A stretch of DNA of 46,184 nucleotides from Hyphomicrobiales bacterium (lineage in GTDB: Bacteria; Pseudomonadota; Gammaproteobacteria; Pseudomonadales; Pseudohongiellaceae). The notes under the pieces are model-generated. The model was given only the letters and a program-made list of their open reading frames with translations. It had not been told where the DNA came from and made no database searches. Positions within the stretch are counted from its first letter, which is position 1; every line of letters starts with the position of its first letter. The translations under genes were made by a program, and so were the position numbers. Location of the stretch: positions 1 through 46,184 of the forward strand of contig DATMFX010000168.1 in assembly GCA_035555995.1 (NCBI GenBank). Direction: 5' to 3'. Below are positions 1-46,184 of this stretch, piece after piece.

Positions 1-243
1 GATGGCGGCCGCGGTGGCGGTATTGCAGGCCACCACCACCGCCTTGACGCCCTGCGCCAGCAGAAAATCCATGAGGGCGAAGCAGCGGCGGCGGATGAAT
101 TCCTCGCCCTTGGGACCGTAGGGTGCGTGCCGGGTGTCGGCCAGATACAGCAGGTGCTCGTGCGGCAACAGTTCGCGCAGGCCCGACAGGACGGCGAGTC
201 CGCCGACGCCGGAATCGAATACCCCGATGGGTGCGTGGGACAT
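1..243 (-). CDS. murI: glutamate racemase, N-terminal 81 codons (gene continues beyond the window edge)
   Basis: Absent from the ORF track because no stop lies in the window. Manual reverse-complement translation from ATG 243-241 gives [87 protein letters not shown] and ACNTA are the hallmark MurI motifs. Confidence 0.8.
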
Positions 244-339
244 GGAGGTTCCGCTGCTGGAAGGAGGCGTGCATTGTAACGCACACGAGGCGGGGCGCCG
301 GCCATGTTATAGTGCCCACCCTTGCCGCCTTTCCCTGCC

Positions 340-1308
340 ATGAACGCCCATTCGCTGCCCCCCGCCCTGTGCCTGATGGGACCCACCGCCTGCGGCAAGA
401 CCCGCATTGCCGTGGAGTTGGCGCAGGAGGGGCCATTCGAACTGATCAGCGTCGATTCCGCGCTGGTGTACCGTGGCCTCGACATCGGCTCGGGCAAGCC
501 GGATGCCGCCATGCTGGCGAAGGCGCCTCATCGCCTGGTCGACATCCGCGATCCCGCCGATCCCTACAGCGCCGCCAGCTTCCGCGAGGATGCGCTGCGC
601 GAAATCCACGCCATCGTGGCCGCCGGGCGCATTCCGCTGTTGGTGGGCGGCACCATGCTCTACTTCAAGGCGCTGCGCGATGGCCTGGCGCCCATGCCCG
701 GCGCTGACCCCGCGGTGCGCCGCAACATCGAAGCCCTGGCCCAGGCCGAAGGCTGGGCGGCGGTACATGCGCGCCTGGCCCGGGTGGATCCACAGGCCGC
801 GGCGCGCATCCATCCCACCGATCCTCAGCGGCTGCAGCGCGCGCTCGAAGTGTATGAAACCACCGGCAGACCGCTGTCGGCGCTGCATGCCGAGCGGGAA
901 GCGGCTGGCGGCGATGACCTGCCCTGCCAATTGATCTTCGTGGGCCTCTGGCCGCGCGAGCGCGGCCGGCTGCATGCGCTGATCGCGGAACGCTTTCACG
1001 CCATGCTGACGGCCGGTCTGGTGGATGAAGTGAAAGCGCTGCGGGCGCGGGCGGATCTGCACCCGGATCTTCCCGCCCTGCGCAGCGTGGGCTACCGGCA
1101 GGTATGGGAACATCTGGCCGGGGAATATGACCACGAGACCATGGTGGACAGGGCTGTCGCCGCCACGCGCCAGCTGGCCAAACGGCAGTTGACCTGGATG
1201 CGCGGTTGGCCGGCTCTCTCGGAGGTGATCTGCGAATTGGAAGTTGAAGATGGAAATATTGTGAAGAATCACTTGAAAAGTTTGAGCGCAATCGCCAATT
1301 ACTGGTAG
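340..1308 (+). CDS. miaA: tRNA dimethylallyltransferase
   Basis: The ORF 322..1308 opens at a TTG. The first ATG at 340 gives [21 protein letters not shown] with the P-loop about 11 aa from the start, as in MiaA. It lies immediately upstream of hfq (classical miaA-hfq-hflX synteny). Confidence 0.9.
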
Positions 1309-1326
1309 CTGGATGGCTGGGGCGCC

Positions 1327-1332
1327 TATAAT
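1327..1332 (+). promoter_or_regulatory. perfect TATAAT hexamer in the miaA-hfq spacer (candidate hfq -10 box)
   Basis: TATAAT at 1327-1332 lies in a locally AT-richer spacer of a GC-rich sequence, about 200 nt upstream of the hfq ATG. No convincing -35 sits at 16-18 nt (GGTAGC/TGGTAG), so the call is weak. Confidence 0.25.
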
Positions 1333-1385
1333 TGCGAACTTTTCGTGGTACAAACCGTCGTATGCAACATATGCAATAGAAGTAG

Positions 1386-1437
1386 CGATCAAAAGTACCG
1401 ATCAAAAGTACCGATCAAGAGCAGCAATCAAGTACGA
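1386..1437 (+). repeat. 13-nt tandem repeat (CGATCAAAAGTAC x2 exact, plus 2 degenerate units) in the hfq leader
   Basis: Units read by eye: 1386-1398 and 1399-1411 are identical. 1412-1424 (CGATCAAGAGCAG) and 1425-1437 (CAATCAAGTACGA) are degenerate. The array contains AAG-AGC-AGC-AAT (1417-1428), a run of four A-R-N triplets. Confidence 0.8.
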
Positions 1438-1532
1438 AGCAGCGAAGAAACCCGCGCGGCCAGGCTCATGGCGGGATTTAGCAGCAACTGCACGAGTTTT
1501 CACGTTTTCCACTACAGATCAGGAGAGTTGCC

Positions 1533-1802
1533 ATGTCAAAAGGGCATTCACTACAAGACCCTTTTCTTAATGTGCTTCGTAAGGAGAAGGTTCCCGTTGC
1601 CATTTATCTGGTGAGCGGCATCAAGCTGCAGGGACAGATAGAATCCTTCGACCAATTTGTCATTGTGCTGAAAAACACAGTGAATCAGATGGTGTACAAG
1701 CACGCCATTTCCACCGTGGTGCCTTCCCGCCAGGTGCGGGTGCCGATGCTGGGCAGTGGCGAGGGTGCTACGGATGAGGATGGCGCGGGCAACAGTTTCT
1801 GA
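1533..1802 (+). CDS. hfq: RNA chaperone Hfq
   Basis: [66 protein letters not shown] is a near-canonical Sm1/Sm2 Hfq core. GGAGAG Shine-Dalgarno upstream of the ATG. Confidence 0.97.
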
Positions 1803-1829
1803 TGCCCCCGTTTTCCTTTTGACTGCGCA

Positions 1830-1853
1830 GGGACCACGCGCGACCGTGGTCCC
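1830..1853 (+). other. stable hairpin 28 nt after the hfq stop (GGGACCACG-cgcgac-CGTGGTCCC)
   Basis: A 9-bp perfect GC-rich stem (1830-1838 / 1845-1853) with no U-tract after it. It may be a partial attenuator or processing/protective stem between hfq and hflX. Confidence 0.35.
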
Positions 1854-1964
1854 GTCCCGCCATGTGCAGCCGCGCCTCTTCCGCAACCCCATCCCGGCAC
1901 GACAGTGCCGCTGTGCCGCACCATCCCTTCCAGCCACTCCCGCAACCGCAGTTTTGAGGTAGCC

Positions 1965-3332
1965 TTGTTTTTCGAACGTCCCGACAGCGGTGAAATCGCC
2001 ATCCTGGTACAGGTGGGCTACGAATCGGCGCAGGACGAAGCGGACGCCAGGGAATTCGAGGAACTGGCCATTTCGGCCGGCGCCATTCCCGCCGCGCTCA
2101 TCACCGCCTCGCGCCGTCTTACCACACCACGCACATTGATCGGCAGCGGCAAGCTGGAAGAGCTGGCCGCCGCCATCGCGGCGCATGAAGCCAAGCTGGT
2201 GCTGTTCAACCATACCCTCAGTCCCAGCCAGGAACGCAACCTGGAAAAGGAACTCAAATGCCGGGTGCTGGACCGTACCGGCCTGATCCTGGACATCTTC
2301 GCGCTGCGCGCCCGCAGCCATGAAGGCAAACTGCAGGTGGAACTGGCACAGCTCAAGCACGCCTCCACCCGTCTGGTACGCGGCTGGACCCATCTCGACC
2401 GCCAGAAGGGCGGCATCGGCATGCGCGGCGCGGGCGAAACCCAGCTCGAACTGGACCAGCGCCTGATCGGCGCACGCATCAAGGCCATCCACAAAAGCCT
2501 GGGAAAAGTGCGCAGCCAGCGCGACCAGAGCCGGCGCGCCCGCAAGCGCGCCGAAATCCCCACCGTGTCGCTGGTGGGCTACACCAACGCCGGCAAGTCC
2601 TCCCTGTTCAACCGCCTCAGCGGCGAAGGCACCTACGTGGCCGATCAGCTCTTCGCCACGCTCGATTCCACGCTGCGCAAGATCCAGGTGCCCACCTACG
2701 GCCAGGTGATCCTGGCGGATACCGTGGGGTTCATCCGCGACCTGCCCCATCAACTGGTGGATGCCTTCCGCGCCACGCTGGAGGAAACCGTGGCCGCCAG
2801 CCTGCTGCTGCACGTGGTGGACTGCCACAACGACGAACGTGCCCTCCTGATCGAGGAAGTGCAGAAGGTGCTGACCGAGATCGGTGCCGAAGATATTCCC
2901 ACCTTGCTGGTCTACAACAAGATCGACCTGCTGCCGGAGGCGGTTCCCCTGGTGGAACGCAATGCGCAGGGCAAGCCGGTGCGGGTGTGGGTGTCGGCGC
3001 ATAGCGGCGCCGGCATCGAGGGTCTGTTGACCGCCATCGCCGAACTGCTGGGCGAGGATTTCGTCAGCCTGGCACTGCCGCTGCGCCCGGACCAGGGCAA
3101 GCTGCGTTCACGCTTCTATGCCGTGGGCGCCGTGCAGGCGGAAACCCAGGATGAGGCGGCTACCCCCTGGCTGCAGTTGCGCCTGCCACGCGCCGATTTC
3201 ATCCGGCTGATGCAGGAAGCGGGACAGGATCCACTGCCCTGGCTGCCGCGGTTGCCCGAGCCGGCGGAGGGCCTGATTCCGGGACAGGGCGAAGAGCAGG
3301 CGGCGGCGCGACCGGTGGGACGGGCGGTGTAA
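1965..3332 (+). CDS. hflX: GTPase HflX
   Basis: The track ORF opens at GTG 1905. The in-frame TTG at 1965 is preceded by GAGG (1956-1959, 5-nt spacer) and gives MFFERPDSGE..., matching the usual HflX N-terminus (MFDRY...). G-motifs GYTNAGKSSLFN, DTVGF and NKID are present. Confidence 0.88.
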   Translation: MFFERPDSGEIAILVQVGYESAQDEADAREFEELAISAGAIPAALITASRRLTTPRTLIGSGKLEELAAAIAAHEAKLVLFNHTLSPSQERNLEKELKCRVLDRTGLILDIFALRARSHEGKLQVELAQLKHASTRLVRGWTHLDRQKGGIGMRGAGETQLELDQRLIGARIKAIHKSLGKVRSQRDQSRRARKRAEIPTVSLVGYTNAGKSSLFNRLSGEGTYVADQLFATLDSTLRKIQVPTYGQVILADTVGFIRDLPHQLVDAFRATLEETVAASLLLHVVDCHNDERALLIEEVQKVLTEIGAEDIPTLLVYNKIDLLPEAVPLVERNAQGKPVRVWVSAHSGAGIEGLLTAIAELLGEDFVSLALPLRPDQGKLRSRFYAVGAVQAETQDEAATPWLQLRLPRADFIRLMQEAGQDPLPWLPRLPEPAEGLIPGQGEEQAAARPVGRAV

Positions 3333-3382
3333 TTGACCCGCCAAATCCGCTAGAATCACCTCCCGCCGCAAGCAAGCCCCGA

Positions 3383-3405
3383 AAAAATCGCCTGGCGCGA
3401 TTTTT
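3383..3405 (+). terminator. weak intrinsic-terminator-like hairpin after hflX
   Basis: AAAAATCGC-ctggc-GCGATTTTT, a 9-bp stem whose 3' arm ends in T5. A second hairpin follows at 3407-3425 (ACGTCGC-ctcaa-GCGACGT). The stem is AT-rich, so it is probably leaky. Confidence 0.3.
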
Positions 3406-3523
3406 CACGTCGCCTCAAGCGACGTCCCGAAGGGTGGCGGCCAAGGATGGCACGCCACAAAAAACGGACTTTTGGGATCGCTACCAAGACAATCAACCAC
3501 TTAACAGCTGCATCGGAGTCATC

Positions 3524-4693
3524 ATGGCTTGGAACGAACCGGAAAACGACGATCGCAAGAACGATCCGTGGGGCTCGCGTTCCGGCAACCGCAAGGATCA
3601 GCAGGGGCCACCTGATCTCGATGCCCTGCTTGGCGACCTGATGCGCAAGCTTTCCGGGCTGTTCGGCGGTGGTAAATCCGGCGGATCCTCCGGCGGCAGT
3701 GGCGGCGGCTTCACCAGCGGCATGCTGGCTGCCCTGCTCGTTCTCGCCGGCCTGATCTGGTTCGGTGCCGGCCTCTATACGGTGAACGAACAGGAACGCG
3801 GCGTGGTGCTGCGCCTCGGCCGCGCGCTCGACGGCGTGGTCATGCCGGGTTTGCGCTGGAATCCGCCGCTGATCGACGAAGTGACCAAGATCAACGTCAC
3901 CCGCATCTACGACCAAAGCTTCAGCGGCACCATGCTCACCGAAGACGACAACATCGTCGACATCACCATGACGGTGCAGTATCAGGTCACCGACGCCCGC
4001 AAGTACTATCTGGAAGTCGAGGATCCCGAAATCAGCCTGATGGAAGCCGCCGAATCCGCGATCCGTCACGTGGTGGGCGGCTCCGAGATGGATACCGTGA
4101 TCACCAACGGCCGTGAGGCGCTGGCGCAGGAAGCCCACGAGCGCCTGCAGCGCTACCTCGACGTCTACGGCACCGGCATCAGCGTCAGCCAGGTGAACAT
4201 CGCCCAGTCGCTGCCGCCGCAGCAGGTGCGCGCCGCGTTCGACGACGTGATCAAGGCGCGCGAAGACAACCAATCCTTTCAGAACGAAGCGCGCGCGTAT
4301 GCCAACCAGGTGATCCCCCTGGCCCGCGGCAACGCCTTGCGCCAGCGCGAGGATGCCAACGCCTACCGTGAGCAGGTGGTGGCGCAGGCGCAGGGCGAAG
4401 CGCAGCGCTTCGAACAGTTGCTGGTGGAATACCAGAAAGCGCCCCAGGTGACCCGTGAACGCCTTTACATCGACGCGGTGGAAAGCATCATGACCAATAC
4501 CTCCAAGGTGATGGTCGACATCCAGGGCGGCAACAACATGATGTACCTGCCGCTCGACCAGATACTGCAGCGCCAGGGCCGCACGCCCACCACCTCGATC
4601 CAGCCGGTGCCTTCCGTGCCGCCTGAGCTGGATTTGCGCAACAACAGCACATTGCCGACTCGCCAGGCCCCTACCCGTGGAGCGACCCGCTGA
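3524..4693 (+). CDS. hflK: FtsH protease modulator HflK
   Basis: The internal ATG at 3524 (GGAG at 3515-3518) gives MAWNEPENDDRKNDPWGS...GPPDLD, collinear with the E. coli HflK N-terminus. An SPFH/band-7 domain follows. The upstream part of track ORF 3434.. is probably not translated. Confidence 0.9.
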   Translation: MAWNEPENDDRKNDPWGSRSGNRKDQQGPPDLDALLGDLMRKLSGLFGGGKSGGSSGGSGGGFTSGMLAALLVLAGLIWFGAGLYTVNEQERGVVLRLGRALDGVVMPGLRWNPPLIDEVTKINVTRIYDQSFSGTMLTEDDNIVDITMTVQYQVTDARKYYLEVEDPEISLMEAAESAIRHVVGGSEMDTVITNGREALAQEAHERLQRYLDVYGTGISVSQVNIAQSLPPQQVRAAFDDVIKAREDNQSFQNEARAYANQVIPLARGNALRQREDANAYREQVVAQAQGEAQRFEQLLVEYQKAPQVTRERLYIDAVESIMTNTSKVMVDIQGGNNMMYLPLDQILQRQGRTPTTSIQPVPSVPPELDLRNNSTLPTRQAPTRGATR

Positions 4694-5565
4694 TGAAAAG
4701 CTCAGGCATGTTCCCTCTGTTTCTGCTGGCCGCGTTGGTACTCGTCGCGTCCAATTGCATGTACGTGGTGCGCGAGATCGACAAAGCAGTGCTGCTGACC
4801 TTCGGCGAAGTCACCAACGTCGACGTGGCACCAGGCCTGCACTTCAAGATTCCCGGCGTGCACACCGTGCGCCGTTTCGACGGCCGCATCCAGACGCTCG
4901 ACACCGATTCCGAAAGCTATCTCACCGCCGAGAAGAACTACCTGGAAGTGGATTCCTTCGCCAAATGGCGTGTCGCCAACACCGCGCGCTACTACACCGC
5001 CACGTCGGGTGACGAGAACACCGCCAACAACCTGCTGCGCCAGCGCATCAATACCGGGCTGCGCAACGAGTTCGGCGTGCGCACCGTGCATGAAGTGGTG
5101 TCCGGTGAACGCGACCTGTTGATGACGCGCATCACCCAGAGCCTGAACCTGGTGGCCAACCAGGAACTCGGCATCGAAGTGGTGGACGTGCGCGTGAAGA
5201 AAATCGACCTGCCCGACAACGTCAGCGATTCGGTGTTCGCGCGCATGAACACCGAACGCCAGGAAGAAGCCCAGGATCTGCGTTCCCGGGGACGGGAGCG
5301 CGCGGAAGGCATCCGCGCCGACGCCGACCGGCAGAAAACCATCATCGAAGCCGAAGCCTATCGCGAAGCCGAGCAGCTGCGTGGCGAAGGCGACGCCGAA
5401 GCCTCCTCCATCTACGCCTCGGCCTTCAACAAGGATCCGGAATTCTATGAATTCACCCGTAGTCTCAACGCTTACGTGCAGAGCTTCAGTTCCGCAAGCG
5501 ACCTGATGCTGATCAGCCCCGACAGCGACTTCTTCAAATACCTGAAAAACAGCGATCCCCGCTGA
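4693..5565 (+). CDS. hflC: FtsH protease modulator HflC
   Basis: Its ATG overlaps the hflK stop (ATGA). It has an N-terminal TM helix followed by an SPFH domain (VVREIDKAVLLTFGEV...). Position after hflK fits. Confidence 0.92.
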   Translation: MKSSGMFPLFLLAALVLVASNCMYVVREIDKAVLLTFGEVTNVDVAPGLHFKIPGVHTVRRFDGRIQTLDTDSESYLTAEKNYLEVDSFAKWRVANTARYYTATSGDENTANNLLRQRINTGLRNEFGVRTVHEVVSGERDLLMTRITQSLNLVANQELGIEVVDVRVKKIDLPDNVSDSVFARMNTERQEEAQDLRSRGRERAEGIRADADRQKTIIEAEAYREAEQLRGEGDAEASSIYASAFNKDPEFYEFTRSLNAYVQSFSSASDLMLISPDSDFFKYLKNSDPR

Positions 5566-5584
5566 GATACCGGTTTCCTTTCCC

Positions 5585-6787
5585 ATGACGACCAAGGCAA
5601 ATCGTTGGTTGCTTCCCGATGGCGTGGACGAATTGTTGCCGCCGCAGGCCAACCAGATGGAACAGCTGCGCCGCGAGATACTCGATCTGTATCGCGGCTG
5701 GGGCTTTGAACTGATCAAGACGCCGCTGATCGAATTTCTCGATTCGCTGATGATCGTGCCCAGCGTGAAGCTGCAGCTGAGCACCTTCAAGCTGGTGGAC
5801 CAGCTCAGCGGCAAAAGCATGGGCGTGCGCGCCGACATTTCCGCGCAGGCCGCCCGCATCGACGCCCACGTGCTGCAGCACGACGCCATTACCCGGCTCT
5901 GCTACACCGACAACGTGCTGCGCACCCGCCCGCAGGGCCCGCTGGGTTCACGCTGCCCGCAGCTGATCGGCGCCGAGCTGTACGGCCACGGCGGCATCGA
6001 AAGCGACATCGAGGTCATTGGCCTGTTGCTGCGCACGCTGCGCCTCGCCGGCATCCAGCAACCACTGCTTGCGCTTGGCCATAACCAGATCTGCCAATTG
6101 CTGCTGGAAGCCGCCTGGCTGCCCGACGAAGAGGAAGAACGCCTGTTCGCCGCGCTGCAGAACAAGGCCACCACCGATCTCGATCAACAACTGGCCGCGA
6201 GCGAACTGTCGCCCGAGCTGGCCACGCTCTTCCGGCTGCTGCCCACGCTGCACGGCGACGTGTCCGTGCTGGCCCAGGCGCGCCAGGCCTTTGCGCCGCT
6301 GCCAGAATCACTGCGCCAGTCGCTCGAAGCGGTGATCTCGCAACTGGAAGCGATCGCCACGCAACTGCAAAGCGCCTTTCCCGACCAGGCACTGTACTTC
6401 GACCTGTGCGAGCGCCGTGGCTACGATTACCACACCGGCATCATCTTTTCCGCCTATGTCAGCGGTCACGGCGAAGCCATCGCCAACGGCGGCCGCTATG
6501 ACGGCATCGGCGCCGCATTCGGGCGCAGCCGCCCCGCCACCGGCTTCGATGCCGACCTGAAAACCCTGCTGCGGCTCGGCCAGCGCCACTTCGCCACCTG
6601 CGAACGCATCTATGCGCCAGCCGCGCACGACGCCGCGCTGCAAGTGCTGGCGGAACAATTACGCGGCGACGGCAAGGCGGTGGTGCAAGGCTACGACGCC
6701 GATCCCGCCAGCGCCCGCGCGCAAGACTGCAGCGCCATGCTGCGACAGGCGCCCGACGGCGCCTGGATCGTCGAACCACTGAACTGA
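5585..6787 (+). CDS. hisZ: ATP phosphoribosyltransferase regulatory subunit
   Basis: The N-terminus is HisRS-like (RWLLPDGVDELLPPQANQMEQLRREILDLYRGWGFELIKTPLIEFLDSL), and the length (400 aa) fits. The hflC-hisZ-purA arrangement is conserved in many proteobacteria. Confidence 0.82.
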   Translation: MTTKANRWLLPDGVDELLPPQANQMEQLRREILDLYRGWGFELIKTPLIEFLDSLMIVPSVKLQLSTFKLVDQLSGKSMGVRADISAQAARIDAHVLQHDAITRLCYTDNVLRTRPQGPLGSRCPQLIGAELYGHGGIESDIEVIGLLLRTLRLAGIQQPLLALGHNQICQLLLEAAWLPDEEEERLFAALQNKATTDLDQQLAASELSPELATLFRLLPTLHGDVSVLAQARQAFAPLPESLRQSLEAVISQLEAIATQLQSAFPDQALYFDLCERRGYDYHTGIIFSAYVSGHGEAIANGGRYDGIGAAFGRSRPATGFDADLKTLLRLGQRHFATCERIYAPAAHDAALQVLAEQLRGDGKAVVQGYDADPASARAQDCSAMLRQAPDGAWIVEPLN

Positions 6788-6826
6788 ACACGAACATCGG
6801 CCGCCTCCATCGCGGCATTCCACTGA

Positions 6827-8137
<1,311 letters not shown>

Positions 8138-8145
8138 AATTCTAC

Positions 8146-8167
8146 CCGCACCTGCATTCTGGTGCGG
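8146..8167. terminator. hairpin just after purA (CCGCACC-tgcattct-GGTGCGG), possibly a bidirectional terminator
   Basis: A 7-bp GC stem. On the minus strand it is followed by GTAGAATTTTATT (T-rich). On the plus strand no U-tract follows. Confidence 0.3.
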
Positions 8168-8188
8168 AACACTGAAGCGTGACGCCAA

Positions 8189-8304
8189 GCCTCTGTCGTC
8201 CCTTTTGACCATCCAGGGGCGTTGATGGCCAGGGATGGCCATCACCGAGCGCACAGGGATGTGCTTGTAGCGTCCCCTGGATGGTCAAAAGGGAGGACAG
8301 AGGC
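8189..8304. repeat. structured intergenic element, copy 1 (long outer stem plus conserved double-hairpin core)
   Basis: The arms 8189-8219 and 8274-8304 pair over 31 bp with 1 mismatch. The core 8216-8277 contains TGATGGCCA-GGGA-TGGCCATCA (8223-8244) and GCACA-GGGA-TGTGC (8251-8264). The core recurs at 24654-24715. Confidence 0.8.
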
Positions 8305-8378
8305 GCAACGGTATCGATGCGGACCAACCCCCCCCAAAGACAACTGATACCGATACTGACCAATCCCCCAAAGACAAT

Positions 8379-11300
8379 TTACTTCGATACCGGCGCAGCA
8401 CGCCCGGCGTCATCCGCTTCGTGACTGGGCAGCCAATGCCCCAGGCGCTTCTGCAACAATGCCAAGCCATCTTCCACTAAAGTGAAGAACACCGGCACGA
8501 TGAACAGGCTCACCATGGTCGACACCATCAGCCCGCCAAGCACCGCCACCCCGATCGGCGCCCGAAAACTCGGATCCCCCGCCCACCCCAAGGCCACCGG
8601 CAGCATGCCCGCCCCCATGGCGATCGACGTCATCACGATCGGCCGCGCCCGCTTGGCGCAGGAATCGAGCATCGCTTCCCGTAGCCCCAGGCCGTGGTCG
8701 CGCTGCGCCATGATCGCGTACTCCACCAGCAGGATGGAGTTCTTGGTGACGATCCCCATCAGCATCAGCAGCCCGATCAGCGAGTTGATCGCCAACCCGT
8801 AGCCCGCCGCCAGCAGCGCCACGATGGCCCCCGCCGCGGAAGGCGGCAATGCCGACAGGATGGTGAGCGGCTGCACGAACTTGTGGAACAGCAATACCAG
8901 AACCGCGTAGATCGACATCACGCCGATCATCATCGCCAAAGCGAAACGGCCGAAGATATCCTGGATGAAGCGCGCATCGCCGGTACGCAGGAAGCTCACG
9001 CCTTCCGGCAGGTTGCGCATGGCGTCAGAGCCTTCCACACGCTGCAGCGTGTCGCCGAGCGGCAAACCATTGAGATTGGCACTCAGGGTAATGTTGCGGC
9101 TGCGGTTGACGCGGGTGATCTGCGCCGGCCCGGACCCCAGGCGCACATCCGCCACGTTCATCAGCGGCACCGGCCCACCGCTGCCCTGCACTGTCAGCAG
9201 GCTGAGGCGTTCGATGTCGCTGCGCGCGGTATCGTTGAGGCGCACGCGGATCGGAATCTGGCGGTTGTCCAGGTTGAAGCGTGCCAGCCCGGTACTTACG
9301 TCGCCGGCCGTGGCGATACGGGTCACAGTGCTGAGCTGGTCGGTGGTCACGCCCAGTTCGGCGGCGCGCAGCGGATCGGGGGTGATGACGATTTCCGGCT
9401 GCAACAGCGCCGCGCTGCTGTTCACCGAGCCGAGACCGGCGATGGTGCGCAGTTCGCGCTCCACCGCTGCCGCGGCCGCATCGAGCCGTTCGGGGTTGTC
9501 GCTCACCAGCGTCATTTCCAGCCGGTCGCCGCCACCGCCGCCCTGGAACTGCAGGCGCGCGCCGGGAATCACGCGGATGGCATCGGCCGCCTTCCGCTCG
9601 AAGATCTGCTGCAGGCCCTTGACGCCCTCGGTATTGTCGAGCTGGATGGTGAGCGTGGCGCTGCGCACCGAACCGCCGCTGCCGGACCCCACGGTGGTGA
9701 ACACACTGCTCACTTCCGGCATATCGCTGATGATGCGGCGCGCCTGTTCACTTACGCGCAAGGTGTCTTCCAGACGCGCGCCCGGCGGCAGCTCCACCGA
9801 CAGCTGGGTGAAGCCGTTGTCGCCGGCCGGCGCGAAGCCGGTAGGCAGAAGGCGGAACAAGGACAGCATCACGCCCATCACCACGCTGGACACGATCACC
9901 ACGATCAGGCGATGCCGCAGGCACCAGGTGACCTTGTCGATGTACCAGCGCAGCAGCCAGGGCTGCTTCTCTTCTTCATGATTCGGCTTGAGTAGATAGG
10001 CCGCCATCATCGGCGTGAGCATGCGCGCCACCAGCAGCGAGAACAGCACGGCGATCGCCACGGTAAAACCGAAGGGCCGGAAGAATTCGCCGGCGATGCC
10101 GCCCATGAACGCCACCGGCACGAACACGGCGCAGATGGTCAGCGTGGTGGCCACCACCGCCAGGCCGATCTCGATGGCCGCGTCCATGGCCGCCTGCCGT
10201 GGCGTCTTGCCCTGGCGCAAATGCCGCACGATGTTCTCCACCTCCACGATGGCATCGTCCACCAGGATGCCCACCACCAGAGTCAGCGCCACCAGGGTGA
10301 GAATGTTGAGCGTGTAACCGAATTGATAGATTACCCAGAACGTGGGGATGATCGACAGCGGCAAGGCGGCAGCGGAAATGAGGGTGGCGCGCCAGTCGCG
10401 CAGGAACACCCACACCACCAGCACCGCCAGAATGGCGCCTTCGATCAGCATTTCCATGGAGGCGTCGTAGGACACCTGGATGTACTCGACCGTGTTGCTG
10501 GCTTCGGCGAATTCCACGTCCGGGTACTTGAGTTTGAGCGCTTCCACCACGGCGCGGCTCTGCTCGGCCACGTCCAGCGCGCTGGCGCCCCAGGCACGCA
10601 CCACCTGGAAGCCCACCACCGGCTTGCCGTCCAGCAATGCCGCCGACCGTTGTTCGCTGGCCTGGTCGCGCACCTCGGCCAATACGTCCAGCCGCACGCT
10701 GCGGCCATCCGGCAGCAGGATCGGCAACGCCTTCAGCTCTTCCACCGAACTGACGATGCCGGTGGTGCGTACCGTTTGTTCCAACCCCCCAAGCCTGGCC
10801 TCGCCGCCGGGGTATTCGGCCTGGATGCGGCGCAGCTGCCGCGAAACGTCCGTGGCGGTGGTGCGCAGCGCCGCGATGCGGTCCGGATCGAGATCCACGC
10901 GGATTTCGCGATCCACGCCGCCCACGCGGGTAAAACGGCCCACGCCCGGCACCGCCGTCAGTTCGCGCGCCAGTTCCAGATCCACGAACCAGGACAGCTC
11001 GGTGTCCGTCATCCGGTCGGAACTGACCGTCCAGGTGACCACCGGCAAACCTGCGGTGGTGGCGCGCGATACGATGGGTTCGTTGGCGTCCTGCGGCAGG
11101 TCGGCGCGGATGGTGGTGAGCGCGTCGCGCACCTCGTCCATGGTCTGGTCGAGATCGGTGCCGAAGATGAACTGGATCACCGTAGTGGACGCGCCCTCGT
11201 TGACCGTGGAACGCAGTTCCTCGATGCCGGCGATGGTGGCCACCGCATCCTCGACGCGGCGGGTCACCTCCGATTCCATCTGCGAGGGCGCTACGCCGGC

Positions 11301-11453
11301 ATAGGTCACGGTGACCACGATGGCCGGAAATTCGATGTCGGGACGGTCGAGCACCCCCAGGCGGGGAAAGCTCACCAGCCCGGCGATGGTGAGGGCGATG
11401 AACATCATCACCACCGGCACCGGGTTGCGGATGGACCAGGTTACGAAATTCAT
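8379..11453 (-). CDS. RND efflux permease, AcrB/HAE1-type
   Basis: 1024 aa with 12-TM RND architecture. The TM4 motif GILVDDAIVEVENI (DD pair) is typical of multidrug HAE1 pumps. It sits directly downstream of a membrane fusion protein gene. Confidence 0.9.
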   Translation of the reverse strand: MNFVTWSIRNPVPVVMMFIALTIAGLVSFPRLGVLDRPDIEFPAIVVTVTYAGVAPSQMESEVTRRVEDAVATIAGIEELRSTVNEGASTTVIQFIFGTDLDQTMDEVRDALTTIRADLPQDANEPIVSRATTAGLPVVTWTVSSDRMTDTELSWFVDLELARELTAVPGVGRFTRVGGVDREIRVDLDPDRIAALRTTATDVSRQLRRIQAEYPGGEARLGGLEQTVRTTGIVSSVEELKALPILLPDGRSVRLDVLAEVRDQASEQRSAALLDGKPVVGFQVVRAWGASALDVAEQSRAVVEALKLKYPDVEFAEASNTVEYIQVSYDASMEMLIEGAILAVLVVWVFLRDWRATLISAAALPLSIIPTFWVIYQFGYTLNILTLVALTLVVGILVDDAIVEVENIVRHLRQGKTPRQAAMDAAIEIGLAVVATTLTICAVFVPVAFMGGIAGEFFRPFGFTVAIAVLFSLLVARMLTPMMAAYLLKPNHEEEKQPWLLRWYIDKVTWCLRHRLIVVIVSSVVMGVMLSLFRLLPTGFAPAGDNGFTQLSVELPPGARLEDTLRVSEQARRIISDMPEVSSVFTTVGSGSGGSVRSATLTIQLDNTEGVKGLQQIFERKAADAIRVIPGARLQFQGGGGGDRLEMTLVSDNPERLDAAAAAVERELRTIAGLGSVNSSAALLQPEIVITPDPLRAAELGVTTDQLSTVTRIATAGDVSTGLARFNLDNRQIPIRVRLNDTARSDIERLSLLTVQGSGGPVPLMNVADVRLGSGPAQITRVNRSRNITLSANLNGLPLGDTLQRVEGSDAMRNLPEGVSFLRTGDARFIQDIFGRFALAMMIGVMSIYAVLVLLFHKFVQPLTILSALPPSAAGAIVALLAAGYGLAINSLIGLLMLMGIVTKNSILLVEYAIMAQRDHGLGLREAMLDSCAKRARPIVMTSIAMGAGMLPVALGWAGDPSFRAPIGVAVLGGLMVSTMVSLFIVPVFFTLVEDGLALLQKRLGHWLPSHEADDAGRAAPVSK

Positions 11454-11454
11454 A

Positions 11455-12561
11455 TCAGCGGACCTCGACCAGATTCACCAGATCGCCATCCTTGAGGAAG
11501 CCCGCGCCGTTGGTAACGATGCGCGCACCGTTCTGCAGGCCGGAGAGCACCTCGATCTCGTCGCCCTGGATGGCGCCGGTCTGGATCATCTGGCGATGCA
11601 CGACGCGCTTGTCGTCCAGCACGAACACATAGTTGTAGCCGTCGCTGCTGACCAGCGCACTGAGCGGCACCAGGATGGCCTGGCTCTGGCCAAGCGCGAT
11701 CCTGCCGCGCGCGAACATGCCGGGACGCAGCGCGGGATCGGCCTCCACGTCCACGTAGATCAGCCCGGTGTGGGTGTTCACGTCCACGGTGGGCGCCACG
11801 ATGCGGATGCGGCCGGTATGTTCCCGACCGTCGACACTGGTCACGCTCACCTGCTGGCCCGGCTCCAGCTCGGGCAACAGCGATTCGGGCACTTCACCGC
11901 GCCATTCGACGCGACTTTGCCGCAGCAGGCGCAGCATTTCCGTGCCCGCCTGCGCAATCTGCCCCACGCTCACGGTGCGGCTGGAAATCACGCCGTCGTC
12001 GGGCGCCAGCACCCGGGCATATTCCAGGCGCAAACGCGCGGACTCGAGATCGGCCCTGGCGGCTTCCACGCTGCCTTCGGCGCCCTGCGCCTCGCTGTTG
12101 AGCTGGTCGAGATCGGCGGCAGACAGCAGGTTCTTACCGGCCAGCGACGTGCCGCGCTCGTACGCCATGCGCGCGTTGTGAGCCGCGGCCTCGCGCTGCT
12201 TCAGCGTGGCCTCGCTCATCTGCAGGGCGGACTGCAGCAGCGCGGTGGACAGGCGCACCAGTTCCTGCCCCCGCTGCACGTCGTCGCCCACGTCCACCAG
12301 CACTTCCTCCACGCGATAGCCGCCCACCTCGGCGGCAATCAGCACTTCCTGCCACGGGTGAATGGTGCCGCTCAGGGTGATGTAGCGGGTAAAGTCGCCG
12401 GCTTCCACCACGTCGGCATTGACGGTCAGGGAAGCTTCGGCGTCGAGCGACGATCCCCCGCCCTGCGGCTGGGCGTGCAGGGAAAAGGCCAAAACATTGA
12501 GAACAGCAAACAGCAAAGGGCCGGCAAAGGCCGGCCGGGTCCGGGAGCGAGGGACGGTCAT
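11455..12561 (-). CDS. RND membrane fusion (periplasmic adaptor) protein
   Basis: 368 aa with a signal-like N-terminus. HlyD/AcrA-type lipoyl and coiled-coil segments are present (VEAGDF..., QRGQELVRLS, ADLESARLRLEYARVLAPDDGVI). Its stop lies 1 nt from the pump ATG. Confidence 0.85.
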   Translation of the reverse strand: MTVPRSRTRPAFAGPLLFAVLNVLAFSLHAQPQGGGSSLDAEASLTVNADVVEAGDFTRYITLSGTIHPWQEVLIAAEVGGYRVEEVLVDVGDDVQRGQELVRLSTALLQSALQMSEATLKQREAAAHNARMAYERGTSLAGKNLLSAADLDQLNSEAQGAEGSVEAARADLESARLRLEYARVLAPDDGVISSRTVSVGQIAQAGTEMLRLLRQSRVEWRGEVPESLLPELEPGQQVSVTSVDGREHTGRIRIVAPTVDVNTHTGLIYVDVEADPALRPGMFARGRIALGQSQAILVPLSALVSSDGYNYVFVLDDKRVVHRQMIQTGAIQGDEIEVLSGLQNGARIVTNGAGFLKDGDLVNLVEVR

Positions 12562-12733
12562 GAAATACTTCCAGGTATGAATATGACTGGCGGGTCATTC
12601 TAGGCGAGGACACCTACCCTGTCAGCAGGCGCCGGAAAAGTTTTTGCCCCCGGCCACCCCCCAAAACCGCAACTTCCACAATCGGTGCACGGTATTCCCC
12701 GCCTTGCCGGGAAGTTGACCGATGCGTCCGGGA

Positions 12734-13864
12734 TTACTTGCAGCGCATTCTCGATTGCAATGGCTTCATGCCGAACAACAGCCTCGTCACTGCAAACCGC
12801 CGTACCAGAACCTCGTAGATCGTCAGTGACACCGCCAGGGTGCCGAACAGCACCACGCCATATTTGACACCCCACGGCCATGGCTGCCGTATCACCTGCC
12901 AGGCCAGCACTATCATCACACTCTGGTGCAGGATATAGAGCGGATAGCTGGCTTCGCCCAGGTAGTCCAGCGCCCGGTTGCGGAATGACAGCCATTGCTT
13001 GCCATACCCCAGGAACACCAGCACCCACCACCAGGTGAACAGGCAGGCGCCAATCGCATCATGCCGCGTGTCGTTGTGCCACACGTGCACGGCCTTCAAG
13101 GAGAAGATGACGCCGGTGGCGGTCACCGCCAACCCCAGCAACCGCCGCCGATAGCGTTGCAGCCAATCCCACGCGCCTGGCAGCCACGCCAGGAAGAAGC
13201 CGAACACGAACAGCAGCGCATAGTGGTTGAAGATGTACCAGTCGCTCACCAGATTATGGGTTTCGGGAAAATGCGGCTTCAGCAGCGCCTCATTGATACC
13301 GAGCGGCAAGCCGGGCAACAGCAGCCACCAGCCCGGCCGCCGTGCCCGGCGCCGCCGCCACCATGCCAGCAACGGCAACAGCAGCACGGCATAGAGGAAC
13401 AGGTAGACGATGAACCAAAGATGGTGCCAGCCAAAATCCACTTGCGGATACGGCCTGAACTGCAAGACACGCTGCCAATAGAAGGCCAGATAGCCACCCT
13501 CCCACTGGTGGCGAAATAGACTCTCGATGTAAATCTGCGGCGGCACGACGACCAGCATCCCAAACAGCAAAGGCACCAGCAGCCGTCTGGCACGCTCGCC
13601 CGCCACCTGCCAGGCGGTGCGGCGGCCAAGCATGAGCCACAAGGTGGCGCCAGCGATGACGAACAATAACGGCATGCGCAAGCGATGGGCGATGTCCATC
13701 GGCAAGTCCAGCGCATGCACCACATTACCATCGACGATGTGCCAGCCCCAGCCGACGAACAACATGCCGGCATGGAACATGAACAGAAAGCCGATGGCGA
13801 TGACACGCAGCCAGTCGAAGAAGTGCCAGCGCTCGTTTTGCTTCAAGGGAGTATCGGGATGCAT
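12734..13864 (-). CDS. membrane acyltransferase family 3 protein
   Basis: Polytopic protein with FDWLRVIAIGFLFMFHAG near the N-terminus (acyltransferase_3 / OpgC-like signature). I chose the ATG at 13864 (MHPDTPLK...) because AAGGAGG lies 7 nt upstream. The track ORF begins 10 codons earlier. Confidence 0.72.
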   Translation of the reverse strand: MHPDTPLKQNERWHFFDWLRVIAIGFLFMFHAGMLFVGWGWHIVDGNVVHALDLPMDIAHRLRMPLLFVIAGATLWLMLGRRTAWQVAGERARRLLVPLLFGMLVVVPPQIYIESLFRHQWEGGYLAFYWQRVLQFRPYPQVDFGWHHLWFIVYLFLYAVLLLPLLAWWRRRRARRPGWWLLLPGLPLGINEALLKPHFPETHNLVSDWYIFNHYALLFVFGFFLAWLPGAWDWLQRYRRRLLGLAVTATGVIFSLKAVHVWHNDTRHDAIGACLFTWWWVLVFLGYGKQWLSFRNRALDYLGEASYPLYILHQSVMIVLAWQVIRQPWPWGVKYGVVLFGTLAVSLTIYEVLVRRFAVTRLLFGMKPLQSRMRCK

Positions 13865-13923
13865 GGCAATTCCTCCTTTATGGAAAATTGCCATTATTCG
13901 GGCGGCGCTCCAGCGCGCAGCGG

Positions 13924-14709
13924 TTATGGGGCAAGCGGGACGGTTCTGCCGAGCCGGGTGAACAAGCCGGCCTTGAAACGGCGGCTGAGCCGCAACACCT
14001 TGCCGCTGTGCAGGGTGACTTCATGGTCGCCCTTGAACAAGGGTTCCAGCGTGGCGATGGCAGAGATGTTGACCGCCACCGATTTGTGGATGCGCACGAA
14101 ACGATCCGGATCGAGCTGGGCCAACAGTTCCTGCAAGGGCCGCCGCAATGTGTGGCGTTTCTGCGCCAGGTGCAGATGCACATAGTTGTCATCGCTCTCG
14201 ATCCAGTCGATGGCGTCGACGGCTATCACCTGCAAATGCTCACCGGCCGGCACCACCAGCCGAGTCAGCGGACCGCGTGCTTGCTGCAGCCGCTGCGCCA
14301 CCTGCACTGCGTTTTCTACATGCACCGCGCTTTCGGCGGAGGCGCCGCTACGCAGCCGGGCACGGACGCGATCCAGCATCTTCGCCAGGCGCGCATTGTC
14401 GAACGGCTTGAGCAGGTAATCGAGCGCTGCCAGTTCGAAGGCAGTGACCGCGTATTCGTCGTAGGCGGTGATGAATACCAGCAGCGGCGCAATGGCCGGG
14501 TCGAGCTGCGCGGCAAGTTCGATGCCGCTGAGCCCAGGCATGCGGATGTCGAGCAGCAACAGATCCGGGCGCTGGCTATCCAGCGCTTGCACGGCAGCCA
14601 GGCCGTCGGCCGCTTCGCCCACCACCAGCACATCCGCCTGCATGCCGAACCAGCGCGTCAGTTTGAGCCGGGCAGGCGCTTCATCATCGGCGATCACCAC
14701 GCGAATCAT
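13924..14709 (-). CDS. LytTR/AlgR-family response regulator
   Basis: From the ATG at 14709: MIRVVIADDEAPARLKL...LLLLDIRMPGLSG is a receiver domain. The C-terminal LytTR DNA-binding domain follows (YVHLHL...FVRIHKSVAVN). Its start overlaps the kinase stop (ATGA). Confidence 0.88.
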   Translation of the reverse strand: MIRVVIADDEAPARLKLTRWFGMQADVLVVGEAADGLAAVQALDSQRPDLLLLDIRMPGLSGIELAAQLDPAIAPLLVFITAYDEYAVTAFELAALDYLLKPFDNARLAKMLDRVRARLRSGASAESAVHVENAVQVAQRLQQARGPLTRLVVPAGEHLQVIAVDAIDWIESDDNYVHLHLAQKRHTLRRPLQELLAQLDPDRFVRIHKSVAVNISAIATLEPLFKGDHEVTLHSGKVLRLSRRFKAGLFTRLGRTVPLAP

Positions 14710-15806
14710 AATGGCGAAGCTCCTATGCGGATCGTCACAATAAAGGCATCCCCCTGCTGCTCCGTGGTGAGCGACGCGGCAAGTCCATACTGTGCACGCA
14801 GCCGCTCCCGGCAATTGCGCAGACCAATGCCATTGCCATCGGTGGCCGCGCCCGCACGATGGCCACCAGCAGCCGGCGCATTACGGAGCCGCAATACCAG
14901 CACGTCGTCGTCAACACGGGCATCGATGTCGATAGTGACCGGCGCCAATGACGGTTCCACGCCGTGACGGAAAGCATTTTCCAGCAATGGCTGCAGCAGC
15001 AATGGCGGCACACTGCGCTCGAGGGCCGCTATTGCCAATTGCCAGCGCACGGCTACGCGCGGTGCGAAACGGCTGGTCATGATGTCGGCATAATGCTGCA
15101 GCAGGCGCACTTCTTCGCGCAGCGGTACCAGCGTGGCGGCATCCAGAGAGAGGTAGCCGCGCAGCAAATCGGCCAGCCGGTTCACCAGCACATCGGCACG
15201 CTCGGGATCGGTGGGAATAAGGGCTGAGATGGTATTGAGTGTGTTGAACAGAAAGTGCGGCTGCAATTGCGATTTCAATTGCAGCAGTCTGGCCTCGGCC
15301 AGTGTCCGCTGCGCCGCCAGCAACCTGCCCTGCTGCTCATGCCAACCGGCAAAAAATTGCAGTCCGAACAGAACGCCAAGCCACAGGCCAAGGAACAGCG
15401 CCAGTTTCAGCGTTTCATAGGCCCAAATCATCAGCCAGCCTTCGTGCTCGTAGGTCAGACCGGCCAGTCCATAGGCCAGATGGCGCAGACCATAGGTCAG
15501 CAGTACGAACAACCCGGACAACAGCGGCAGCCATTGCAAATGCTGCCAAAACCAGCGCCAGGGCGTGGCGAGAAGCGCCTGTTGGCGCCGGCTGTACCGC
15601 AGCATGATCACGAGCAGCGCCGTCAGCACCAGCGCCGATGAGCCCTCCCACACTAAGGGTTGCCACCAGCGGACGACGGGGCCGCCGAAGTTGTCGTGCA
15701 CGGCCACCAGGATCATCAACAGCCAGAACAAGCCCCAGGCGGCCAGCAAGGGCTTGAGCAAGCCCACCGGCCACTGCTGCAACACCTTGTTCTGATGAGT
15801 CGACAT
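14706..15806 (-). CDS. LytS/AlgZ-type membrane sensor histidine kinase
   Basis: From the ATG at 15806 (MSTHQNKV...): multiple N-terminal TM helices, then LQPHFLFNTLNTISALI (PF06580-type H box) and a HATPase_c segment (NGIGLRNCRERL). Confidence 0.85.
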   Translation of the reverse strand: MSTHQNKVLQQWPVGLLKPLLAAWGLFWLLMILVAVHDNFGGPVVRWWQPLVWEGSSALVLTALLVIMLRYSRRQQALLATPWRWFWQHLQWLPLLSGLFVLLTYGLRHLAYGLAGLTYEHEGWLMIWAYETLKLALFLGLWLGVLFGLQFFAGWHEQQGRLLAAQRTLAEARLLQLKSQLQPHFLFNTLNTISALIPTDPERADVLVNRLADLLRGYLSLDAATLVPLREEVRLLQHYADIMTSRFAPRVAVRWQLAIAALERSVPPLLLQPLLENAFRHGVEPSLAPVTIDIDARVDDDVLVLRLRNAPAAGGHRAGAATDGNGIGLRNCRERLRAQYGLAASLTTEQQGDAFIVTIRIGASPL

Positions 15807-16165
15807 GGCCGGATTGTAGCCAGTCGGCCTGGCGCCTGCACAAGGCATGGGGCAAGCGGGACGCCGACGGACTCAGGCGGCGTTGTCGTAAAGAAAGGCC
15901 GGAGAGAGATCCCCAGGAACCTGCTGATTCCGGCATGGCCATCTCCTTGGCTCGTTTTGTCCTTGTCCCAGTCTGGACGCAGATTCCGGTTTTCGCCCAT
16001 CCCTGGAAACATCGGACCGTGGCGCAGCGGCGCACCGGTCGCGGGCAGAGAAAGTTTTTGACCAGGCTGGCCGCCAACTGTCCGGCAACGTACAGCAAGC
16101 GTTCATTTGCGGGCGATTTTTCCGCACGCCTTATTTCAACCAAATGATTTGCCGGGAAAATTTTA

Positions 16166-16181
16166 TGGCACGTTCATTGCT
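16166..16181 (+). promoter_or_regulatory. sigma54 (-24/-12) promoter, TGGCACG-ttca-TTGCT
   Basis: Exact match to the consensus TGGCACG-N4-TTGCW. It is correctly oriented, in an intergenic region, and 73 nt upstream of the ATG at 16254. Confidence 0.55.
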
Positions 16182-16200
16182 GCCAATCGGGGGCAATGAA

Positions 16201-16228
16201 TTGCCCCGACGCATTCACAACGTAGAAT
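16201..16228 (+). promoter_or_regulatory. alternative sigma70-like promoter (TTGCCC-16 nt-TAGAAT)
   Basis: The hexamers lie at 16201-16206 and 16223-16228. The -35 overlaps the right half of the palindrome GGGGCAAT-ga-ATTGCCCC (16190-16207). Confidence 0.25.
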
Positions 16229-16253
16229 CACAAGCCCGACCAAAGGCCCCCGC

Positions 16254-18740
16254 ATGTTCCTGGCAAATTTTCGTGTCGCAATCTCCTGGGCGGCGAAGCA
16301 GCCGCTCTACTACGCCATCAAGGTATTGGGCCTGGCGCTTGGCATCATGGCGTTCGCGCTGCTGATCGCCTACGTGGACTTCGTTAAAAACTACGATGCG
16401 CACATTGCCGATCGCGACAGTCTCTACCGTCTGGTGGGCGAATACGTCAGCCGGGAAAACGGCGACCGGGTGCGCTACGACTTCGGCTCGAATGCCTGGG
16501 TGGAACCGTTCAAGCGCGAATACGAGGGCTTGTACGCCAACACCGCCGTGCTGGTGGGGCGCAATGGCGTGCTCGCCGACGAGCTTACGGCCTACGACCA
16601 GGAATATTTCTTCGCGGACGAAGGCGCCATTGCCGTGTTCAGCCTCGACCTGGTGCAGGGCGATCCCGCCAGCGCTTTGAGCGGCCCCAACAAGATCGTG
16701 CTGTCCGAAGCGGCGGCAGTGAAGTATTTCGGCACCAGCACCGGCGTGGTGGGCAGAACGCTCACGCTGGACCAGGCTCACTACCTGGCGGTGAGCGGCG
16801 TGTTCCGCGACCTGCCCAAGCAGACGAACTTTCCCATGGAAGCGCTGGTGTCCTTCGATACCACCGAGCGGGTGCTCGGCGAGGGCACCTTGCACAACCA
16901 GCTGTGGATCATGTTCAACCGCTACACGCTGTTCGTGAAGTTCGACGATCCGGCCAACGCGCATGCGGTGAACGACGACCTGCACGATTTCGCCTACCGC
17001 CGCTCGCCGGAGGCGGACCTGCCGATTCTGGAACGCAATCACTTCACGCTGTTTCTGCAACCGCTGTCGGCAGTCTACCTGGACCCGCTCACCGGCAACG
17101 TCAACGGCGACGACTACACGCGCCGTAACACCTACCTCGGCATCTGGATGCTGTCGACATTGGTGATCCTCGGCGCCTGCGTCAATTACGTCAGCCTGAC
17201 CGTGGGGCAGTTGCAGCTCAGGCTCAAGGAGCTTGGCGTACGGGCCTCGTTCGGCGCCACCAAATCCGCGCTGCTCCTGCAGCTGGTGGCGGAATCACTG
17301 ATCGTGAGCGCGCCGGCGGTGCTGTTGTCCGTGCAGTTGCTGTATGCGCTGGTGCCCGCCTTCGCGGCGGTGGTGGCCGTGCCGATGACGGTCGCGGACG
17401 TGCTGACCTTCGACGTCTGGGGCTGGGTGGCGCTGATGATTCTGTTGATCTGCGCCTTCGTCAGCGCCGCGCCCGTGCTGTTTTCGAGCCAGGATGCCGT
17501 CAAGGGACGTGCCTTCAGGCCGGCCGCCGCGCGCTTCAGCTGGCGCGCGGGCAGCGCGGTGGTGTTCTTCCAGTTCGCCATTTCCACGCTGTCCGCGCTG
17601 ATGGTGCTTGGCATCTATTTGCAGGTAAATCTGCTGCAGAACGCCAGGGCCGGTTTCGATCCGCACAACCTGGTCCTCACCGATACGCGCTTCGACGGGC
17701 CGGATTCCAACACCGGCGGTTTCCAGGCGCTGAAGAACGAACTGGAACAGATTCCCGAGGTGGAAGCCCTTGCCGCGCTTTCCGTCAATCCGCCTGCCAC
17801 CGGCGGCTTCACCAATTGGGTGCGCATCGGCGAGGGGGAGCCGGTGGATCTCACCGTGTCGCACATCCGGGTCGATCCCAGCTTTCTGTCCACCTATAGG
17901 ATTCCGCTGCTCGCCGGACGCAACTTTTCCTTGGACTATCCTTCTGAACTGATTGGCCCTTCTGAATTGATCGGCGGTGACGGCGAGACGAGCCACAATC
18001 CCGGCATCCTGCTCACCCGCAATGCCCTCAGCCGATTTGGTTTCGACACGCCACAAAGCGCCATCGGCCAGCCTTTCCGTTACTCGATGGACAAGGACGA
18101 CATCACCTACACGGTCATTGGCGTCGTGGAGGATTTCATGTTCTCGCCGATGGAAAGCGCCGTGAGGTCCGTGGCGGTGCTGCAGGGCACGGCGCAGCCC
18201 TTGCGCAACCTCACGCTGCGGCTGCGCGAAGATTACGGCCCGGACGCAGTTGAGCGCATCAGAGCGGTGTGGAACCGGCATCTTCCCAGCGTGCCTTTCA
18301 ATGCTTCGTTCATGGAGGAAGTGATCAGCGCGGAAATCGCAGGCAAGACGCAAAGCCTGGCGCTGGCGGCCTCGATGGCCGCCATCGTGTTCTTCTGCAC
18401 CGCGGTGATCGGCATCTATGCCCAAGCCAGCTTCGTCTGCGACCGCAGCTCGAAATCCATCGCCATCCGCAAGGTGTTGGGCGGCTCCAGACGTTCGATC
18501 CTGGGCCTGCTGCTGGCGCAGTTCACGCTGCCGGTGGTGGCGTCGTTCGCGCTGGCGCTGCCCATCGCGCTTTATTTCATCAGCTCGTTCTACAGCACGT
18601 TCCAGGAAACGCCGGGCTTTCCGGTAGGGCTCTACGCTTCCTGTCTGGCGGGCATCATCTGTCTGGCGCTGGTAACGGTTTTCGCGCATTGCCAGCGGGC
18701 GGTGTCGCAGCATCCGATCCGGATGCTGCGGTACGAGTGA
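16254..18740 (+). CDS. FtsX/MacB-type ABC transporter permease (double FtsX domain), no cognate ATPase adjacent
   Basis: 828 aa. The N-terminus FRVAISWAAKQPLYYAIKVLGLALGIMAF is typical of the family. Two large extracytoplasmic domains are each followed by FtsX-type helices (KELGVRASFGATK.. and IAIRKVLGGSRRSI..). Confidence 0.85.
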   Translation: MFLANFRVAISWAAKQPLYYAIKVLGLALGIMAFALLIAYVDFVKNYDAHIADRDSLYRLVGEYVSRENGDRVRYDFGSNAWVEPFKREYEGLYANTAVLVGRNGVLADELTAYDQEYFFADEGAIAVFSLDLVQGDPASALSGPNKIVLSEAAAVKYFGTSTGVVGRTLTLDQAHYLAVSGVFRDLPKQTNFPMEALVSFDTTERVLGEGTLHNQLWIMFNRYTLFVKFDDPANAHAVNDDLHDFAYRRSPEADLPILERNHFTLFLQPLSAVYLDPLTGNVNGDDYTRRNTYLGIWMLSTLVILGACVNYVSLTVGQLQLRLKELGVRASFGATKSALLLQLVAESLIVSAPAVLLSVQLLYALVPAFAAVVAVPMTVADVLTFDVWGWVALMILLICAFVSAAPVLFSSQDAVKGRAFRPAAARFSWRAGSAVVFFQFAISTLSALMVLGIYLQVNLLQNARAGFDPHNLVLTDTRFDGPDSNTGGFQALKNELEQIPEVEALAALSVNPPATGGFTNWVRIGEGEPVDLTVSHIRVDPSFLSTYRIPLLAGRNFSLDYPSELIGPSELIGGDGETSHNPGILLTRNALSRFGFDTPQSAIGQPFRYSMDKDDITYTVIGVVEDFMFSPMESAVRSVAVLQGTAQPLRNLTLRLREDYGPDAVERIRAVWNRHLPSVPFNASFMEEVISAEIAGKTQSLALAASMAAIVFFCTAVIGIYAQASFVCDRSSKSIAIRKVLGGSRRSILGLLLAQFTLPVVASFALALPIALYFISSFYSTFQETPGFPVGLYASCLAGIICLALVTVFAHCQRAVSQHPIRMLRYE

Positions 18741-18747
18741 GGGGCAA

Positions 18748-18774
18748 GCGGCTCGCCGGCGTTTGCGGAGCCGC
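18748..18774. terminator. GC-rich hairpin between convergent genes (possible terminator, no U-tract)
   Basis: GCGGCTC (18748-18754) pairs with GAGCCGC (18768-18774), 7 bp checked by hand. It lies between the permease stop (18740) and the DUF3240-like stop (18792). Confidence 0.25.
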
Positions 18775-18791
18775 CAAGCGCAGTCGACCGC

Positions 18792-19097
18792 CTAATCGCC
18801 TGGCGTACCCAGGCGCCCGCGGTTGTGGACCAGCTGTTCCCAGTACACGCCATCGCCGCCCACCTGCGTCTTCACCTGCGCGAGAATGCGCGGCACCGCC
18901 TCGCAGGCCACGATCATCTCCACCTGCATGCGCTTGCGGCGTCCGCGCACCTGTTCGGCAAGGGTGTTCAGGCCACCGCTGCCGTGGCCGTATACGTGAT
19001 AGGAGCTGAAGCCTTCCACCTCGGGCAGTTCCAGCAGGCAGTCCACCAGCTCTTCCTCGAGTTCGGGGGCAACGTTCAGAACCAGCATGGTGTGCAT
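18792..19097 (-). CDS. small DUF3240-like protein coupled to the heavy-metal RND pump
   Basis: 101 aa. The pattern L.L.....L.E.LVD.LLE....GF....V.GHG......EQV.G......E........L...V.......YW resembles DUF3240 proteins as I remember them downstream of czcA-like genes. Its ATG lies 8 nt after the pump stop, with GAGG overlapping that stop. Confidence 0.6.
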   Translation of the reverse strand: MHTMLVLNVAPELEEELVDCLLELPEVEGFSSYHVYGHGSGGLNTLAEQVRGRRKRMQVEMIVACEAVPRILAQVKTQVGGDGVYWEQLVHNRGRLGTPGD

Positions 19098-19105
19098 GGA
19101 ATACC

Positions 19106-22100
19106 TCAGGCAGCGGCGGGAGTGCGATGGAAATGCCGGTAGATCAGCGGCATCAGGAACAGCGTGAGCACGGTGGAACTGATCAGGCCGCCCACCACCA
19201 CGATGGCAAGCGGCTTCTGGATTTCCGAACCGGGACCGGTGGCAAGCAGCAGCGGCACCAGGCCAAGCGCACAGATGCTGGCCGTCATCATCACTGGTCT
19301 AAGGCGCCGCAGCGCGCCGTCGAATACCACCTGGTCGATGTGCAGGCCCTTGGCCAACAGCTGGTTGAAGTACGACAGCATCACCACGCCGTTGAGCACC
19401 GCGATGCCAAGCAGGGCGATGAAACCCACCGACGCCGGCACCGACAGGAATTCGCCGGTGAGCCACAGCGCGATCAAACCGCCGGTGAGCGCAAAGGGAA
19501 TCATGGACAGGATGATCAGCGTCTGTTTGACGGAACGGAACGTCAGGAACAGGATGAAGGCGATCAGCAGCAGCGCCACCGGCACCACCAGCGCCAGCCG
19601 GGCCGCCGCGCGCTGCTGGTTTTCGAATTCGCCGCCCCATTCCAGCGTGTAGCCTTCGGCGAGATCCAATTGCCGGGCCACCGCCTGCTGCGCTTCGGCC
19701 ACGAAGCCGACCAGGTCGCGCCCTTCCACGTTGGTGCGCACCACGGCAAAGCGCTGGCCGCCTTCACGCGAAATCACCACCGGGCCTTCCACGCGCTGGA
19801 TCCGCGCCACTTCCGCCAGCGGCACGTAGCCGCCGTCGGGCAGCGTGACGAGATTCTGCCGCAGCGCGGTTTCGCCGTCTCCCACCAGCGGACGATAGCG
19901 CAGCATCAGCGGCACGCGGGCGCTGCCCTGGATCACGGTGCCCACGCGGTAGCCTTCGATTTCGGCGCGCAGCTGCGTCTGCAGGGCATCGGCATCGAGG
20001 CCAAGCTCGCCCGCGCGCAGGCGATCCACTTCCACCTGCAGGTACTGCGCGCCTTCATTGATGGTGGCGATGGTGTCGATGCTGCCCGGCACCTGATTGA
20101 TGAGGGCGGCCATGGCGTCGGCATAGTGGCTCAGCATGTCGAGGTCGTCGCCGAAGATCTTGATGGCCACGTCGCCGCGCGAACCGGTGAGCATTTCCGA
20201 CACGCGCATGTCGATCGGCTGGGTGAAGCCGAAGTTGATGCCGGGGAAACTGTTCATCACCGCGCGCAGCTTGTCTTCGATGCCCTGCTTGTCGCCGGCT
20301 TCCCACTCATGGCGCGGACGCAGTTGCAGGAACATATCGGTTTCGTTCAGGCCCATGGGGTCCATGCCGATCTCGTCAGAGCCGGTGCGCGATACCACCC
20401 GCAACACTTCCGGCACCGCGTTCATGATCGCTTCTTCGATCAACAGCACCTGGCGCGTACTGCTGCGCAGGTTGACCGAGGGAATGCTTTCGGTCTGGAT
20501 GATCAGGTCGCCTTCGTCCATGGTGGGCATGAAGGTTTTGCCGACGAAGGGAAACAGCAACGCCGTCAGCACCAGCAACAGCGCCGCACCCGCCAGCACC
20601 GGCTTGGGATCGTGCAAGGCGCGGCCAAGCGTGGGCCGGTACAGCGCGTCGAGCTTGCGGCTCAGCCAGGGCTCGGCGTGCGCGTCGGCGCTCAGGCTCC
20701 AGGACGCCACTACGGGAATCAGCGTCAGCGACAGCAGCAGCGAACCGGCCAGCGCGAACACGATGGTCAGGGTCACCGGCCGGAACAGCTTGCCTTCCAA
20801 CCCCTCGAGCGAGAGCAGGGGCAGGAACACGATCATGATGATGAAAATCCCGGAGGTGACCGGCACCGCCACTTCCTTCACCGCGCGGAACACCAGGTGC
20901 AACAGCGGCAGGGGCGAACGCCTGGCCTTCGCGTGCGCCAGCGTGGACACCACGTTTTCCACGATCACGATCGAGGAATCCACCAGCATGCCGATGGCGA
21001 TCACGAGCCCCCCGAGGCTCATCAGGTTGGCGCTCATGTCCAGCCGGTTCATGAGGATGAAGGTAAAGAGCGCGGAGAGCGGCAGCACCAGCGCCACCGT
21101 CAACGCCGCGCGCACGTTGCCGAGGAACAACCCCAACAGCACCACCACCAGCACCACGGCTTCCAGCAGCGCCTTGGCCACGGTTTTCACCGCACCGCCG
21201 ATCAACACGCTGCGGTCGTAGAACACGTTCATGCTGGTGTCCTGCGGCAGCGTGGCTTCCAGCTCCGCCAGCTTGGCATTCACGCCTTCCACCACGGCAT
21301 CGGCATTGGCGCCGCGCAAGCTGATCACCAGCCCCTGCACCGCTTCTTCCACGCCATCGGCGGTAACCGTGCCGTAGCGTTCGAGTTCGCCAAGCTTCAC
21401 TTCCGCCAGTTCGGTGAGCGGCAGCAGCACGCCGTCGCCATTGCGCACCTGAATGCGGCCGAGATCTTCCACATTCACGATCGCGCCGGTGACACGCACC
21501 AGTATCGCTTCCTCGCCCTGGTCGATGCGGCCGGCGCCGTCGTTGCGGTTGTTCAGTTCCAGCGCTTGTACCAGGTCGTCGTGGGTGAAACCCAGCAAGG
21601 TCATGCGCTCGCGCTTCGGCTTCACCTCGAACGTACGCACATAGCCGCCAAGCGCGTTGACGTCGGCCACGCCGGGCACGGTGCGCAGCGCGGGGCGAAT
21701 GGTCCAGTCCAGCAGGAAACGTTTTTCCTCGAGCGACAGCGCCGGATTCTCGATGGTGAACATGAACATGTCGCCAAGCGGCGTGCTCATCGGCGCCAGG
21801 CCGCCGCTGATGCTGCCCGGCAGTTCCTCCCACACGTTGCCGAGCCGCTCGCCCACCTGCTGCCGCGCCCAGTAGATGTCGGTGCCTTCCTCGAAATCGA
21901 GCGTGATCGAGCTGAGCGCATACTTGGAAATGGAACGCAGGATGGATTGCTGCGGAATGCCGAGCAGTTCCACTTCCAGCGGATTGGTGATCAGCGTTTC
22001 CACTTCCTCCGGCGTCATACCCGGCGCCTTGATGATCACCTTTACCTGCGTGGGTGAAATATCGGGGAACGCATCGATCGGCAATTGCAGCATGGCGCTG

Positions 22101-22186
22101 GCGCCGAAGCCGGCAAGCAGCAGCGCCAGCAGGCAAGTAAGCAGGCGCTGGGTCAGCGCAAACTGGATGAGGCCGGCGAACATCAT
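19106..22186 (-). CDS. heavy-metal efflux RND permease, CzcA/CusA family
   Basis: 1026 aa. The N-terminus (MMFAGLIQFALTQRLLTCLLAL...IDAFPDISPTQVKVI) and QPIDMRVSEMLTGSRGDVAIKIFGDDLD are CzcA-family signatures. TM4 reads AIGMLVDSSIVIVEN. Two ATGs are present (22186 and 22183), and GGAGG sits just upstream. Confidence 0.92.
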   Translation of the reverse strand: MMFAGLIQFALTQRLLTCLLALLLAGFGASAMLQLPIDAFPDISPTQVKVIIKAPGMTPEEVETLITNPLEVELLGIPQQSILRSISKYALSSITLDFEEGTDIYWARQQVGERLGNVWEELPGSISGGLAPMSTPLGDMFMFTIENPALSLEEKRFLLDWTIRPALRTVPGVADVNALGGYVRTFEVKPKRERMTLLGFTHDDLVQALELNNRNDGAGRIDQGEEAILVRVTGAIVNVEDLGRIQVRNGDGVLLPLTELAEVKLGELERYGTVTADGVEEAVQGLVISLRGANADAVVEGVNAKLAELEATLPQDTSMNVFYDRSVLIGGAVKTVAKALLEAVVLVVVLLGLFLGNVRAALTVALVLPLSALFTFILMNRLDMSANLMSLGGLVIAIGMLVDSSIVIVENVVSTLAHAKARRSPLPLLHLVFRAVKEVAVPVTSGIFIIMIVFLPLLSLEGLEGKLFRPVTLTIVFALAGSLLLSLTLIPVVASWSLSADAHAEPWLSRKLDALYRPTLGRALHDPKPVLAGAALLLVLTALLFPFVGKTFMPTMDEGDLIIQTESIPSVNLRSSTRQVLLIEEAIMNAVPEVLRVVSRTGSDEIGMDPMGLNETDMFLQLRPRHEWEAGDKQGIEDKLRAVMNSFPGINFGFTQPIDMRVSEMLTGSRGDVAIKIFGDDLDMLSHYADAMAALINQVPGSIDTIATINEGAQYLQVEVDRLRAGELGLDADALQTQLRAEIEGYRVGTVIQGSARVPLMLRYRPLVGDGETALRQNLVTLPDGGYVPLAEVARIQRVEGPVVISREGGQRFAVVRTNVEGRDLVGFVAEAQQAVARQLDLAEGYTLEWGGEFENQQRAAARLALVVPVALLLIAFILFLTFRSVKQTLIILSMIPFALTGGLIALWLTGEFLSVPASVGFIALLGIAVLNGVVMLSYFNQLLAKGLHIDQVVFDGALRRLRPVMMTASICALGLVPLLLATGPGSEIQKPLAIVVVGGLISSTVLTLFLMPLIYRHFHRTPAAA

Positions 22187-23250
22187 TCGCCTCCCAATCC
22201 AAGCACCATCCCCTTGAGCAGGCTGGCGCCGCGCACCACCAGTTGTTCGTTGCCGGCAAGCGCGCCTTCCGGCGCAAGATAATCGGCGCCAAGCGGCTGC
22301 AATTCGAGCACCTTGCGCTCGATGCCGGCGGCAGTGCGAAGGAACACTGCGGTCTCAGCGCCATCGTGCACCACGGCATCGGCGGGAATGCGCCAACCAC
22401 CAGCGGTGGGCGAGAGCACCAGCGAGACGATCTCGCCGGCATGCAGCGGTACGGGACCGTCGAATTCGGCGCGAATGCCAAGCGTTTGCGTGCGACGGTC
22501 CACCTGGCGATCGATCTGACGCAGCGTCAGCGGCGTGTCCACGCCCGGCACGCTCAGCCGCTGTCCAATGGTGAGTCCTGTGGCCAAAGGCGCGGGCAGA
22601 TCGGCCTGCAACCACAATTGCGCCGCGCCAAAACGCAGCAGTGTTTGATCCACACTGATCGCGGACCCCACCGCCACTTCCAGCCGGCCCACCGTGCCGT
22701 CCATCGGCGCGCGCAAGGTATAGACGCCAAGCTGCGGCGAATCCGCGCTGAAACCGCTGCCCGACGCCAGACCCGCAAGCGTCAGCTGCGCGCGCAGTGC
22801 CGCGGCGCTGGCCTTGGCCGCCGCATACTCCTGTTCGGTTTCCTGCAGGCGCCGGGCGGCGATGATGCCGTCGTCGAACAAGCGGCGATCGCGCGCCTCG
22901 GCATTGTGGGCCAGCGTCAGCGCGGCATCGGCCTGCAACCACGCCTGCTGCAGCTGCAACACTTCCTGGCTGTGCACCGTGCCAAGCACGGCACCGGCTT
23001 CCACCGCATCGCCCGGCGCCACCTGCCAGGATTCCAGAACGCCCGCAAAACGCGCCACCAGCGCATCCGGCTGCAAGGGCGACACCAGCACCTGCGCCGA
23101 TACCACCGTGCCGCTGTCGGCGGTGGCGGGCTGCACGGTGGCCAGCACCAGGCCAAGACGATTCATGGTGGCCTGGTCCGGATTGCTCAGCACCTGGGCC
23201 TGGGCACCGCAACAGGCGGCGCACAGTAGCAATAGGGACAGGCGTTTCAT
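22183..23250 (-). CDS. heavy-metal RND membrane fusion protein (CzcB/CusB-like)
   Basis: 355 aa with a signal peptide (MKRLSLLLLCAACCGAQA). It has an adaptor-type coiled coil and barrel (LRAPMDGTVGRLEVAVG). Start/stop overlaps on both sides (ATGA). Confidence 0.85.
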   Translation of the reverse strand: MKRLSLLLLCAACCGAQAQVLSNPDQATMNRLGLVLATVQPATADSGTVVSAQVLVSPLQPDALVARFAGVLESWQVAPGDAVEAGAVLGTVHSQEVLQLQQAWLQADAALTLAHNAEARDRRLFDDGIIAARRLQETEQEYAAAKASAAALRAQLTLAGLASGSGFSADSPQLGVYTLRAPMDGTVGRLEVAVGSAISVDQTLLRFGAAQLWLQADLPAPLATGLTIGQRLSVPGVDTPLTLRQIDRQVDRRTQTLGIRAEFDGPVPLHAGEIVSLVLSPTAGGWRIPADAVVHDGAETAVFLRTAAGIERKVLELQPLGADYLAPEGALAGNEQLVVRGASLLKGMVLGLGGE

Positions 23251-24497
23251 GGCAGCACTCCGATCAATTGGTTGTATTCACTGACGAGCCGGTCGCGCTC
23301 CAGCTGCAATCTACGCAAGGCCTGGCGCGCGCCGATGGCGTCCTGCACCGCGGCAAGCACCTGCGCCAGCGTAAGCTCGCCGCCTTCGAACGCCGACTCC
23401 GCCATCGCACGGCGCTGTTCGGCCAGGGTGTTCTGTTCCTGCGCCAGCGGCAGCGCCTGTTCATTGATGAACAAGCCATGCTCCGCTTCGGCCAGCAGAC
23501 GCTGCAGCTCGATGCGGTTGCGGCGCAGTTCCACCTCGGCATCCACTTGCTCCCGCCGCGCGCTGCTGGTGCGGCTGTCCACCAGTTGCCTGCCGCCGAT
23601 CGGAATGCTGACCGACAACATCACGCTGTCGTTGCTTGGCTGAAAACGATCGCCGCGCTCGCTGTGGCTGCCGAGCGTGAGCTGAGGACTGCCCTTGGCA
23701 TCGAGCGCGCTTTGCGCCACGTTGCCCTGCGCAATGGCCACTTCGGACTGCAACAGGCGCAGCAGGGGATGATTGTCCGGAATGTCGTCCTCGCCACTGA
23801 GCGTTTCGCTGAACGGTTCCGCCGGACGACGGTCGAGTCCGGTCAGGATGAAAATCGTGCGCTCGGCATCGACCATGCGCGCTTCCGTCTCGAGAATGCG
23901 CTGCTGCTGTTCGAGCAGCAGGGTGCGGGTTTGCAGCGTGTCGAGTTGCGCCAGGCTGCCGGCTTCGAACAAACGCTGGGTGATGCGGTGCAGTTCCTCG
24001 GCGGCGCTGCCGGCCTCCCGTTCCAATTCGAGCCCGGCCTGTGCCGCTTCCAGTTCATTGAGCGCGGCGCGCAGGCGGCCGGCCAGTTCCCAATGCAGAT
24101 AGGTGGACCAGAGCGTCACCTGCGCCTGATAGTTTTCCCCCAGCGCCCTGGCCTGACGGCGTTCGCCCGGACGCCACAGCGGTAACTGCACGCCGACATC
24201 CTGCTGCCGCAGCCCCGTGTTGTCGCGCCAGCGGTCGTCGATGAGGTTGTAGATGACGCTGGGACGGCCCGCGACAAGGCTGTTGCCGGCGGCCTGCATG
24301 CCCCGCGCCTGCTGCGCGCGCACCGGCGTTTCCAACGCTTGCGGAGCCCGTTCGAGCGCGGCCTGGAGCATGGCGGAAAAATCGAGCCCTTCCTGAACTT
24401 CCAGATGCACGTGCTCGCCCGGTTCCGCCCGCGCCAATGCGGCAAGCGTTCCCAGCAGCAGCGCCGCCGCGCCATGCACGATGCGTTTGTTCCTCAT
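23247..24497 (-). CDS. TolC-family outer membrane factor (CzcC/CusC-like)
   Basis: From the ATG at 24497: MRNKRIVHGAALLLGTLAALARA is a signal peptide, followed by two OEP repeats rich in coiled-coil LQ.. heptads. The 89 upstream codons of the track ORF read through the intergenic repeat element and are rejected. Confidence 0.85.
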   Translation of the reverse strand: MRNKRIVHGAAALLLGTLAALARAEPGEHVHLEVQEGLDFSAMLQAALERAPQALETPVRAQQARGMQAAGNSLVAGRPSVIYNLIDDRWRDNTGLRQQDVGVQLPLWRPGERRQARALGENYQAQVTLWSTYLHWELAGRLRAALNELEAAQAGLELEREAGSAAEELHRITQRLFEAGSLAQLDTLQTRTLLLEQQQRILETEARMVDAERTIFILTGLDRRPAEPFSETLSGEDDIPDNHPLLRLLQSEVAIAQGNVAQSALDAKGSPQLTLGSHSERGDRFQPSNDSVMLSVSIPIGGRQLVDSRTSSARREQVDAEVELRRNRIELQRLLAEAEHGLFINEQALPLAQEQNTLAEQRRAMAESAFEGGELTLAQVLAAVQDAIGARQALRRLQLERDRLVSEYNQLIGVLP

Positions 24498-24549
24498 ACT
24501 TTCGGTCCACGATGCTCGAATGACAGCGCGGCAGTCTACGCAGGGGCAT

Positions 24550-24566
24550 GTGAAAATTTTGTCAAA
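24550..24566 (-). promoter_or_regulatory. direct-repeat box TTGAC-N6-TTCAC upstream of the outer membrane factor gene (candidate OmpR-family regulator site)
   Basis: Read on the minus strand: TTTGACAAAATTTTCAC. The half-sites lie at 24565-24561 and 24554-24550, 11 bp start to start, 53-69 nt upstream of the ATG at 24497. It mirrors the box at 24826-24852. Confidence 0.4.
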
Positions 24567-24625
24567 GGGGTATAGACGAGAGATCAAAGAAACGATGCCG
24601 TGCGTAACTTCGATGCCAACGGCTC

Positions 24626-24743
24626 GCAGCCGCCAGGCCGGATACCCTTTCGGGGGGCATTGATGGCCAGGGATGGCCATCACTGAGCGCACATGGATGT
24701 GCTTGTAGCGTCCCCCCGGAAGGGTATCCGGCCTGGTGGCTGC
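24626..24743. repeat. structured intergenic element, copy 2
   Basis: The core 24654-24715 matches 8216-8277 at 59/62 positions. Its hairpins are at 24661-24682 and 24689-24702. The outer arms 24626-24653 and 24716-24743 are complementary over about 32 bp (two positions would be G-U) but unrelated to the copy-1 arms. Confidence 0.8.
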
Positions 24744-24825
24744 AACAGACTCGATGCGGGCCAATATTCATCCCCAACCAAGCGACTGCCACAGACTCAA
24801 TACGGGCCACCCTCCAACCCACCAC

Positions 24826-24852
24826 TTCACAAATTTTTCACCCTTTACTGAC
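24826..24852 (+). promoter_or_regulatory. three 11-bp-phased direct repeats TTCAC-N6-TTCAC-N6-CTGAC upstream of the response regulator gene
   Basis: The half-sites lie at 24826-24830, 24837-24841 and 24848-24852. The third overlaps the candidate -35. Confidence 0.4.
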
Positions 24853-24877
24853 AAATCCTCGACCCACGCTGTAGCAT
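24848..24877 (+). promoter_or_regulatory. sigma70-like promoter CTGACA-18 nt-TAGCAT for the OmpR-type operon
   Basis: The hexamers lie at 24848-24853 and 24872-24877. GGAG at 24893-24896 precedes the ATG at 24903. Confidence 0.3.
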
Positions 24878-24902
24878 CCTCCTGCACTTCCCGGAGCCTC
24901 TC

Positions 24903-25580
24903 ATGCAGATATTGGTGGTCGAAGACAACCGCGACATTGCCGAGAACATCGCCGACTATCTCGAACCCCTGGGCCACACCCTCGATTTCGCCGCGGACGG
25001 CATCAGCGGCCTGCACCTCGCCATCACCCGCCGCTTCGACGTCATCGTGCTCGACGTCATGCTCCCCGGCATGGACGGCATGACGCTCTGCCGCAAGCTC
25101 CGCGAGGAAGCCGGCAACTACACCCCCGTGCTCATGCTCACCGCCCGCGACCAGCTCGACGACAAGCTGGCCGGCTTCCGCGCCGGCAGCGACGACTACC
25201 TCGTCAAACCCTTCTCGGTGAAGGAACTCGAAGTGCGCCTGCAGGCGCTGGTGAAACGCGCCACGCAGGCCACGCGCCACCGGGTGCTGCAGCTCGCCGA
25301 CCTCGAATTCAACGCCGACACCCAGCAGGCCCATCGCGGCGGCGCGCTGCTGGAACTCAATCCGATACAGCGCAAGTTGCTCGAACTGCTGCTCGGCAAC
25401 AGTCATCGTGTGGTCTCGCGCGAAGAATTGGAGCGCCACATCTGGGGCGAGATACCGCCCGACTCGGACGTGTTGCGCACGCACATCTACGGTCTGCGCA
25501 ACGCCATCGACAAACACTACGAGCCGAAACTGCTGCACACCGTGCACGGTTCGGGGTATCGGCTGTATGACCCCCGCTGA
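24903..25580 (+). CDS. OmpR/PhoB-family response regulator (CzcR/CusR-like by context)
   Basis: MQILVVEDNRDIAENI...VIVLDVMLPGMDG is a receiver domain. A winged-helix output follows (LELNPIQRKLLELL...VHGSGYRL). It is divergent from the metal RND operon. Confidence 0.92.
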   Translation: MQILVVEDNRDIAENIADYLEPLGHTLDFAADGISGLHLAITRRFDVIVLDVMLPGMDGMTLCRKLREEAGNYTPVLMLTARDQLDDKLAGFRAGSDDYLVKPFSVKELEVRLQALVKRATQATRHRVLQLADLEFNADTQQAHRGGALLELNPIQRKLLELLLGNSHRVVSREELERHIWGEIPPDSDVLRTHIYGLRNAIDKHYEPKLLHTVHGSGYRLYDPR

Positions 25581-26838
25581 ACCCTGGCGCACCACGCTCC
25601 GCCTGCGCATCATCCTGGCGCTGGTGCTGATCGTCACCACCATGAGCACACTGCTCGCCTACGGCGTGCTCGAAATCAAGAATCGGTTGGAAGCCACCGT
25701 GCTCGCCGATACCGTGCGCATCCAGCTCGTTGATCTGCAACAGCAGCGCGAGGCCGGCGATTACCATGTCGAACATTTATTTGAAAACTGGGCGTTCTAT
25801 TTCGACGAAGGCCTGGCCGACATGCCGGCAGCGCTGCGCGAACTTGGACCGGGGTCTCACCACAGCGCCTATGCCGATGGGCGCTATTACCAGGTGGAAG
25901 TGGGCGAGGACAGCGCCGGCAAGCCGCTGGTGCTCGCCTACGACATCACCACCTGGGAACGGCAGGAGCATGAAGTGTTGACCCTGCTGGTGTGGGGCGT
26001 CGTGCTGCAGTTGCTGGTGGCGATCCTGCTCGGCTGGCAGGCGTCGCGTGCGATCCTGGCGCCGGTGCGCGCCCTGACCCGGCGCCTGGCGGGCATTCAG
26101 CCAAATCAGCGCCAGGTGCGCATCGCGCAGGATTTCCAGGGCACCGAGATCGGCATCATTGCCGGCGAATTCGATCAATATCTGGCGCGGCTCGATCGTT
26201 TCGTGGAACGCGAACGGTCGTTTACCGCGGCGGCAAGCCACGAATTGCGCACGCCGCTGTCGGTGATGATTGGCGCGCTGGACATCCTCGACAATGCGCC
26301 ACTGAGCGGCCCCGCCGAGCGCGCCCGCAGCCGCATCCATCGTGCCTGCGCCGAGATGAAGGCGTTCATCGAAGCCACCCTGTACCTGTCCCGCGAAGAC
26401 GGCACCACGATCCAGGAACAGCACAGCTGCGCGCTGCGTCCGCTGATCGACGATCTGATCGACAGCCATCAGAACGCGCTGCAGGCGCGGCATATCGTGG
26501 TGGAAATCCAGGAAAGCGGTGCCGTGGTGGTGGAGCAGGCGCCGAGCCTGATGCGCATCCTGCTCGGCAACCTGCTGCGCAACGCCATCGAGCACACGCA
26601 GAACGGCTACCTCCGCATTTCGTTCACGCCCACGCTGATCATGGTGGAAGACAGCGGCAACGGCATTCCCCGTGAGGACCTGCCGCGCGTGTTCGAGCGC
26701 AGCTACACCACCAAGAAGGATGGCTACGGCCTCGGCCTGAACCTGGTCAAGCGCATCTGTGACCGCGTCGGCTGGCAGGTGGACATCCAGAGCGAAGTGG
26801 GCAAGGGCACGCAGGTGCGGCTGTTCCTGCAGCCCTGA
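25567..26838 (+). CDS. sensor histidine kinase (periplasmic sensor, HAMP, HisKA, HATPase)
   Basis: The ATG at 25567 overlaps the regulator gene end by 14 nt. Two TM helices flank a loop of about 150 aa. The H box is FTAAASHELRTPLS, with the N box LLRNAIEHT and G boxes DSGNGI / GYGLGL. Confidence 0.88.
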   Translation: MTPAEPWRTTLRLRIILALVLIVTTMSTLLAYGVLEIKNRLEATVLADTVRIQLVDLQQQREAGDYHVEHLFENWAFYFDEGLADMPAALRELGPGSHHSAYADGRYYQVEVGEDSAGKPLVLAYDITTWERQEHEVLTLLVWGVVLQLLVAILLGWQASRAILAPVRALTRRLAGIQPNQRQVRIAQDFQGTEIGIIAGEFDQYLARLDRFVERERSFTAAASHELRTPLSVMIGALDILDNAPLSGPAERARSRIHRACAEMKAFIEATLYLSREDGTTIQEQHSCALRPLIDDLIDSHQNALQARHIVVEIQESGAVVVEQAPSLMRILLGNLLRNAIEHTQNGYLRISFTPTLIMVEDSGNGIPREDLPRVFERSYTTKKDGYGLGLNLVKRICDRVGWQVDIQSEVGKGTQVRLFLQP

Positions 26839-26910
26839 ATCCCGCCGTCCCATGGACTCCCCGGAACGGGGCCACTACCATGGCGCTTCATTCAAAAAGA
26901 GGGGTCAGTC

Positions 26911-28125
26911 ATGAACACGCGCATCCTTTCCCGCTCCTTGTTGCCGTCGCTGGCCTTCGCCGCCTGCGGCGAATTGCCCGCCCAGCCCATACAACCGGGG
27001 GAATTGCCCGAAGGCGAGGGCAAAAGCCTGGTGCAGACGGTCTGCTTCTCGTGTCACACCGCAGTCAACATCACCACCTCCGCCGGCTACGAGGCCGCTG
27101 CCTGGAAGGACGTGTTCGGTTCCATGGTGACCCTGCCCCAGGCGCAGGCCGACACCATTGCGCAGTATCTGGCCGGCCACTACCCGCCGCGCCCCGACCG
27201 CGCGCCCACGCTGGTGAGCGGGCCACTCCAGATCGACATCCAGGAATGGACGGTTCCCACCCGCGGCCAGCGCTCGCGCGATCCCGTCGAGGCGCAGGAC
27301 GGCTCGATCTGGTGGACCGGCATGTGGGCCTCGCTGGTGGGCAGGATCGATCCCGCCACGGGCGCGATGGAGGAATATCATCTGCCGTTCACCGCGCGGC
27401 CGCACAGCATCGTGCCTGGCGCCGACGGCAGCATCTGGTACACCGGCAACGGCAACGGCACCATCGGCAGGCTCGACCCCGCCACCGGTCTGATCACCCA
27501 GTTCGACACCCGGGCGGCGGATCCCCACAGTGCGGTGTTCCATCCCAACGGCAAGCTGTTCTTCACCGCACAGAACAGCGGCATGCTGGGCCGGCTCGAT
27601 CCCGCCACCGGCGAACTGCAGGAAATCGACACCGAACCGCGCCCCTACGGCATCAAGGTGGCGCCCTCCGGCACGCTGTGGATCGCCTACAACGGCACCA
27701 ACAAGATCGGCGCCATGGATCCCGAAACCCTGGAAGTGCGCTATTACGACATTCCCAACACCGCCTCGCGCATACGCCGGCTCGACATCGACAGCCAGGG
27801 CACGATCTGGTACGTCAATTCCACGCAAGGCAAGATCGGCCGGCTGAACCCTGCCAATGGCGAAATCAAGGAATGGGATTCACCCAGCGGGCCGCGTTCG
27901 CACCCCTATGCGATCGCCGTGGTGAACGACAAGGTCTGGTACAACGAATCCGGCATGCGCCCCGATGCCCTGGTGCGTTTCGATCCGGAAACGGAAACTT
28001 TCCAGAGCTGGGCGATTCCAAGCGGCGTGGGCATCGTGCGCAACATGTGGGTCACCCGCGACAACAACCTGCTGATCCACCAGAGCAGCACCAACCGGGT
28101 GGGCCTGGTGACGATACCGGACTGA
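26911..28125 (+). CDS. secreted cytochrome c domain fused to a 7-bladed Vgb/streptogramin-lyase-like beta-propeller
   Basis: Signal or possible lipoprotein N-terminus (LAFAAC). One CFSCH heme-c motif with a downstream Met (FGSMVTLP). Seven repeats of the type DGSIWYTGNGNGTIGRLDPATG follow. Confidence 0.72.
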   Translation: MNTRILSRSLLPSLAFAACGELPAQPIQPGELPEGEGKSLVQTVCFSCHTAVNITTSAGYEAAAWKDVFGSMVTLPQAQADTIAQYLAGHYPPRPDRAPTLVSGPLQIDIQEWTVPTRGQRSRDPVEAQDGSIWWTGMWASLVGRIDPATGAMEEYHLPFTARPHSIVPGADGSIWYTGNGNGTIGRLDPATGLITQFDTRAADPHSAVFHPNGKLFFTAQNSGMLGRLDPATGELQEIDTEPRPYGIKVAPSGTLWIAYNGTNKIGAMDPETLEVRYYDIPNTASRIRRLDIDSQGTIWYVNSTQGKIGRLNPANGEIKEWDSPSGPRSHPYAIAVVNDKVWYNESGMRPDALVRFDPETETFQSWAIPSGVGIVRNMWVTRDNNLLIHQSSTNRVGLVTIPD

Positions 28126-28140
28126 TCGTTGCAATAATGG

Positions 28141-28190
28141 CGGATAGCGACGGATAGCGACGGATAGCGGCGGATAACGGCGGATAGCGC
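28141..28190. repeat. 10-nt tandem repeat x5 (CGGATAGCGA consensus)
   Basis: Reads CGGATAGCGA CGGATAGCGA CGGATAGCGG CGGATAACGG CGGATAGCGC, in exact 10-nt register. It lies in the convergent spacer between the propeller gene and dacB. Confidence 0.9.
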
Positions 28191-28236
28191 CGGCTCACCG
28201 GCTTTCAGGATCGCCGCTTGCCCGGCGCCGCCGCAA

Positions 28237-29661
28237 TCACTGCTGGCGTGTCCAGGCAAGCAGTGCATCCATCAATTCCACGCCCGGGCCACGGTCGGCC
28301 AGGGCATGGTTCAGTATTCCGCTCACCGCATACACGCGCCCCGACTGCCCTACCACGTAGCCCGCTACCGCCGATACCTCATCCAGGGTGCCGGTCTTGA
28401 CGTGCATGTAGCCCTGCGTGGCCGCGCCGCGCAAGCGGGTGCGCATGGTGCCGTCCTCGCCCACCACCGGCAGGGAAGACACGAACTCCGCCATGTAGCG
28501 CGATTGGTAACCGTGCCTCAGCACCGCATTGAGCTGCGCGGTGCTCAATCGCGTGTCGCGCGAGAGACCAGCGCCGTTGACGATGCGCGCGGTCGCAACC
28601 TCCACGCCGATGCCCTGCAGATACTCCACCAGCGCCGCCGCGCCGGCCTGCACCGTGGCCGGCCCCGGATTGTGTTCCGCCGCCAGGGTCAGCAGCAGAT
28701 GCCGCGCCATCAGGTTGTTGCTGTATTTGTTGAGTGCGCGGATCACGTCGGCAAGCGGCGGCGATTCCCAGTCCACCAGCAGCGTGGCCTCGGCGGGCAC
28801 CGGTTCCAGACGCAGGTTACCAGTGAATTCGCCGCCCAGTTCATGCCAAAGGTGGCTGAACAGCGCGTGCAGATAACGATCCGGATCGCTCACCGCGCGC
28901 GCCATGGCGTAGCGGGTGCAGCTCGCCGGAAACTGACCATCGAAGGTCACGCCGCCCGGCGTGGCGGCGTCGTAATTGAAACTGATGCCGCGCTGAAAGC
29001 CGGTGCAGGCGCCCGCCTTGAGCTTCAGCCGATTGACGATGCGCTGGCCGGGCAGCATCGGGTCGGTGCTGATGTCCACGTTCACCCCGTCCGCCGCCGG
29101 TGCAAAATAATAGGTGATGGCCTGGAAGTTCACCGACAGCGCGTGCGGCAGCACGTTGTAGGTGCGGCCAGCCTGGTTGTCGATGCGTGACTCGTTCCTT
29201 ACCGAAGGATCAAAAAGGCTGGTGTCGACCACCAGGTCACCGTCGATGCGCACGATGCCCTGGCGCCGCACCGCCTTGAGCAGGTTACGGAACTGTTCTT
29301 CCAGGAGGTAGGGATCCCCTCCGCCCTGCAGCAGCAGGTCGCCGTGCAGCGTGCCCTGGCTCACCTCCCCAAGCGCGTAGGCGCGAGTATGCCAGGTGTA
29401 GGCGGGGCCAAGCGTTTCGAGCGCCGCCAGCGTGGTGAGCGTCTTGATGGTGGAGGCCGGGTTGAGCGGCAAATCGGGCGCCACCGCCAACAAGGGCTCG
29501 GCGGCGTCGATTTCCTGCACCACGAAACCGTAGCTGCCGGCCTCCAACCCATGCCCCTTCAGCACCCGGTCGAGGGTGGCGGGCAGATCCGCCGCCTGGG
29601 CGCAGGGGAGCAGCAAAAGCGCCAGCAGCGGCAGCATGCGCAGGAAACGAAACAGCAGCAT
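28237..29661 (-). CDS. dacB: D-alanyl-D-alanine carboxypeptidase/endopeptidase (PBP4)
   Basis: From the ATG at 29661 (474 aa) there is a signal peptide MLLFRFLRMLPLLALLLLPCAQA. The motifs are SxxK (ASTIKTLT), SxN (YSNNLM) and KTG (HVKTGTL). An alternative ATG lies at 29637. The rest of the 899-aa track ORF is an out-of-frame overlap with the next gene. Confidence 0.87.
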   Translation of the reverse strand: MLLFRFLRMLPLLALLLLPCAQAADLPATLDRVLKGHGLEAGSYGFVVQEIDAAEPLLAVAPDLPLNPASTIKTLTTLAALETLGPAYTWHTRAYALGEVSQGTLHGDLLLQGGGDPYLLEEQFRNLLKAVRRQGIVRIDGDLVVDTSLFDPSVRNESRIDNQAGRTYNVLPHALSVNFQAITYYFAPAADGVNVDISTDPMLPGQRIVNRLKLKAGACTGFQRGISFNYDAATPGGVTFDGQFPASCTRYAMARAVSDPDRYLHALFSHLWHELGGEFTGNLRLEPVPAEATLLVDWESPPLADVIRALNKYSNNLMARHLLLTLAAEHNPGPATVQAGAAALVEYLQGIGVEVATARIVNGAGLSRDTRLSTAQLNAVLRHGYQSRYMAEFVSSLPVVGEDGTMRTRLRGAATQGYMHVKTGTLDEVSAVAGYVVGQSGRVYAVSGILNHALADRGPGVELMDALLAWTRQQ

Positions 29662-29795
29662 AAGCAGGCCCAAATACAGGAAAGCGTGCAGGAAAGACTG
29701 CGCCAAAGCGTAACCGAAACGCCCCACCGCTTCATCCGGCAATTGCAGAACCGGCCCCGCTTGCCAGCAATCGAAGGCGCTGCCCCGCAATCTGG

Positions 29796-31424
29796 CTACT
29801 GGAACCTGCCGCGCCGCGCATCGCGCAGTATCTCGCGCGCCGCATTGTGCCCCGGCACGCCGGTAACGCCGCCGCCGGGATGCGCGCCGGCACCGCACAG
29901 GTACAGGCCGCGCAGCGGCAGGCGATAGGCGGCCGCCCCCAGCACCGGGCGGGTATTGAACAACTGCCCCAGCCGCAGCTGGCCGTGGAAGATGTCGCCG
30001 TCGATCAGGCCGAAGCGCTGTTCCAAATCCAGCGGGGAGAGTACCTGGCTGCCGACGATGCTGGCGCTGAAATTGGGCGCGTGCCGGTTTACCGTGTCGA
30101 TCACCCGCGCGGCGAACGCCGCTTTTTCCGCCGGATCGTTCCAGTGCCTTGGCGCCGGCAGCGTGGGCGCCACATGCTGCACGAACAGGCTCGCCACGTG
30201 CTGCCCGGCCGGCGCCAGCGTGGGATCGAGCGTGGACGGCAGGAGCATTTCCACGATCGGTTCGTCCGACCAGCCATGCAGCGCCGCGGTGTGATAGGCG
30301 CGATCGAGGTAGTCCAACGTGGGGCCGATGACGATGCCGGCGCCATGGTGCGCCTGCGGCGCGGTGCCGGGGCGGCAGCGAAAATCCGGCAATTCGCGCA
30401 GGGCCACGTTCATGCGGAAGGTGCCCGACCCCGATTGGATGGCGCAAAAACGCTGGTGGGTGTCCTGTGGCACCGCGCCCGGCTCGATCAGGTCGCGGAA
30501 CAGCAGTTTGGGCGGCAGCGCCACCGCCACGCGCAGCGCCAACACGGTTTCGCCATCGGCAAGCGCCACGCCGCGCACCCGGCCATTGTCCGTGAGCACC
30601 CGCGCCACCGGCGCATTCAGCCGCAGCGTGACGCCCGCCGCCTGCGCCGCGCGGCTCATCGCCTGCGTGATGGCGCCCATGCCGCCAAGCGCATGGCCCC
30701 ACACACCCGGCTTGCCGTTCACCTCGCCGAAACAATGATGCAGCAGCACGTAGGCGGTGCCGGGCGTGTATGGAGAGGCAAACGTGCCCACCACGCCGTC
30801 GAAGGCAAACGCCGCCCGCACTACCTCGTGTTCGAACCAGCGCGCCAGGAATTCGGCGGCGCTGCCGGTGAAAAGGTCGATCAACACCTGCTGCTGGGCG
30901 CGGCTGCAGCCAAGCAGGCGCCGCGCCAGACGGCACCAGGTCAAGAGATCGCCAGGGGCCAGCGAATTGGGCGGTGTCATCAGCACCAGTTGGCGCAACA
31001 GCGCCGCCGCCTGTTCCAGCGTGGCTTCATACGCAGGCAACTGCTCGGCATCGTGGCGGGAAAACGCCGCGATCGCCGCCTGACGCGCCGCCATGCCGTA
31101 GGGAAACAGCAGTCCGCGTTCGGCGTCCACCGGCCAGAAATTCGCCACCGGGCGCTCGACGATGCGCAGCCCGTGCGCCGCCAGGTCGAGATCGGCAATC
31201 ACCTTGGGGTTGAGCAGGCTCACCGTGTAGGAAGCCACGGAGTTGCGGAAACCGGGGTGGAATTCCTCGGTGAGCGCCGCGCCGCCCGGCACCGCGTTCT
31301 TTTCCAGCACCACCACCGACAGCCCGGCGCGGGCGAGATAGGCGGCGCACACCAGCCCGTTGTGGCCGGCACCCAGGATGGCAACGTCGTAGTGGGGAGT
31401 GTGAGCAGAGCGCGGAGCGGACAT
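29796..31424 (-). CDS. FAD/NAD(P)-dependent oxidoreductase, phytoene desaturase (CrtI)-like family
   Basis: From the ATG at 31424: HYDVAILGAGHNGLVCAAYLARAGLSVVVLEKN is a Rossmann dinucleotide fold. The length (542 aa) and the C-terminal GAGAHPGGGVTGVPG are typical of COG1233-type enzymes. Confidence 0.78.
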   Translation of the reverse strand: MSAPRSAHTPHYDVAILGAGHNGLVCAAYLARAGLSVVVLEKNAVPGGAALTEEFHPGFRNSVASYTVSLLNPKVIADLDLAAHGLRIVERPVANFWPVDAERGLLFPYGMAARQAAIAAFSRHDAEQLPAYEATLEQAAALLRQLVLMTPPNSLAPGDLLTWCRLARRLLGCSRAQQQVLIDLFTGSAAEFLARWFEHEVVRAAFAFDGVVGTFASPYTPGTAYVLLHHCFGEVNGKPGVWGHALGGMGAITQAMSRAAQAAGVTLRLNAPVARVLTDNGRVRGVALADGETVLALRVAVALPPKLLFRDLIEPGAVPQDTHQRFCAIQSGSGTFRMNVALRELPDFRCRPGTAPQAHHGAGIVIGPTLDYLDRAYHTAALHGWSDEPIVEMLLPSTLDPTLAPAGQHVASLFVQHVAPTLPAPRHWNDPAEKAAFAARVIDTVNRHAPNFSASIVGSQVLSPLDLEQRFGLIDGDIFHGQLRLGQLFNTRPVLGAAAYRLPLRGLYLCGAGAHPGGGVTGVPGHNAAREILRDARRGRFQ

Positions 31425-31473
31425 GCGGGATGCTTCATGCAAGTGGACGGCGAAAGAGGATAGCATGCAGGCC

Positions 31474-31487
31474 TGCGCGTACGCGCA
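31474..31487. promoter_or_regulatory. perfect 14-bp palindrome TGCGCGTACGCGCA in a divergent promoter region
   Basis: Read directly. It lies between the oxidoreductase start (31424) and the corA start (31569). Function unknown. Confidence 0.25.
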
Positions 31488-31568
31488 AGCCGCGCCGGGC
31501 AAAAACAGGCCAGGAAAAAACCAGCATCAGGCAAAACAGGCCAACCAGGAACGGGAAAGGAACCAAGC

Positions 31569-32540
31569 ATGATACGCACACAGTTGCTGCTGCAGGACGA
31601 CACCCGGCTGCAGGGCGGCCTCGAACTGGTCGAGCGCTGGCGGCGCGAACCGGCGGCGCACCTGTGGGTGGACCTGGAGGACGAGCCGTTACCGAAACAG
31701 CGCGAATTCCTCGAGAGCATGGACTGCCATCCGTTGGCCATCGAGGACGTGCTGCGCTTTCGCACGCCGCCCAAGGTCGCCGACTACGACGCCTACACCC
31801 TGCTGCTCTACCGCGGCATTTCCGTCTTCAACCCCGACCTGACCACCGAACAGCAGACCATCGCGCTGTTCATCGGCGAACGCTGCCTGTTCAGCCTGCA
31901 CAAGCCGCTGGCCCGCGGCATCGACCATTATTGGGAACAGGCGTACAAGGAACAGCTGCTGCGCAGCCCCGGCCTGCTCGCCCTGCGCATCATGCGCCAT
32001 TCCATGGGCCACTACCTGGAAACGCTGCTCGGCTTCGAACCGCTGCTGGAGGAACTGGAAGACGCGATGCAGGAACGTTCCGACGATGCGCTGATGCGCG
32101 ATCTCATCGCGTACCAGTCGCGGCTGCGGCGCCTGAGCCGCGTATTCAGCTATCACGAACGCCTGATCCAGAATCTGCGCAGCGACATTCCGCAGCGGCT
32201 GTTGGATGAAGACGGCGACATCGAGAACGCCCTGCAGGATCTGTTCGAACGCTGCGAACGCATCCACAGCCTGTGCACCATGTACTACGAACTGTGCGCC
32301 GACCTGCTCCACGGCTATCTGTCGTTCTCCTCGCACCGCATGAACGGCACCATGCGCATCCTCACCGTGATCACCGCGCTGTTCCTGCCGCTTACCCTGA
32401 TCGCCGGCATCTACGGCATGAACTTCGACTACATGCCGGAACTGCACTGGCGCTATGGTTATTTCACGGTGCTTGGGGTGATGGGCACTCTGGCGCTGGC
32501 GCTCGGCGCCTATGCCTGGCGCAAATGGCTGGACGGCTGA
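31569..32540 (+). CDS. corA: CorA-family magnesium/cobalt transporter
   Basis: 323 aa. The C-terminus has two TM helices and the GIYGMNFDYMPEL signature (the YGMNF motif). Confidence 0.86.
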   Translation: MIRTQLLLQDDTRLQGGLELVERWRREPAAHLWVDLEDEPLPKQREFLESMDCHPLAIEDVLRFRTPPKVADYDAYTLLLYRGISVFNPDLTTEQQTIALFIGERCLFSLHKPLARGIDHYWEQAYKEQLLRSPGLLALRIMRHSMGHYLETLLGFEPLLEELEDAMQERSDDALMRDLIAYQSRLRRLSRVFSYHERLIQNLRSDIPQRLLDEDGDIENALQDLFERCERIHSLCTMYYELCADLLHGYLSFSSHRMNGTMRILTVITALFLPLTLIAGIYGMNFDYMPELHWRYGYFTVLGVMGTLALALGAYAWRKWLDG

Positions 32541-32608
32541 AACGCAAGGCCCCTTCATAAACGCTCGTTTCGCCCCTAGAATAAGGCATCCCAGCACGAC
32601 ACCGCGCA

Positions 32609-34852
32609 ATGCCTGCCAAGAACGTCATTCTCGAGCTTTCTCTCCTGCAAAAAGAGGTGGGCGAGCTGGCGTCGCCCGCCGAACAGGTGCGCAGGATCGT
32701 GGATTCCATTTCCGCCATCGTGGGCACCGACGTCTGCTCGCTGTACCTGCAGGATCAGCACCAGGACCTGGTGCTGATGGCCAGCCACGGGCTGGCGCAC
32801 AGCGCGCAGGTGGTCATTCCTGCCGGCCGCGGGCTGGTGGGGCTGGTGGTCAAGAGCCGCCACACCATCAACATCCCCCGCGCCAGCGATCACCCCGCCT
32901 ACTACTACGTCGAAGCCACGGCGGAGGAACGCTTCCAGAGTTTCTGCGGCATTCCGCTGGTGCACTACGGCAAGATCATCGGCGTGCTGGTGGTGCAAAG
33001 CCGCACCGCGGAGGCGTTGTCGCCCGAAAGCGAGGGCTTTCTGGTAACCCTTTCCTCGCAGCTGGCGCATCTGGTGGCCGACATGCCGCTCACGCTGCAC
33101 GGGCCGCACCTGAACACCTACGTGCGCGGCGTGAAGGGCAGTTCCGGCATCGGCATCGGCCAGGCGGTATTGTGCGATCACGGCGATCTGCTCGGCGTGC
33201 CGGACGAACCCTGCCCCGACGTCGAGATGGCCGTCGCCGAGTGGCATGCGCTGCGCCAGCGCGTGCAGCGGGACATCCAGCAGGAACAACAGCTGCTGGG
33301 CACGCTGCTCAACGACAACGTCTCCAGCATCTTCAACACCTACACCGCGCTGCTCAACGACCAGGCGCTGGTGGGCAGGGTGGAGCTGGAAATCCGCACC
33401 GGCAACTGGCTGCCCGGCGCGCTGCGCAAGAGCATCCAGCATTTCGCCGCACTGTTCCTCGCCATGGAGGACCCCTACCTGAGGGCGCGCCACGAAGACA
33501 TCTACCACCTCGGCAACAAGCTGCTCGCCTCGCTGCAGGGCAGCGCCGGCCTGGCGGAACGGGTGGAGCAGATCGACCAGGTGGTGCTGGTGGGCGACGA
33601 AGTCAGCATTTCCGACATCGCCGCCGTGCCGGGGGAAAAGCTGGTGGGCGTGATCTGCTTCGGCGGCTCCACGCTGTCGCACACGGCGGTGCTTGCCAAC
33701 GCGCTTGGCGTGCCGGCGGTGATGGGCGTGGGCGTGCTCAAGAACCTGCGCAACCGCGAACGCTTCATCGTGGACGGCAACAGCGGCCAGATCGTGCGCT
33801 ACCCCAACGACATGCTGTGCGCCGAATTCCAGCGCCTCATCGATGAAGAGCAACAGCTGGCCAACAAGCTGTCGGCGCTGCGCGACCTGCCCGCCCTTAC
33901 CCCCGACGGCTTCGAAATACGCCTGTTCACCAACTCGGGCCTGTTGGCTGACCTGTCGCCGGGGCTGCGCCACGGCGCGCAGGGCATCGGCCTGTACCGC
34001 ACCGAAATCCCCTTCATGGTGCGCGACAGCTTTCCCTCGGAGCAGGAGCAGATCGAGGTGTACAGGCAGGTGTTCAATGTCTACACCGGCAAGCCGGTGT
34101 ACATGCGCACGCTGGACGTAGGCGGCGACAAGCAGCTGCCCTATTTCCCGATTGCCGACGAAGCCAACCCTGCGCTTGGCTGGCGCGGCATCCGTTTTAC
34201 GCTCGACAATATTCAGCTATTGATGACACAGGTGCGCGCCATGCTGAGCGCGGCGGGCAGCGAGGGCGACCTGCACATCCTGCTGCCGATGATCAGCGGC
34301 GCCGAGGAACTGAACACCTTCAATGAACTGCTCGACGAAGCGCTCAAGCAGCTGACGCTGGAAGGCGTGCCGGTACGCCGTCCGCGCACCGGCGTGATGG
34401 TGGAAGTGCCCGCGGCGATCTCGCAGCTGCACTTTTGGCGTTCGCGCATCGATTTCGTGTCGATCGGCTCCAACGACCTCAGCCAGTATCTGCTGGCGCT
34501 GGACCGCAACAACGCGCGCGTGGCCAACCGCTACGACCACATCCACCCGGCGGTGATCCAGGAACTGAACCGCGTGGTCGGCATCGCCCGCCAGCATGAC
34601 CTGCCCCTGAGCCTGTGCGGCGAAATGGCCTCCGATCCGCTGGCGGTGATCCTGCTGGTGGGCATGGGCATCACCACGCTCAGCATGAGCGCCACCAAGC
34701 TGCCGCGCATCAAGTACCTGATCCGCGCCCTGCCCCGCCACAAGGCGGAAAGCGTGCTGCAGCAATGCCTGCAGCTCGACAACGTGCAGGACATCCGCGC
34801 GCTGCTGCACAGCACGCTGTTGTCGTTGCATCTGGGTGAATTGGTCAAATAA
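32609..34852 (+). CDS. ptsP: phosphoenolpyruvate-protein phosphotransferase EI-Ntr (GAF domain plus PTS enzyme I)
   Basis: 747 aa with an N-terminal GAF domain (VCSLYLQD...FCGIPLVHYGKIIGVLVVQS). EI motifs are present: GGSTLSHTAVLANALGVPAV (phospho-His loop), GIGLYRTEIPF and FVSIGSNDLSQY. Confidence 0.92.
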   Translation: MPAKNVILELSLLQKEVGELASPAEQVRRIVDSISAIVGTDVCSLYLQDQHQDLVLMASHGLAHSAQVVIPAGRGLVGLVVKSRHTINIPRASDHPAYYYVEATAEERFQSFCGIPLVHYGKIIGVLVVQSRTAEALSPESEGFLVTLSSQLAHLVADMPLTLHGPHLNTYVRGVKGSSGIGIGQAVLCDHGDLLGVPDEPCPDVEMAVAEWHALRQRVQRDIQQEQQLLGTLLNDNVSSIFNTYTALLNDQALVGRVELEIRTGNWLPGALRKSIQHFAALFLAMEDPYLRARHEDIYHLGNKLLASLQGSAGLAERVEQIDQVVLVGDEVSISDIAAVPGEKLVGVICFGGSTLSHTAVLANALGVPAVMGVGVLKNLRNRERFIVDGNSGQIVRYPNDMLCAEFQRLIDEEQQLANKLSALRDLPALTPDGFEIRLFTNSGLLADLSPGLRHGAQGIGLYRTEIPFMVRDSFPSEQEQIEVYRQVFNVYTGKPVYMRTLDVGGDKQLPYFPIADEANPALGWRGIRFTLDNIQLLMTQVRAMLSAAGSEGDLHILLPMISGAEELNTFNELLDEALKQLTLEGVPVRRPRTGVMVEVPAAISQLHFWRSRIDFVSIGSNDLSQYLLALDRNNARVANRYDHIHPAVIQELNRVVGIARQHDLPLSLCGEMASDPLAVILLVGMGITTLSMSATKLPRIKYLIRALPRHKAESVLQQCLQLDNVQDIRALLHSTLLSLHLGELVK

Positions 34853-34870
34853 GAGTTTGGCGCTGTTCCG

Positions 34871-35515
34871 CTACATGCGGATGATGCCGTGCGCCAGCGC
34901 CAGACGGATCAGTTCGGCGGAACTGGTGATGTTCAGCTTTTCCTTGATCTGCGTTTGGTAGTTGGCCACGGTCTTGATGCTGAGCGACAGGTCCTGCGCG
35001 ATTTCCTGCGCGTTCATGCCTTCGGCGAACTTGCAGAATATCTGGAATTCGCGCCGCGACAGCGCCCGCAGCGGCGTACCTGTGTCGAAGTTCTGGCGCA
35101 TGGTCAGCTGTTCGGCGAGCTTGGGGTCGATGTAGCTGTCGCCGCCGGCCACCACCTTCACCGCGTCGGTAAGCACCTTGGCGGCGTTGCTCTTGGTAAT
35201 GTAACCATTGGCGCCGGCGTCGAGCGCCTGTTCGACGAAGGCGATGTTCTCGTGCATGGTGAACACCAGGATGCGCATCTTGGGATCCTTGGCACGGATG
35301 CGGCGGATGGCTTCCAGGCCGCCCATGCCGGCCATCGACAGGTCCATGACGATCACGTCCGGGGCAATCTTGCCGATCTGCTGGTTGATCGCCTCGCCGC
35401 TGTCGAGCTCGGCGATCACTTCGATCTGCCCGCTGCTTTCCAGCAGCAGCCGGAAGCCGGTGCGCACCACCGCGTGGTCGTCCACCAGCACCACCTTGAG
35501 CGGATTACTTATCAT
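34871..35515 (-). CDS. NarL/LuxR-family response regulator
   Basis: LKVVLVDDHAVVRTG...DVIVMDLSMAGMGG is a receiver domain. A GerE-type HTH follows (LSRREFQIFCKFAEGMNAQEIAQDLSLSIKTVANYQTQIKEKL). It overlaps the kinase gene end by 11 nt. Confidence 0.9.
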   Translation of the reverse strand: MISNPLKVVLVDDHAVVRTGFRLLLESSGQIEVIAELDSGEAINQQIGKIAPDVIVMDLSMAGMGGLEAIRRIRAKDPKMRILVFTMHENIAFVEQALDAGANGYITKSNAAKVLTDAVKVVAGGDSYIDPKLAEQLTMRQNFDTGTPLRALSRREFQIFCKFAEGMNAQEIAQDLSLSIKTVANYQTQIKEKLNITSSAELIRLALAHGIIRM

Positions 35516-36470
35516 CCCGGCGCCTCCTCAGCTGGAATTTGCGCGGCACCCCTACCTGAATGGTCGTTCCCTTTCCTTCGTTGGAACTGATCTGCAGCGT
35601 GCCGCGCAGCAGCAGCACCCGGTCGCGCAACCCGCTCATCCCCATGCCGGTGCGCACCCGCTGGGGCGTGAAGCCCACGCCGTCGTCGGCGATGGTCAAG
35701 GTAACCACTTCCTGGCCGCTGAGCGTAATCGTCACCTGTTCCGCCTGGGCGTGCTTGGCCACGTTGGTGAGCGTTTCCTGCACGATGCGGTACAGGTTGA
35801 TCTGCTGCGGTTCCGCCAGGTCGGAAAAATCGCCGTCCACCTTCAGCCGGCAGAACGTATCTTCGTGGAAGATGTTCCAGTCGTCCACCATCTGCTGCAG
35901 AGCAAGCACCAGGCCCAGTTCGTCCAGCACCTGCGGGCGCAGCTCGGCCATCATATCGCGCACGCTGGAATAGGCGGTATCGGAGATGCGTTCGATGCTC
36001 AGCGCGCTTTCCGCCACCGCCGGATCGCTTTTGTCGGTGCGCATGGCAATCGACACCGCGGTGGCCTTGATGGCGCTCACCGCCTGCCCGAGGCTGTCGT
36101 GCAGTTCCTGCGCCAGGCGCCGGCGGTCCTGTTCCTGGATGGTCAGCGCCTGCTGCGCCAGGCGTTCGTTTTCGGAGCGGCTGGCACCGAGCACGGCGGC
36201 CAGCTCGTTGATGCGCTCGGCCACCTCGCGCAGCTCCGGCAGCGTCATGTCCGGCACCCGGCGGCCGTAGTCGCCGCGCACCATCTCCGCCAGGCTGTCG
36301 GCCATCAGTGCCAGCGGGCGTAGCCAGTAGCCCAGCGCCAGATAGACCACCACGCTGAACAACAACAGCAAAAACAGACTGCTCACCAGTTCGGTACGGG
36401 TGAGCAATAGCACGGCGCCGACCAGGTACATCAGCAGCACCAGCCCGGTCAGCCGCAGGCGCAGGCTCAC
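35505..36470 (-). CDS. HisKA_3-type sensor kinase with two closely spaced TM helices (no periplasmic domain) and a HAMP linker
   Basis: I chose the GTG at 36470 because it overlaps the upstream gene's TGA (GTGA) and immediately precedes TM1 (VSLRLRLTGLVLLMYLVGAVLLL-TRTE-LVSSLFLLLLFSVVVYLALGYW). The H box is LAQELHDSLGQ. HATPase is present (TIADDGVGF, GMGMSGLRDR). The start is uncertain. Confidence 0.8.
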   Translation of the reverse strand: MSLRLRLTGLVLLMYLVGAVLLLTRTELVSSLFLLLLFSVVVYLALGYWLRPLALMADSLAEMVRGDYGRRVPDMTLPELREVAERINELAAVLGASRSENERLAQQALTIQEQDRRRLAQELHDSLGQAVSAIKATAVSIAMRTDKSDPAVAESALSIERISDTAYSSVRDMMAELRPQVLDELGLVLALQQMVDDWNIFHEDTFCRLKVDGDFSDLAEPQQINLYRIVQETLTNVAKHAQAEQVTITLSGQEVVTLTIADDGVGFTPQRVRTGMGMSGLRDRVLLLRGTLQISSNEGKGTTIQVGVPRKFQLRRRRDDK

Positions 36471-37354
36471 AAACGGGCCCGCTCCACGATGCCCATGATC
36501 CGATACAACAGCTGCGCCGCCGCGTGATCGTAGGCCGGCTGCTGCGGCTGCGGGCAGAATTCGGTGAAATCCAGGCCGATGATATCGGCCTGCTGCGCGA
36601 TGGACTCGATGATGGACAGCACCTGCCACCAGCCCAGCCCGCCGGGAACACCGGTCGTGGAAGGAAACACCGACGGGTCGAAACCGTCGATGTCGAGGCT
36701 CAGGTACACTTTTTCCGGAAACTCGCTCGGCAGCTCCACCTTGGTGATGTTGCGCGCCACCAGGAAATCGGCATCGTAGTATTTGACGCCATACACGCGG
36801 CGCGCGTCGGATTCCTCCTTGGACAGGCTGCGCACGCCAAGCTGGAACAGGGGCACGTCTTCGTCGACGATGCGCTTCATCACGCAGGCTTCGCTCCAGG
36901 CGTCGCCGTTGTCGTCGTCGCGCAAATCGGCCTGCGCGTCGATCTGGATCACGCCGAAATCCTCGACGCCGGCATCGAGCAGCCCTTTCACCATGGCATA
37001 GCTGATGGTGCCGTCGCCGCCGAGGCCGATCGGAAATTTCTCGTCCTTGACCACCGTGGCCACCACCGTGCTGATTTTCTCCAGCACTTTCTCGGTATTG
37101 CCCTTGCAGTCGATGGCGCCGTGGGTGTGGATGCCGTGGCGGGACGGATTGCTGCGGCCATCCCAGGTTTCGAGCTGTTGCGAGGCCGCCAGGATGGCAT
37201 CGGGCGCGCTTGCCATGGCGGAAGTCTTGTAGCGTTCACCCGTATAGGGAACGGGCAGGATGTGAAAGAAGGCATCGGCCGGCTTGGCGGGTTTTACCGC
37301 TTCACCGAGAAAGTGCTGAGCTGCTGCGGCAGCTTTTGGTTTTGCGCTGGGCAT
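36467..37354 (-). CDS. arginase/agmatinase-fold protein with non-canonical active-site residues
   Basis: 295 aa and collinear with ureohydrolases. GLGGDGTISYAMVKG aligns with GGDHS, IQIDAQAD with DAHxD, WSEACVMKR with SHA..RR, and VYLSLDIDGFDP with SxDxDxxDP. It lies in an operon with speA and carboxy(nor)spermidine enzymes. Confidence 0.8.
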   Translation of the reverse strand: MPSAKPKAAAAAQHFLGEAVKPAKPADAFFHILPVPYTGERYKTSAMASAPDAILAASQQLETWDGRSNPSRHGIHTHGAIDCKGNTEKVLEKISTVVATVVKDEKFPIGLGGDGTISYAMVKGLLDAGVEDFGVIQIDAQADLRDDDNGDAWSEACVMKRIVDEDVPLFQLGVRSLSKEESDARRVYGVKYYDADFLVARNITKVELPSEFPEKVYLSLDIDGFDPSVFPSTTGVPGGLGWWQVLSIIESIAQQADIIGLDFTEFCPQPQQPAYDHAAAQLLYRIMGIVERARL

Positions 37355-37444
37355 TAACGGGATTTCCTCTCAATCCTGGCAGCGGAGGCTGCCGGCAACT
37401 AACAAGATCCGGACGGGTATCCGCCCCGTGACGCGCCTGCGTCA

Positions 37445-38627
37445 TCAGGACAGACGATTGCGGAAGTCTTGATACCCGAATTCACGGACGATTCGCAAGT
37501 CGTTCGTCTCGGAATTCCAGATTGCGAGCGTTGGCAGGCGCACGCCGTTGAAAGTTGTGGTCTTGACCATGGTGTAATGCGCCATGTCGTCGAACAGCAA
37601 ACGCTGCCCCACCCGCAGTGGTTCGGCAAAACTGTAGTCGCCCATCACGTCGCCGGCCAGGCAGCTCAGCCCGCCCAGGCGGTAGGTATGCGGCAGCACG
37701 CCGGGTTCGGCCGAATCCCTGATGTAGGCCCGGTAGGGCATTTCCAGCGTGTCGGGCATGTGGCAGGTGGCGGAACTGTCCAGTACGGCAATCGGCGCGC
37801 CGTTTTCCATCACGTCCAGCACCTCGCTCACCAGCACGCCGCTGCGGATGGCGATGGCTTCACCCGGTTCGAGATACACCTGCACGCCGTAGTGCTCGCT
37901 GAACGCGCGGATCCTGGCGATCAGACCGTCCACATCGTACTCGGGATGGCTGATATGGTGCCCGCCGCCGAAATTGACCCACTGCATCCGCTCCAGCAGA
38001 TCGGCGCACTGCGCCTCCACCGCGTCGAGCGTGCGCGCCAGCGGCGCGAAATTCTGCTCGCACAGCGTATGGAAATGCAGCCCGGAAAAACCCGACAGAT
38101 CCTGGCCCGCCAACTGGTTCACCGGCGTGCCGAGACGCGAACCCGGCGCGCAGGGGTCGTACAGCGGTACCGCGCCTTCGGAATGCAGCGGGTTGATACG
38201 CAGCCCGAACTGCAGGTGCGGCCGCGCCTCGCGCGCCTGTGCAACGAGCGGCTGGAAGTGCCGCCACTGGCTCAGCGTGTTGAACACCACGTGATCGGCG
38301 ATGCCGAGCACGTCGCGCAGATCGCTTTCGGTGAAGGCCGCCGAATAGACATGCACCTCGCCGCCGAATTCCTCGTGCCCGAGCTGCGCTTCCCACAGCC
38401 CGCTGGCGCAGGTGCCGCGCAGGTAGCGCCGGATGAGCGGCGCCAGCGCGAACATGGAAAAGGCCTTGAGCGCCAGCAGGACTTTTGCGCCGGATTCACG
38501 CTGCACGCGCTCGAGCACGCGCAGGTTGCGCTCCACGGCCACCTCGTCCACCACGAAGCAGGGCGAGGGCACCCGGGAGGGATCGAACTGCGCGAAGGTA
38601 TCGGCCGCGAGAGGCCGCGTTTGCGCG

Positions 38628-38635
<8 letters not shown>
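37445..38635 (-). CDS. nspC: carboxynorspermidine/carboxyspermidine decarboxylase homologue
   Basis: 396 aa. It has the alanine-racemase-fold PLP decarboxylase pattern (PCFVVDE...KVLLALKAF...GLHFH...NFGGGH...CLAGD) characteristic of NspC. Its TTG start overlaps the upstream stop (TTGTCTGA). Confidence 0.85.
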
Positions 38636-39836
<1,201 letters not shown>

Positions 39837-39888
39837 GTCTGCCTACCTCGTTTGTCGATCCGGTGCGCCGTTGCCGGCGCCGGCACGA

Positions 39889-41796
39889 TCAATCCTCTTT
39901 TTCGTAGTACGTGTATCCGTTCAGGCTTTCGTTGAACAGCTTGATGATCTGCTGCCGTTCACGCGCGGTGATGCGGCCCTCGCGCACGGCGCGTTCGGCG
40001 GTGTTGCGGTGGCGCAGCTGCATTTCCTTGGGATGGAATTCCACGTAGGACAGCACGTCGCTGATGGCGTCGCCGTGCATCTCCTTGACGAAATCGAAGC
40101 CGCCGTCGCGGTTGATGCGCACGCTCACCACGTTGGTGTCGCCGAACAGGTTGTGCAGATCGCCCAGCGTTTCCTGGTAGGCGCCCACCAGGAACACGCC
40201 GAGATAGTATTCCTCGCCTTCCTTCATTGCGTGCAGCGGCAGCACCTTGACCACTTCCTCCACGCCCACGAAGCTGTCGATCTTGCCGTCGCAGTCGCAG
40301 GTAATGTCGGCGATCACCGCGCTGCGGCGCGGTTCTTCGTTCAACCGGTGCAAAGGTGCCACCGGAAACAGCTGGTCGATGGCCCAGGTGTCGGGCAGCG
40401 ACTGGAACAGGCTGAAATTGCCGTAGTAGATGTCCGCGAGCGATACCTTGAGGCCTTCCAGATCGGACGGCACGCGGGCCATGTTGTCGGTGATGTCGGC
40501 GATCTTGTGCAAGAGATCGAGGAACATGTTTTCCACCGCGCTGCGGGTGCGCAGGTCGAGCTGGCCGCGCTTGAACAGCTCGCGCGCCTCGTTGCGGTAG
40601 AAATGCGCATCGTTGTAGCACTCCTGCACGCGGCTTTCGCTGAGGTTGCCGTAAACGTCGCGCATGCGCGCAAGCAGGGGGTCTTCGTCCTCGTGCGCTT
40701 CCGGCAGGCGGGCGGGCTCGAACGTGGTGGTGTCGAGCACATTGAAGATCAGTATCGAGGAATAGGCGATGGTGGCGCGGCCCGATTCGGTAACGATCAC
40801 CGGATGCTCGATTTCGTAATCGTCGAAGGTGTTCTTGAGCGTATCGACGATGTCCTCGCAATATTCGCTCAGGGAATAGTTGCGGCTCTGCCCGAAATTC
40901 GAGCCCCAGCCGGTGTAGTCCACCGCCAGGCCGCCGCCAAGGTCGATGTATTTGAGATTGGCGCCTTCCTTCACCAGGTCGGCGTAGAAGCGGCACACTT
41001 CGACGATGCCGCTGCGGATGTCCTGAATGTTGGGAATCTGCGAGCCGAGATGGCAGTGCAGCAGCTGCAGGCAATGCAGCATGCCTTCTTCCTTGAGCAG
41101 GTCCACCAGGTCCACCAGCTGGGTGGCGGTAAGCCCGAACACGCTGCGGTCGCCGGAGGTGGAGTTCCAGTGGCCGCTGACGTTGACCGTGGTCTTGATG
41201 CGCACGCCGATGATCGGCTCGATGCCGAGCGCGCGGCTGCGTTCGAGGATGATCGGAATCTCGGTGGGGGTTTCCACCACGAACACGTAGATGAACCCCA
41301 GCTTGATGGCGGAAAGCCCAAGCTCGATGAATTCCTGGTCCTTGTAGCCGTTGCAGATGATCAGGCTGCCCGGCTCCTCCAGCGTGGACAGCGCGATCAT
41401 CATCTCGGCCTTGCTGCCCACTTCGAAGCCGTGCTTGTAGCGGGCGCCGAACGCGGCGATTTCCTCCACCACCTGCGCCTGCTGGTTGACCTTGATCGGA
41501 TAGACGCCGCGATACCCGTTCTGGTAGCCGAGCGTTTCGATGGCGTTGCCAAAGGCGGTGTTGAGGCGGTGAATCTGCGCGTCGAGAATGTTTTCAATGC
41601 GCAGCAGCACGGGCATGCGCAGATCGCGCTCGAGCATGCCGTTGATGATGTCCAGCAGCTCTACCTGGGCGTTGAGGGTGCGGGCGGTGACGTTGCCGGA
41701 CTTGGACACGCCGAAATAATCGTTACCCCAGCGTTCGAATCCGTACAGCTCGTTGGATTGCTCGATGGTCCATTCGGCCTGCTCGATGGCGTTCAA
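39889..41796 (-). CDS. speA: biosynthetic arginine decarboxylase
   Basis: The track ORF opens at TTG 41877 with no Shine-Dalgarno. The in-frame TTG at 41796 has GGAGGA (41811-41806) 9 nt upstream and gives MNAIEQAEWTIEQSNELYGFERWGNDYFGV, the usual SpeA N-terminus. The length (635 aa) and PLP-fold motifs fit. Confidence 0.9.
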   Translation of the reverse strand: MNAIEQAEWTIEQSNELYGFERWGNDYFGVSKSGNVTARTLNAQVELLDIINGMLERDLRMPVLLRIENILDAQIHRLNTAFGNAIETLGYQNGYRGVYPIKVNQQAQVVEEIAAFGARYKHGFEVGSKAEMMIALSTLEEPGSLIICNGYKDQEFIELGLSAIKLGFIYVFVVETPTEIPIILERSRALGIEPIIGVRIKTTVNVSGHWNSTSGDRSVFGLTATQLVDLVDLLKEEGMLHCLQLLHCHLGSQIPNIQDIRSGIVEVCRFYADLVKEGANLKYIDLGGGLAVDYTGWGSNFGQSRNYSLSEYCEDIVDTLKNTFDDYEIEHPVIVTESGRATIAYSSILIFNVLDTTTFEPARLPEAHEDEDPLLARMRDVYGNLSESRVQECYNDAHFYRNEARELFKRGQLDLRTRSAVENMFLDLLHKIADITDNMARVPSDLEGLKVSLADIYYGNFSLFQSLPDTWAIDQLFPVAPLHRLNEEPRRSAVIADITCDCDGKIDSFVGVEEVVKVLPLHAMKEGEEYYLGVFLVGAYQETLGDLHNLFGDTNVVSVRINRDGGFDFVKEMHGDAISDVLSYVEFHPKEMQLRHRNTAERAVREGRITARERQQIIKLFNESLNGYTYYEKED

Positions 41797-41961
41797 TGCT
41801 CGATGTCCTCCGCGATCAAACGTGGAATCAAAGAATACTTGCGCGGGGAAGCCGGGCGCAAATACCCCCCAGTTCAAGGAGGCGCGATTGTACCGACTTC
41901 GGTCCTCAAATCTACTGAATTTGTATGAAAATCGAGTAAGGAAAGGCTTGGGTGGGCAAGG

Positions 41962-43602
41962 CTAGCTCAGCGGTCGACCGCGCGTTTCCGGAATCAGGAA
42001 CAGCAGCACCGCCACACCCAGCACCGTGGCCACCAGCGGATACCACAGTCCGAAATAAGGATTGCCGTTGGCCGCGGCCATGGCGAAGGCGATGGCGGGC
42101 AGAAAGCCGCCGAACCAGCCCGAGCCGATGTGAAACGGCAGCGACAGGCCGGTATAGCGGATGCGGGTGGGAATCAACTCGAACGCCATCAGCGGCCCAA
42201 GCGCGTACACCATGGTGGCGGGCAGCACCAACAGCAGCAACAGCACCGTGACCAGCAGCAGGTTGGCCCGGGCCGGATCGGGCGCAAGCACGTAACCTTC
42301 CTTGGTCAGGAGCGCGCTCAGCCGCTCCTGGAAATCGCGCTGCGCCACGGCCAGCCCCACCGGCCCGAGCGCGCGCCCGTCCACGCTCTGGATCGTGGAC
42401 GTGCCCACCTGCACCACGGCCAGGGTGCCGGGCGAGCCCTCGGCATTGCGGTAGCTGACGCCCATGAGGGTCAGCGCGCTCTTGGCGATGTCGCAGGAGC
42501 TGGCGAACGCGGCCTGCTCCACCGGATCGAACTGCCAGGAACATTCCTGCGAATCGCTGGTGACCAGCACCGGCGCCGTGATCGAGGCGGTGGCAAGCGC
42601 CGGGTTGACCGCATGGCCAAGCCCCTGGAACACCGGCACCATCAGGATCATCGACAGTGCCGCGCCGGTCAGCAGCAGCGGTTTGCGCCCGACACTGTCC
42701 GACCACCAGCTCCACAGCATGTAGAACGGCAGGCTGATCAGCGTCACCACCAGCATGATGAAGGTCATGGTGGCCTGCGGCAGCTGCAGGATGCGGATCA
42801 GGAAGAATTGCGCGTAGAACACCGCGGTGTAGAAAATCACGCCCTGCGGCACCATCAAGCCCAGCAGGATCACCAGCATCAGCCTGAGATTGCGCCAATC
42901 GCCGAAAATCTCGCCCACCGGCCGCCGCGCCGTGCGCTGCATGGCATCCATCCGGCGGAATGCCGGGGTTTCCTCCAGATGCAGCCGGTAACGCAGCGAC
43001 ACCGCCATCAGCACGATGGAAAACAGGAACGGCAGGCGCCAGCCCCACTGATCGAACGCCGCTTCGCCCAGGCTCCTGCGCACCAGGTACACCACCAGAA
43101 ACGACAGGAACAGGCCGGCGCCGCCCGCCACCTGCAGCCAGCCACAATACAGCCCGCGCTGCCCGGCGGGCGCATGTTCGCCGGCATAGACCACCGCGCC
43201 ACCGTATTCGCCACCGAATGCCAGCCCCTGCAGCAATCGCAGGGCGATCAGCAACGCCGGCGCCAGCAAGCCCACCGATTCATAGGACGGCAACAGGCCA
43301 ATGCTGAACGTGGCCAACCCCATCAGCGTGATCGTCATCAAAAAGGCGCGCTTGCGCCCCTTGCGGTCGCCAAGCGACCCGAACACCAGCGCGCCGAGCG
43401 GGCGCACCAGATAGCCGGCGGCAAAGGTCAGCAGGGTAAAGACGAACGCGGCCGTTTCATTGAGCGCCGAGAAGAAATGCCGGGAAAACAGTGGCGCCAA
43501 CGATCCATAAAGGATGAAGTTATAGGCTTCGAACGTCGTGCCCATCGCGGTGGTGAACACGATACGATCCAGCCTGTGTGCTGATTCGGGCGTGGCATTC
43601 AT
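41962..43602 (-). CDS. MFS transporter, metabolite:H+ symporter-like, with a ~118-aa loop inserted between TM9 and TM10
   Basis: From the ATG at 43602 (546 aa). GSLGDRKGRKRAF (the TM2-3 motif) and SDSVGRKP (the TM8-9 motif) are present. I counted 12 hydrophobic segments by eye, with a hydrophilic Cys-containing segment at residues 329-446. Confidence 0.85.
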   Translation of the reverse strand: MNATPESAHRLDRIVFTTAMGTTFEAYNFILYGSLAPLFSRHFFSALNETAAFVFTLLTFAAGYLVRPLGALVFGSLGDRKGRKRAFLMTITLMGLATFSIGLLPSYESVGLLAPALLIALRLLQGLAFGGEYGGAVVYAGEHAPAGQRGLYCGWLQVAGGAGLFLSFLVVYLVRRSLGEAAFDQWGWRLPFLFSIVLMAVSLRYRLHLEETPAFRRMDAMQRTARRPVGEIFGDWRNLRLMLVILLGLMVPQGVIFYTAVFYAQFFLIRILQLPQATMTFIMLVVTLISLPFYMLWSWWSDSVGRKPLLLTGAALSMILMVPVFQGLGHAVNPALATASITAPVLVTSDSQECSWQFDPVEQAAFASSCDIAKSALTLMGVSYRNAEGSPGTLAVVQVGTSTIQSVDGRALGPVGLAVAQRDFQERLSALLTKEGYVLAPDPARANLLLVTVLLLLLVLPATMVYALGPLMAFELIPTRIRYTGLSLPFHIGSGWFGGFLPAIAFAMAAANGNPYFGLWYPLVATVLGVAVLLFLIPETRGRPLS

Positions 43603-43763
43603 AGGGGAAATCGGCCGGCCAGGCCGGTGGCGTCCGGCCTTGATTTTTGGCCGATATGCGTAAAAGGGCACCATTGTGCCAGCCAAATAGGGAAAAAGTG
43701 TTGAAGGTACCCGCAGCCTGATAGGCTAGGGCCTCCCAATATTCAGGCAAGGAGGAATTTCCC

Positions 43764-44189
43764 ATGTCGGTAGACGTGAAATACACCACCCGGGCCACGG
43801 CGGTGGGTGGCCGCGACGGCAGCGCGAAATCGGAAGACGGCAGCGTGGACGTGAAGCTGGTGGTGCCCAAGGAACTCGGCGGCCCAGGCGGCCCCGGCGC
43901 CAACCCCGAACAACTGTTTGCCAGCGGCTATGCCGCCTGCTTCCTTGGCGCCATGAAGGTGGCCGCCGGGCAGGAGAAGGTGCAGGTGCCGTCGGAGGCC
44001 AGCGTGACCGCCACCGTGGGCATCGGCCCCCGCTCGGAAGGCGGTTTCGGCATCACCGCCGCGCTCAGCATCAAACTGCCGGGAGTACCCAAGGCGGACG
44101 CCGAGCGCCTGGTGCAGGCGGCGCATCAGATCTGCCCGTATTCCAACGCCACCCGCGGCAACGTGGACGTGGGCTTGAAGGTGGAATGA
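43764..44189 (+). CDS. ohr: organic hydroperoxide resistance protein (OsmC/Ohr family)
   Basis: 141 aa. NPEQLFASGYAACF and ICPYSNATRGN contain the two catalytic Cys of Ohr. An AAGGAGG Shine-Dalgarno is present. Confidence 0.9.
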   Translation: MSVDVKYTTRATAVGGRDGSAKSEDGSVDVKLVVPKELGGPGGPGANPEQLFASGYAACFLGAMKVAAGQEKVQVPSEASVTATVGIGPRSEGGFGITAALSIKLPGVPKADAERLVQAAHQICPYSNATRGNVDVGLKVE

Positions 44190-44217
44190 CGCAGGATTTG
44201 CGGCTGCTTGGTATCGG

Positions 44218-45477
44218 CTATCTGCCGAACAGGCGGTCGAGGCTGGCGGCGATGCCGAACATCACGTTCTGCTGGTTGAAACTGATCCGGCCGGCGGTTT
44301 CGCGGCGGTCGTGTCCAAACGCCACGAACATGTCCACCCAGGTGGAATAGGCGTAGTCGAGGCGCAGCTTGATCCCCTGCCCCTCGTTTGCGCGCTGGGT
44401 GCTGGCGTTGACGTTGCGCGAGAAGGATCCTGCCAATGTGGTTTTCAGCTGGCTCGCCCAGCGTTGTTCCCAGTTGTAGCGGTAGCTGCTGATGCTGTCC
44501 TGGCGGTCGAGGCCGAAGCGCTCGCGCAAGCTGCGGTCGGCCGCGAACGTCAGCGTGGCGCTTTGCAGCGGTTGCCAGCGCAGGTTGGTTTCCCAGGCGG
44601 TGGTGTCGGCGATCGTCTGCGGCGCGCCGTTGTCCGTCTGTTTATAGCCCGACGCCAGGCGCAGCTTGCCGGTGCCGGCAATCGTCGGCTCCCAGGAAGC
44701 GCCCACGTAGGTGAAGACTTCGCGGCGGTCGATGGCGGTGCCCGCATTGCCGTCCGTGCTCTCCCCCAGATAATCGATGTCGCGCGCGCGGTACTGCAGT
44801 TGCAGATCCGCGCCCGGCAGCACGCGAAAACGGAAACTGCCGCTGACATGGTTGTCTGCCTGATCCTTGGCACCGGGACGCGGCGCGGCCGCCAGATAAT
44901 CCTTCGCGAAGGTACCGGCGCCAAGCACCAGCTGCCCACGCCGGTTCCACAGGGATTGTTCGTAATCCACATCGAACGTGGTGGTGAGAAAACGCACCGG
45001 ATCGCGCTTGGCGTCCACCAGATTGGTGGTGCCGGCGCCCTCGTGCGTGTTGAAGTTTTCCGTGCGGAACTTGAGGCTGCGCTTTGGGCCAAGCTCGAAG
45101 CGCGCCACGTTTTCCAGCTTCCAGTCGACGTAGTCCGCGGTGCCGGCCGCGGAATAGATGCCGTTCTGCACCTCCATCGTCGAGGAAAACTGCCGCCGCT
45201 CGCCCACCACGACCGCCTTGATCCGGGGCCGGAACAGCAACAGCTCCGCGCTTTCCTCCTCGCCGTTCGGCAACAGCACGCTGCCGGTGGGCGTTACCTT
45301 GGTGTTGAAGTCGGGAATCACCTCGATGGCGCCGACGTGAAACTTCTCATACTCGATGGCATGGGCAAGGGGCGGCGCCATGCCGAGCGCGATTGCCGCA
45401 CTCAGCTGCAGGGCCCGCACGCGGCCCTGGAAATTGGACAGGCCGCTTGCGCTGCGCGCGGCCTTACTCTGTTGCAT
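44218..45477 (-). CDS. putative outer-membrane beta-barrel protein (function unknown)
   Basis: It has a signal peptide ending AHA-IE. Alternating hydrophobic/polar strands rich in aromatic and Gly residues run throughout. I recognise no specific family. Confidence 0.5.
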   Translation of the reverse strand: MQQSKAARSASGLSNFQGRVRALQLSAAIALGMAPPLAHAIEYEKFHVGAIEVIPDFNTKVTPTGSVLLPNGEEESAELLLFRPRIKAVVVGERRQFSSTMEVQNGIYSAAGTADYVDWKLENVARFELGPKRSLKFRTENFNTHEGAGTTNLVDAKRDPVRFLTTTFDVDYEQSLWNRRGQLVLGAGTFAKDYLAAAPRPGAKDQADNHVSGSFRFRVLPGADLQLQYRARDIDYLGESTDGNAGTAIDRREVFTYVGASWEPTIAGTGKLRLASGYKQTDNGAPQTIADTTAWETNLRWQPLQSATLTFAADRSLRERFGLDRQDSISSYRYNWEQRWASQLKTTLAGSFSRNVNASTQRANEGQGIKLRLDYAYSTWVDMFVAFGHDRRETAGRISFNQQNVMFGIAASLDRLFGR

Positions 45478-45828
45478 CGTCGCCCTCGATCATCGCCGCC
45501 GCGGCGAAATCGCGCCGATTTCACGGCCTTTGCGCGGCTGGCTTTGGTGTGATGCGAGAGGCTAAAGAGAAAATATGGTTTTTTTGGGGCGCAATCCTGA
45601 TGCCTGCGCGGCAAATGCGGTATTTCTGCGGCATTTCCCGCAATTACCTGACACCGAACGGGGAGTGCGCAGGCCAACCCGAGTTGGACCCCGCTTGCGG
45701 CAATTCGTGCCCACCGCCGCGCGAAATTAATCAGAAACTCCCGCAAATCTCCCATCCCCTTCACACACGATCCCTACACTGCCCGCCCGTCGAGGAGTCC
45801 CCTTTAGGCATTGATCGTGGAGAAGCGA

Positions 45829-46184
45829 ATGAAATTGAAGACTGCAATTCTGAGCCGCGCCATCGCGGATCTGACCCTGGCGCTGTCCTGTGGCCTGGCG
45901 CTGTTGCCCGGCGTTCTGGCCGCCGCCGACGCCCCGGCGGACATCGAAACCGTCTCGGTGATCGGCCGCGGCGAATCGCGCCAGGTACAGCGCATCACCA
46001 GTGAAAACCAGGAAGTGCTGCCGCCCGGCACCAGCCTGCAGAAACTGCTCAACATCCTGCCCGGCGTCAACGCGCAGTCGATCGACGCGCTGGCCACCAA
46101 CGAACAATCGATGACGATGAGCCTGCGCGGCTTCAACTCCACCAAGCTGGGCTACACGCTCGACGGCATCCCGCTTGGCGACAG
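45829..46184 (+). CDS. TonB-dependent receptor, N-terminal part (runs off the window)
   Basis: Absent from the ORF track (no stop). Manual translation from ATG 45829 (GGAG 7 nt upstream): MKLKTAILSRAIADLTLALSCGLALLPGVLAAADAPADIETVSVIGRGE...LQKLLNILPGVNAQS...MSLRGFNSTKLGYTLDGIPLGD. This is a signal peptide, a TonB-box-like IETVSVIG and a plug domain. Confidence 0.85.
   Translation, partial: MKLKTAILSRAIADLTLALSCGLALLPGVLAAADAPADIETVSVIGRGESRQVQRITSENQEVLPPGTSLQKLLNILPGVNAQSIDALATNEQSMTMSLRGFNSTKLGYTLDGIPLGD

Follow-up and report, generated by a model that had tools for sequence, protein, structure and literature searches.

In bacteria, interspersed repeats are usually identified through their conserved ends. 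IS200/IS605 elements carry similar left-end and right-end hairpins on the same strand. REPs are defined as palindromes with an unpaired GTAG or CGTC tag at one end, and in GTAG and CGTC REPs head-to-head dimers predominate (PMC3733652). At the RNA level, the CsrA/RsmA protein has the SELEX consensus RUACARGGAUGU, in which ACA and GGA are invariant and which is presented in a hexaloop closed by AC/GU, and one CsrA dimer bridges two sites located 10-63 nt apart (reviewed in PMC7652899).

The element described here inverts the rule of conserved ends, as its centre is conserved and its stem is kept merely as a stem. It is an interspersed structured intergenic repeat that belongs to no named family, and there is very little doubt that it genuinely forms part of a large family in which selection acts on the structure of one strand. 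This large family of ~110-nt intergenic repeats in marine Gammaproteobacteria is apparently undescribed and, given its inverted conservation pattern, was probably missed by repeat finders and RNA-motif pipelines. Its hosts include ecologically important marine genera.

Two copies of the element in the window

The window (i.e. the whole stretch of DNA analysed, 46,184 nt, derived from a metagenome assembly) contains two copies of the element, both on the forward (+) strand. In copy 1, the 5' arm of the clamp helix P1 (8189-8219) and its 3' arm (8274-8304) pair over 31 nt with one mismatch, exactly as the first-pass annotation had proposed, and the pairing is borne out by family-wide covariation of P1. 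The arms enclose hairpin P2 (hairpin 1, 8220-8247), with the loop AGGGAT at 8231-8236, and hairpin P3 (hairpin 2, 8249-8271), with the loop AGGGAT at 8255-8260, a 5-nt bulge (CTTGT, 8264-8268) and the outer pairs G8249-C8271 and C8250-G8270. Copy 2 is built in the same way: its P1 arms (24626-24657 and 24712-24743) are 94% paired over 32 nt, in agreement with the pairing over about 32 bp reported earlier, and they surround P2 (24658-24685, loop AGGGAT at 24669-24674) and P3 (24687-24709, loop ATGGAT at 24693-24698).

The core between the arms is 54 nt long in either copy, with 3 differences between them. The near-identity of the cores noted in the first-pass annotation was thus reproduced, since 8220-8277 and 24658-24715 differ at 3 positions, one of which is the variable N of loop 2. 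Both hairpins were found as claimed, and the MFE folds are well separated from those of shuffled sequences (z = -8.4 for copy 1 and -6.8 for copy 2). The segment previously regarded as unpaired (CTTGTAGCG) had to be reinterpreted, because it is mostly a 5-nt bulge within an extended hairpin 2. Each half of the core occurs exactly 2 times in the 46-kb window, where the expected number is 0, and a covariance model search of the whole window revealed no third copy. Downstream, the 3' flanks of the two copies are ~73% alike (GCAACNGNNTCGATGCGGNCCAA); an alignment of both copies revealed a common, lineage-specific motif on the + strand, GCAACGGTATCGATGCGGACCAA at 8305-8327 in copy 1 and GCAACAGACTCGATGCGGGCCAA at 24742-24764 in copy 2.

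The gene context was also as described before: purA (+) and a gene for an AcrB-type pump (-) converge on copy 1, while an outer-membrane-factor gene (-) and a gene for an OmpR-type response regulator (+) diverge from copy 2. The association with RND efflux operons that had been read into this context is coincidental, as copies at other loci are flanked by eno, the his operon, urease (ure) genes, ahcY-metF and genes of acyl-CoA metabolism.

Size and distribution of the family

Species-representative genomes were scanned with an exact pattern of 20 specified bases (hairpin 2 plus tail). The core pattern was matched in at least 116 loci. Among the matches listed, 72 belong to Marinobacter (by record title), and the others include Halieaceae (Haliea, Parahaliea, Pseudohaliea, Halioglobus and Chromatocurvus), Microbulbifer, Marinimicrobium, Ketobacter/Ketobacteraceae, Sedimenticola MAGs, a Halomonadaceae isolate and unclassified Gammaproteobacteria, as well as one Shewanella fragment and one Dongiaceae MAG contig. 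The identical 20-nt core string is therefore present across several families or orders; because the scan needed this exact string, divergent branches are under-sampled and the conservation of the core is partly a matter of construction, a requirement that is relaxed for the extra copies obtained with models.

A core HMM and a covariance model (the E-values of which are rough) were built from 93 gap-free copies, and they detected at least 160 core copies in 860 kb of sequence from related genomes, so that the "two-copy" element of the first-pass annotation turned out to be a gross underestimate. The density is approximately one additional copy per 20 kb, and extrapolation gives a copy number of the order of 100 or more per genome. 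The tabulation of arm pairing across copies, suggested in the first-pass annotation, revealed that the flanks pair as a helix of at least 18 bp in 108 of the 110 copies with enough flank on both sides; this helix is typically 25-32 bp long (mode 28), and its sequence is different in each copy.

Searches of Rfam 15 at gathering and permissive thresholds, performed for the window and for 18 related loci with dozens of copies, yielded no matching family; the hits comprised only miRNA-hairpin noise and tRNAs. Likewise, no match was found among PLSDB plasmids and INPHARED phages with a window copy and a Marinobacter copy as queries, and a literature search, in which the exact sequence string was included, retrieved no description of the element.

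Fold anatomy and covariation

The GGA-carrying strand folds as a tight three-way junction of ~110 nt, composed of the P1 clamp and hairpins P2 and P3, with junction linkers of 0, 1 (A57) and 2 nt. P1 comprises 28 aligned pairs, in which 96.7-97% of the cells are paired (97% Watson-Crick and 3% G.U) and both sides change in 28 of 28 pairs. In the controls, pairing dropped to ~40% when partners were slid by 1-3 columns and to ~60-63% when they were shuffled. The first-pass annotation had offered covariation in a structured RNA as one explanation of pairing preserved despite changed sequence, and these figures indicate that the covariation is genuine. Its statement that the arms are unrelated holds only in part: their sequences do differ between copies, but a weak family consensus is discernible (GG at arm positions 11-12, CTTTCC at 18-23, facing GGAAAG in the 3' arm, and then a purine run beside the junction), while the outermost P1 columns display no consensus. 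The arms are therefore homologous, though highly diverged.

P2 is an irregular helix of 12 pairs, 11 of which covary, and its central 3x3 region is Watson-Crick paired or purine-rich, often with GGA facing GGA. The inner helix of P3 covaries as well (at pair 61-72, 96 copies have CG and 15 have UA; at pair 62-71, 106 have AU and 5 have CG; none of the copies is unpaired). It is followed by a 5-nt bulge, YUYRY (CUUGU in the window), and by the outer pairs G58-C80 and C59-G79, with position 60/78 alternating between G.A and C-G. Two tetranucleotides reminiscent of REP tags are located in the core: GTAG is contained in the P3 bulge and outer helix, and CGTC/TGTC, with which P2 begins, is base-paired and covaries.

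In 111 aligned copies, both P2 and P3 carry the loop A-N-G-G-A-Y, with GGA present in 111 of 111 P3 loops and in nearly all P2 loops of copies with a letter there (107-109). The N is the sole freely varying position (U, G, A or C), and the distance from GGA to GGA, P2 to P3, is always 24 nt. Even in divergent copies (e.g. L029:1137-1244) the stems still covary. The pattern pointed out in the first-pass annotation as the reverse of that of REPs and MITEs, a conserved centre with free termini, is genuine.

Genomic placement and evolution

The copies are dispersed and intergenic, being found between the genes of housekeeping operons as well as between convergent genes. The spacers are short, and the copies lie 10-80 nt from gene ends in either orientation. 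Gene calls at the loci are based on longest-ORF heuristics; ten flanking ORF translations, read by eye, are recognisable housekeeping proteins. Single copies located between co-directional genes are sense in 30 cases and antisense in 23. When copies are adjacent, 21 pairs are head-to-head, (-)(+), and 2 are tandem, while tail-to-tail pairs, (+)(-), number 0. This arrangement (21 vs 0), which REP dimers share, suggests that a process at the DNA level is involved. The arms of head-to-head partners are slightly closer to each other than those of random pairs, which suggests local inverted duplication.

Many copies occupy orthologous positions in different species, e.g. upstream of eno in six Marinobacter species, in his operon spacers and in the ahcY-metF spacer. 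At such positions the core is 93-100% identical and the adjacent non-coding DNA is saturated, while the identity of P1 ranges from 100% down to ~40%. The P1 differences at orthologous sites comprise 170 compensated and 52 uncompensated changes in 22 locus pairs (the totals are approximate, since a few of the pairs have low far-flank identity and one, L002/L095, is not orthologous); in the pair L036/L054, 16 differences are compensated and 0 uncompensated. The seemingly hypervariable arms of L002/L095, taken for 96%-identical relatives, were an artefact of a short BLAST hit to the core. The identity of the core, together with the compensated changes in P1, indicates long-term constraint on resident copies, which affects the core and the pairing but not the sequence of the arms.

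Gain or loss between species of one genus was evident from several comparisons of orthologous filled and empty positions, the clearest case being L034 (filled) vs L022 and L106 (empty). In the empty orthologous spacers, 10-30 nt long, neither arm is present. Recent copy-and-paste within genomes was not detected (arm similarity of 0.505 within vs 0.490 between genomes), and the arms display no excess similarity to nearby DNA, apart from local partial duplications in L008 and L047. No target-site duplications were found (within-copy flank similarity of 5.98 vs 5.85 in cross-copy controls), and apparent flanking direct repeats did not stand up to the cross-copy control. Clustering of the 758 ORFs at the at least 116 loci revealed no recurrent transposase-like family, and no RAYT, tnpA or tnpB was seen.

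Selection of one strand

Among the P1 mismatches, G.T/T.G predominate over A.C/C.A (89 vs 12). Symmetric mutation, a cruciform or a requirement for both strands would give equal numbers of G.T and A.C, and such symmetry is excluded by the bias; it is thus the GGA strand whose fold, as a single strand, is under selection. The bias is retained in copies that are antisense inside operons (26 vs 3), which are equally well conserved and which sit in real operons (ahcY-metF, ureC-ureE and methylcrotonyl-CoA carboxylase). As the bias is unchanged in these copies, selection there does not act on the operon mRNA. Either RNA or DNA could be the selected single strand.

Transcription signals and rejected identities

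No conserved sequence was found upstream of the copies, where the alignment columns carry no information, and a sigma-70-like promoter was recognised upstream of 1 of 140 copies. There was no GacA box near any copy and no intrinsic terminator was found at the copies. A GATATC-like 5' motif is weakly enriched. Sigma-54 promoters were considered and rejected, as the enriched words TGGCAC/TTGCA form no sigma-54 sites.

Several known identities were rejected. The element is not a Csr/Rsm sponge sRNA gene (CsrB, RsmY/Z), since it has no GacA box, promoter, terminator or Rfam match, nor a MITE, since the P1 termini are its least conserved part and target-site duplications, near-identical copies and a recurrent transposase were not found. 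It shares with REPs/REPINs the high copy number, intergenic position and predominance of head-to-head dimers, but it is not a REP/REPIN proper, being a 110-nt three-way junction in which the arm sequence is not conserved within a genome and GTAG/CGTC is not an unpaired end tag. An integron attC site was rejected on the basis of outer P1 columns without consensus and copies dispersed in both orientations, as attC sites carry conserved R''/R' boxes (RYYYAAC...GTTRRRY) at their outer ends and form arrays of a single orientation beside intI. A group II intron domain V, a self-cleaving ribozyme, T-box/CCA pairing and a spacer-capture origin of the arms were all dismissed on sequence grounds.

Candidate function

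The reading that is narrowly favoured, and tentatively so, is a REP-like dispersed RNA module predicted from its sequence to bind CsrA. P3 reads (G)CACA(G/U)GGAUGU, which is essentially the SELEX optimum in the preferred hexaloop hairpin, and the P3 stretch of copy 1 (ACAGGGAUGU) agrees with the CsrA SELEX consensus; P2 reads CCA-N-GGAUGG. The element carries two A-N-GGA loops, and their spacing of 24 nt lies within the 10-63 nt of the CsrA site rule, a resemblance that was recognised after the fact. According to this prediction, the selected single strand would be RNA, the P2 and P3 loops would constitute a dual site for one CsrA/RsmA dimer, and P1 would act as an insulating clamp presenting both loops whatever the surrounding transcript; the 28-bp duplex of P1 would also be a plausible RNase III or exonuclease-barrier site. 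A sense-oriented element might tag or stabilise its transcript, and the copies might collectively buffer CsrA. Spread at the DNA level would be slow and REP-like, e.g. by local inverted duplication generating head-to-head pairs.

Stems that covary around fixed loops, as in Rsm sRNAs, speak for a CsrA-binding RNA, as do the coincidence of the free loop position with the N of the A-N-GGA rule, the strand-specific G.T bias and the purifying selection on resident copies. A core conserved across orders is also easier to reconcile with a host ligand that is itself highly conserved than with a transposase in fast co-evolution. Other observations speak against it: orientation shows no preference relative to co-directional neighbours (30 vs 23), antisense-in-operon copies keep the bias (26 vs 3), and there is no own promoter, GacA box or terminator. 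Moreover, P1, at 97% Watson-Crick and 3% G.U, has a degree of perfection unusual among bacterial RNA helices, and adjacent copies are head-to-head and never tail-to-tail (21 vs 0), as in REP dimers.

Almost as likely is that the selected strand is DNA and the element a REP-like repeat, either non-autonomous or domesticated, the GGA strand of which folds when transiently single-stranded. Its like-looped hairpins would then be bound by a dimeric single-strand-specific enzyme (an HUH/Y1 transposase of the RAYT or IS200 type, or another hairpin-binding nuclease or recombinase), and the likeness to CsrA sites would be coincidental. The extrapolated copy number of the order of hundreds per genome, the invariably intergenic position, the strand-specific G.T tolerance independent of neighbour transcription and the lack of a promoter carried along with the element all agree with such a repeat, and its exclusively head-to-head dimers are like those of the GTAG and CGTC REPs (PMC3733652). 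REP classes are usually lineage-specific, whereas this core is kept across orders, and no recurrent transposase-like family emerged from the clustering of the 758 neighbouring ORFs (ten of which were named from their translations). The two same-strand hairpins recall IS200/IS605 ends, yet the arms, which are the expected recognition ends, are the variable part. Orientation is random with respect to transcription and to GC skew; with the latter as a proxy there is no replication-strand bias (38 vs 41), which counts against a single-stranded DNA substrate. Presence and absence differ between species of one genus, which speaks for such a repeat, but target-site duplications and recently copied pairs (arm similarity of 0.505 within and 0.490 between genomes) were not found, the element is absent from the plasmid and phage collections, and the constraint on resident copies outlasts neutral saturation, which selfish DNA fails to explain.

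A generic REP-like RNA or DNA hairpin, serving as an mRNA 3'-end or intercistronic stabiliser or as an RNase III or supercoiling site, is rather unlikely. Here the clamp helix would be functional in either orientation and the core would bind some factor other than CsrA. This accords with the short spacers 10-80 nt from gene ends, both convergent and intercistronic and with copies in both orientations, with a 28-bp helix that is possible on either strand and with the REP-like behaviour of the family. However, a helix acting in the neighbouring mRNA should flip the wobble bias in antisense copies, and no flip was observed; the invariant A-N-GGA-Y loops, the conserved bulge and the junction are also left unexplained.

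Finally, the idea raised in the first-pass annotation of a small mobile core inserted in the loops of pre-existing long palindromes, for which one could cite the arm sequences differing between copies and the fact that some insertion sequences target REP loops, is highly improbable and was rejected after inspection of the empty sites and a census of palindromes: both arms are missing from the orthologous empty sites, the 860 kb hold no coreless 28-bp, P1-like palindrome (six ordinary terminator-like hairpins with 15-20 bp stems were present), the arm length is fixed at 25-32 bp with a weak shared consensus, and the arms are unrelated to nearby DNA.

The ranking is thus headed by the CsrA-binding RNA module, followed by the single-stranded DNA enzyme substrate and then, at some distance, by the generic hairpin. 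With due reservation, the family may be put forward as a previously unrecognised class, in which hundreds of promoterless, clamp-insulated, two-site putative CsrA/RsmA modules would act jointly as a distributed CsrA buffer or transcript tag. Should CsrA bind the loops, the family would add a new distributed layer to the Csr/Rsm network in organisms without characterised Csr sRNAs and would provide a natural portable protein-binding RNA module. The alternative would be equally novel, namely a single-stranded DNA repeat in which a partner enzyme reads the structured core and the 28-bp stem is constrained to pair only; such a substrate would imply an enzyme that reads structure and a REP-like system of a new kind. 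In addition, with more than 100 independent 28-bp helices, the family constitutes a large natural data set on compensatory evolution.

Comparison with known systems

The element resembles CsrB/CsrC, RsmX/Y/Z and glgC-type leaders in its hairpin-loop A-N-GGA motifs, ACA...UGU flanks, dimer-bridgeable spacing and covarying stems with fixed loops. Csr/Rsm sRNAs, however, are encoded by one to few dedicated genes with GacA/UvrY-dependent promoters and terminators, and they contain many GGA sites without a long clamp helix, whereas the element occurs as many promoterless two-site modules in either orientation, with no Rfam Csr/Rsm match.

In common with MITEs and ERIC, Correia/NEMIS, RUP and BOX repeats, the element is dispersed and intergenic, ~100-150 nt in length, and has termini that pair as a long stem; MITEs and long palindromic repeats are often co-transcribed. 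The terminal inverted repeats, target-site duplications, near-identical recent copies and parent IS of MITEs were not found for the element. The IS200/IS605-derived PATEs are similar in having two similar same-strand hairpins, a single-stranded, strand-specific logic and no target duplication. Unlike in PATEs, no tnpA/tnpB was seen nearby and no conserved cleavage tetranucleotides were identified, and a covarying 28-bp clamp around the two hairpins is not known from PATEs.

The features shared with REP/BIME/REPIN sequences are numerous: both are high-copy, intergenic and chromosomal, occur in both orientations, between convergent genes as well as inside operons, form predominantly head-to-head and rarely head-to-tail dimers, have a structure defined by one strand, are retained at orthologous positions over long periods and contain GTAG, here in the core. 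The element differs from REPs in that an internal bulge holds its GTAG, that RAYT genes were not seen and that the core is conserved across orders. REPs are simple hairpins of 20-40 nt with a conserved stem and an unpaired tag, whereas the element is a 110-nt junction, in which the outer stem is variable and the centre is conserved.

Flanking DNA and gene neighbourhood of the two window copies

The window contains two RND efflux operons. The first (8379-12561) encodes an AcrB-type pump and its membrane-fusion protein, and the second (19106-26838) comprises genes for a pump, a membrane-fusion protein and an outer-membrane factor, and adjoins genes for an OmpR-type response regulator and a histidine kinase, which together is a czc/cus-like layout.

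Both copies of the element found in the window are followed immediately on their 3' side by two tandem, imperfect direct repeats of ~34-46 nt: 8331-8356/8365-8390 (81% identity) for copy 1 (8189-8304) and 24740-24774/24786-24820 (77% identity) for copy 2 (24626-24743). The repeat unit includes TCGAT(G/A)CGG(G/A)CCA, and a word resembling this unit (TCGATGCC / TGAAGCG) is also present just 5' of the outer clamp helix (P1). Such repeat-bearing flanks were not seen at the Marinobacter or Marinimicrobium copies and are specific to the lineage of the window. Separately, an A/T-rich inverted repeat of 16 nt (GTGAAAATTTTGTCAA / TTCACAAATTTTTCAC; 24550-24565 and 24826-24841, 88% complementary) brackets the region of copy 2. 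It lies within the divergent promoter region that separates the outer-membrane-factor gene from the response-regulator gene, and may represent binding sites of a regulator.

Structural variants and relics

Structural variants of the element were identified among the loci found in the genome scan (denoted by L numbers). These are: (i) copies with internal insertions of 14-50 nt in hairpin 1 (L016:2377-2536, L038:1967-2100 and L116:1704-1827), (ii) a copy that has lost hairpin 1 (L026:81-174) and (iii) a tandem partial duplicate in L008, composed of hairpin 2 and the right arm, which follows the copy at 167-276 on its 3' side at a distance of ~30 nt. At the Shewanella waksmanii locus (L019:4700-4900), the element is reduced to its hairpin 2 module plus tail, with short arms, and the module adjoins an antisense-type hairpin with the loop ATCCAT. 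This copy is a relic, rearranged or degenerate, from outside the element's main host range.

Sequences associated with the element in other genomes

In Marinobacter, a classical GTAG-type REP palindrome (GTAGGTCGGATTAGCG..CGTAATCCGACCTAC) is often found either 25-55 nt 5' of the element (L017, L027, L044, L064 and L074) or midway between the members of head-to-head pairs, i.e. two adjacent copies in (-)(+) arrangement (spacers L075:908-1025, L094:850-961, L031:1771-1891 and L043:5262-5373). Therefore, a second, ordinary REP family coexists with the element and is frequently adjacent to it. A tRNA gene lies ~100 nt from a head-to-head pair at orthologous loci of two Marinobacter species (L003:4064-4136 and L090:3229-3301).

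On the 3' side, 18 of the 68 Marinobacter copies (e.g. L050, L057, L084 and L087) are followed, +1 to +45 nt past the P1 3' arm, by the strand-specific motif AGGCY(N)RG, compared with 2-3 of 68 control windows and none on the other strand. The motif usually lies within the loop of a small hairpin (C-rich/G-rich; CCCA...CAGGCTGGG) and may be a 3' extension of the element that is specific to this lineage.

Outside Marinobacter, the words TGGCAC and TTGCAC are enriched in the 35 nt 5' of P1 (L008, L009, L013, L047, L095, L097 and others), and GGCAC occurs 12 times just 5' of P1, versus once in the distal control. The spacing of these words does not fit a sigma-54 promoter. They resemble the 5' strand of the element's own hairpin 2 (GCGCAC).

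Follow-up and report, generated by a model that had tools for sequence, protein, structure and literature searches.

The window, a stretch of 46,184 nucleotides, carries a cluster in which polyamine genes run into a two-component system, raising the question of whether its enzymes form a complete spermidine pathway and whether the kinase and response regulator belong to it. We assigned the six open reading frames, all on the minus strand, with Pfam and NCBIfam, and the gene identities proposed in an earlier note on this DNA proved correct.

34871-35515, minus strand, response regulator gene (Response_reg and GerE)
35505-36470, minus strand, kinase gene (HAMP, HisKA_3 and HATPase_c)
36467-37354, minus strand, arginase-fold gene (PF00491)
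37445-38635, minus strand, decarboxylase gene (TIGR01047, nspC)
38628-39836, minus strand, saccharopine-dehydrogenase-type gene (Sacchrp_dh_NADP and Sacchrp_dh_C)
39889-41796, minus strand, speA (NF003763; stop at 39889)
41887-41915, minus strand, promoter-like block 5' of speA
41962-43686, minus strand, neighbouring MFS transporter gene (Sugar_tr and MFS_1)
32609-34852, plus strand, neighbouring ptsP (NF008283)

Coordinates and sequence bear out the gaps and overlaps that had been described. The gaps measure 52 nt between speA and the dehydrogenase gene and 90 nt between the decarboxylase and arginase-fold genes; the overlaps are TTGTCTGA between dehydrogenase and decarboxylase, GTGA, read from the sequence as arginase-fold stop and kinase start, and 11 nt (ATGATAAGTAA) between kinase and regulator, whose ATG is preceded by GAGGAGG. 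From this spacing alone, the genes appear to be co-transcribed. Public-DNA contigs from two studies (X1, 35533-37180; X2, 36322-36558) run across the junction of the arginase-fold and kinase genes and differ there by one base at most, so the junction is not a one-off assembly artefact. We compared 80 related loci, comprising the 20 closest (one genus) and 60 more distant operon-linked ones. The order speA, dehydrogenase, decarboxylase, arginase-fold gene was found in 61 of the 80 and is thus common, and a characterisation of the pathway appeared in 2023 (PMC10599626), which removes the novelty claimed for the four-gene part.

The speA product, by its profile matches (NF003763, 806 bits, cut-off 369; TIGR01273, 708 bits, cut-off 624), is a biosynthetic arginine decarboxylase. 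The gene had been drawn to 41811, where there is no in-frame start codon; the longest open reading frame reaches TTG 41877. The start is most likely TTG 41796, giving 635 aa, since GGAGGA lies 9 nt upstream of it, the length agrees with the 636 positions of a speA profile whose alignment begins at residue 32 of the open reading frame, and the position is downstream of a conserved promoter-like block. This block consists of GTAGATTT at 41915-41908 and TACAAT at 41892-41887, followed by CGCGCCTCC. By eye, a close variant is present in the window and in most of the speA upstream regions of 12 relatives, whether or not they have the two-component pair. A consensus promoter scan missed the block upstream of speA because of its weak -35, and we treat it as promoter-like, its function being predicted from sequence.

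The MFS gene reported upstream on the same strand is indeed there, 165 nt from TTG 41796, and encodes a metabolite/H+ symporter-type protein of 574 aa (TIGR00883, 326 bits, under the cut-off of 443). Because the promoter-like block separates it from speA, it is probably a separate unit. In 4/20 closest loci, an MFS match of 58-63% identity precedes speA, as its immediate neighbour in L006 and at a distance of about 1.5 kb in L009, L011 and L021. At the other end, ptsP, encoding the GAF-containing enzyme I of the nitrogen PTS (NF008283, 652 bits, cut-off 583), is convergent to the cluster, with its stop 18 nt from the regulator stop, and follows the cluster in 15/20 closest loci.

A probable route from agmatine

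Of the two routes that had been offered, the agmatine-first one through carboxyaminopropylagmatine (CAPA) is the better fit to the N/E/E residues of the dehydrogenase. In Synechocystis sp. PCC 6803, the CAPA pathway is described as comprising the CAPADH Slr0049, a CAPADC and the APAUH Sll0228 (Xi et al. 2023, PMC10599626). The window likewise encodes an arginine decarboxylase and an E...H-E saccharopine-dehydrogenase-type enzyme, together with a decarboxylase of nspC type and an arginase-fold protein that belongs to the 3PZL-like clade. Unlike in Synechocystis, these four genes form one tight operon with a kinase and a regulator appended, and the arginase-fold protein has lost the catalytic His, the substrate Thr and both metal-binding His.

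The dehydrogenase (402 aa) matches the Bacteroides fragilis enzyme 8DEB over its full length with 531 bits, and its N108/E110/H232-E233 align with N105/E107/H228-E229. The B. fragilis enzyme is reported to prefer agmatine, and the motif positions read I/E/D in putrescine enzymes (Agrobacterium and Brucella) and V/V/D in diaminopropane enzymes (Ostlund et al. 2026, PMC13683441); the N/E/E motif is those authors' hypothesis, drawn from sequence comparison and docking (PMC13683441). Mutation of E228 is reported to abolish activity of the Synechocystis enzyme (Xi et al., PMC10599626). The motifs DTANYE and YHEEL were present in 69/69 aligned dehydrogenases of related loci. To the carboxynorspermidine synthase profile NF043000 the protein scores 421, under the cut-off of 800. 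On these residues and alignments, it is a carboxyaminopropylagmatine dehydrogenase-type enzyme.

The decarboxylase (396 aa, from a TTG start within TTGTCTGA) scores 477 bits to TIGR01047 (cut-off 409) and 443 bits to PDB 9EAF, and by these matches is a carboxy(aminopropylagmatine/spermidine) decarboxylase of the nspC family. A search for an AdoMet decarboxylase found none, the sole other Orn/DAP decarboxylase being LysA. The predicted products of speA, the dehydrogenase gene and the decarboxylase gene fit the known CAPA route.

The fourth gene and the last step

The earlier note had held that this route needs exactly these four activities, a claim that fails at the fourth gene: its product has lost His and Thr residues of the active site and falls below the agmatinase cut-off of 174.3, scoring 159.3 against 213.3 for the canonical copy of locus L025. 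The protein (295 aa; PF00491, 171 bits) has G115, Q141 and E155 in place of three conserved His, with GGDG for GG(D/E)H, DAQAD for DAHxD and WSE for SH. Across the window and the 20 closest loci, the first metal His position is G in 21/21, the second is Q in 19/21 (His is kept in 2/21), and the catalytic position is E in 19/21 and Q in 2/21; the four metal Asp are retained in 21/21 and E265 in 17/21. In the GTP motif, Thr is replaced and Pro deleted in 20/20 rows. By contrast, the more distant operon-linked homologues have H/H/H in 60/60 and T-P in 60/60.

In the phylogeny, the remodelled copies are set apart by a branch that has 100/100 support and measures 0.66+0.32 changes per site, and at 80-85% dehydrogenase identity, the arginase-fold proteins share 51% identity between the groups versus 71-72% within each. 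The AF2 model (pLDDT 86.8) has 3PZL as its best fold match, and by sequence the protein is a derivative of the aminopropylagmatine ureohydrolase clade. The remodelled gene is under purifying selection (dN/dS ~0.14) and is read as still functional: dN/dS is 0.139 for remodelled and 0.135 for canonical copies, values that are rough with dS near saturation (medians 1.1-1.7), and dN relative to the dehydrogenase is 2.4 versus 1.7. Remodelled proteins have also gained the invariant residues R41, D148, C157 and S178. Selection like that on canonical copies, together with these residues, could indicate that the protein remains an enzyme, one whose metal site has changed or which catalyses a new reaction. 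In genome G178, all that is left of the gene is a C-terminal piece, of the remodelled type and carrying a stop codon, which indicates that the gene is dispensable.

Sequence matches in the PDB include 8RYI_C (MetCb) and 4RHI; we take the latter and related entries to be the arginase-like protein of Trypanosoma brucei. As in these two arginase-family pseudoenzymes, MetCb belonging to metformin hydrolase (PMC11271267), metal ligands are replaced within an arginase fold, but the four Asp ligands are retained here. MetCb is described as partnering an active paralogue (PMC11271267), whereas the arginase-fold gene is the sole one in 6/6 genomes checked.

Unlinked to the operon, on contig C340, an AguA-like gene adjoins a CN-hydrolase (AguB-like) gene. 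The AguA-like protein scores 173 against the cut-off of 382 for the agmatine deiminase equivalog, and the CN-hydrolase 265 against 410 for the N-carbamoylputrescine amidase equivalog. The contig is 2.8 kb long and comes from an 88%-complete metagenome bin; we assigned the pair to the window genome because it is found in all sampled relatives. AguA is present in 18/18 sampled genomes of the genus and in the window's own, and the pair is unlinked in every one of these 19/19. The remodelled arginase-fold gene accompanies AguA in 17/18 of these genomes and in the window's own, the exception being G178 with its remnant. In the family's other genera, 15 genomes carry the canonical arginase-fold type and 14 carry AguA, the two occurring together in only 2. 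The last step is probably performed by this unlinked pair.

Among species with CAPADH and CAPADC, 44% are reported to have the ureohydrolase and the rest AguA/NCPAH-like genes, a two-step finish that Xi et al. 2023 speculate on (PMC10599626) and that Ostlund et al. 2026 predict for B. fragilis (PMC13683441). The resulting variant, in which an AguA-type deiminase and a C-N hydrolase complete the CAPA pathway in B. fragilis and Streptococcus pneumoniae, is itself only predicted in these papers (PMC13683441; PMC10599626). The genus studied here resembles it in the N/E/E dehydrogenase and the genomic AguA-like/CN-hydrolase pair, but differs in that a disarmed ureohydrolase persists inside the operon, with the deiminase pair unlinked to it.

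A two-component pair at the end of the operon

The kinase is of HisKA_3 type, 321 aa from the GTG within GTGA, with two transmembrane helices about 8 residues apart, HAMP, H-box His124 and HATPase_c. Its orthologues have a periplasmic domain of ~125 aa, weakly like LapD/MoxY (LapD_MoxY_N, 23 bits in the L017 orthologue, cut-off 25), that is missing from the window kinase. The domain is deleted in the window and in L011 with different end points, and L007 and L010, the nearest relatives of L011, retain it. Kinase dN/dS is ~0.32. The regulator is a NarL/LuxR-family protein of 214 aa (Response_reg, 98.5 bits; GerE, 55.3 bits) with acceptor Asp58 read from the sequence. The architecture, a HAMP-HisKA_3-HATPase_c kinase with a REC-GerE regulator, is that of NarL/UhpA-class systems (UhpB, NarX/NarQ, LiaS, MctS). 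Unlike those, the pair reaches no equivalog cut-off, the best partial NCBIfam matches being UhpB (185 bits) and, for the regulator, UvrY/GacA (171 bits versus 280).

The proposal that pathway and signalling are expressed as one unit stands in part. The window and 10/11 other kinase-bearing loci share the GTGA overlap, and membership of one unit is structurally plausible from the gene arrangement; but the pair, present in 11/20 assessable closest loci, is missing from 9/20, with a frameshifted regulator remnant and no intact pair in L009. As an operon member it is unstable, being absent from 59/60 more distant loci. Where a sister genus has orthologous pairs, their neighbours are unrelated: a 3-hydroxyisobutyrate-dehydrogenase-like gene on one side, a gene for a TonB-dependent receptor on the other, and no polyamine genes in the vicinity. 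The two-component pair is an optional add-on that is being lost among relatives.

Competing readings of the locus

Before 2023, the accepted view of such gene sets was the classical putrescine route. Here AguA/AguB would turn agmatine into putrescine, the dehydrogenase and decarboxylase would proceed through carboxyspermidine to spermidine, and the arginase-fold gene would be a leftover. The AguA-like and CN-hydrolase genes in 19/19 genomes of the genus favour it, as does the slow putrescine turnover reported for enzymes of the dehydrogenase family (PMC13683441). We regard it as unlikely, however: the dehydrogenase has the agmatine-type N/E/E rather than the putrescine I/E/D (PMC13683441), the same motif occurs in 69/69 aligned dehydrogenases whether AguA is in the genome or not, the AguA-like and AguB-like scores are below two thirds of the true-enzyme cut-offs, and carbamoylputrescine is reported to be barely used by B. 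fragilis CAPADH (PMC13683441). It is quite improbable that the arginase-fold protein continues to act as terminal ureohydrolase, or as an agmatinase, through an unusual all-carboxylate/amide metal site, which would complete the self-contained four-enzyme CAPA pathway put forward in the earlier note. Such activity would accord with the retained Asp ligands (21/21) and E265 (17/21), with E62 and R145, taken from motif context only as the aminopropylagmatine-ureohydrolase-specific residues of Xi et al. (PMC10599626), with a gene at the canonical enzyme's operon position, a dN/dS as low as in canonical copies and a confidently predicted fold. Yet the protein has lost its catalytic His and substrate Thr as well as both metal-binding His, studied family proteins without the binuclear centre, such as MetCb, are inactive (PMC11271267), the remodelling coincides exactly with the alternative two-step route, and the G178 lineage discarded the gene.

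Very improbable is a role for the arginase-fold protein as a cytoplasmic receptor for aminopropylagmatine, agmatine or spermidine that signals to the kinase, with the regulator controlling polyamine or transport genes. The conserved GTGA overlap, the two independent losses of the periplasmic sensor domain with the kinase core intact, and a pocket that stays acidic, retains the proposed aminopropyl-end residue and has gained invariant residues all point this way. Against this, 9/20 assessable loci have the remodelled protein without the kinase, the same overlap occurs in L025, whose enzyme is fully canonical, the sister-genus pairs sit away from polyamine genes, the speA promoter-like block is alike with and without the pair, and the kinase evolves fast (dN/dS ~0.32).

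On balance, we lean towards an agmatine-first, CAPA-type operon with a disarmed ureohydrolase, an AguA-like/AguB-like finish and an eroding, dispensable kinase-regulator pair. Transcription would start at the conserved promoter upstream of speA. SpeA would supply agmatine, the dehydrogenase would join it with aspartate semialdehyde to give carboxyaminopropylagmatine, and the nspC-type decarboxylase would yield aminopropylagmatine. The fourth gene would descend from the pathway-finishing ureohydrolase and, with its binuclear-metal and catalytic residues gone, would have given up that job in the genus; the guanidino group would instead be removed in two steps, by the unlinked, divergent AguA-like deiminase and then the AguB-like amidohydrolase. 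The disarmed protein would be selected for another, non-essential role, most likely ligand binding rather than catalysis. Kinase and regulator would be translated in tandem with it, as an ancestral, dispensable pair eroding in the genus, the window kinase having lost its periplasmic sensor domain. What this locus adds is an arginase-fold protein with lost active-site residues inside a predicted spermidine operon.

Gene order and a proposed agmatine-first route

The six genes of the cluster lie head to tail on the minus strand, as an earlier note had claimed, and ORF coordinates together with Pfam and NCBIfam families supported every one of them.

Genes of the cluster (window coordinates; each with Pfam and NCBIfam families)
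34871-35515, minus strand: NarL/LuxR-type response regulator
35505-36470, minus strand: HisKA_3 histidine kinase
36467-37354, minus strand: arginase-fold protein
37445-38635, minus strand: nspC-type decarboxylase
38628-39836, minus strand: saccharopine-dehydrogenase-type enzyme
39889 (end) to TTG 41796 (likely start), minus strand: speA

The coordinates reproduced the claimed gaps of 52 nt and 90 nt, and coordinates and sequence together the overlaps TTGTCTGA, GTGA and the 11-nt ATGATAAGTAA; the dehydrogenase and decarboxylase genes overlap by 8 nt. The start of speA had to be corrected, since the proposed position, 41811, carries no in-frame start codon. The frame is open up to TTG 41877, and the best candidate start is TTG 41796, because GGAGGA lies 9 nt upstream of it, because the first residues of the resulting 635-aa product already align with the 636-position speA profile, and because it lies approximately 90 nt downstream of a promoter-like block. 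In five related loci (L009, L011, L012, L014 and L023), SpeA carries an N-terminal extension, several tens of residues long, that is repeat-like and rich in Lys and Ala, reading from the DNA MNAAKK... followed by runs of A, K, S and G; the window SpeA lacks such an extension. The window is contig C168 of a 3.04-Mb metagenome bin (490 contigs, 88% complete), and its arginase-fold/kinase junction is bridged by contigs of public DNA runs from two studies.

The promoter-like block, GTAGATTT-N17-TACAAT-CGCGCCTCC, lies upstream of speA at 41915-41887, and the block or a close variant of it recurs in most of the speA upstream regions of 12 relatives, both with and without the kinase and regulator genes (hereafter, the pair). 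An MFS transporter gene (41962-43686) lies beyond it. Since this conserved block separates the MFS gene from speA, the operon most likely starts there, with the transporter forming a separate unit. The arginase-fold/kinase and kinase/regulator junctions leave no room for a terminator, and the six genes would be co-transcribed, with internal promoters being possible. Our promoter scan returned one promoter-like site against 1.9 expected, on the wrong strand, and our terminator scan 18 terminator-like sites against 7.9 expected. A candidate terminator at 37426-37411, in the 90-nt gap between the decarboxylase and arginase-fold genes, was rejected for its weak stem and poor T-tail; this gap varies from 22 to 93 nt in relatives. 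Rfam at gathering thresholds gave no match in the whole window.

Several other genes of the window were recorded. At 29796-31502 (minus strand), approximately 3 kb beyond ptsP, a gene encodes a protein of 568 aa from the flavin amine-oxidase family (Amino_oxidase, 52 bits; DAO; NAD_binding_8); a polyamine or amine oxidase could thus be encoded close to the polyamine operon. The 419-aa ORF at 44218-45477 (minus strand) has coding-like codon bias and a signal-peptide-like start, matches no Pfam or NCBIfam family and may encode an outer-membrane protein. Two RND efflux systems occupy 8379-12561 and 18792-24764 (minus strand), the latter encoding an outer-membrane factor, a membrane-fusion protein, a pump of the AcrB/CzcA type and a small protein with DUF3240. 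Kinase genes are found close to this second system (HisKA type, 25408-26838) and between the two systems (LytS-type His_kinase, 14706-15848).

SpeA is the arginine decarboxylase supplying agmatine (NF003763, 806 bits; cut-off 369), and the decarboxylase encoded next to the dehydrogenase belongs to the nspC family (TIGR01047, 477 bits; cut-off 409). The dehydrogenase matches four solved homologues over their full length, including 8DEB, the Bacteroides fragilis enzyme, which is reported to strongly prefer agmatine (Ostlund et al. 2026, PMC13683441). In that report, a docking-based hypothesis proposes that N105, E107 and E229 of 8DEB recognise the guanidinium group; the same positions are given as I, E and D in putrescine enzymes and as V, V and D in the Vibrio diaminopropane enzyme. 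Residues N108, E110 and H232-E233 of the window protein align with N105, E107 and H228-E229 of 8DEB, so that both the N-x-E in the beta5-alpha5 loop that would mark the carboxyaminopropylagmatine dehydrogenase (CAPADH) type and the Glu after the catalytic His are present. The Synechocystis enzyme reportedly loses its activity upon mutation of E228 (Xi et al., PMC10599626). The motifs DTANYE and YHEEL are common to all 69 dehydrogenases aligned from related loci. Residues of the carboxynorspermidine/carboxyspermidine type (V/V/D or I/E/D) were not found at these positions, which read N/E/E, and the protein scored 420.9 bits against the 800-bit cut-off of carboxynorspermidine synthase NF043000. 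Judged by its sequence, the dehydrogenase belongs to the agmatine type; the substrates of all the enzymes are inferred.

The carboxyaminopropylagmatine (CAPA) route was published in 2023 and is described as running from agmatine and aspartate semialdehyde through carboxyaminopropylagmatine and aminopropylagmatine to spermidine and urea; its genes are reported from marine and freshwater metagenomes, chiefly in Proteobacteria (Xi et al., PMC10599626). Of the two routes named in the earlier note, this agmatine-first route is the better fit. The four-gene order itself cannot be regarded as novel, as the pathway has already been characterised and the order speA-dehydrogenase-decarboxylase-arginase-fold occurs in 61 of 80 loci that encode arginase-fold relatives, collected in a scan of one genome per species. 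Twelve of the remaining loci run out of contig, five hold the last three genes with no adjacent speA, one holds only the last two genes and one the arginase-fold gene alone. By record label, the 80 loci come from Pseudomonadales-type gammaproteobacteria (Porticoccaceae, Cellvibrionaceae, Oleiphilaceae, Pseudohongiellaceae and others). Six loci (L022, L040, L045, L050, L070 and L083) carry typical gammaproteobacterial versions of the operon in bins labelled Klebsiella pneumoniae, Flavobacteriales, Enterobacteriaceae, Cyanobacteria or Pontiella, probably through binning or labelling errors rather than gene transfer.

An arginase-fold protein without its metal-binding histidines

The binuclear metal centre of arginases is held by His, Asp, His, Asp, Asp and Asp (101, 124, 126, 128, 232 and 234 in rat arginase). 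The window protein has the arginase fold (PF00491, 171 bits; AF2 model, pLDDT 86.8), and 3PZL is both its best PDB match and its best Foldseek match (E 1e-18); this Thermoplasma protein is described as an aminopropylagmatine ureohydrolase (APAUH) (Xi et al., PMC10599626). In comparison to solved agmatinases and arginases, however, the window protein reads GGDGT for GG(D/E)H, IDAQAD for DAHxD and WSEAC for S-H-A, and a one-residue deletion removes the G-T-P motif. The six-ligand centre is thereby incomplete, with G115 and Q141 at the two His positions and D139, D143, D221 and D223 retained, and the catalytic His of S-H-A is replaced by E155. The same losses characterise a remodelled group made up of the window and its 20 closest loci (70-79% identity).

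Active-site residues in the remodelled group (window and 20 closest loci)
First metal His: G in 21/21
Second metal His: Q in 19/21, H in L005 and L008
Catalytic His: E in 19/21, Q in 2/21
Four metal Asp: kept in 21/21
Thr-Pro of GTP: lost in 20/20 rows, Thr replaced and Pro deleted (broken L024 copy left out)

By contrast, 60 more distant operon-linked homologues (49-57% identity) are canonical, with all three His (60/60) and Thr-Pro (60/60). The two groups are separated by 39 alignment columns, concentrated in the active-site loops, and R41, D148, C157 and S178 are new invariant residues of the remodelled group. The window protein scored 159.3 bits with agmatinase TIGR01230, below the cut-off of 174.3, whereas the canonical copy of the more distant locus L025 passed at 213.3 bits. 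According to the earlier note, the agmatine-first route needs exactly the four activities of this enzyme set; the match falls short at the arginase-fold member, which lacks several of the ureohydrolase residues and stays below the agmatinase cut-off.

E60 and R151 of Sll0228 are reported to be conserved only in the APAUH clade (Xi et al., PMC10599626). In the window protein, E62 is invariant and R145 lies two residues past the third metal Asp, their equivalence to the Sll0228 residues being judged from motif context only. Both the Glu and the Arg are present in 129 of the 150 best family representatives, and 126 of those are also canonical at the seven other catalytic positions and hence at all nine; approximately ten of the 150 show other, scattered degenerate patterns, suggesting that such decay recurs in the family. 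These other patterns are sporadic, four of them falling in clusters of only one or two members, and the remodelled clade is a well-sampled, conserved case. In the ESM Atlas, all clusters obtained were of the 'agmatinase family'.

A maximum-likelihood tree built from 80 copies without L024, with a bootstrap that was not yet completely settled, places the remodelled copies on one side of a single branch with support 100/100. This branch measures 0.66+0.32 changes per site, against a median terminal branch of 0.09. Among genomes in which both genes are present (16 and 52, not counting L024), pairs at 80-85% dehydrogenase identity shared 71-72% arginase-fold identity within either group and 51% between them. 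The change was thus a single burst. With dS close to saturation, rate estimates are rough, but the remodelled gene is under purifying selection: pairwise dN/dS was 0.139 (57 of 120 pairs with dS below 2) versus 0.135 in the canonical group, and dN relative to the dehydrogenase was 2.4 versus 1.7. The remodelled protein is therefore constrained and somewhat faster-evolving, and not a pseudogene.

Studied arginase-family proteins without a binuclear centre are reported to be inactive, with roles mostly unknown (PMC11271267), and the remodelled protein would likewise be inactive. In metformin hydrolase, one such inactive protein is described as the partner of an active paralogue (PMC11271267), whereas the window genome has no paralogue; the remodelled gene is the sole arginase-fold gene in all six genomes checked. 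The copy at 3520-4627 of L024 (contig C244 of genome G259) contains an internal duplication, with residues 171-230 occurring twice in two separate tblastn pieces, and is therefore broken or mis-assembled; the L024 kinase still starts right at the end of the duplicated gene.

Putative alternative finishing enzymes in one genus

Our sample from the window's family comprised 121 genomes. The window's own genome and all 18 others of its genus contain a match to the remodelled gene, and the remodelled form is restricted to this genus; of the 18, 16 have an intact copy (71-79% identity, one truncated at a contig end), while the copy in G259 is the broken one and G178 retains a remnant. A strong agmatine-deiminase-family gene is present in 19/19 genomes of the genus. 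In the other genera of the family, 15 genomes carry the canonical type and 14 the deiminase, with only two carrying both; another five genomes combine a canonical copy with the lack of a strong deiminase.

In the window genome, the deiminase-like (AguA-like) gene adjoins a CN-hydrolase (AguB-like) gene on contig C340. Both scored far below the equivalog cut-offs, at 173 bits against 382 for agmatine deiminase and 265 bits against 410 for N-carbamoylputrescine amidase. These low scores fit the 'AguA-like and NCPAH-like' enzymes that are predicted to turn aminopropylagmatine into spermidine in two steps (Xi et al., PMC10599626; Ostlund et al., PMC13683441). For the terminal step of the CAPA route, the genome offers these two putative enzymes and not a canonical ureohydrolase. 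In this 88%-complete bin, where any absence is provisional, we found no AdoMet decarboxylase, only a 37-bit match to the spermidine-synthase family, and LysA as the only other decarboxylase of the Orn/DAP type.

G178, assigned to the same genus, has the gene order speA-dehydrogenase-decarboxylase-remnant-ptsP. Its remnant corresponds to the C-terminal third of the arginase-fold gene, is already of the remodelled type and carries a stop codon as well as other damage; remodelling therefore preceded the decay, and the gene was subsequently dispensed with in at least one lineage. The best-supported account is that of an agmatine-first spermidine operon whose own terminal ureohydrolase would have been made redundant by the AguA-like/AguB-like enzymes and would then have been remodelled into something else.

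The two-component pair and the meaning of the disarmed enzyme

The kinase (HisKA_3, 55 bits; HATPase_c, 56 bits) has H124 invariant in the kinase alignment, and the regulator carries the Pfam domains Response_reg and GerE, with acceptor D58 read from the translation. The start codon of the kinase gene and the stop codon of the arginase-fold gene overlap in the sequence GTGA, both in the window and in 10 of 11 other kinase-bearing loci; the eleventh is L024, with its arginase-fold copy broken by internal duplication. Among the 21 closest places, including the window, the pair is present in 11, absent from nine and not judgeable in L020, and among the 60 more distant loci it occurs in L025 only. 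A frameshifted regulator fragment between the arginase-fold gene and ptsP in L009 points to loss of the pair rather than gain, and the losses fall in at least four places on the tree. The earlier note had viewed the pathway and the pair as one unit of expression. The tight GTGA join, with no room for terminators, agrees with this, but the pair is optional, being absent from nine of the closest places, and it is a lineage-specific, eroding appendage.

Orthologous pairs were found in 12 of 16 genomes of a sister genus, where the kinase (52-58%) and regulator (61-66%) are as similar to the window's as those inside the window's own genus. None of seven loci of that genus had polyamine genes within approximately 8 kb of the pair; in two annotated loci, the pair lies between a 3-hydroxyisobutyrate-dehydrogenase-like gene and a TonB-dependent receptor gene. 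In one of eight sister-genus loci (L091, 5258-6868), an MFS gene 59% identical to that of the window lies approximately 1.5 kb upstream of the pair, and none was seen near the pair in the other seven; we considered this too thin to assign the pair to the transporter.

The orthologous kinases have a periplasmic domain of approximately 125 aa between two membrane helices, weakly resembling the LapD/MoxY domain (23 bits, under the cut-off of 25). Compared with 11 of the 13 aligned kinases, that of the window lacks about 125 alignment columns and that of L011 about 115; the two deletions have different end points and lie in different clades. The core and H-box His of the window kinase are intact, and kinase dN/dS is approximately 0.32. 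Two paralogues with 40-41% identity to the kinase of the related locus L017 are encoded in the window's genome (C106:2164-3456 and C170:2317-3408; L094 and L095), the former aligning over the whole query with the periplasmic domain kept and the latter cut at the contig end; similar paralogues occur in other genomes of the genus.

These deletions bear on another reading, in which the disarmed ureohydrolase is a receptor that binds aminopropylagmatine or agmatine in its acidic pocket and reports the level to the kinase of the overlapping gene. A separate receptor would allow the kinase to shed its own periplasmic sensor, as has happened twice, and such an arrangement would be a two-component system with a separate pseudoenzyme of its co-expressed pathway as input domain. 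However, nine loci keep the remodelled protein without the kinase, the same overlap is present with the canonical enzyme in L025, and the pair is found in other contexts, so we hold this reading to be improbable. Redundancy of the ureohydrolase followed by remodelling is the reading that we prefer. More generally, a conserved stop/start overlap with a biosynthetic gene is no proof of a functional tie, given that this pair occupies unrelated contexts in the sister genus and is undergoing loss in the window's genus.

The novelty lies in the disarmed ureohydrolase, which coincides exactly with the putative alternative finishing enzymes; a largely abstract-level literature search found no paper on a disarmed ureohydrolase in such an operon or on a kinase coupled to one. 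How the agmatine-first route ends in the many bacteria that lack the ureohydrolase has so far only been predicted. This genus resembles a replacement experiment performed by nature, in which all sampled members have the AguA-like/AguB-like enzymes together with a dismantled ureohydrolase gene, and one member has since discarded that gene. Few arginase-fold proteins are known to persist after losing their metal centre, and the remodelled protein joins them as a bacterial case encoded by a single-copy gene.

Follow-up and report, generated by a model that had tools for sequence, protein, structure and literature searches.

Gene content of the operon

In the window, the whole 46,184-nt stretch of DNA analysed here, an arginase-fold gene whose product has lost the hallmark histidines of its family (hereafter the His-less protein) lies at the end of a biosynthetic operon and is followed by genes for a sensor kinase and a response regulator. 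The features of the locus are the following.

39889-41796, (-) strand: speA, biosynthetic arginine decarboxylase (635 aa in the JGI call)
[quoted passage not shown]
37445-38635, (-) strand: CAPA/carboxy(nor)spermidine-type decarboxylase (nspC family)
37411-37426, (-) strand: weak terminator-like hairpin, from a consensus scan only, in the 90 nt that separate the decarboxylase gene from the His-less gene
36467-37354, (-) strand: His-less arginase-fold protein, 295 aa, APAUH-derived; ORF intact
35505-36470, (-) strand: sensor histidine kinase, 321 aa, with two TM helices, HAMP, HisKA_3 and HATPase (Pfam; JGI call)
34871-35515, (-) strand: NarL/LuxR-type response regulator (Response_reg and GerE), its gene overlapping the kinase gene by 11 nt

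The first gene of the operon, speA, scored 806 bits against NF003763 and 708 bits against TIGR01273, both above the cut-offs. The dehydrogenase, at 421 bits, fell short of the 800-bit cut-off of the carboxynorspermidine synthase equivalog and matched 4RL6, a demonstrated CAPADH, with an E-value of 7e-161. Its residues N108, F117 and E233 align with the published CAPADH signature N104/F113/E228, and N108, F117 and H232-E233 match both 8H4Z (whose numbering differs from the published one by a constant 10) and 4RL6. The decarboxylase, whose gene overlaps that of the dehydrogenase by 8 nt, scored 477 bits on TIGR01047 (cut-off 409). The order speA, dehydrogenase, decarboxylase, arginase-like gene is constant in all informative loci, and the closest canonical relatives of the His-less protein (GGEHT/DAHAD/YSHAS) are encoded at the corresponding position of an identical four-gene operon.

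The carboxyaminopropylagmatine (CAPA) route leads from arginine through agmatine, carboxyaminopropylagmatine and aminopropylagmatine to spermidine and urea; it was described in 2023 (Xi et al., 2023; PMC10599626) and is reportedly widespread among Proteobacteria of the sea and of fresh water. On the basis of gene content and signature residues, we assign the operon to this pathway and place the His-less protein in the slot of N1-aminopropylagmatine ureohydrolase (APAUH), from which its sequence indicates that it descends. The spermidine operon of the initial annotation thus stands, but it is not of the putrescine/carboxyspermidine type, as judged from the CAPADH signature and the agmatine-based CAPA genes.

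The window ORFs that were compared with Pfam include neither a second ureohydrolase nor an agmatine deiminase nor a spermidine synthase. Likewise, tblastn with the window protein (E <= 1e-10) detected no second arginase-fold gene in 17 His-less loci, searched up to 10 kb on each side as contigs allow. The Rfam scan of the whole window revealed no riboswitch and no other RNA family, and the promoter/terminator scan yielded only the weak hairpin, the number of sites being not clearly above the shuffled expectation. The decarboxylase and arginase-like genes are 13-156 nt apart where the latter is His-less, compared with 8-12 nt in canonical loci.

Residues at the canonical metal-site positions

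The His-less protein matches PF00491 with an E-value of 4.4e-50 over HMM positions 4-279 of 280, which bears out its initial assignment to the arginase fold, and both sequence and fold place it in the arginase/ureohydrolase superfamily. The AF2 model has a mean pLDDT of 90.8. The top PDB match by sequence as well as by fold is 3PZL, which was biochemically characterised as an APAUH (PMC10599626), and Foldseek gave TM scores of ~0.8 to 3PZL and 1WOG. On the agmatinase model TIGR01230 the protein scored 159.3 bits, below the cut-off of 174.3; the homologue P0007 scored 150.2 bits and canonical sisters 213-232 bits. In the JGI annotation, the clade proteins are called "agmatinase".

The active-site codons were read on the DNA, and the columns were assigned by residue-level HMMER alignments to the solved structures 3PZL, 6VSU, 6VSS and 3LHL together with 119 homologues.

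37010-37012, (-) strand: Gly115 (GGC), position of the Mn(A) His ligand (rat arginase His101)
36932-36934, (-) strand: Gln141 (CAG), position of the Mn(B) His ligand (His126)
36890-36892, (-) strand: Glu155 (GAA), position of the proton-shuttle His (rat arginase His141)
36686-36940, (-) strand: stretch with the four kept Asp metal-ligand codons (D139, 36940-36938; D143, 36928-36926; D221, 36694-36692; D223, 36688-36686)
36560-36562, (-) strand: Glu265 (GAA), equivalent of the guanidinium-binding Glu277 of arginase

In the four structures, GGDGT of the His-less protein aligns with GGEHS/GGDHS, DAQAD with DAHSD/DAHPD/DAHTD, and WSEAC with YNHAC/YSHAS. The six-residue ligand set H-D-H-D-D-D is therefore incomplete, with G115 and Q141 in place of both His and all four Asp kept, and E155 stands where the proton-shuttle His is expected. 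The alignments also place E265 opposite the guanidinium-binding Glu. The three His losses first read from the sequence were thus recovered at the level of codons, structures and homologues, and the four structural alignments place G/Q/E, not histidines from elsewhere, in the ligand and shuttle columns. Among the Asp residues originally listed as retained, D139, D143, D221 and D223 are metal ligands, while D114 of the GGD motif is not a metal ligand in arginases. A search for a compensating histidine led to two clade-specific conserved residues, H73 and H76 (RHGIHTH), which align with a peripheral strand region of 3PZL; one of these, or another side chain, may conceivably reach the metal site.

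The same replacements recur in related proteins. Position 115 is G in 75/75 clusters of the clade; position 141 is Q in 71 of the 75, H in three and R in one; position 155 is E in 72 and Q in three. All three positions are H in 43/43 canonical relatives. E265 is present in 72/75 clade members, and the four Asp ligands are 97-100% conserved. Of the 150 closest representatives in the library clustered at 50% identity, 137 carry the full ligand set plus the shuttle His, and the pattern of G/Q/E with four Asp is unique to the clade among these 150, in a library that does not itself resolve the clade, its best full-length representative being 52% identical and differently degenerate. Because the replacements recur across 75 clusters while the next-best 43 relatives are all H/H/H, the sequence comparison argues firmly that they are due neither to chance nor to sequencing error.

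Conservation and remodelling of the His-less clade

The GGDG/DAQAD/WSEAC signature is shared by 75 full-length clusters with 69-100% identity to the window protein, whose sources are uncultured Pseudomonadales of fresh water and soil, Pseudohongiellaceae among them. These clusters are monophyletic, and their members are only ~70-80% identical while carrying the same replacement residues; the next-best matches are the 43 canonical relatives at 50-57% identity. Conservation stands at 95-100% for G115, Q141, E155 and the four Asp, in a clade in which only 37% of all sites reach 97%. The dN/dS ratio of the gene is ~0.115, compared with 0.081 for speA, 0.065 for the dehydrogenase, 0.085 for the decarboxylase and 0.167 for the response regulator, which indicates that the His-less gene is under purifying selection. 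Monophyly and a ratio near the 0.065-0.085 of the biosynthetic neighbours support the initial view that this is no decaying pseudogene. Homologues with G/Q/E do form one clade and do lie next to speA-type and nspC-type genes in all informative loci; the kinase gene, however, is not always with them. Four singleton variants (P0040, P0044, P0053 and P0064) each lack one Asp, and in the L020 MAG the copy of the gene contains an internal duplication or frameshift.

Thirty-two sites that are >=95% conserved in canonical enzymes have relaxed in the His-less clade, and 19 of them lie in catalytic-face loops against a background of 82/295 (odds ratio 4.6, p = 7e-5). Among them is the S-T-G-T-V loop, invariant in canonical enzymes, whose guanidinium-positioning Thr corresponds to T246 of arginase and to T242 of APAUH, a residue that hydrogen-bonds the guanidinium group and is conserved across ureohydrolases. 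At this column (235), T is found in 42/43 canonical relatives, while the clade has A (54 clusters), S (14) or G (7); the window protein has G, flanked by T233 and T234. Only 1/14 newly constrained sites is in the catalytic-face loops. Newly conserved G39, R41, M47 and D148 sit in active-site loops, a pattern of a pocket remodelled rather than merely decayed, which counts against a pseudoenzyme.

R145 lies two residues past the last Asp of DAQAD, as R151 of APAUH lies past D149, and the position is R in 40 and K in 35 members of the clade. The APAUH variants R151A and R151N keep only 1-6% activity (Xi et al., 2023; PMC10599626). E62 and E180/E181 are conserved in the clade and were compared with E60 and E187 of APAUH, E62 being equated with E60 by motif position and conservation in 3PZL only.

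In sum of its features, APAUH (Synechocystis Sll0228; T. volcanium 3PZL; PMC10599626) is the nearest known system: it has the same fold and length and the same slot after arginine decarboxylase, CAPADH and CAPADC, and the His-less protein is 50-57% identical to the canonical gammaproteobacterial enzymes of such operons. Canonical APAUH, whose gene accompanies those of CAPADH and CAPADC and, as a rule, ADC, has a kcat of about 70 per second. The His-less protein keeps the four Asp, the Glu277 equivalent, E62, R145 and E180/E181. In contrast to APAUH, both Mn His, the shuttle His and the T242-equivalent Thr are replaced, the active-site loops are relaxed, the agmatinase score falls below the cut-off and the spacer to the decarboxylase gene is longer.

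Probable function and its alternatives

All characterised active arginase-fold enzymes that we checked keep both His ligands, including the divergent peptide arginase OspR. OspR is active with Ile at the shuttle position, so the shuttle His is not obligatory. The known family members without the ligand set are inactive, namely MetCb, the arginase-like protein of T. brucei and the ODC/arginase domain of Fusobacterium (PMC11271267; Hai et al., 2015; Mothersole et al., 2022). Because characterised active members keep both His and the substrate-positioning loops of the clade are relaxed, canonical Mn2-dependent ureohydrolase chemistry by the His-less protein is unlikely, in line with the departure from such chemistry proposed at the outset. 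We consider a "retired", non-catalytic protein probable and an enzyme with an unprecedented metal site less likely.

The best reading, to which we give about an even chance, is a pseudoenzyme descended from APAUH in which an acidic ligand pocket is preserved. One Pseudomonadales lineage lost both Mn His ligands, the shuttle His and the guanidinium-positioning Thr; canonical Mn2-dependent hydrolysis, with metal and activity alike, would have been lost, and the folded protein kept. The old active site would have become a very acidic pocket formed by the four Asp, D114, D148, E155 and E265, with R41 and R67 as new additions, which retains the putative polyamine-end binders of APAUH (E62, R/K145 and E180/E181). 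Since these residues are retained, the pocket would hold a polycationic metabolite of the pathway (aminopropylagmatine, agmatine or spermidine) without turnover, and through contacts with other proteins the His-less protein would regulate, sense or scaffold the pathway. Three further homologues, P0082, P0121 and P0169, are degenerate in other ways and likewise follow CAPADC-like genes, which suggests that the step has more than once been able to lose its catalysis with the gene retained. Dead copies of polyamine enzymes serve as regulators in eukaryotes, as seen for the AdoMetDC prozyme, antizyme inhibitor and the deoxyhypusine synthase paralogue. The concept is shared by analogy only; these proteins differ in fold, and their target is always an active paralogue.

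Several observations count against a pseudoenzyme. The four Asp and E265 are conserved as in real enzymes, which would also be expected of an active metal site; the Q and E that replace His are both able to coordinate or orient hard metal ions such as Mn2+ or Mg2+; three clade members have H at 141; and with an inactive protein the operon would end at aminopropylagmatine unless another enzyme exists. In the strongest alternative, an unlikely yet serious one, the protein is still a hydrolase. An all-oxygen centre made of the four Asp, Gln141, Glu155 and possibly D148 would bind Mn2+, Mg2+ or Ca2+ and release urea and the amine from aminopropylagmatine or a similar guanidine, with Glu155 as the proton shuttle. 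The strict conservation of the four Asp, E265, E62, E180/E181 and the replacement residues themselves would fit such a centre, as would the tolerated interchange of Q/H at 141 and E/Q at 155 and the dispensability of the shuttle His in OspR, and the gene still closes a CAPA operon whose other genes are intact and which cannot yield spermidine without this step. However, we found no characterised active arginase-fold enzyme without either His ligand, and substitutions of the His ligands leave rat arginase some two to three orders of magnitude less active. Moreover, the S-T-G-T-V guanidinium loop and other catalytic-face loops have relaxed, R145 is replaced by K in about half of the clade despite the low activity of the R151 variants of APAUH, and the coupling to the decarboxylase gene is looser than in canonical operons.

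The GTG start of the kinase gene overlaps the TGA stop of the His-less gene by 4 nt (GTGA, 36470-36467), an overlap reported in the initial annotation and confirmed both on the DNA and by the independent JGI gene call. It is present in the intact kinase-bearing loci and broken in L020. We regard it as distinctly unlikely that the His-less protein is a cytoplasmic sensor of polyamine intermediates that modulates the kinase/regulator pair, like a retired trigger enzyme. The tight overlap, set against the loose upstream spacer, would suit such a partner, and the newly constrained residues outside the catalytic-face loops are consistent with a putative interaction surface. The window kinase lacks a segment of ~125 aa between the TM helices, and with this periplasmic domain lost in the window and L010, these kinases need some other input. 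The domain is kept in most orthologues, though, among them the 448-aa kinase of L021 (52% identity to that of the window), which follows a His-containing canonical enzyme with the same overlap. A kinase also follows the differently degenerate homologue P0082. In addition, at least four lineages without the kinase keep the His-less protein: the pair is missing from L004, L005, L011, L013 and L017 and has left only a remnant in L008, and in these loci the His-less gene is still conserved. The synteny common to the loci reaches PtsP and CorA, so that part of the linkage is plain lineage history. The earlier suggestion of a ligand-sensing partner of the kinase is weakened accordingly.

Still more doubtful is a variant of the pseudoenzyme reading in which the operon of these freshwater Pseudomonadales has given up spermidine and ends at the guanidino-polyamine N1-aminopropylagmatine. 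The His-less protein would be a metal-free receptor of this compound, a retired trigger enzyme that signals pathway output to the translationally coupled kinase/regulator pair in lineages that have it and directly to the biosynthetic enzymes in the others. If this receptor reading is true, the independently degenerate homologues P0082, P0121 and P0169 would point to a recurrent route from terminal enzyme to metabolite sensor. Two further non-canonical representatives, P0181 and P0152, are on short contigs with no CAPA genes nearby.

Arginase-fold pseudoenzymes without which a catalytic paralogue is inactive have a precedent in MetCb/MfmB of the Ni-dependent metformin hydrolase, in which MetCb is a metal-free, non-catalytic subunit (PMC11271267). 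MetCb likewise has a bacterial arginase fold (TM ~0.8), has lost ligands and is under selection, and chains of metformin hydrolase are among the top structural matches of the His-less protein. That the latter joins a canonical ureohydrolase paralogue encoded elsewhere in the same manner is nevertheless highly improbable. No arginase-fold paralogue was detected in the 17 loci or the scanned window ORFs, whereas MetCa and MetCb are adjacent, and Ni-chaperone genes, which adjoin MetCb together with its catalytic paralogue, are absent nearby. Furthermore, 2/6 ligands are changed in the His-less protein, both of them His, compared with three to five of six, Asp included, in MetCb-clade proteins, and its context is polyamine biosynthesis. 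Finally, a gene on its way to loss, whose substitutions lack functional meaning, is barely credible: the singleton variants without an Asp and the rearranged L020 copy would fit it, but the conservation data (an intact ORF in 75 clusters under low dN/dS, identical replacement residues in proteins ~70-80% identical) and the confident AF2 fold essentially refute it.

Lack of the binuclear Mn cluster also characterizes the inactive T. brucei (Hai et al., 2015) and Fusobacterium (Mothersole et al., 2022) proteins, compared via the PDB hit list (4RHI and related), which belong to other subfamilies, organisms and genomic contexts. Our literature searches found no His-less APAUH and no pseudoenzyme in a CAPA operon. 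CAPA surveys name the last enzyme by homology thresholds that the His-less clade passes. If the clade is inactive, predictions of the last step would be wrong for a whole group of abundant freshwater bacteria, whose cells would either accumulate a guanidino-polyamine or complete the pathway with another enzyme. An active clade would represent the first arginase-fold hydrolase without His metal ligands and would change the accepted ligand requirement of the family. Either way, the clade offers a natural, strongly conserved test case for the passage of a terminal biosynthetic enzyme to a pseudoenzyme. An amidinotransferase-like role through the invariant C157 was also considered and rejected, as Cys occurs at this position in several canonical relatives and in 3PZL.

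Replacement of the active-site histidines

An intact minus-strand ORF (36467-37354) specifies a protein of 295 residues, which the Pfam arginase family covers end to end (E 4.4e-50). With the NCBI curated agmatinase model it scores 159.3 bits, below the cut-off of 174.3; its canonical relatives, carrying both Mn-ligand histidines and the proton-shuttle histidine, score 213-232 bits. The initial annotation claimed that all three histidines are replaced in this protein while the Asp ligands are retained, and proposed an HMM- or structure-based check of the columns. In HMMER alignments with four solved ureohydrolases, GGDGT lies opposite GGEHS/GGDHS, DAQAD opposite DAHxD and WSEAC opposite the S-H-A segment, and the codons were read directly on the DNA.

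37012-37010, minus strand: GGC, codon of G115
36934-36932, minus strand: CAG, codon of Q141
36892-36890, minus strand: GAA, codon of E155

All four Asp residues equivalent to the ligands of the two arginase metal ions (D139, D143, D221 and D223) are kept, as is E265, the counterpart of the guanidinium-binding Glu277. Because of these alignments, codons and retained residues, the claim is correct in all details except D114, which adjoins the position of a ligand His and is itself no ligand.

Ancestry and conservation of the His-less protein

Upstream of the His-less gene, the same strand encodes three enzymes: an arginine decarboxylase of the biosynthetic type, a member of the saccharopine dehydrogenase family and an nspC-family decarboxylase. 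This operon represents the carboxyaminopropylagmatine (CAPA) pathway, because the dehydrogenase scores far under the carboxynorspermidine synthase cut-off, is very close to the biochemically proven CAPA dehydrogenase (CAPADH) 4RL6 (E 7e-161), and its N108, F117 and E233 align with the CAPADH signature N104, F113 and E228 (Xi et al., 2023, PMC10599626). In the CAPA route, agmatine and aspartate semialdehyde are condensed and decarboxylated to N1-aminopropylagmatine, which N1-aminopropylagmatine ureohydrolase (APAUH) hydrolyses to spermidine and urea (Xi et al., 2023). By sequence as well as by predicted fold, the His-less protein best matches the PDB entry 3PZL of T. volcanium, which has been characterised as APAUH (Xi et al., 2023), and the canonical relatives P0078, P0095 and P0120 occupy the identical slot of an identical four-gene operon in other gammaproteobacteria. 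Thus, the His-less protein is descended from the terminal enzyme of the CAPA pathway. An MFS (Sugar_tr/MFS_1) transporter gene (41962-43560, minus strand) is located 5′ of speA on the same strand; this position is kept in the homologous loci L005, L008, L010 and L017, and the gene is not found beside canonical operons.

Among 5.8 billion proteins searched, the homologues fall into two clearly distinct groups, with 69-100% and 50-57% identity. The former comprises 76 clusters, one of which is a fragment. In the alignment of the 75 full-length members, position 115 is always G (75/75), position 141 is Q in 71 (H in three, R in one) and position 155 is E in 72 (Q in three), and in the second group the 43 ordinary sequences are H/H/H without exception. 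Neighbour-joining places the His-less sequences in a single monophyletic group. In a library of 1.84 billion proteins, 137 of the 150 nearest representatives have the full H-D-H-D-H-D-D pattern and none combines G/Q/E with the four Asp. Clade members are mostly named "agmatinase" at JGI and "arginase family protein" at NCBI, and in a library of representatives at 50% identity the clade falls together with enzymes that are canonical or degenerate in other ways; owing to this naming and merging, CAPA surveys based on homology thresholds would count the clade as functional APAUH.

All genome matches are MAGs of uncultured Pseudomonadales or Pseudohongiellaceae, recovered mainly from soil and from lakes, rivers and reservoirs, and the contig of the window is likewise metagenomic. 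Two MAGs carrying the operon of the clade are labelled Klebsiella pneumoniae (L018, CAMDML01) and Candidatus Acidoferrum sp. (L012, DATJXP01); mislabelling or mis-binning of these contigs is suggested by their synteny and by an identity of 73-77% with Pseudomonadales loci. At L020 (3562-4627), the His-less gene aligns with the query in two segments that overlap (residues 15-230 and 171-295), a sign of internal duplication, frameshift or assembly artefact, and P0076 is the 230-aa fragment that results.

Pairwise dN/dS was estimated for 17 His-less loci from genome assemblies and the window's own contig. As dS is close to saturation, the figures are rough, though their ranking is clear: 0.065 for the dehydrogenase, 0.081 for arginine decarboxylase, 0.085 for the decarboxylase, about 0.115 for the His-less gene and 0.167 for the response regulator. 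The His-less gene is under strong purifying selection. This value, the intact ORF and the clade-wide replacements bear out the earlier view that it is not a decaying pseudogene.

Possible functions of the His-less protein

Comparison of the 75 His-less with the 43 canonical sequences identified 13 sites that are conserved within each group but with different residues, including the three His positions; others are V41R, T47M, K67R, E114D, Y148D and S157C (canonical to His-less). Another 32 sites, at least 95% conserved in canonical enzymes, are variable in the His-less clade, and 19 of them lie on the catalytic face, defined as the loops that the central strands of the AF2 model lead into at their C-terminal ends (background 82/295; odds ratio 4.6, p = 7e-5). 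Among the relaxed sites is the S-T-G-T-V loop, invariant in canonical enzymes, whose second Thr is replaced by A, S or G; its APAUH counterpart T242 hydrogen-bonds the guanidine group (Xi et al., 2023). R145, the counterpart of R151, which is important for APAUH activity (Xi et al., 2023), is K in 35 of the 75 members. Newly constrained sites number 14, mostly charged residues in helices and the C-terminal tail, with one in the catalytic-face loops. The four Asp, D114, E265, E62, E180 and E181 are 91-100% conserved in a clade where only 37% of all positions reach 97% conservation; conservation extends to the replacements G115, Q141 and E155, and G39, R41, M47 and D148 are newly fixed in active-site loops. 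Judged from these patterns, the active site has been rebuilt and is maintained, which goes beyond simple decay.

The conserved site fits either a metal-free, very acidic polycation-binding pocket or a metal site made of oxygen ligands alone. Both His ligands are present in all active arginase-fold enzymes among the characterised members examined, including the very divergent peptide arginase OspR, from which the shuttle His is absent. MetCb (PMC11271267), the T. brucei arginase-like protein and the Fusobacterium arginase domain have a partial ligand set and are inactive, so that arginase-fold pseudoenzymes are already known as a kind. Unlike MetCb, the His-less protein has lost His only and kept all Asp, and its gene has no adjacent catalytic paralogue. 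Because the catalytic loops are relaxed and activity without His is unprecedented, we rank first a binding pseudoenzyme, a function that we infer with an even chance of being right. The same two observations make it unlikely that the protein is still an active enzyme, even though an all-oxygen metal site would suit the pocket. Of the altered metal usage, altered chemistry or non-catalytic role proposed initially, the non-catalytic role is thus favoured. Neither a histidine-less APAUH nor a pseudoenzyme in CAPA or other bacterial polyamine operons turned up in our literature search, in line with the annotation's statement that a bacterial spermidine operon offers no known precedent. The finding itself is real, robust and cheaply testable, and each outcome would be informative, showing either that the end-point of the pathway is mis-predicted or that an arginase-fold hydrolase can do without His ligands.

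A weaker explanation, also raised initially, is that the His-less protein is the dedicated sensor partner of the adjoining kinase.

35505-36470, minus strand: sensor kinase gene, short form, 321 aa

Some link is favoured by the GTG start of the kinase gene, which overlaps the stop codon of the His-less gene by 4 nt, as it does wherever the kinase arrangement of a His-less locus is intact (L006, L009, L010, L014, L015, L018 and L019), and by the looser spacer upstream, 13-156 nt in His-less loci versus 8-12 nt in canonical operons (L005-L020 versus L021-L026). However, the canonical His enzyme at L021 has the same 4-nt overlap with an orthologous kinase (52% identity). The kinase in the window has about seven residues between its two transmembrane helices, a short form shared with L010 only, whereas the orthologues in L021 and most His-less loci (444-451 aa) carry an extra segment of about 125 aa there, which in L026 weakly matches LapD_MoxY_N. 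Moreover, L004, L005, L011, L013 and L017 lack both kinase and regulator, and L008 retains a mere remnant of the pair, yet the His-less gene is kept and conserved in all of them. Thus, the kinase linkage is older than the His loss, and the kinase is not needed for retention of the gene; the G/Q/E homologues do form one clade, but the kinase does not always adjoin them. The response regulator gene is split across two frames in L018 (12170-12801) and is a fragment (residues 22-93) without kinase in L008 (8530-8745); both states look like steps on the way to losing the two-component pair. In the window, the spacer (37355-37444, 90 nt) contains a weak hairpin (37426-37411).

Degenerate homologues and neighbouring genes

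Three other homologues, each directly 3′ of a CAPA decarboxylase (CAPADC)-like gene, have lost different sets of catalytic residues (arginase numbering), independently of the His-less clade.

L026, 732-1625: P0082, with H126Q, D128N, H141Q and E277G, followed by a 451-aa kinase
L027, 8001-8888: P0121, with H141R and D234Q, preceded by a 658-nt spacer
L029, 909-1685: P0169, with H101Q, H126R, D128N and D234S

These different degenerations suggest that operons of this type can repeatedly dispense with catalysis of the final step. In 56% of species with CAPADH/CAPADC, APAUH is missing and agmatine deiminase and N-carbamoylputrescine amidohydrolase-like genes are present instead (Xi et al., 2023); this route would be a candidate natural source of redundancy for the last step.

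Several other genes were annotated in the window, the first three downstream of the operon.

29796-31502, minus strand: flavin amine-oxidase-family gene
31569-32540, plus strand: CorA gene
32609-34852, plus strand: GAF-domain PtsP gene
8379-12561 and 19106-24764, minus strand: two RND efflux systems (AcrB-type pump and HlyD-type adaptor), the second also with an outer-membrane factor
14706-15848: LytS-type His_kinase gene, between the RND systems
16254-18740: MacB/FtsX-type permease gene, between the RND systems

The RND systems and the two genes between them are unrelated to the His-less finding. PtsP keeps its downstream place across the His-less loci and CorA does so in about half of them. 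The amine-oxidase-family gene, with a possible role in polyamine catabolism, was encountered on no contig but that of the window.
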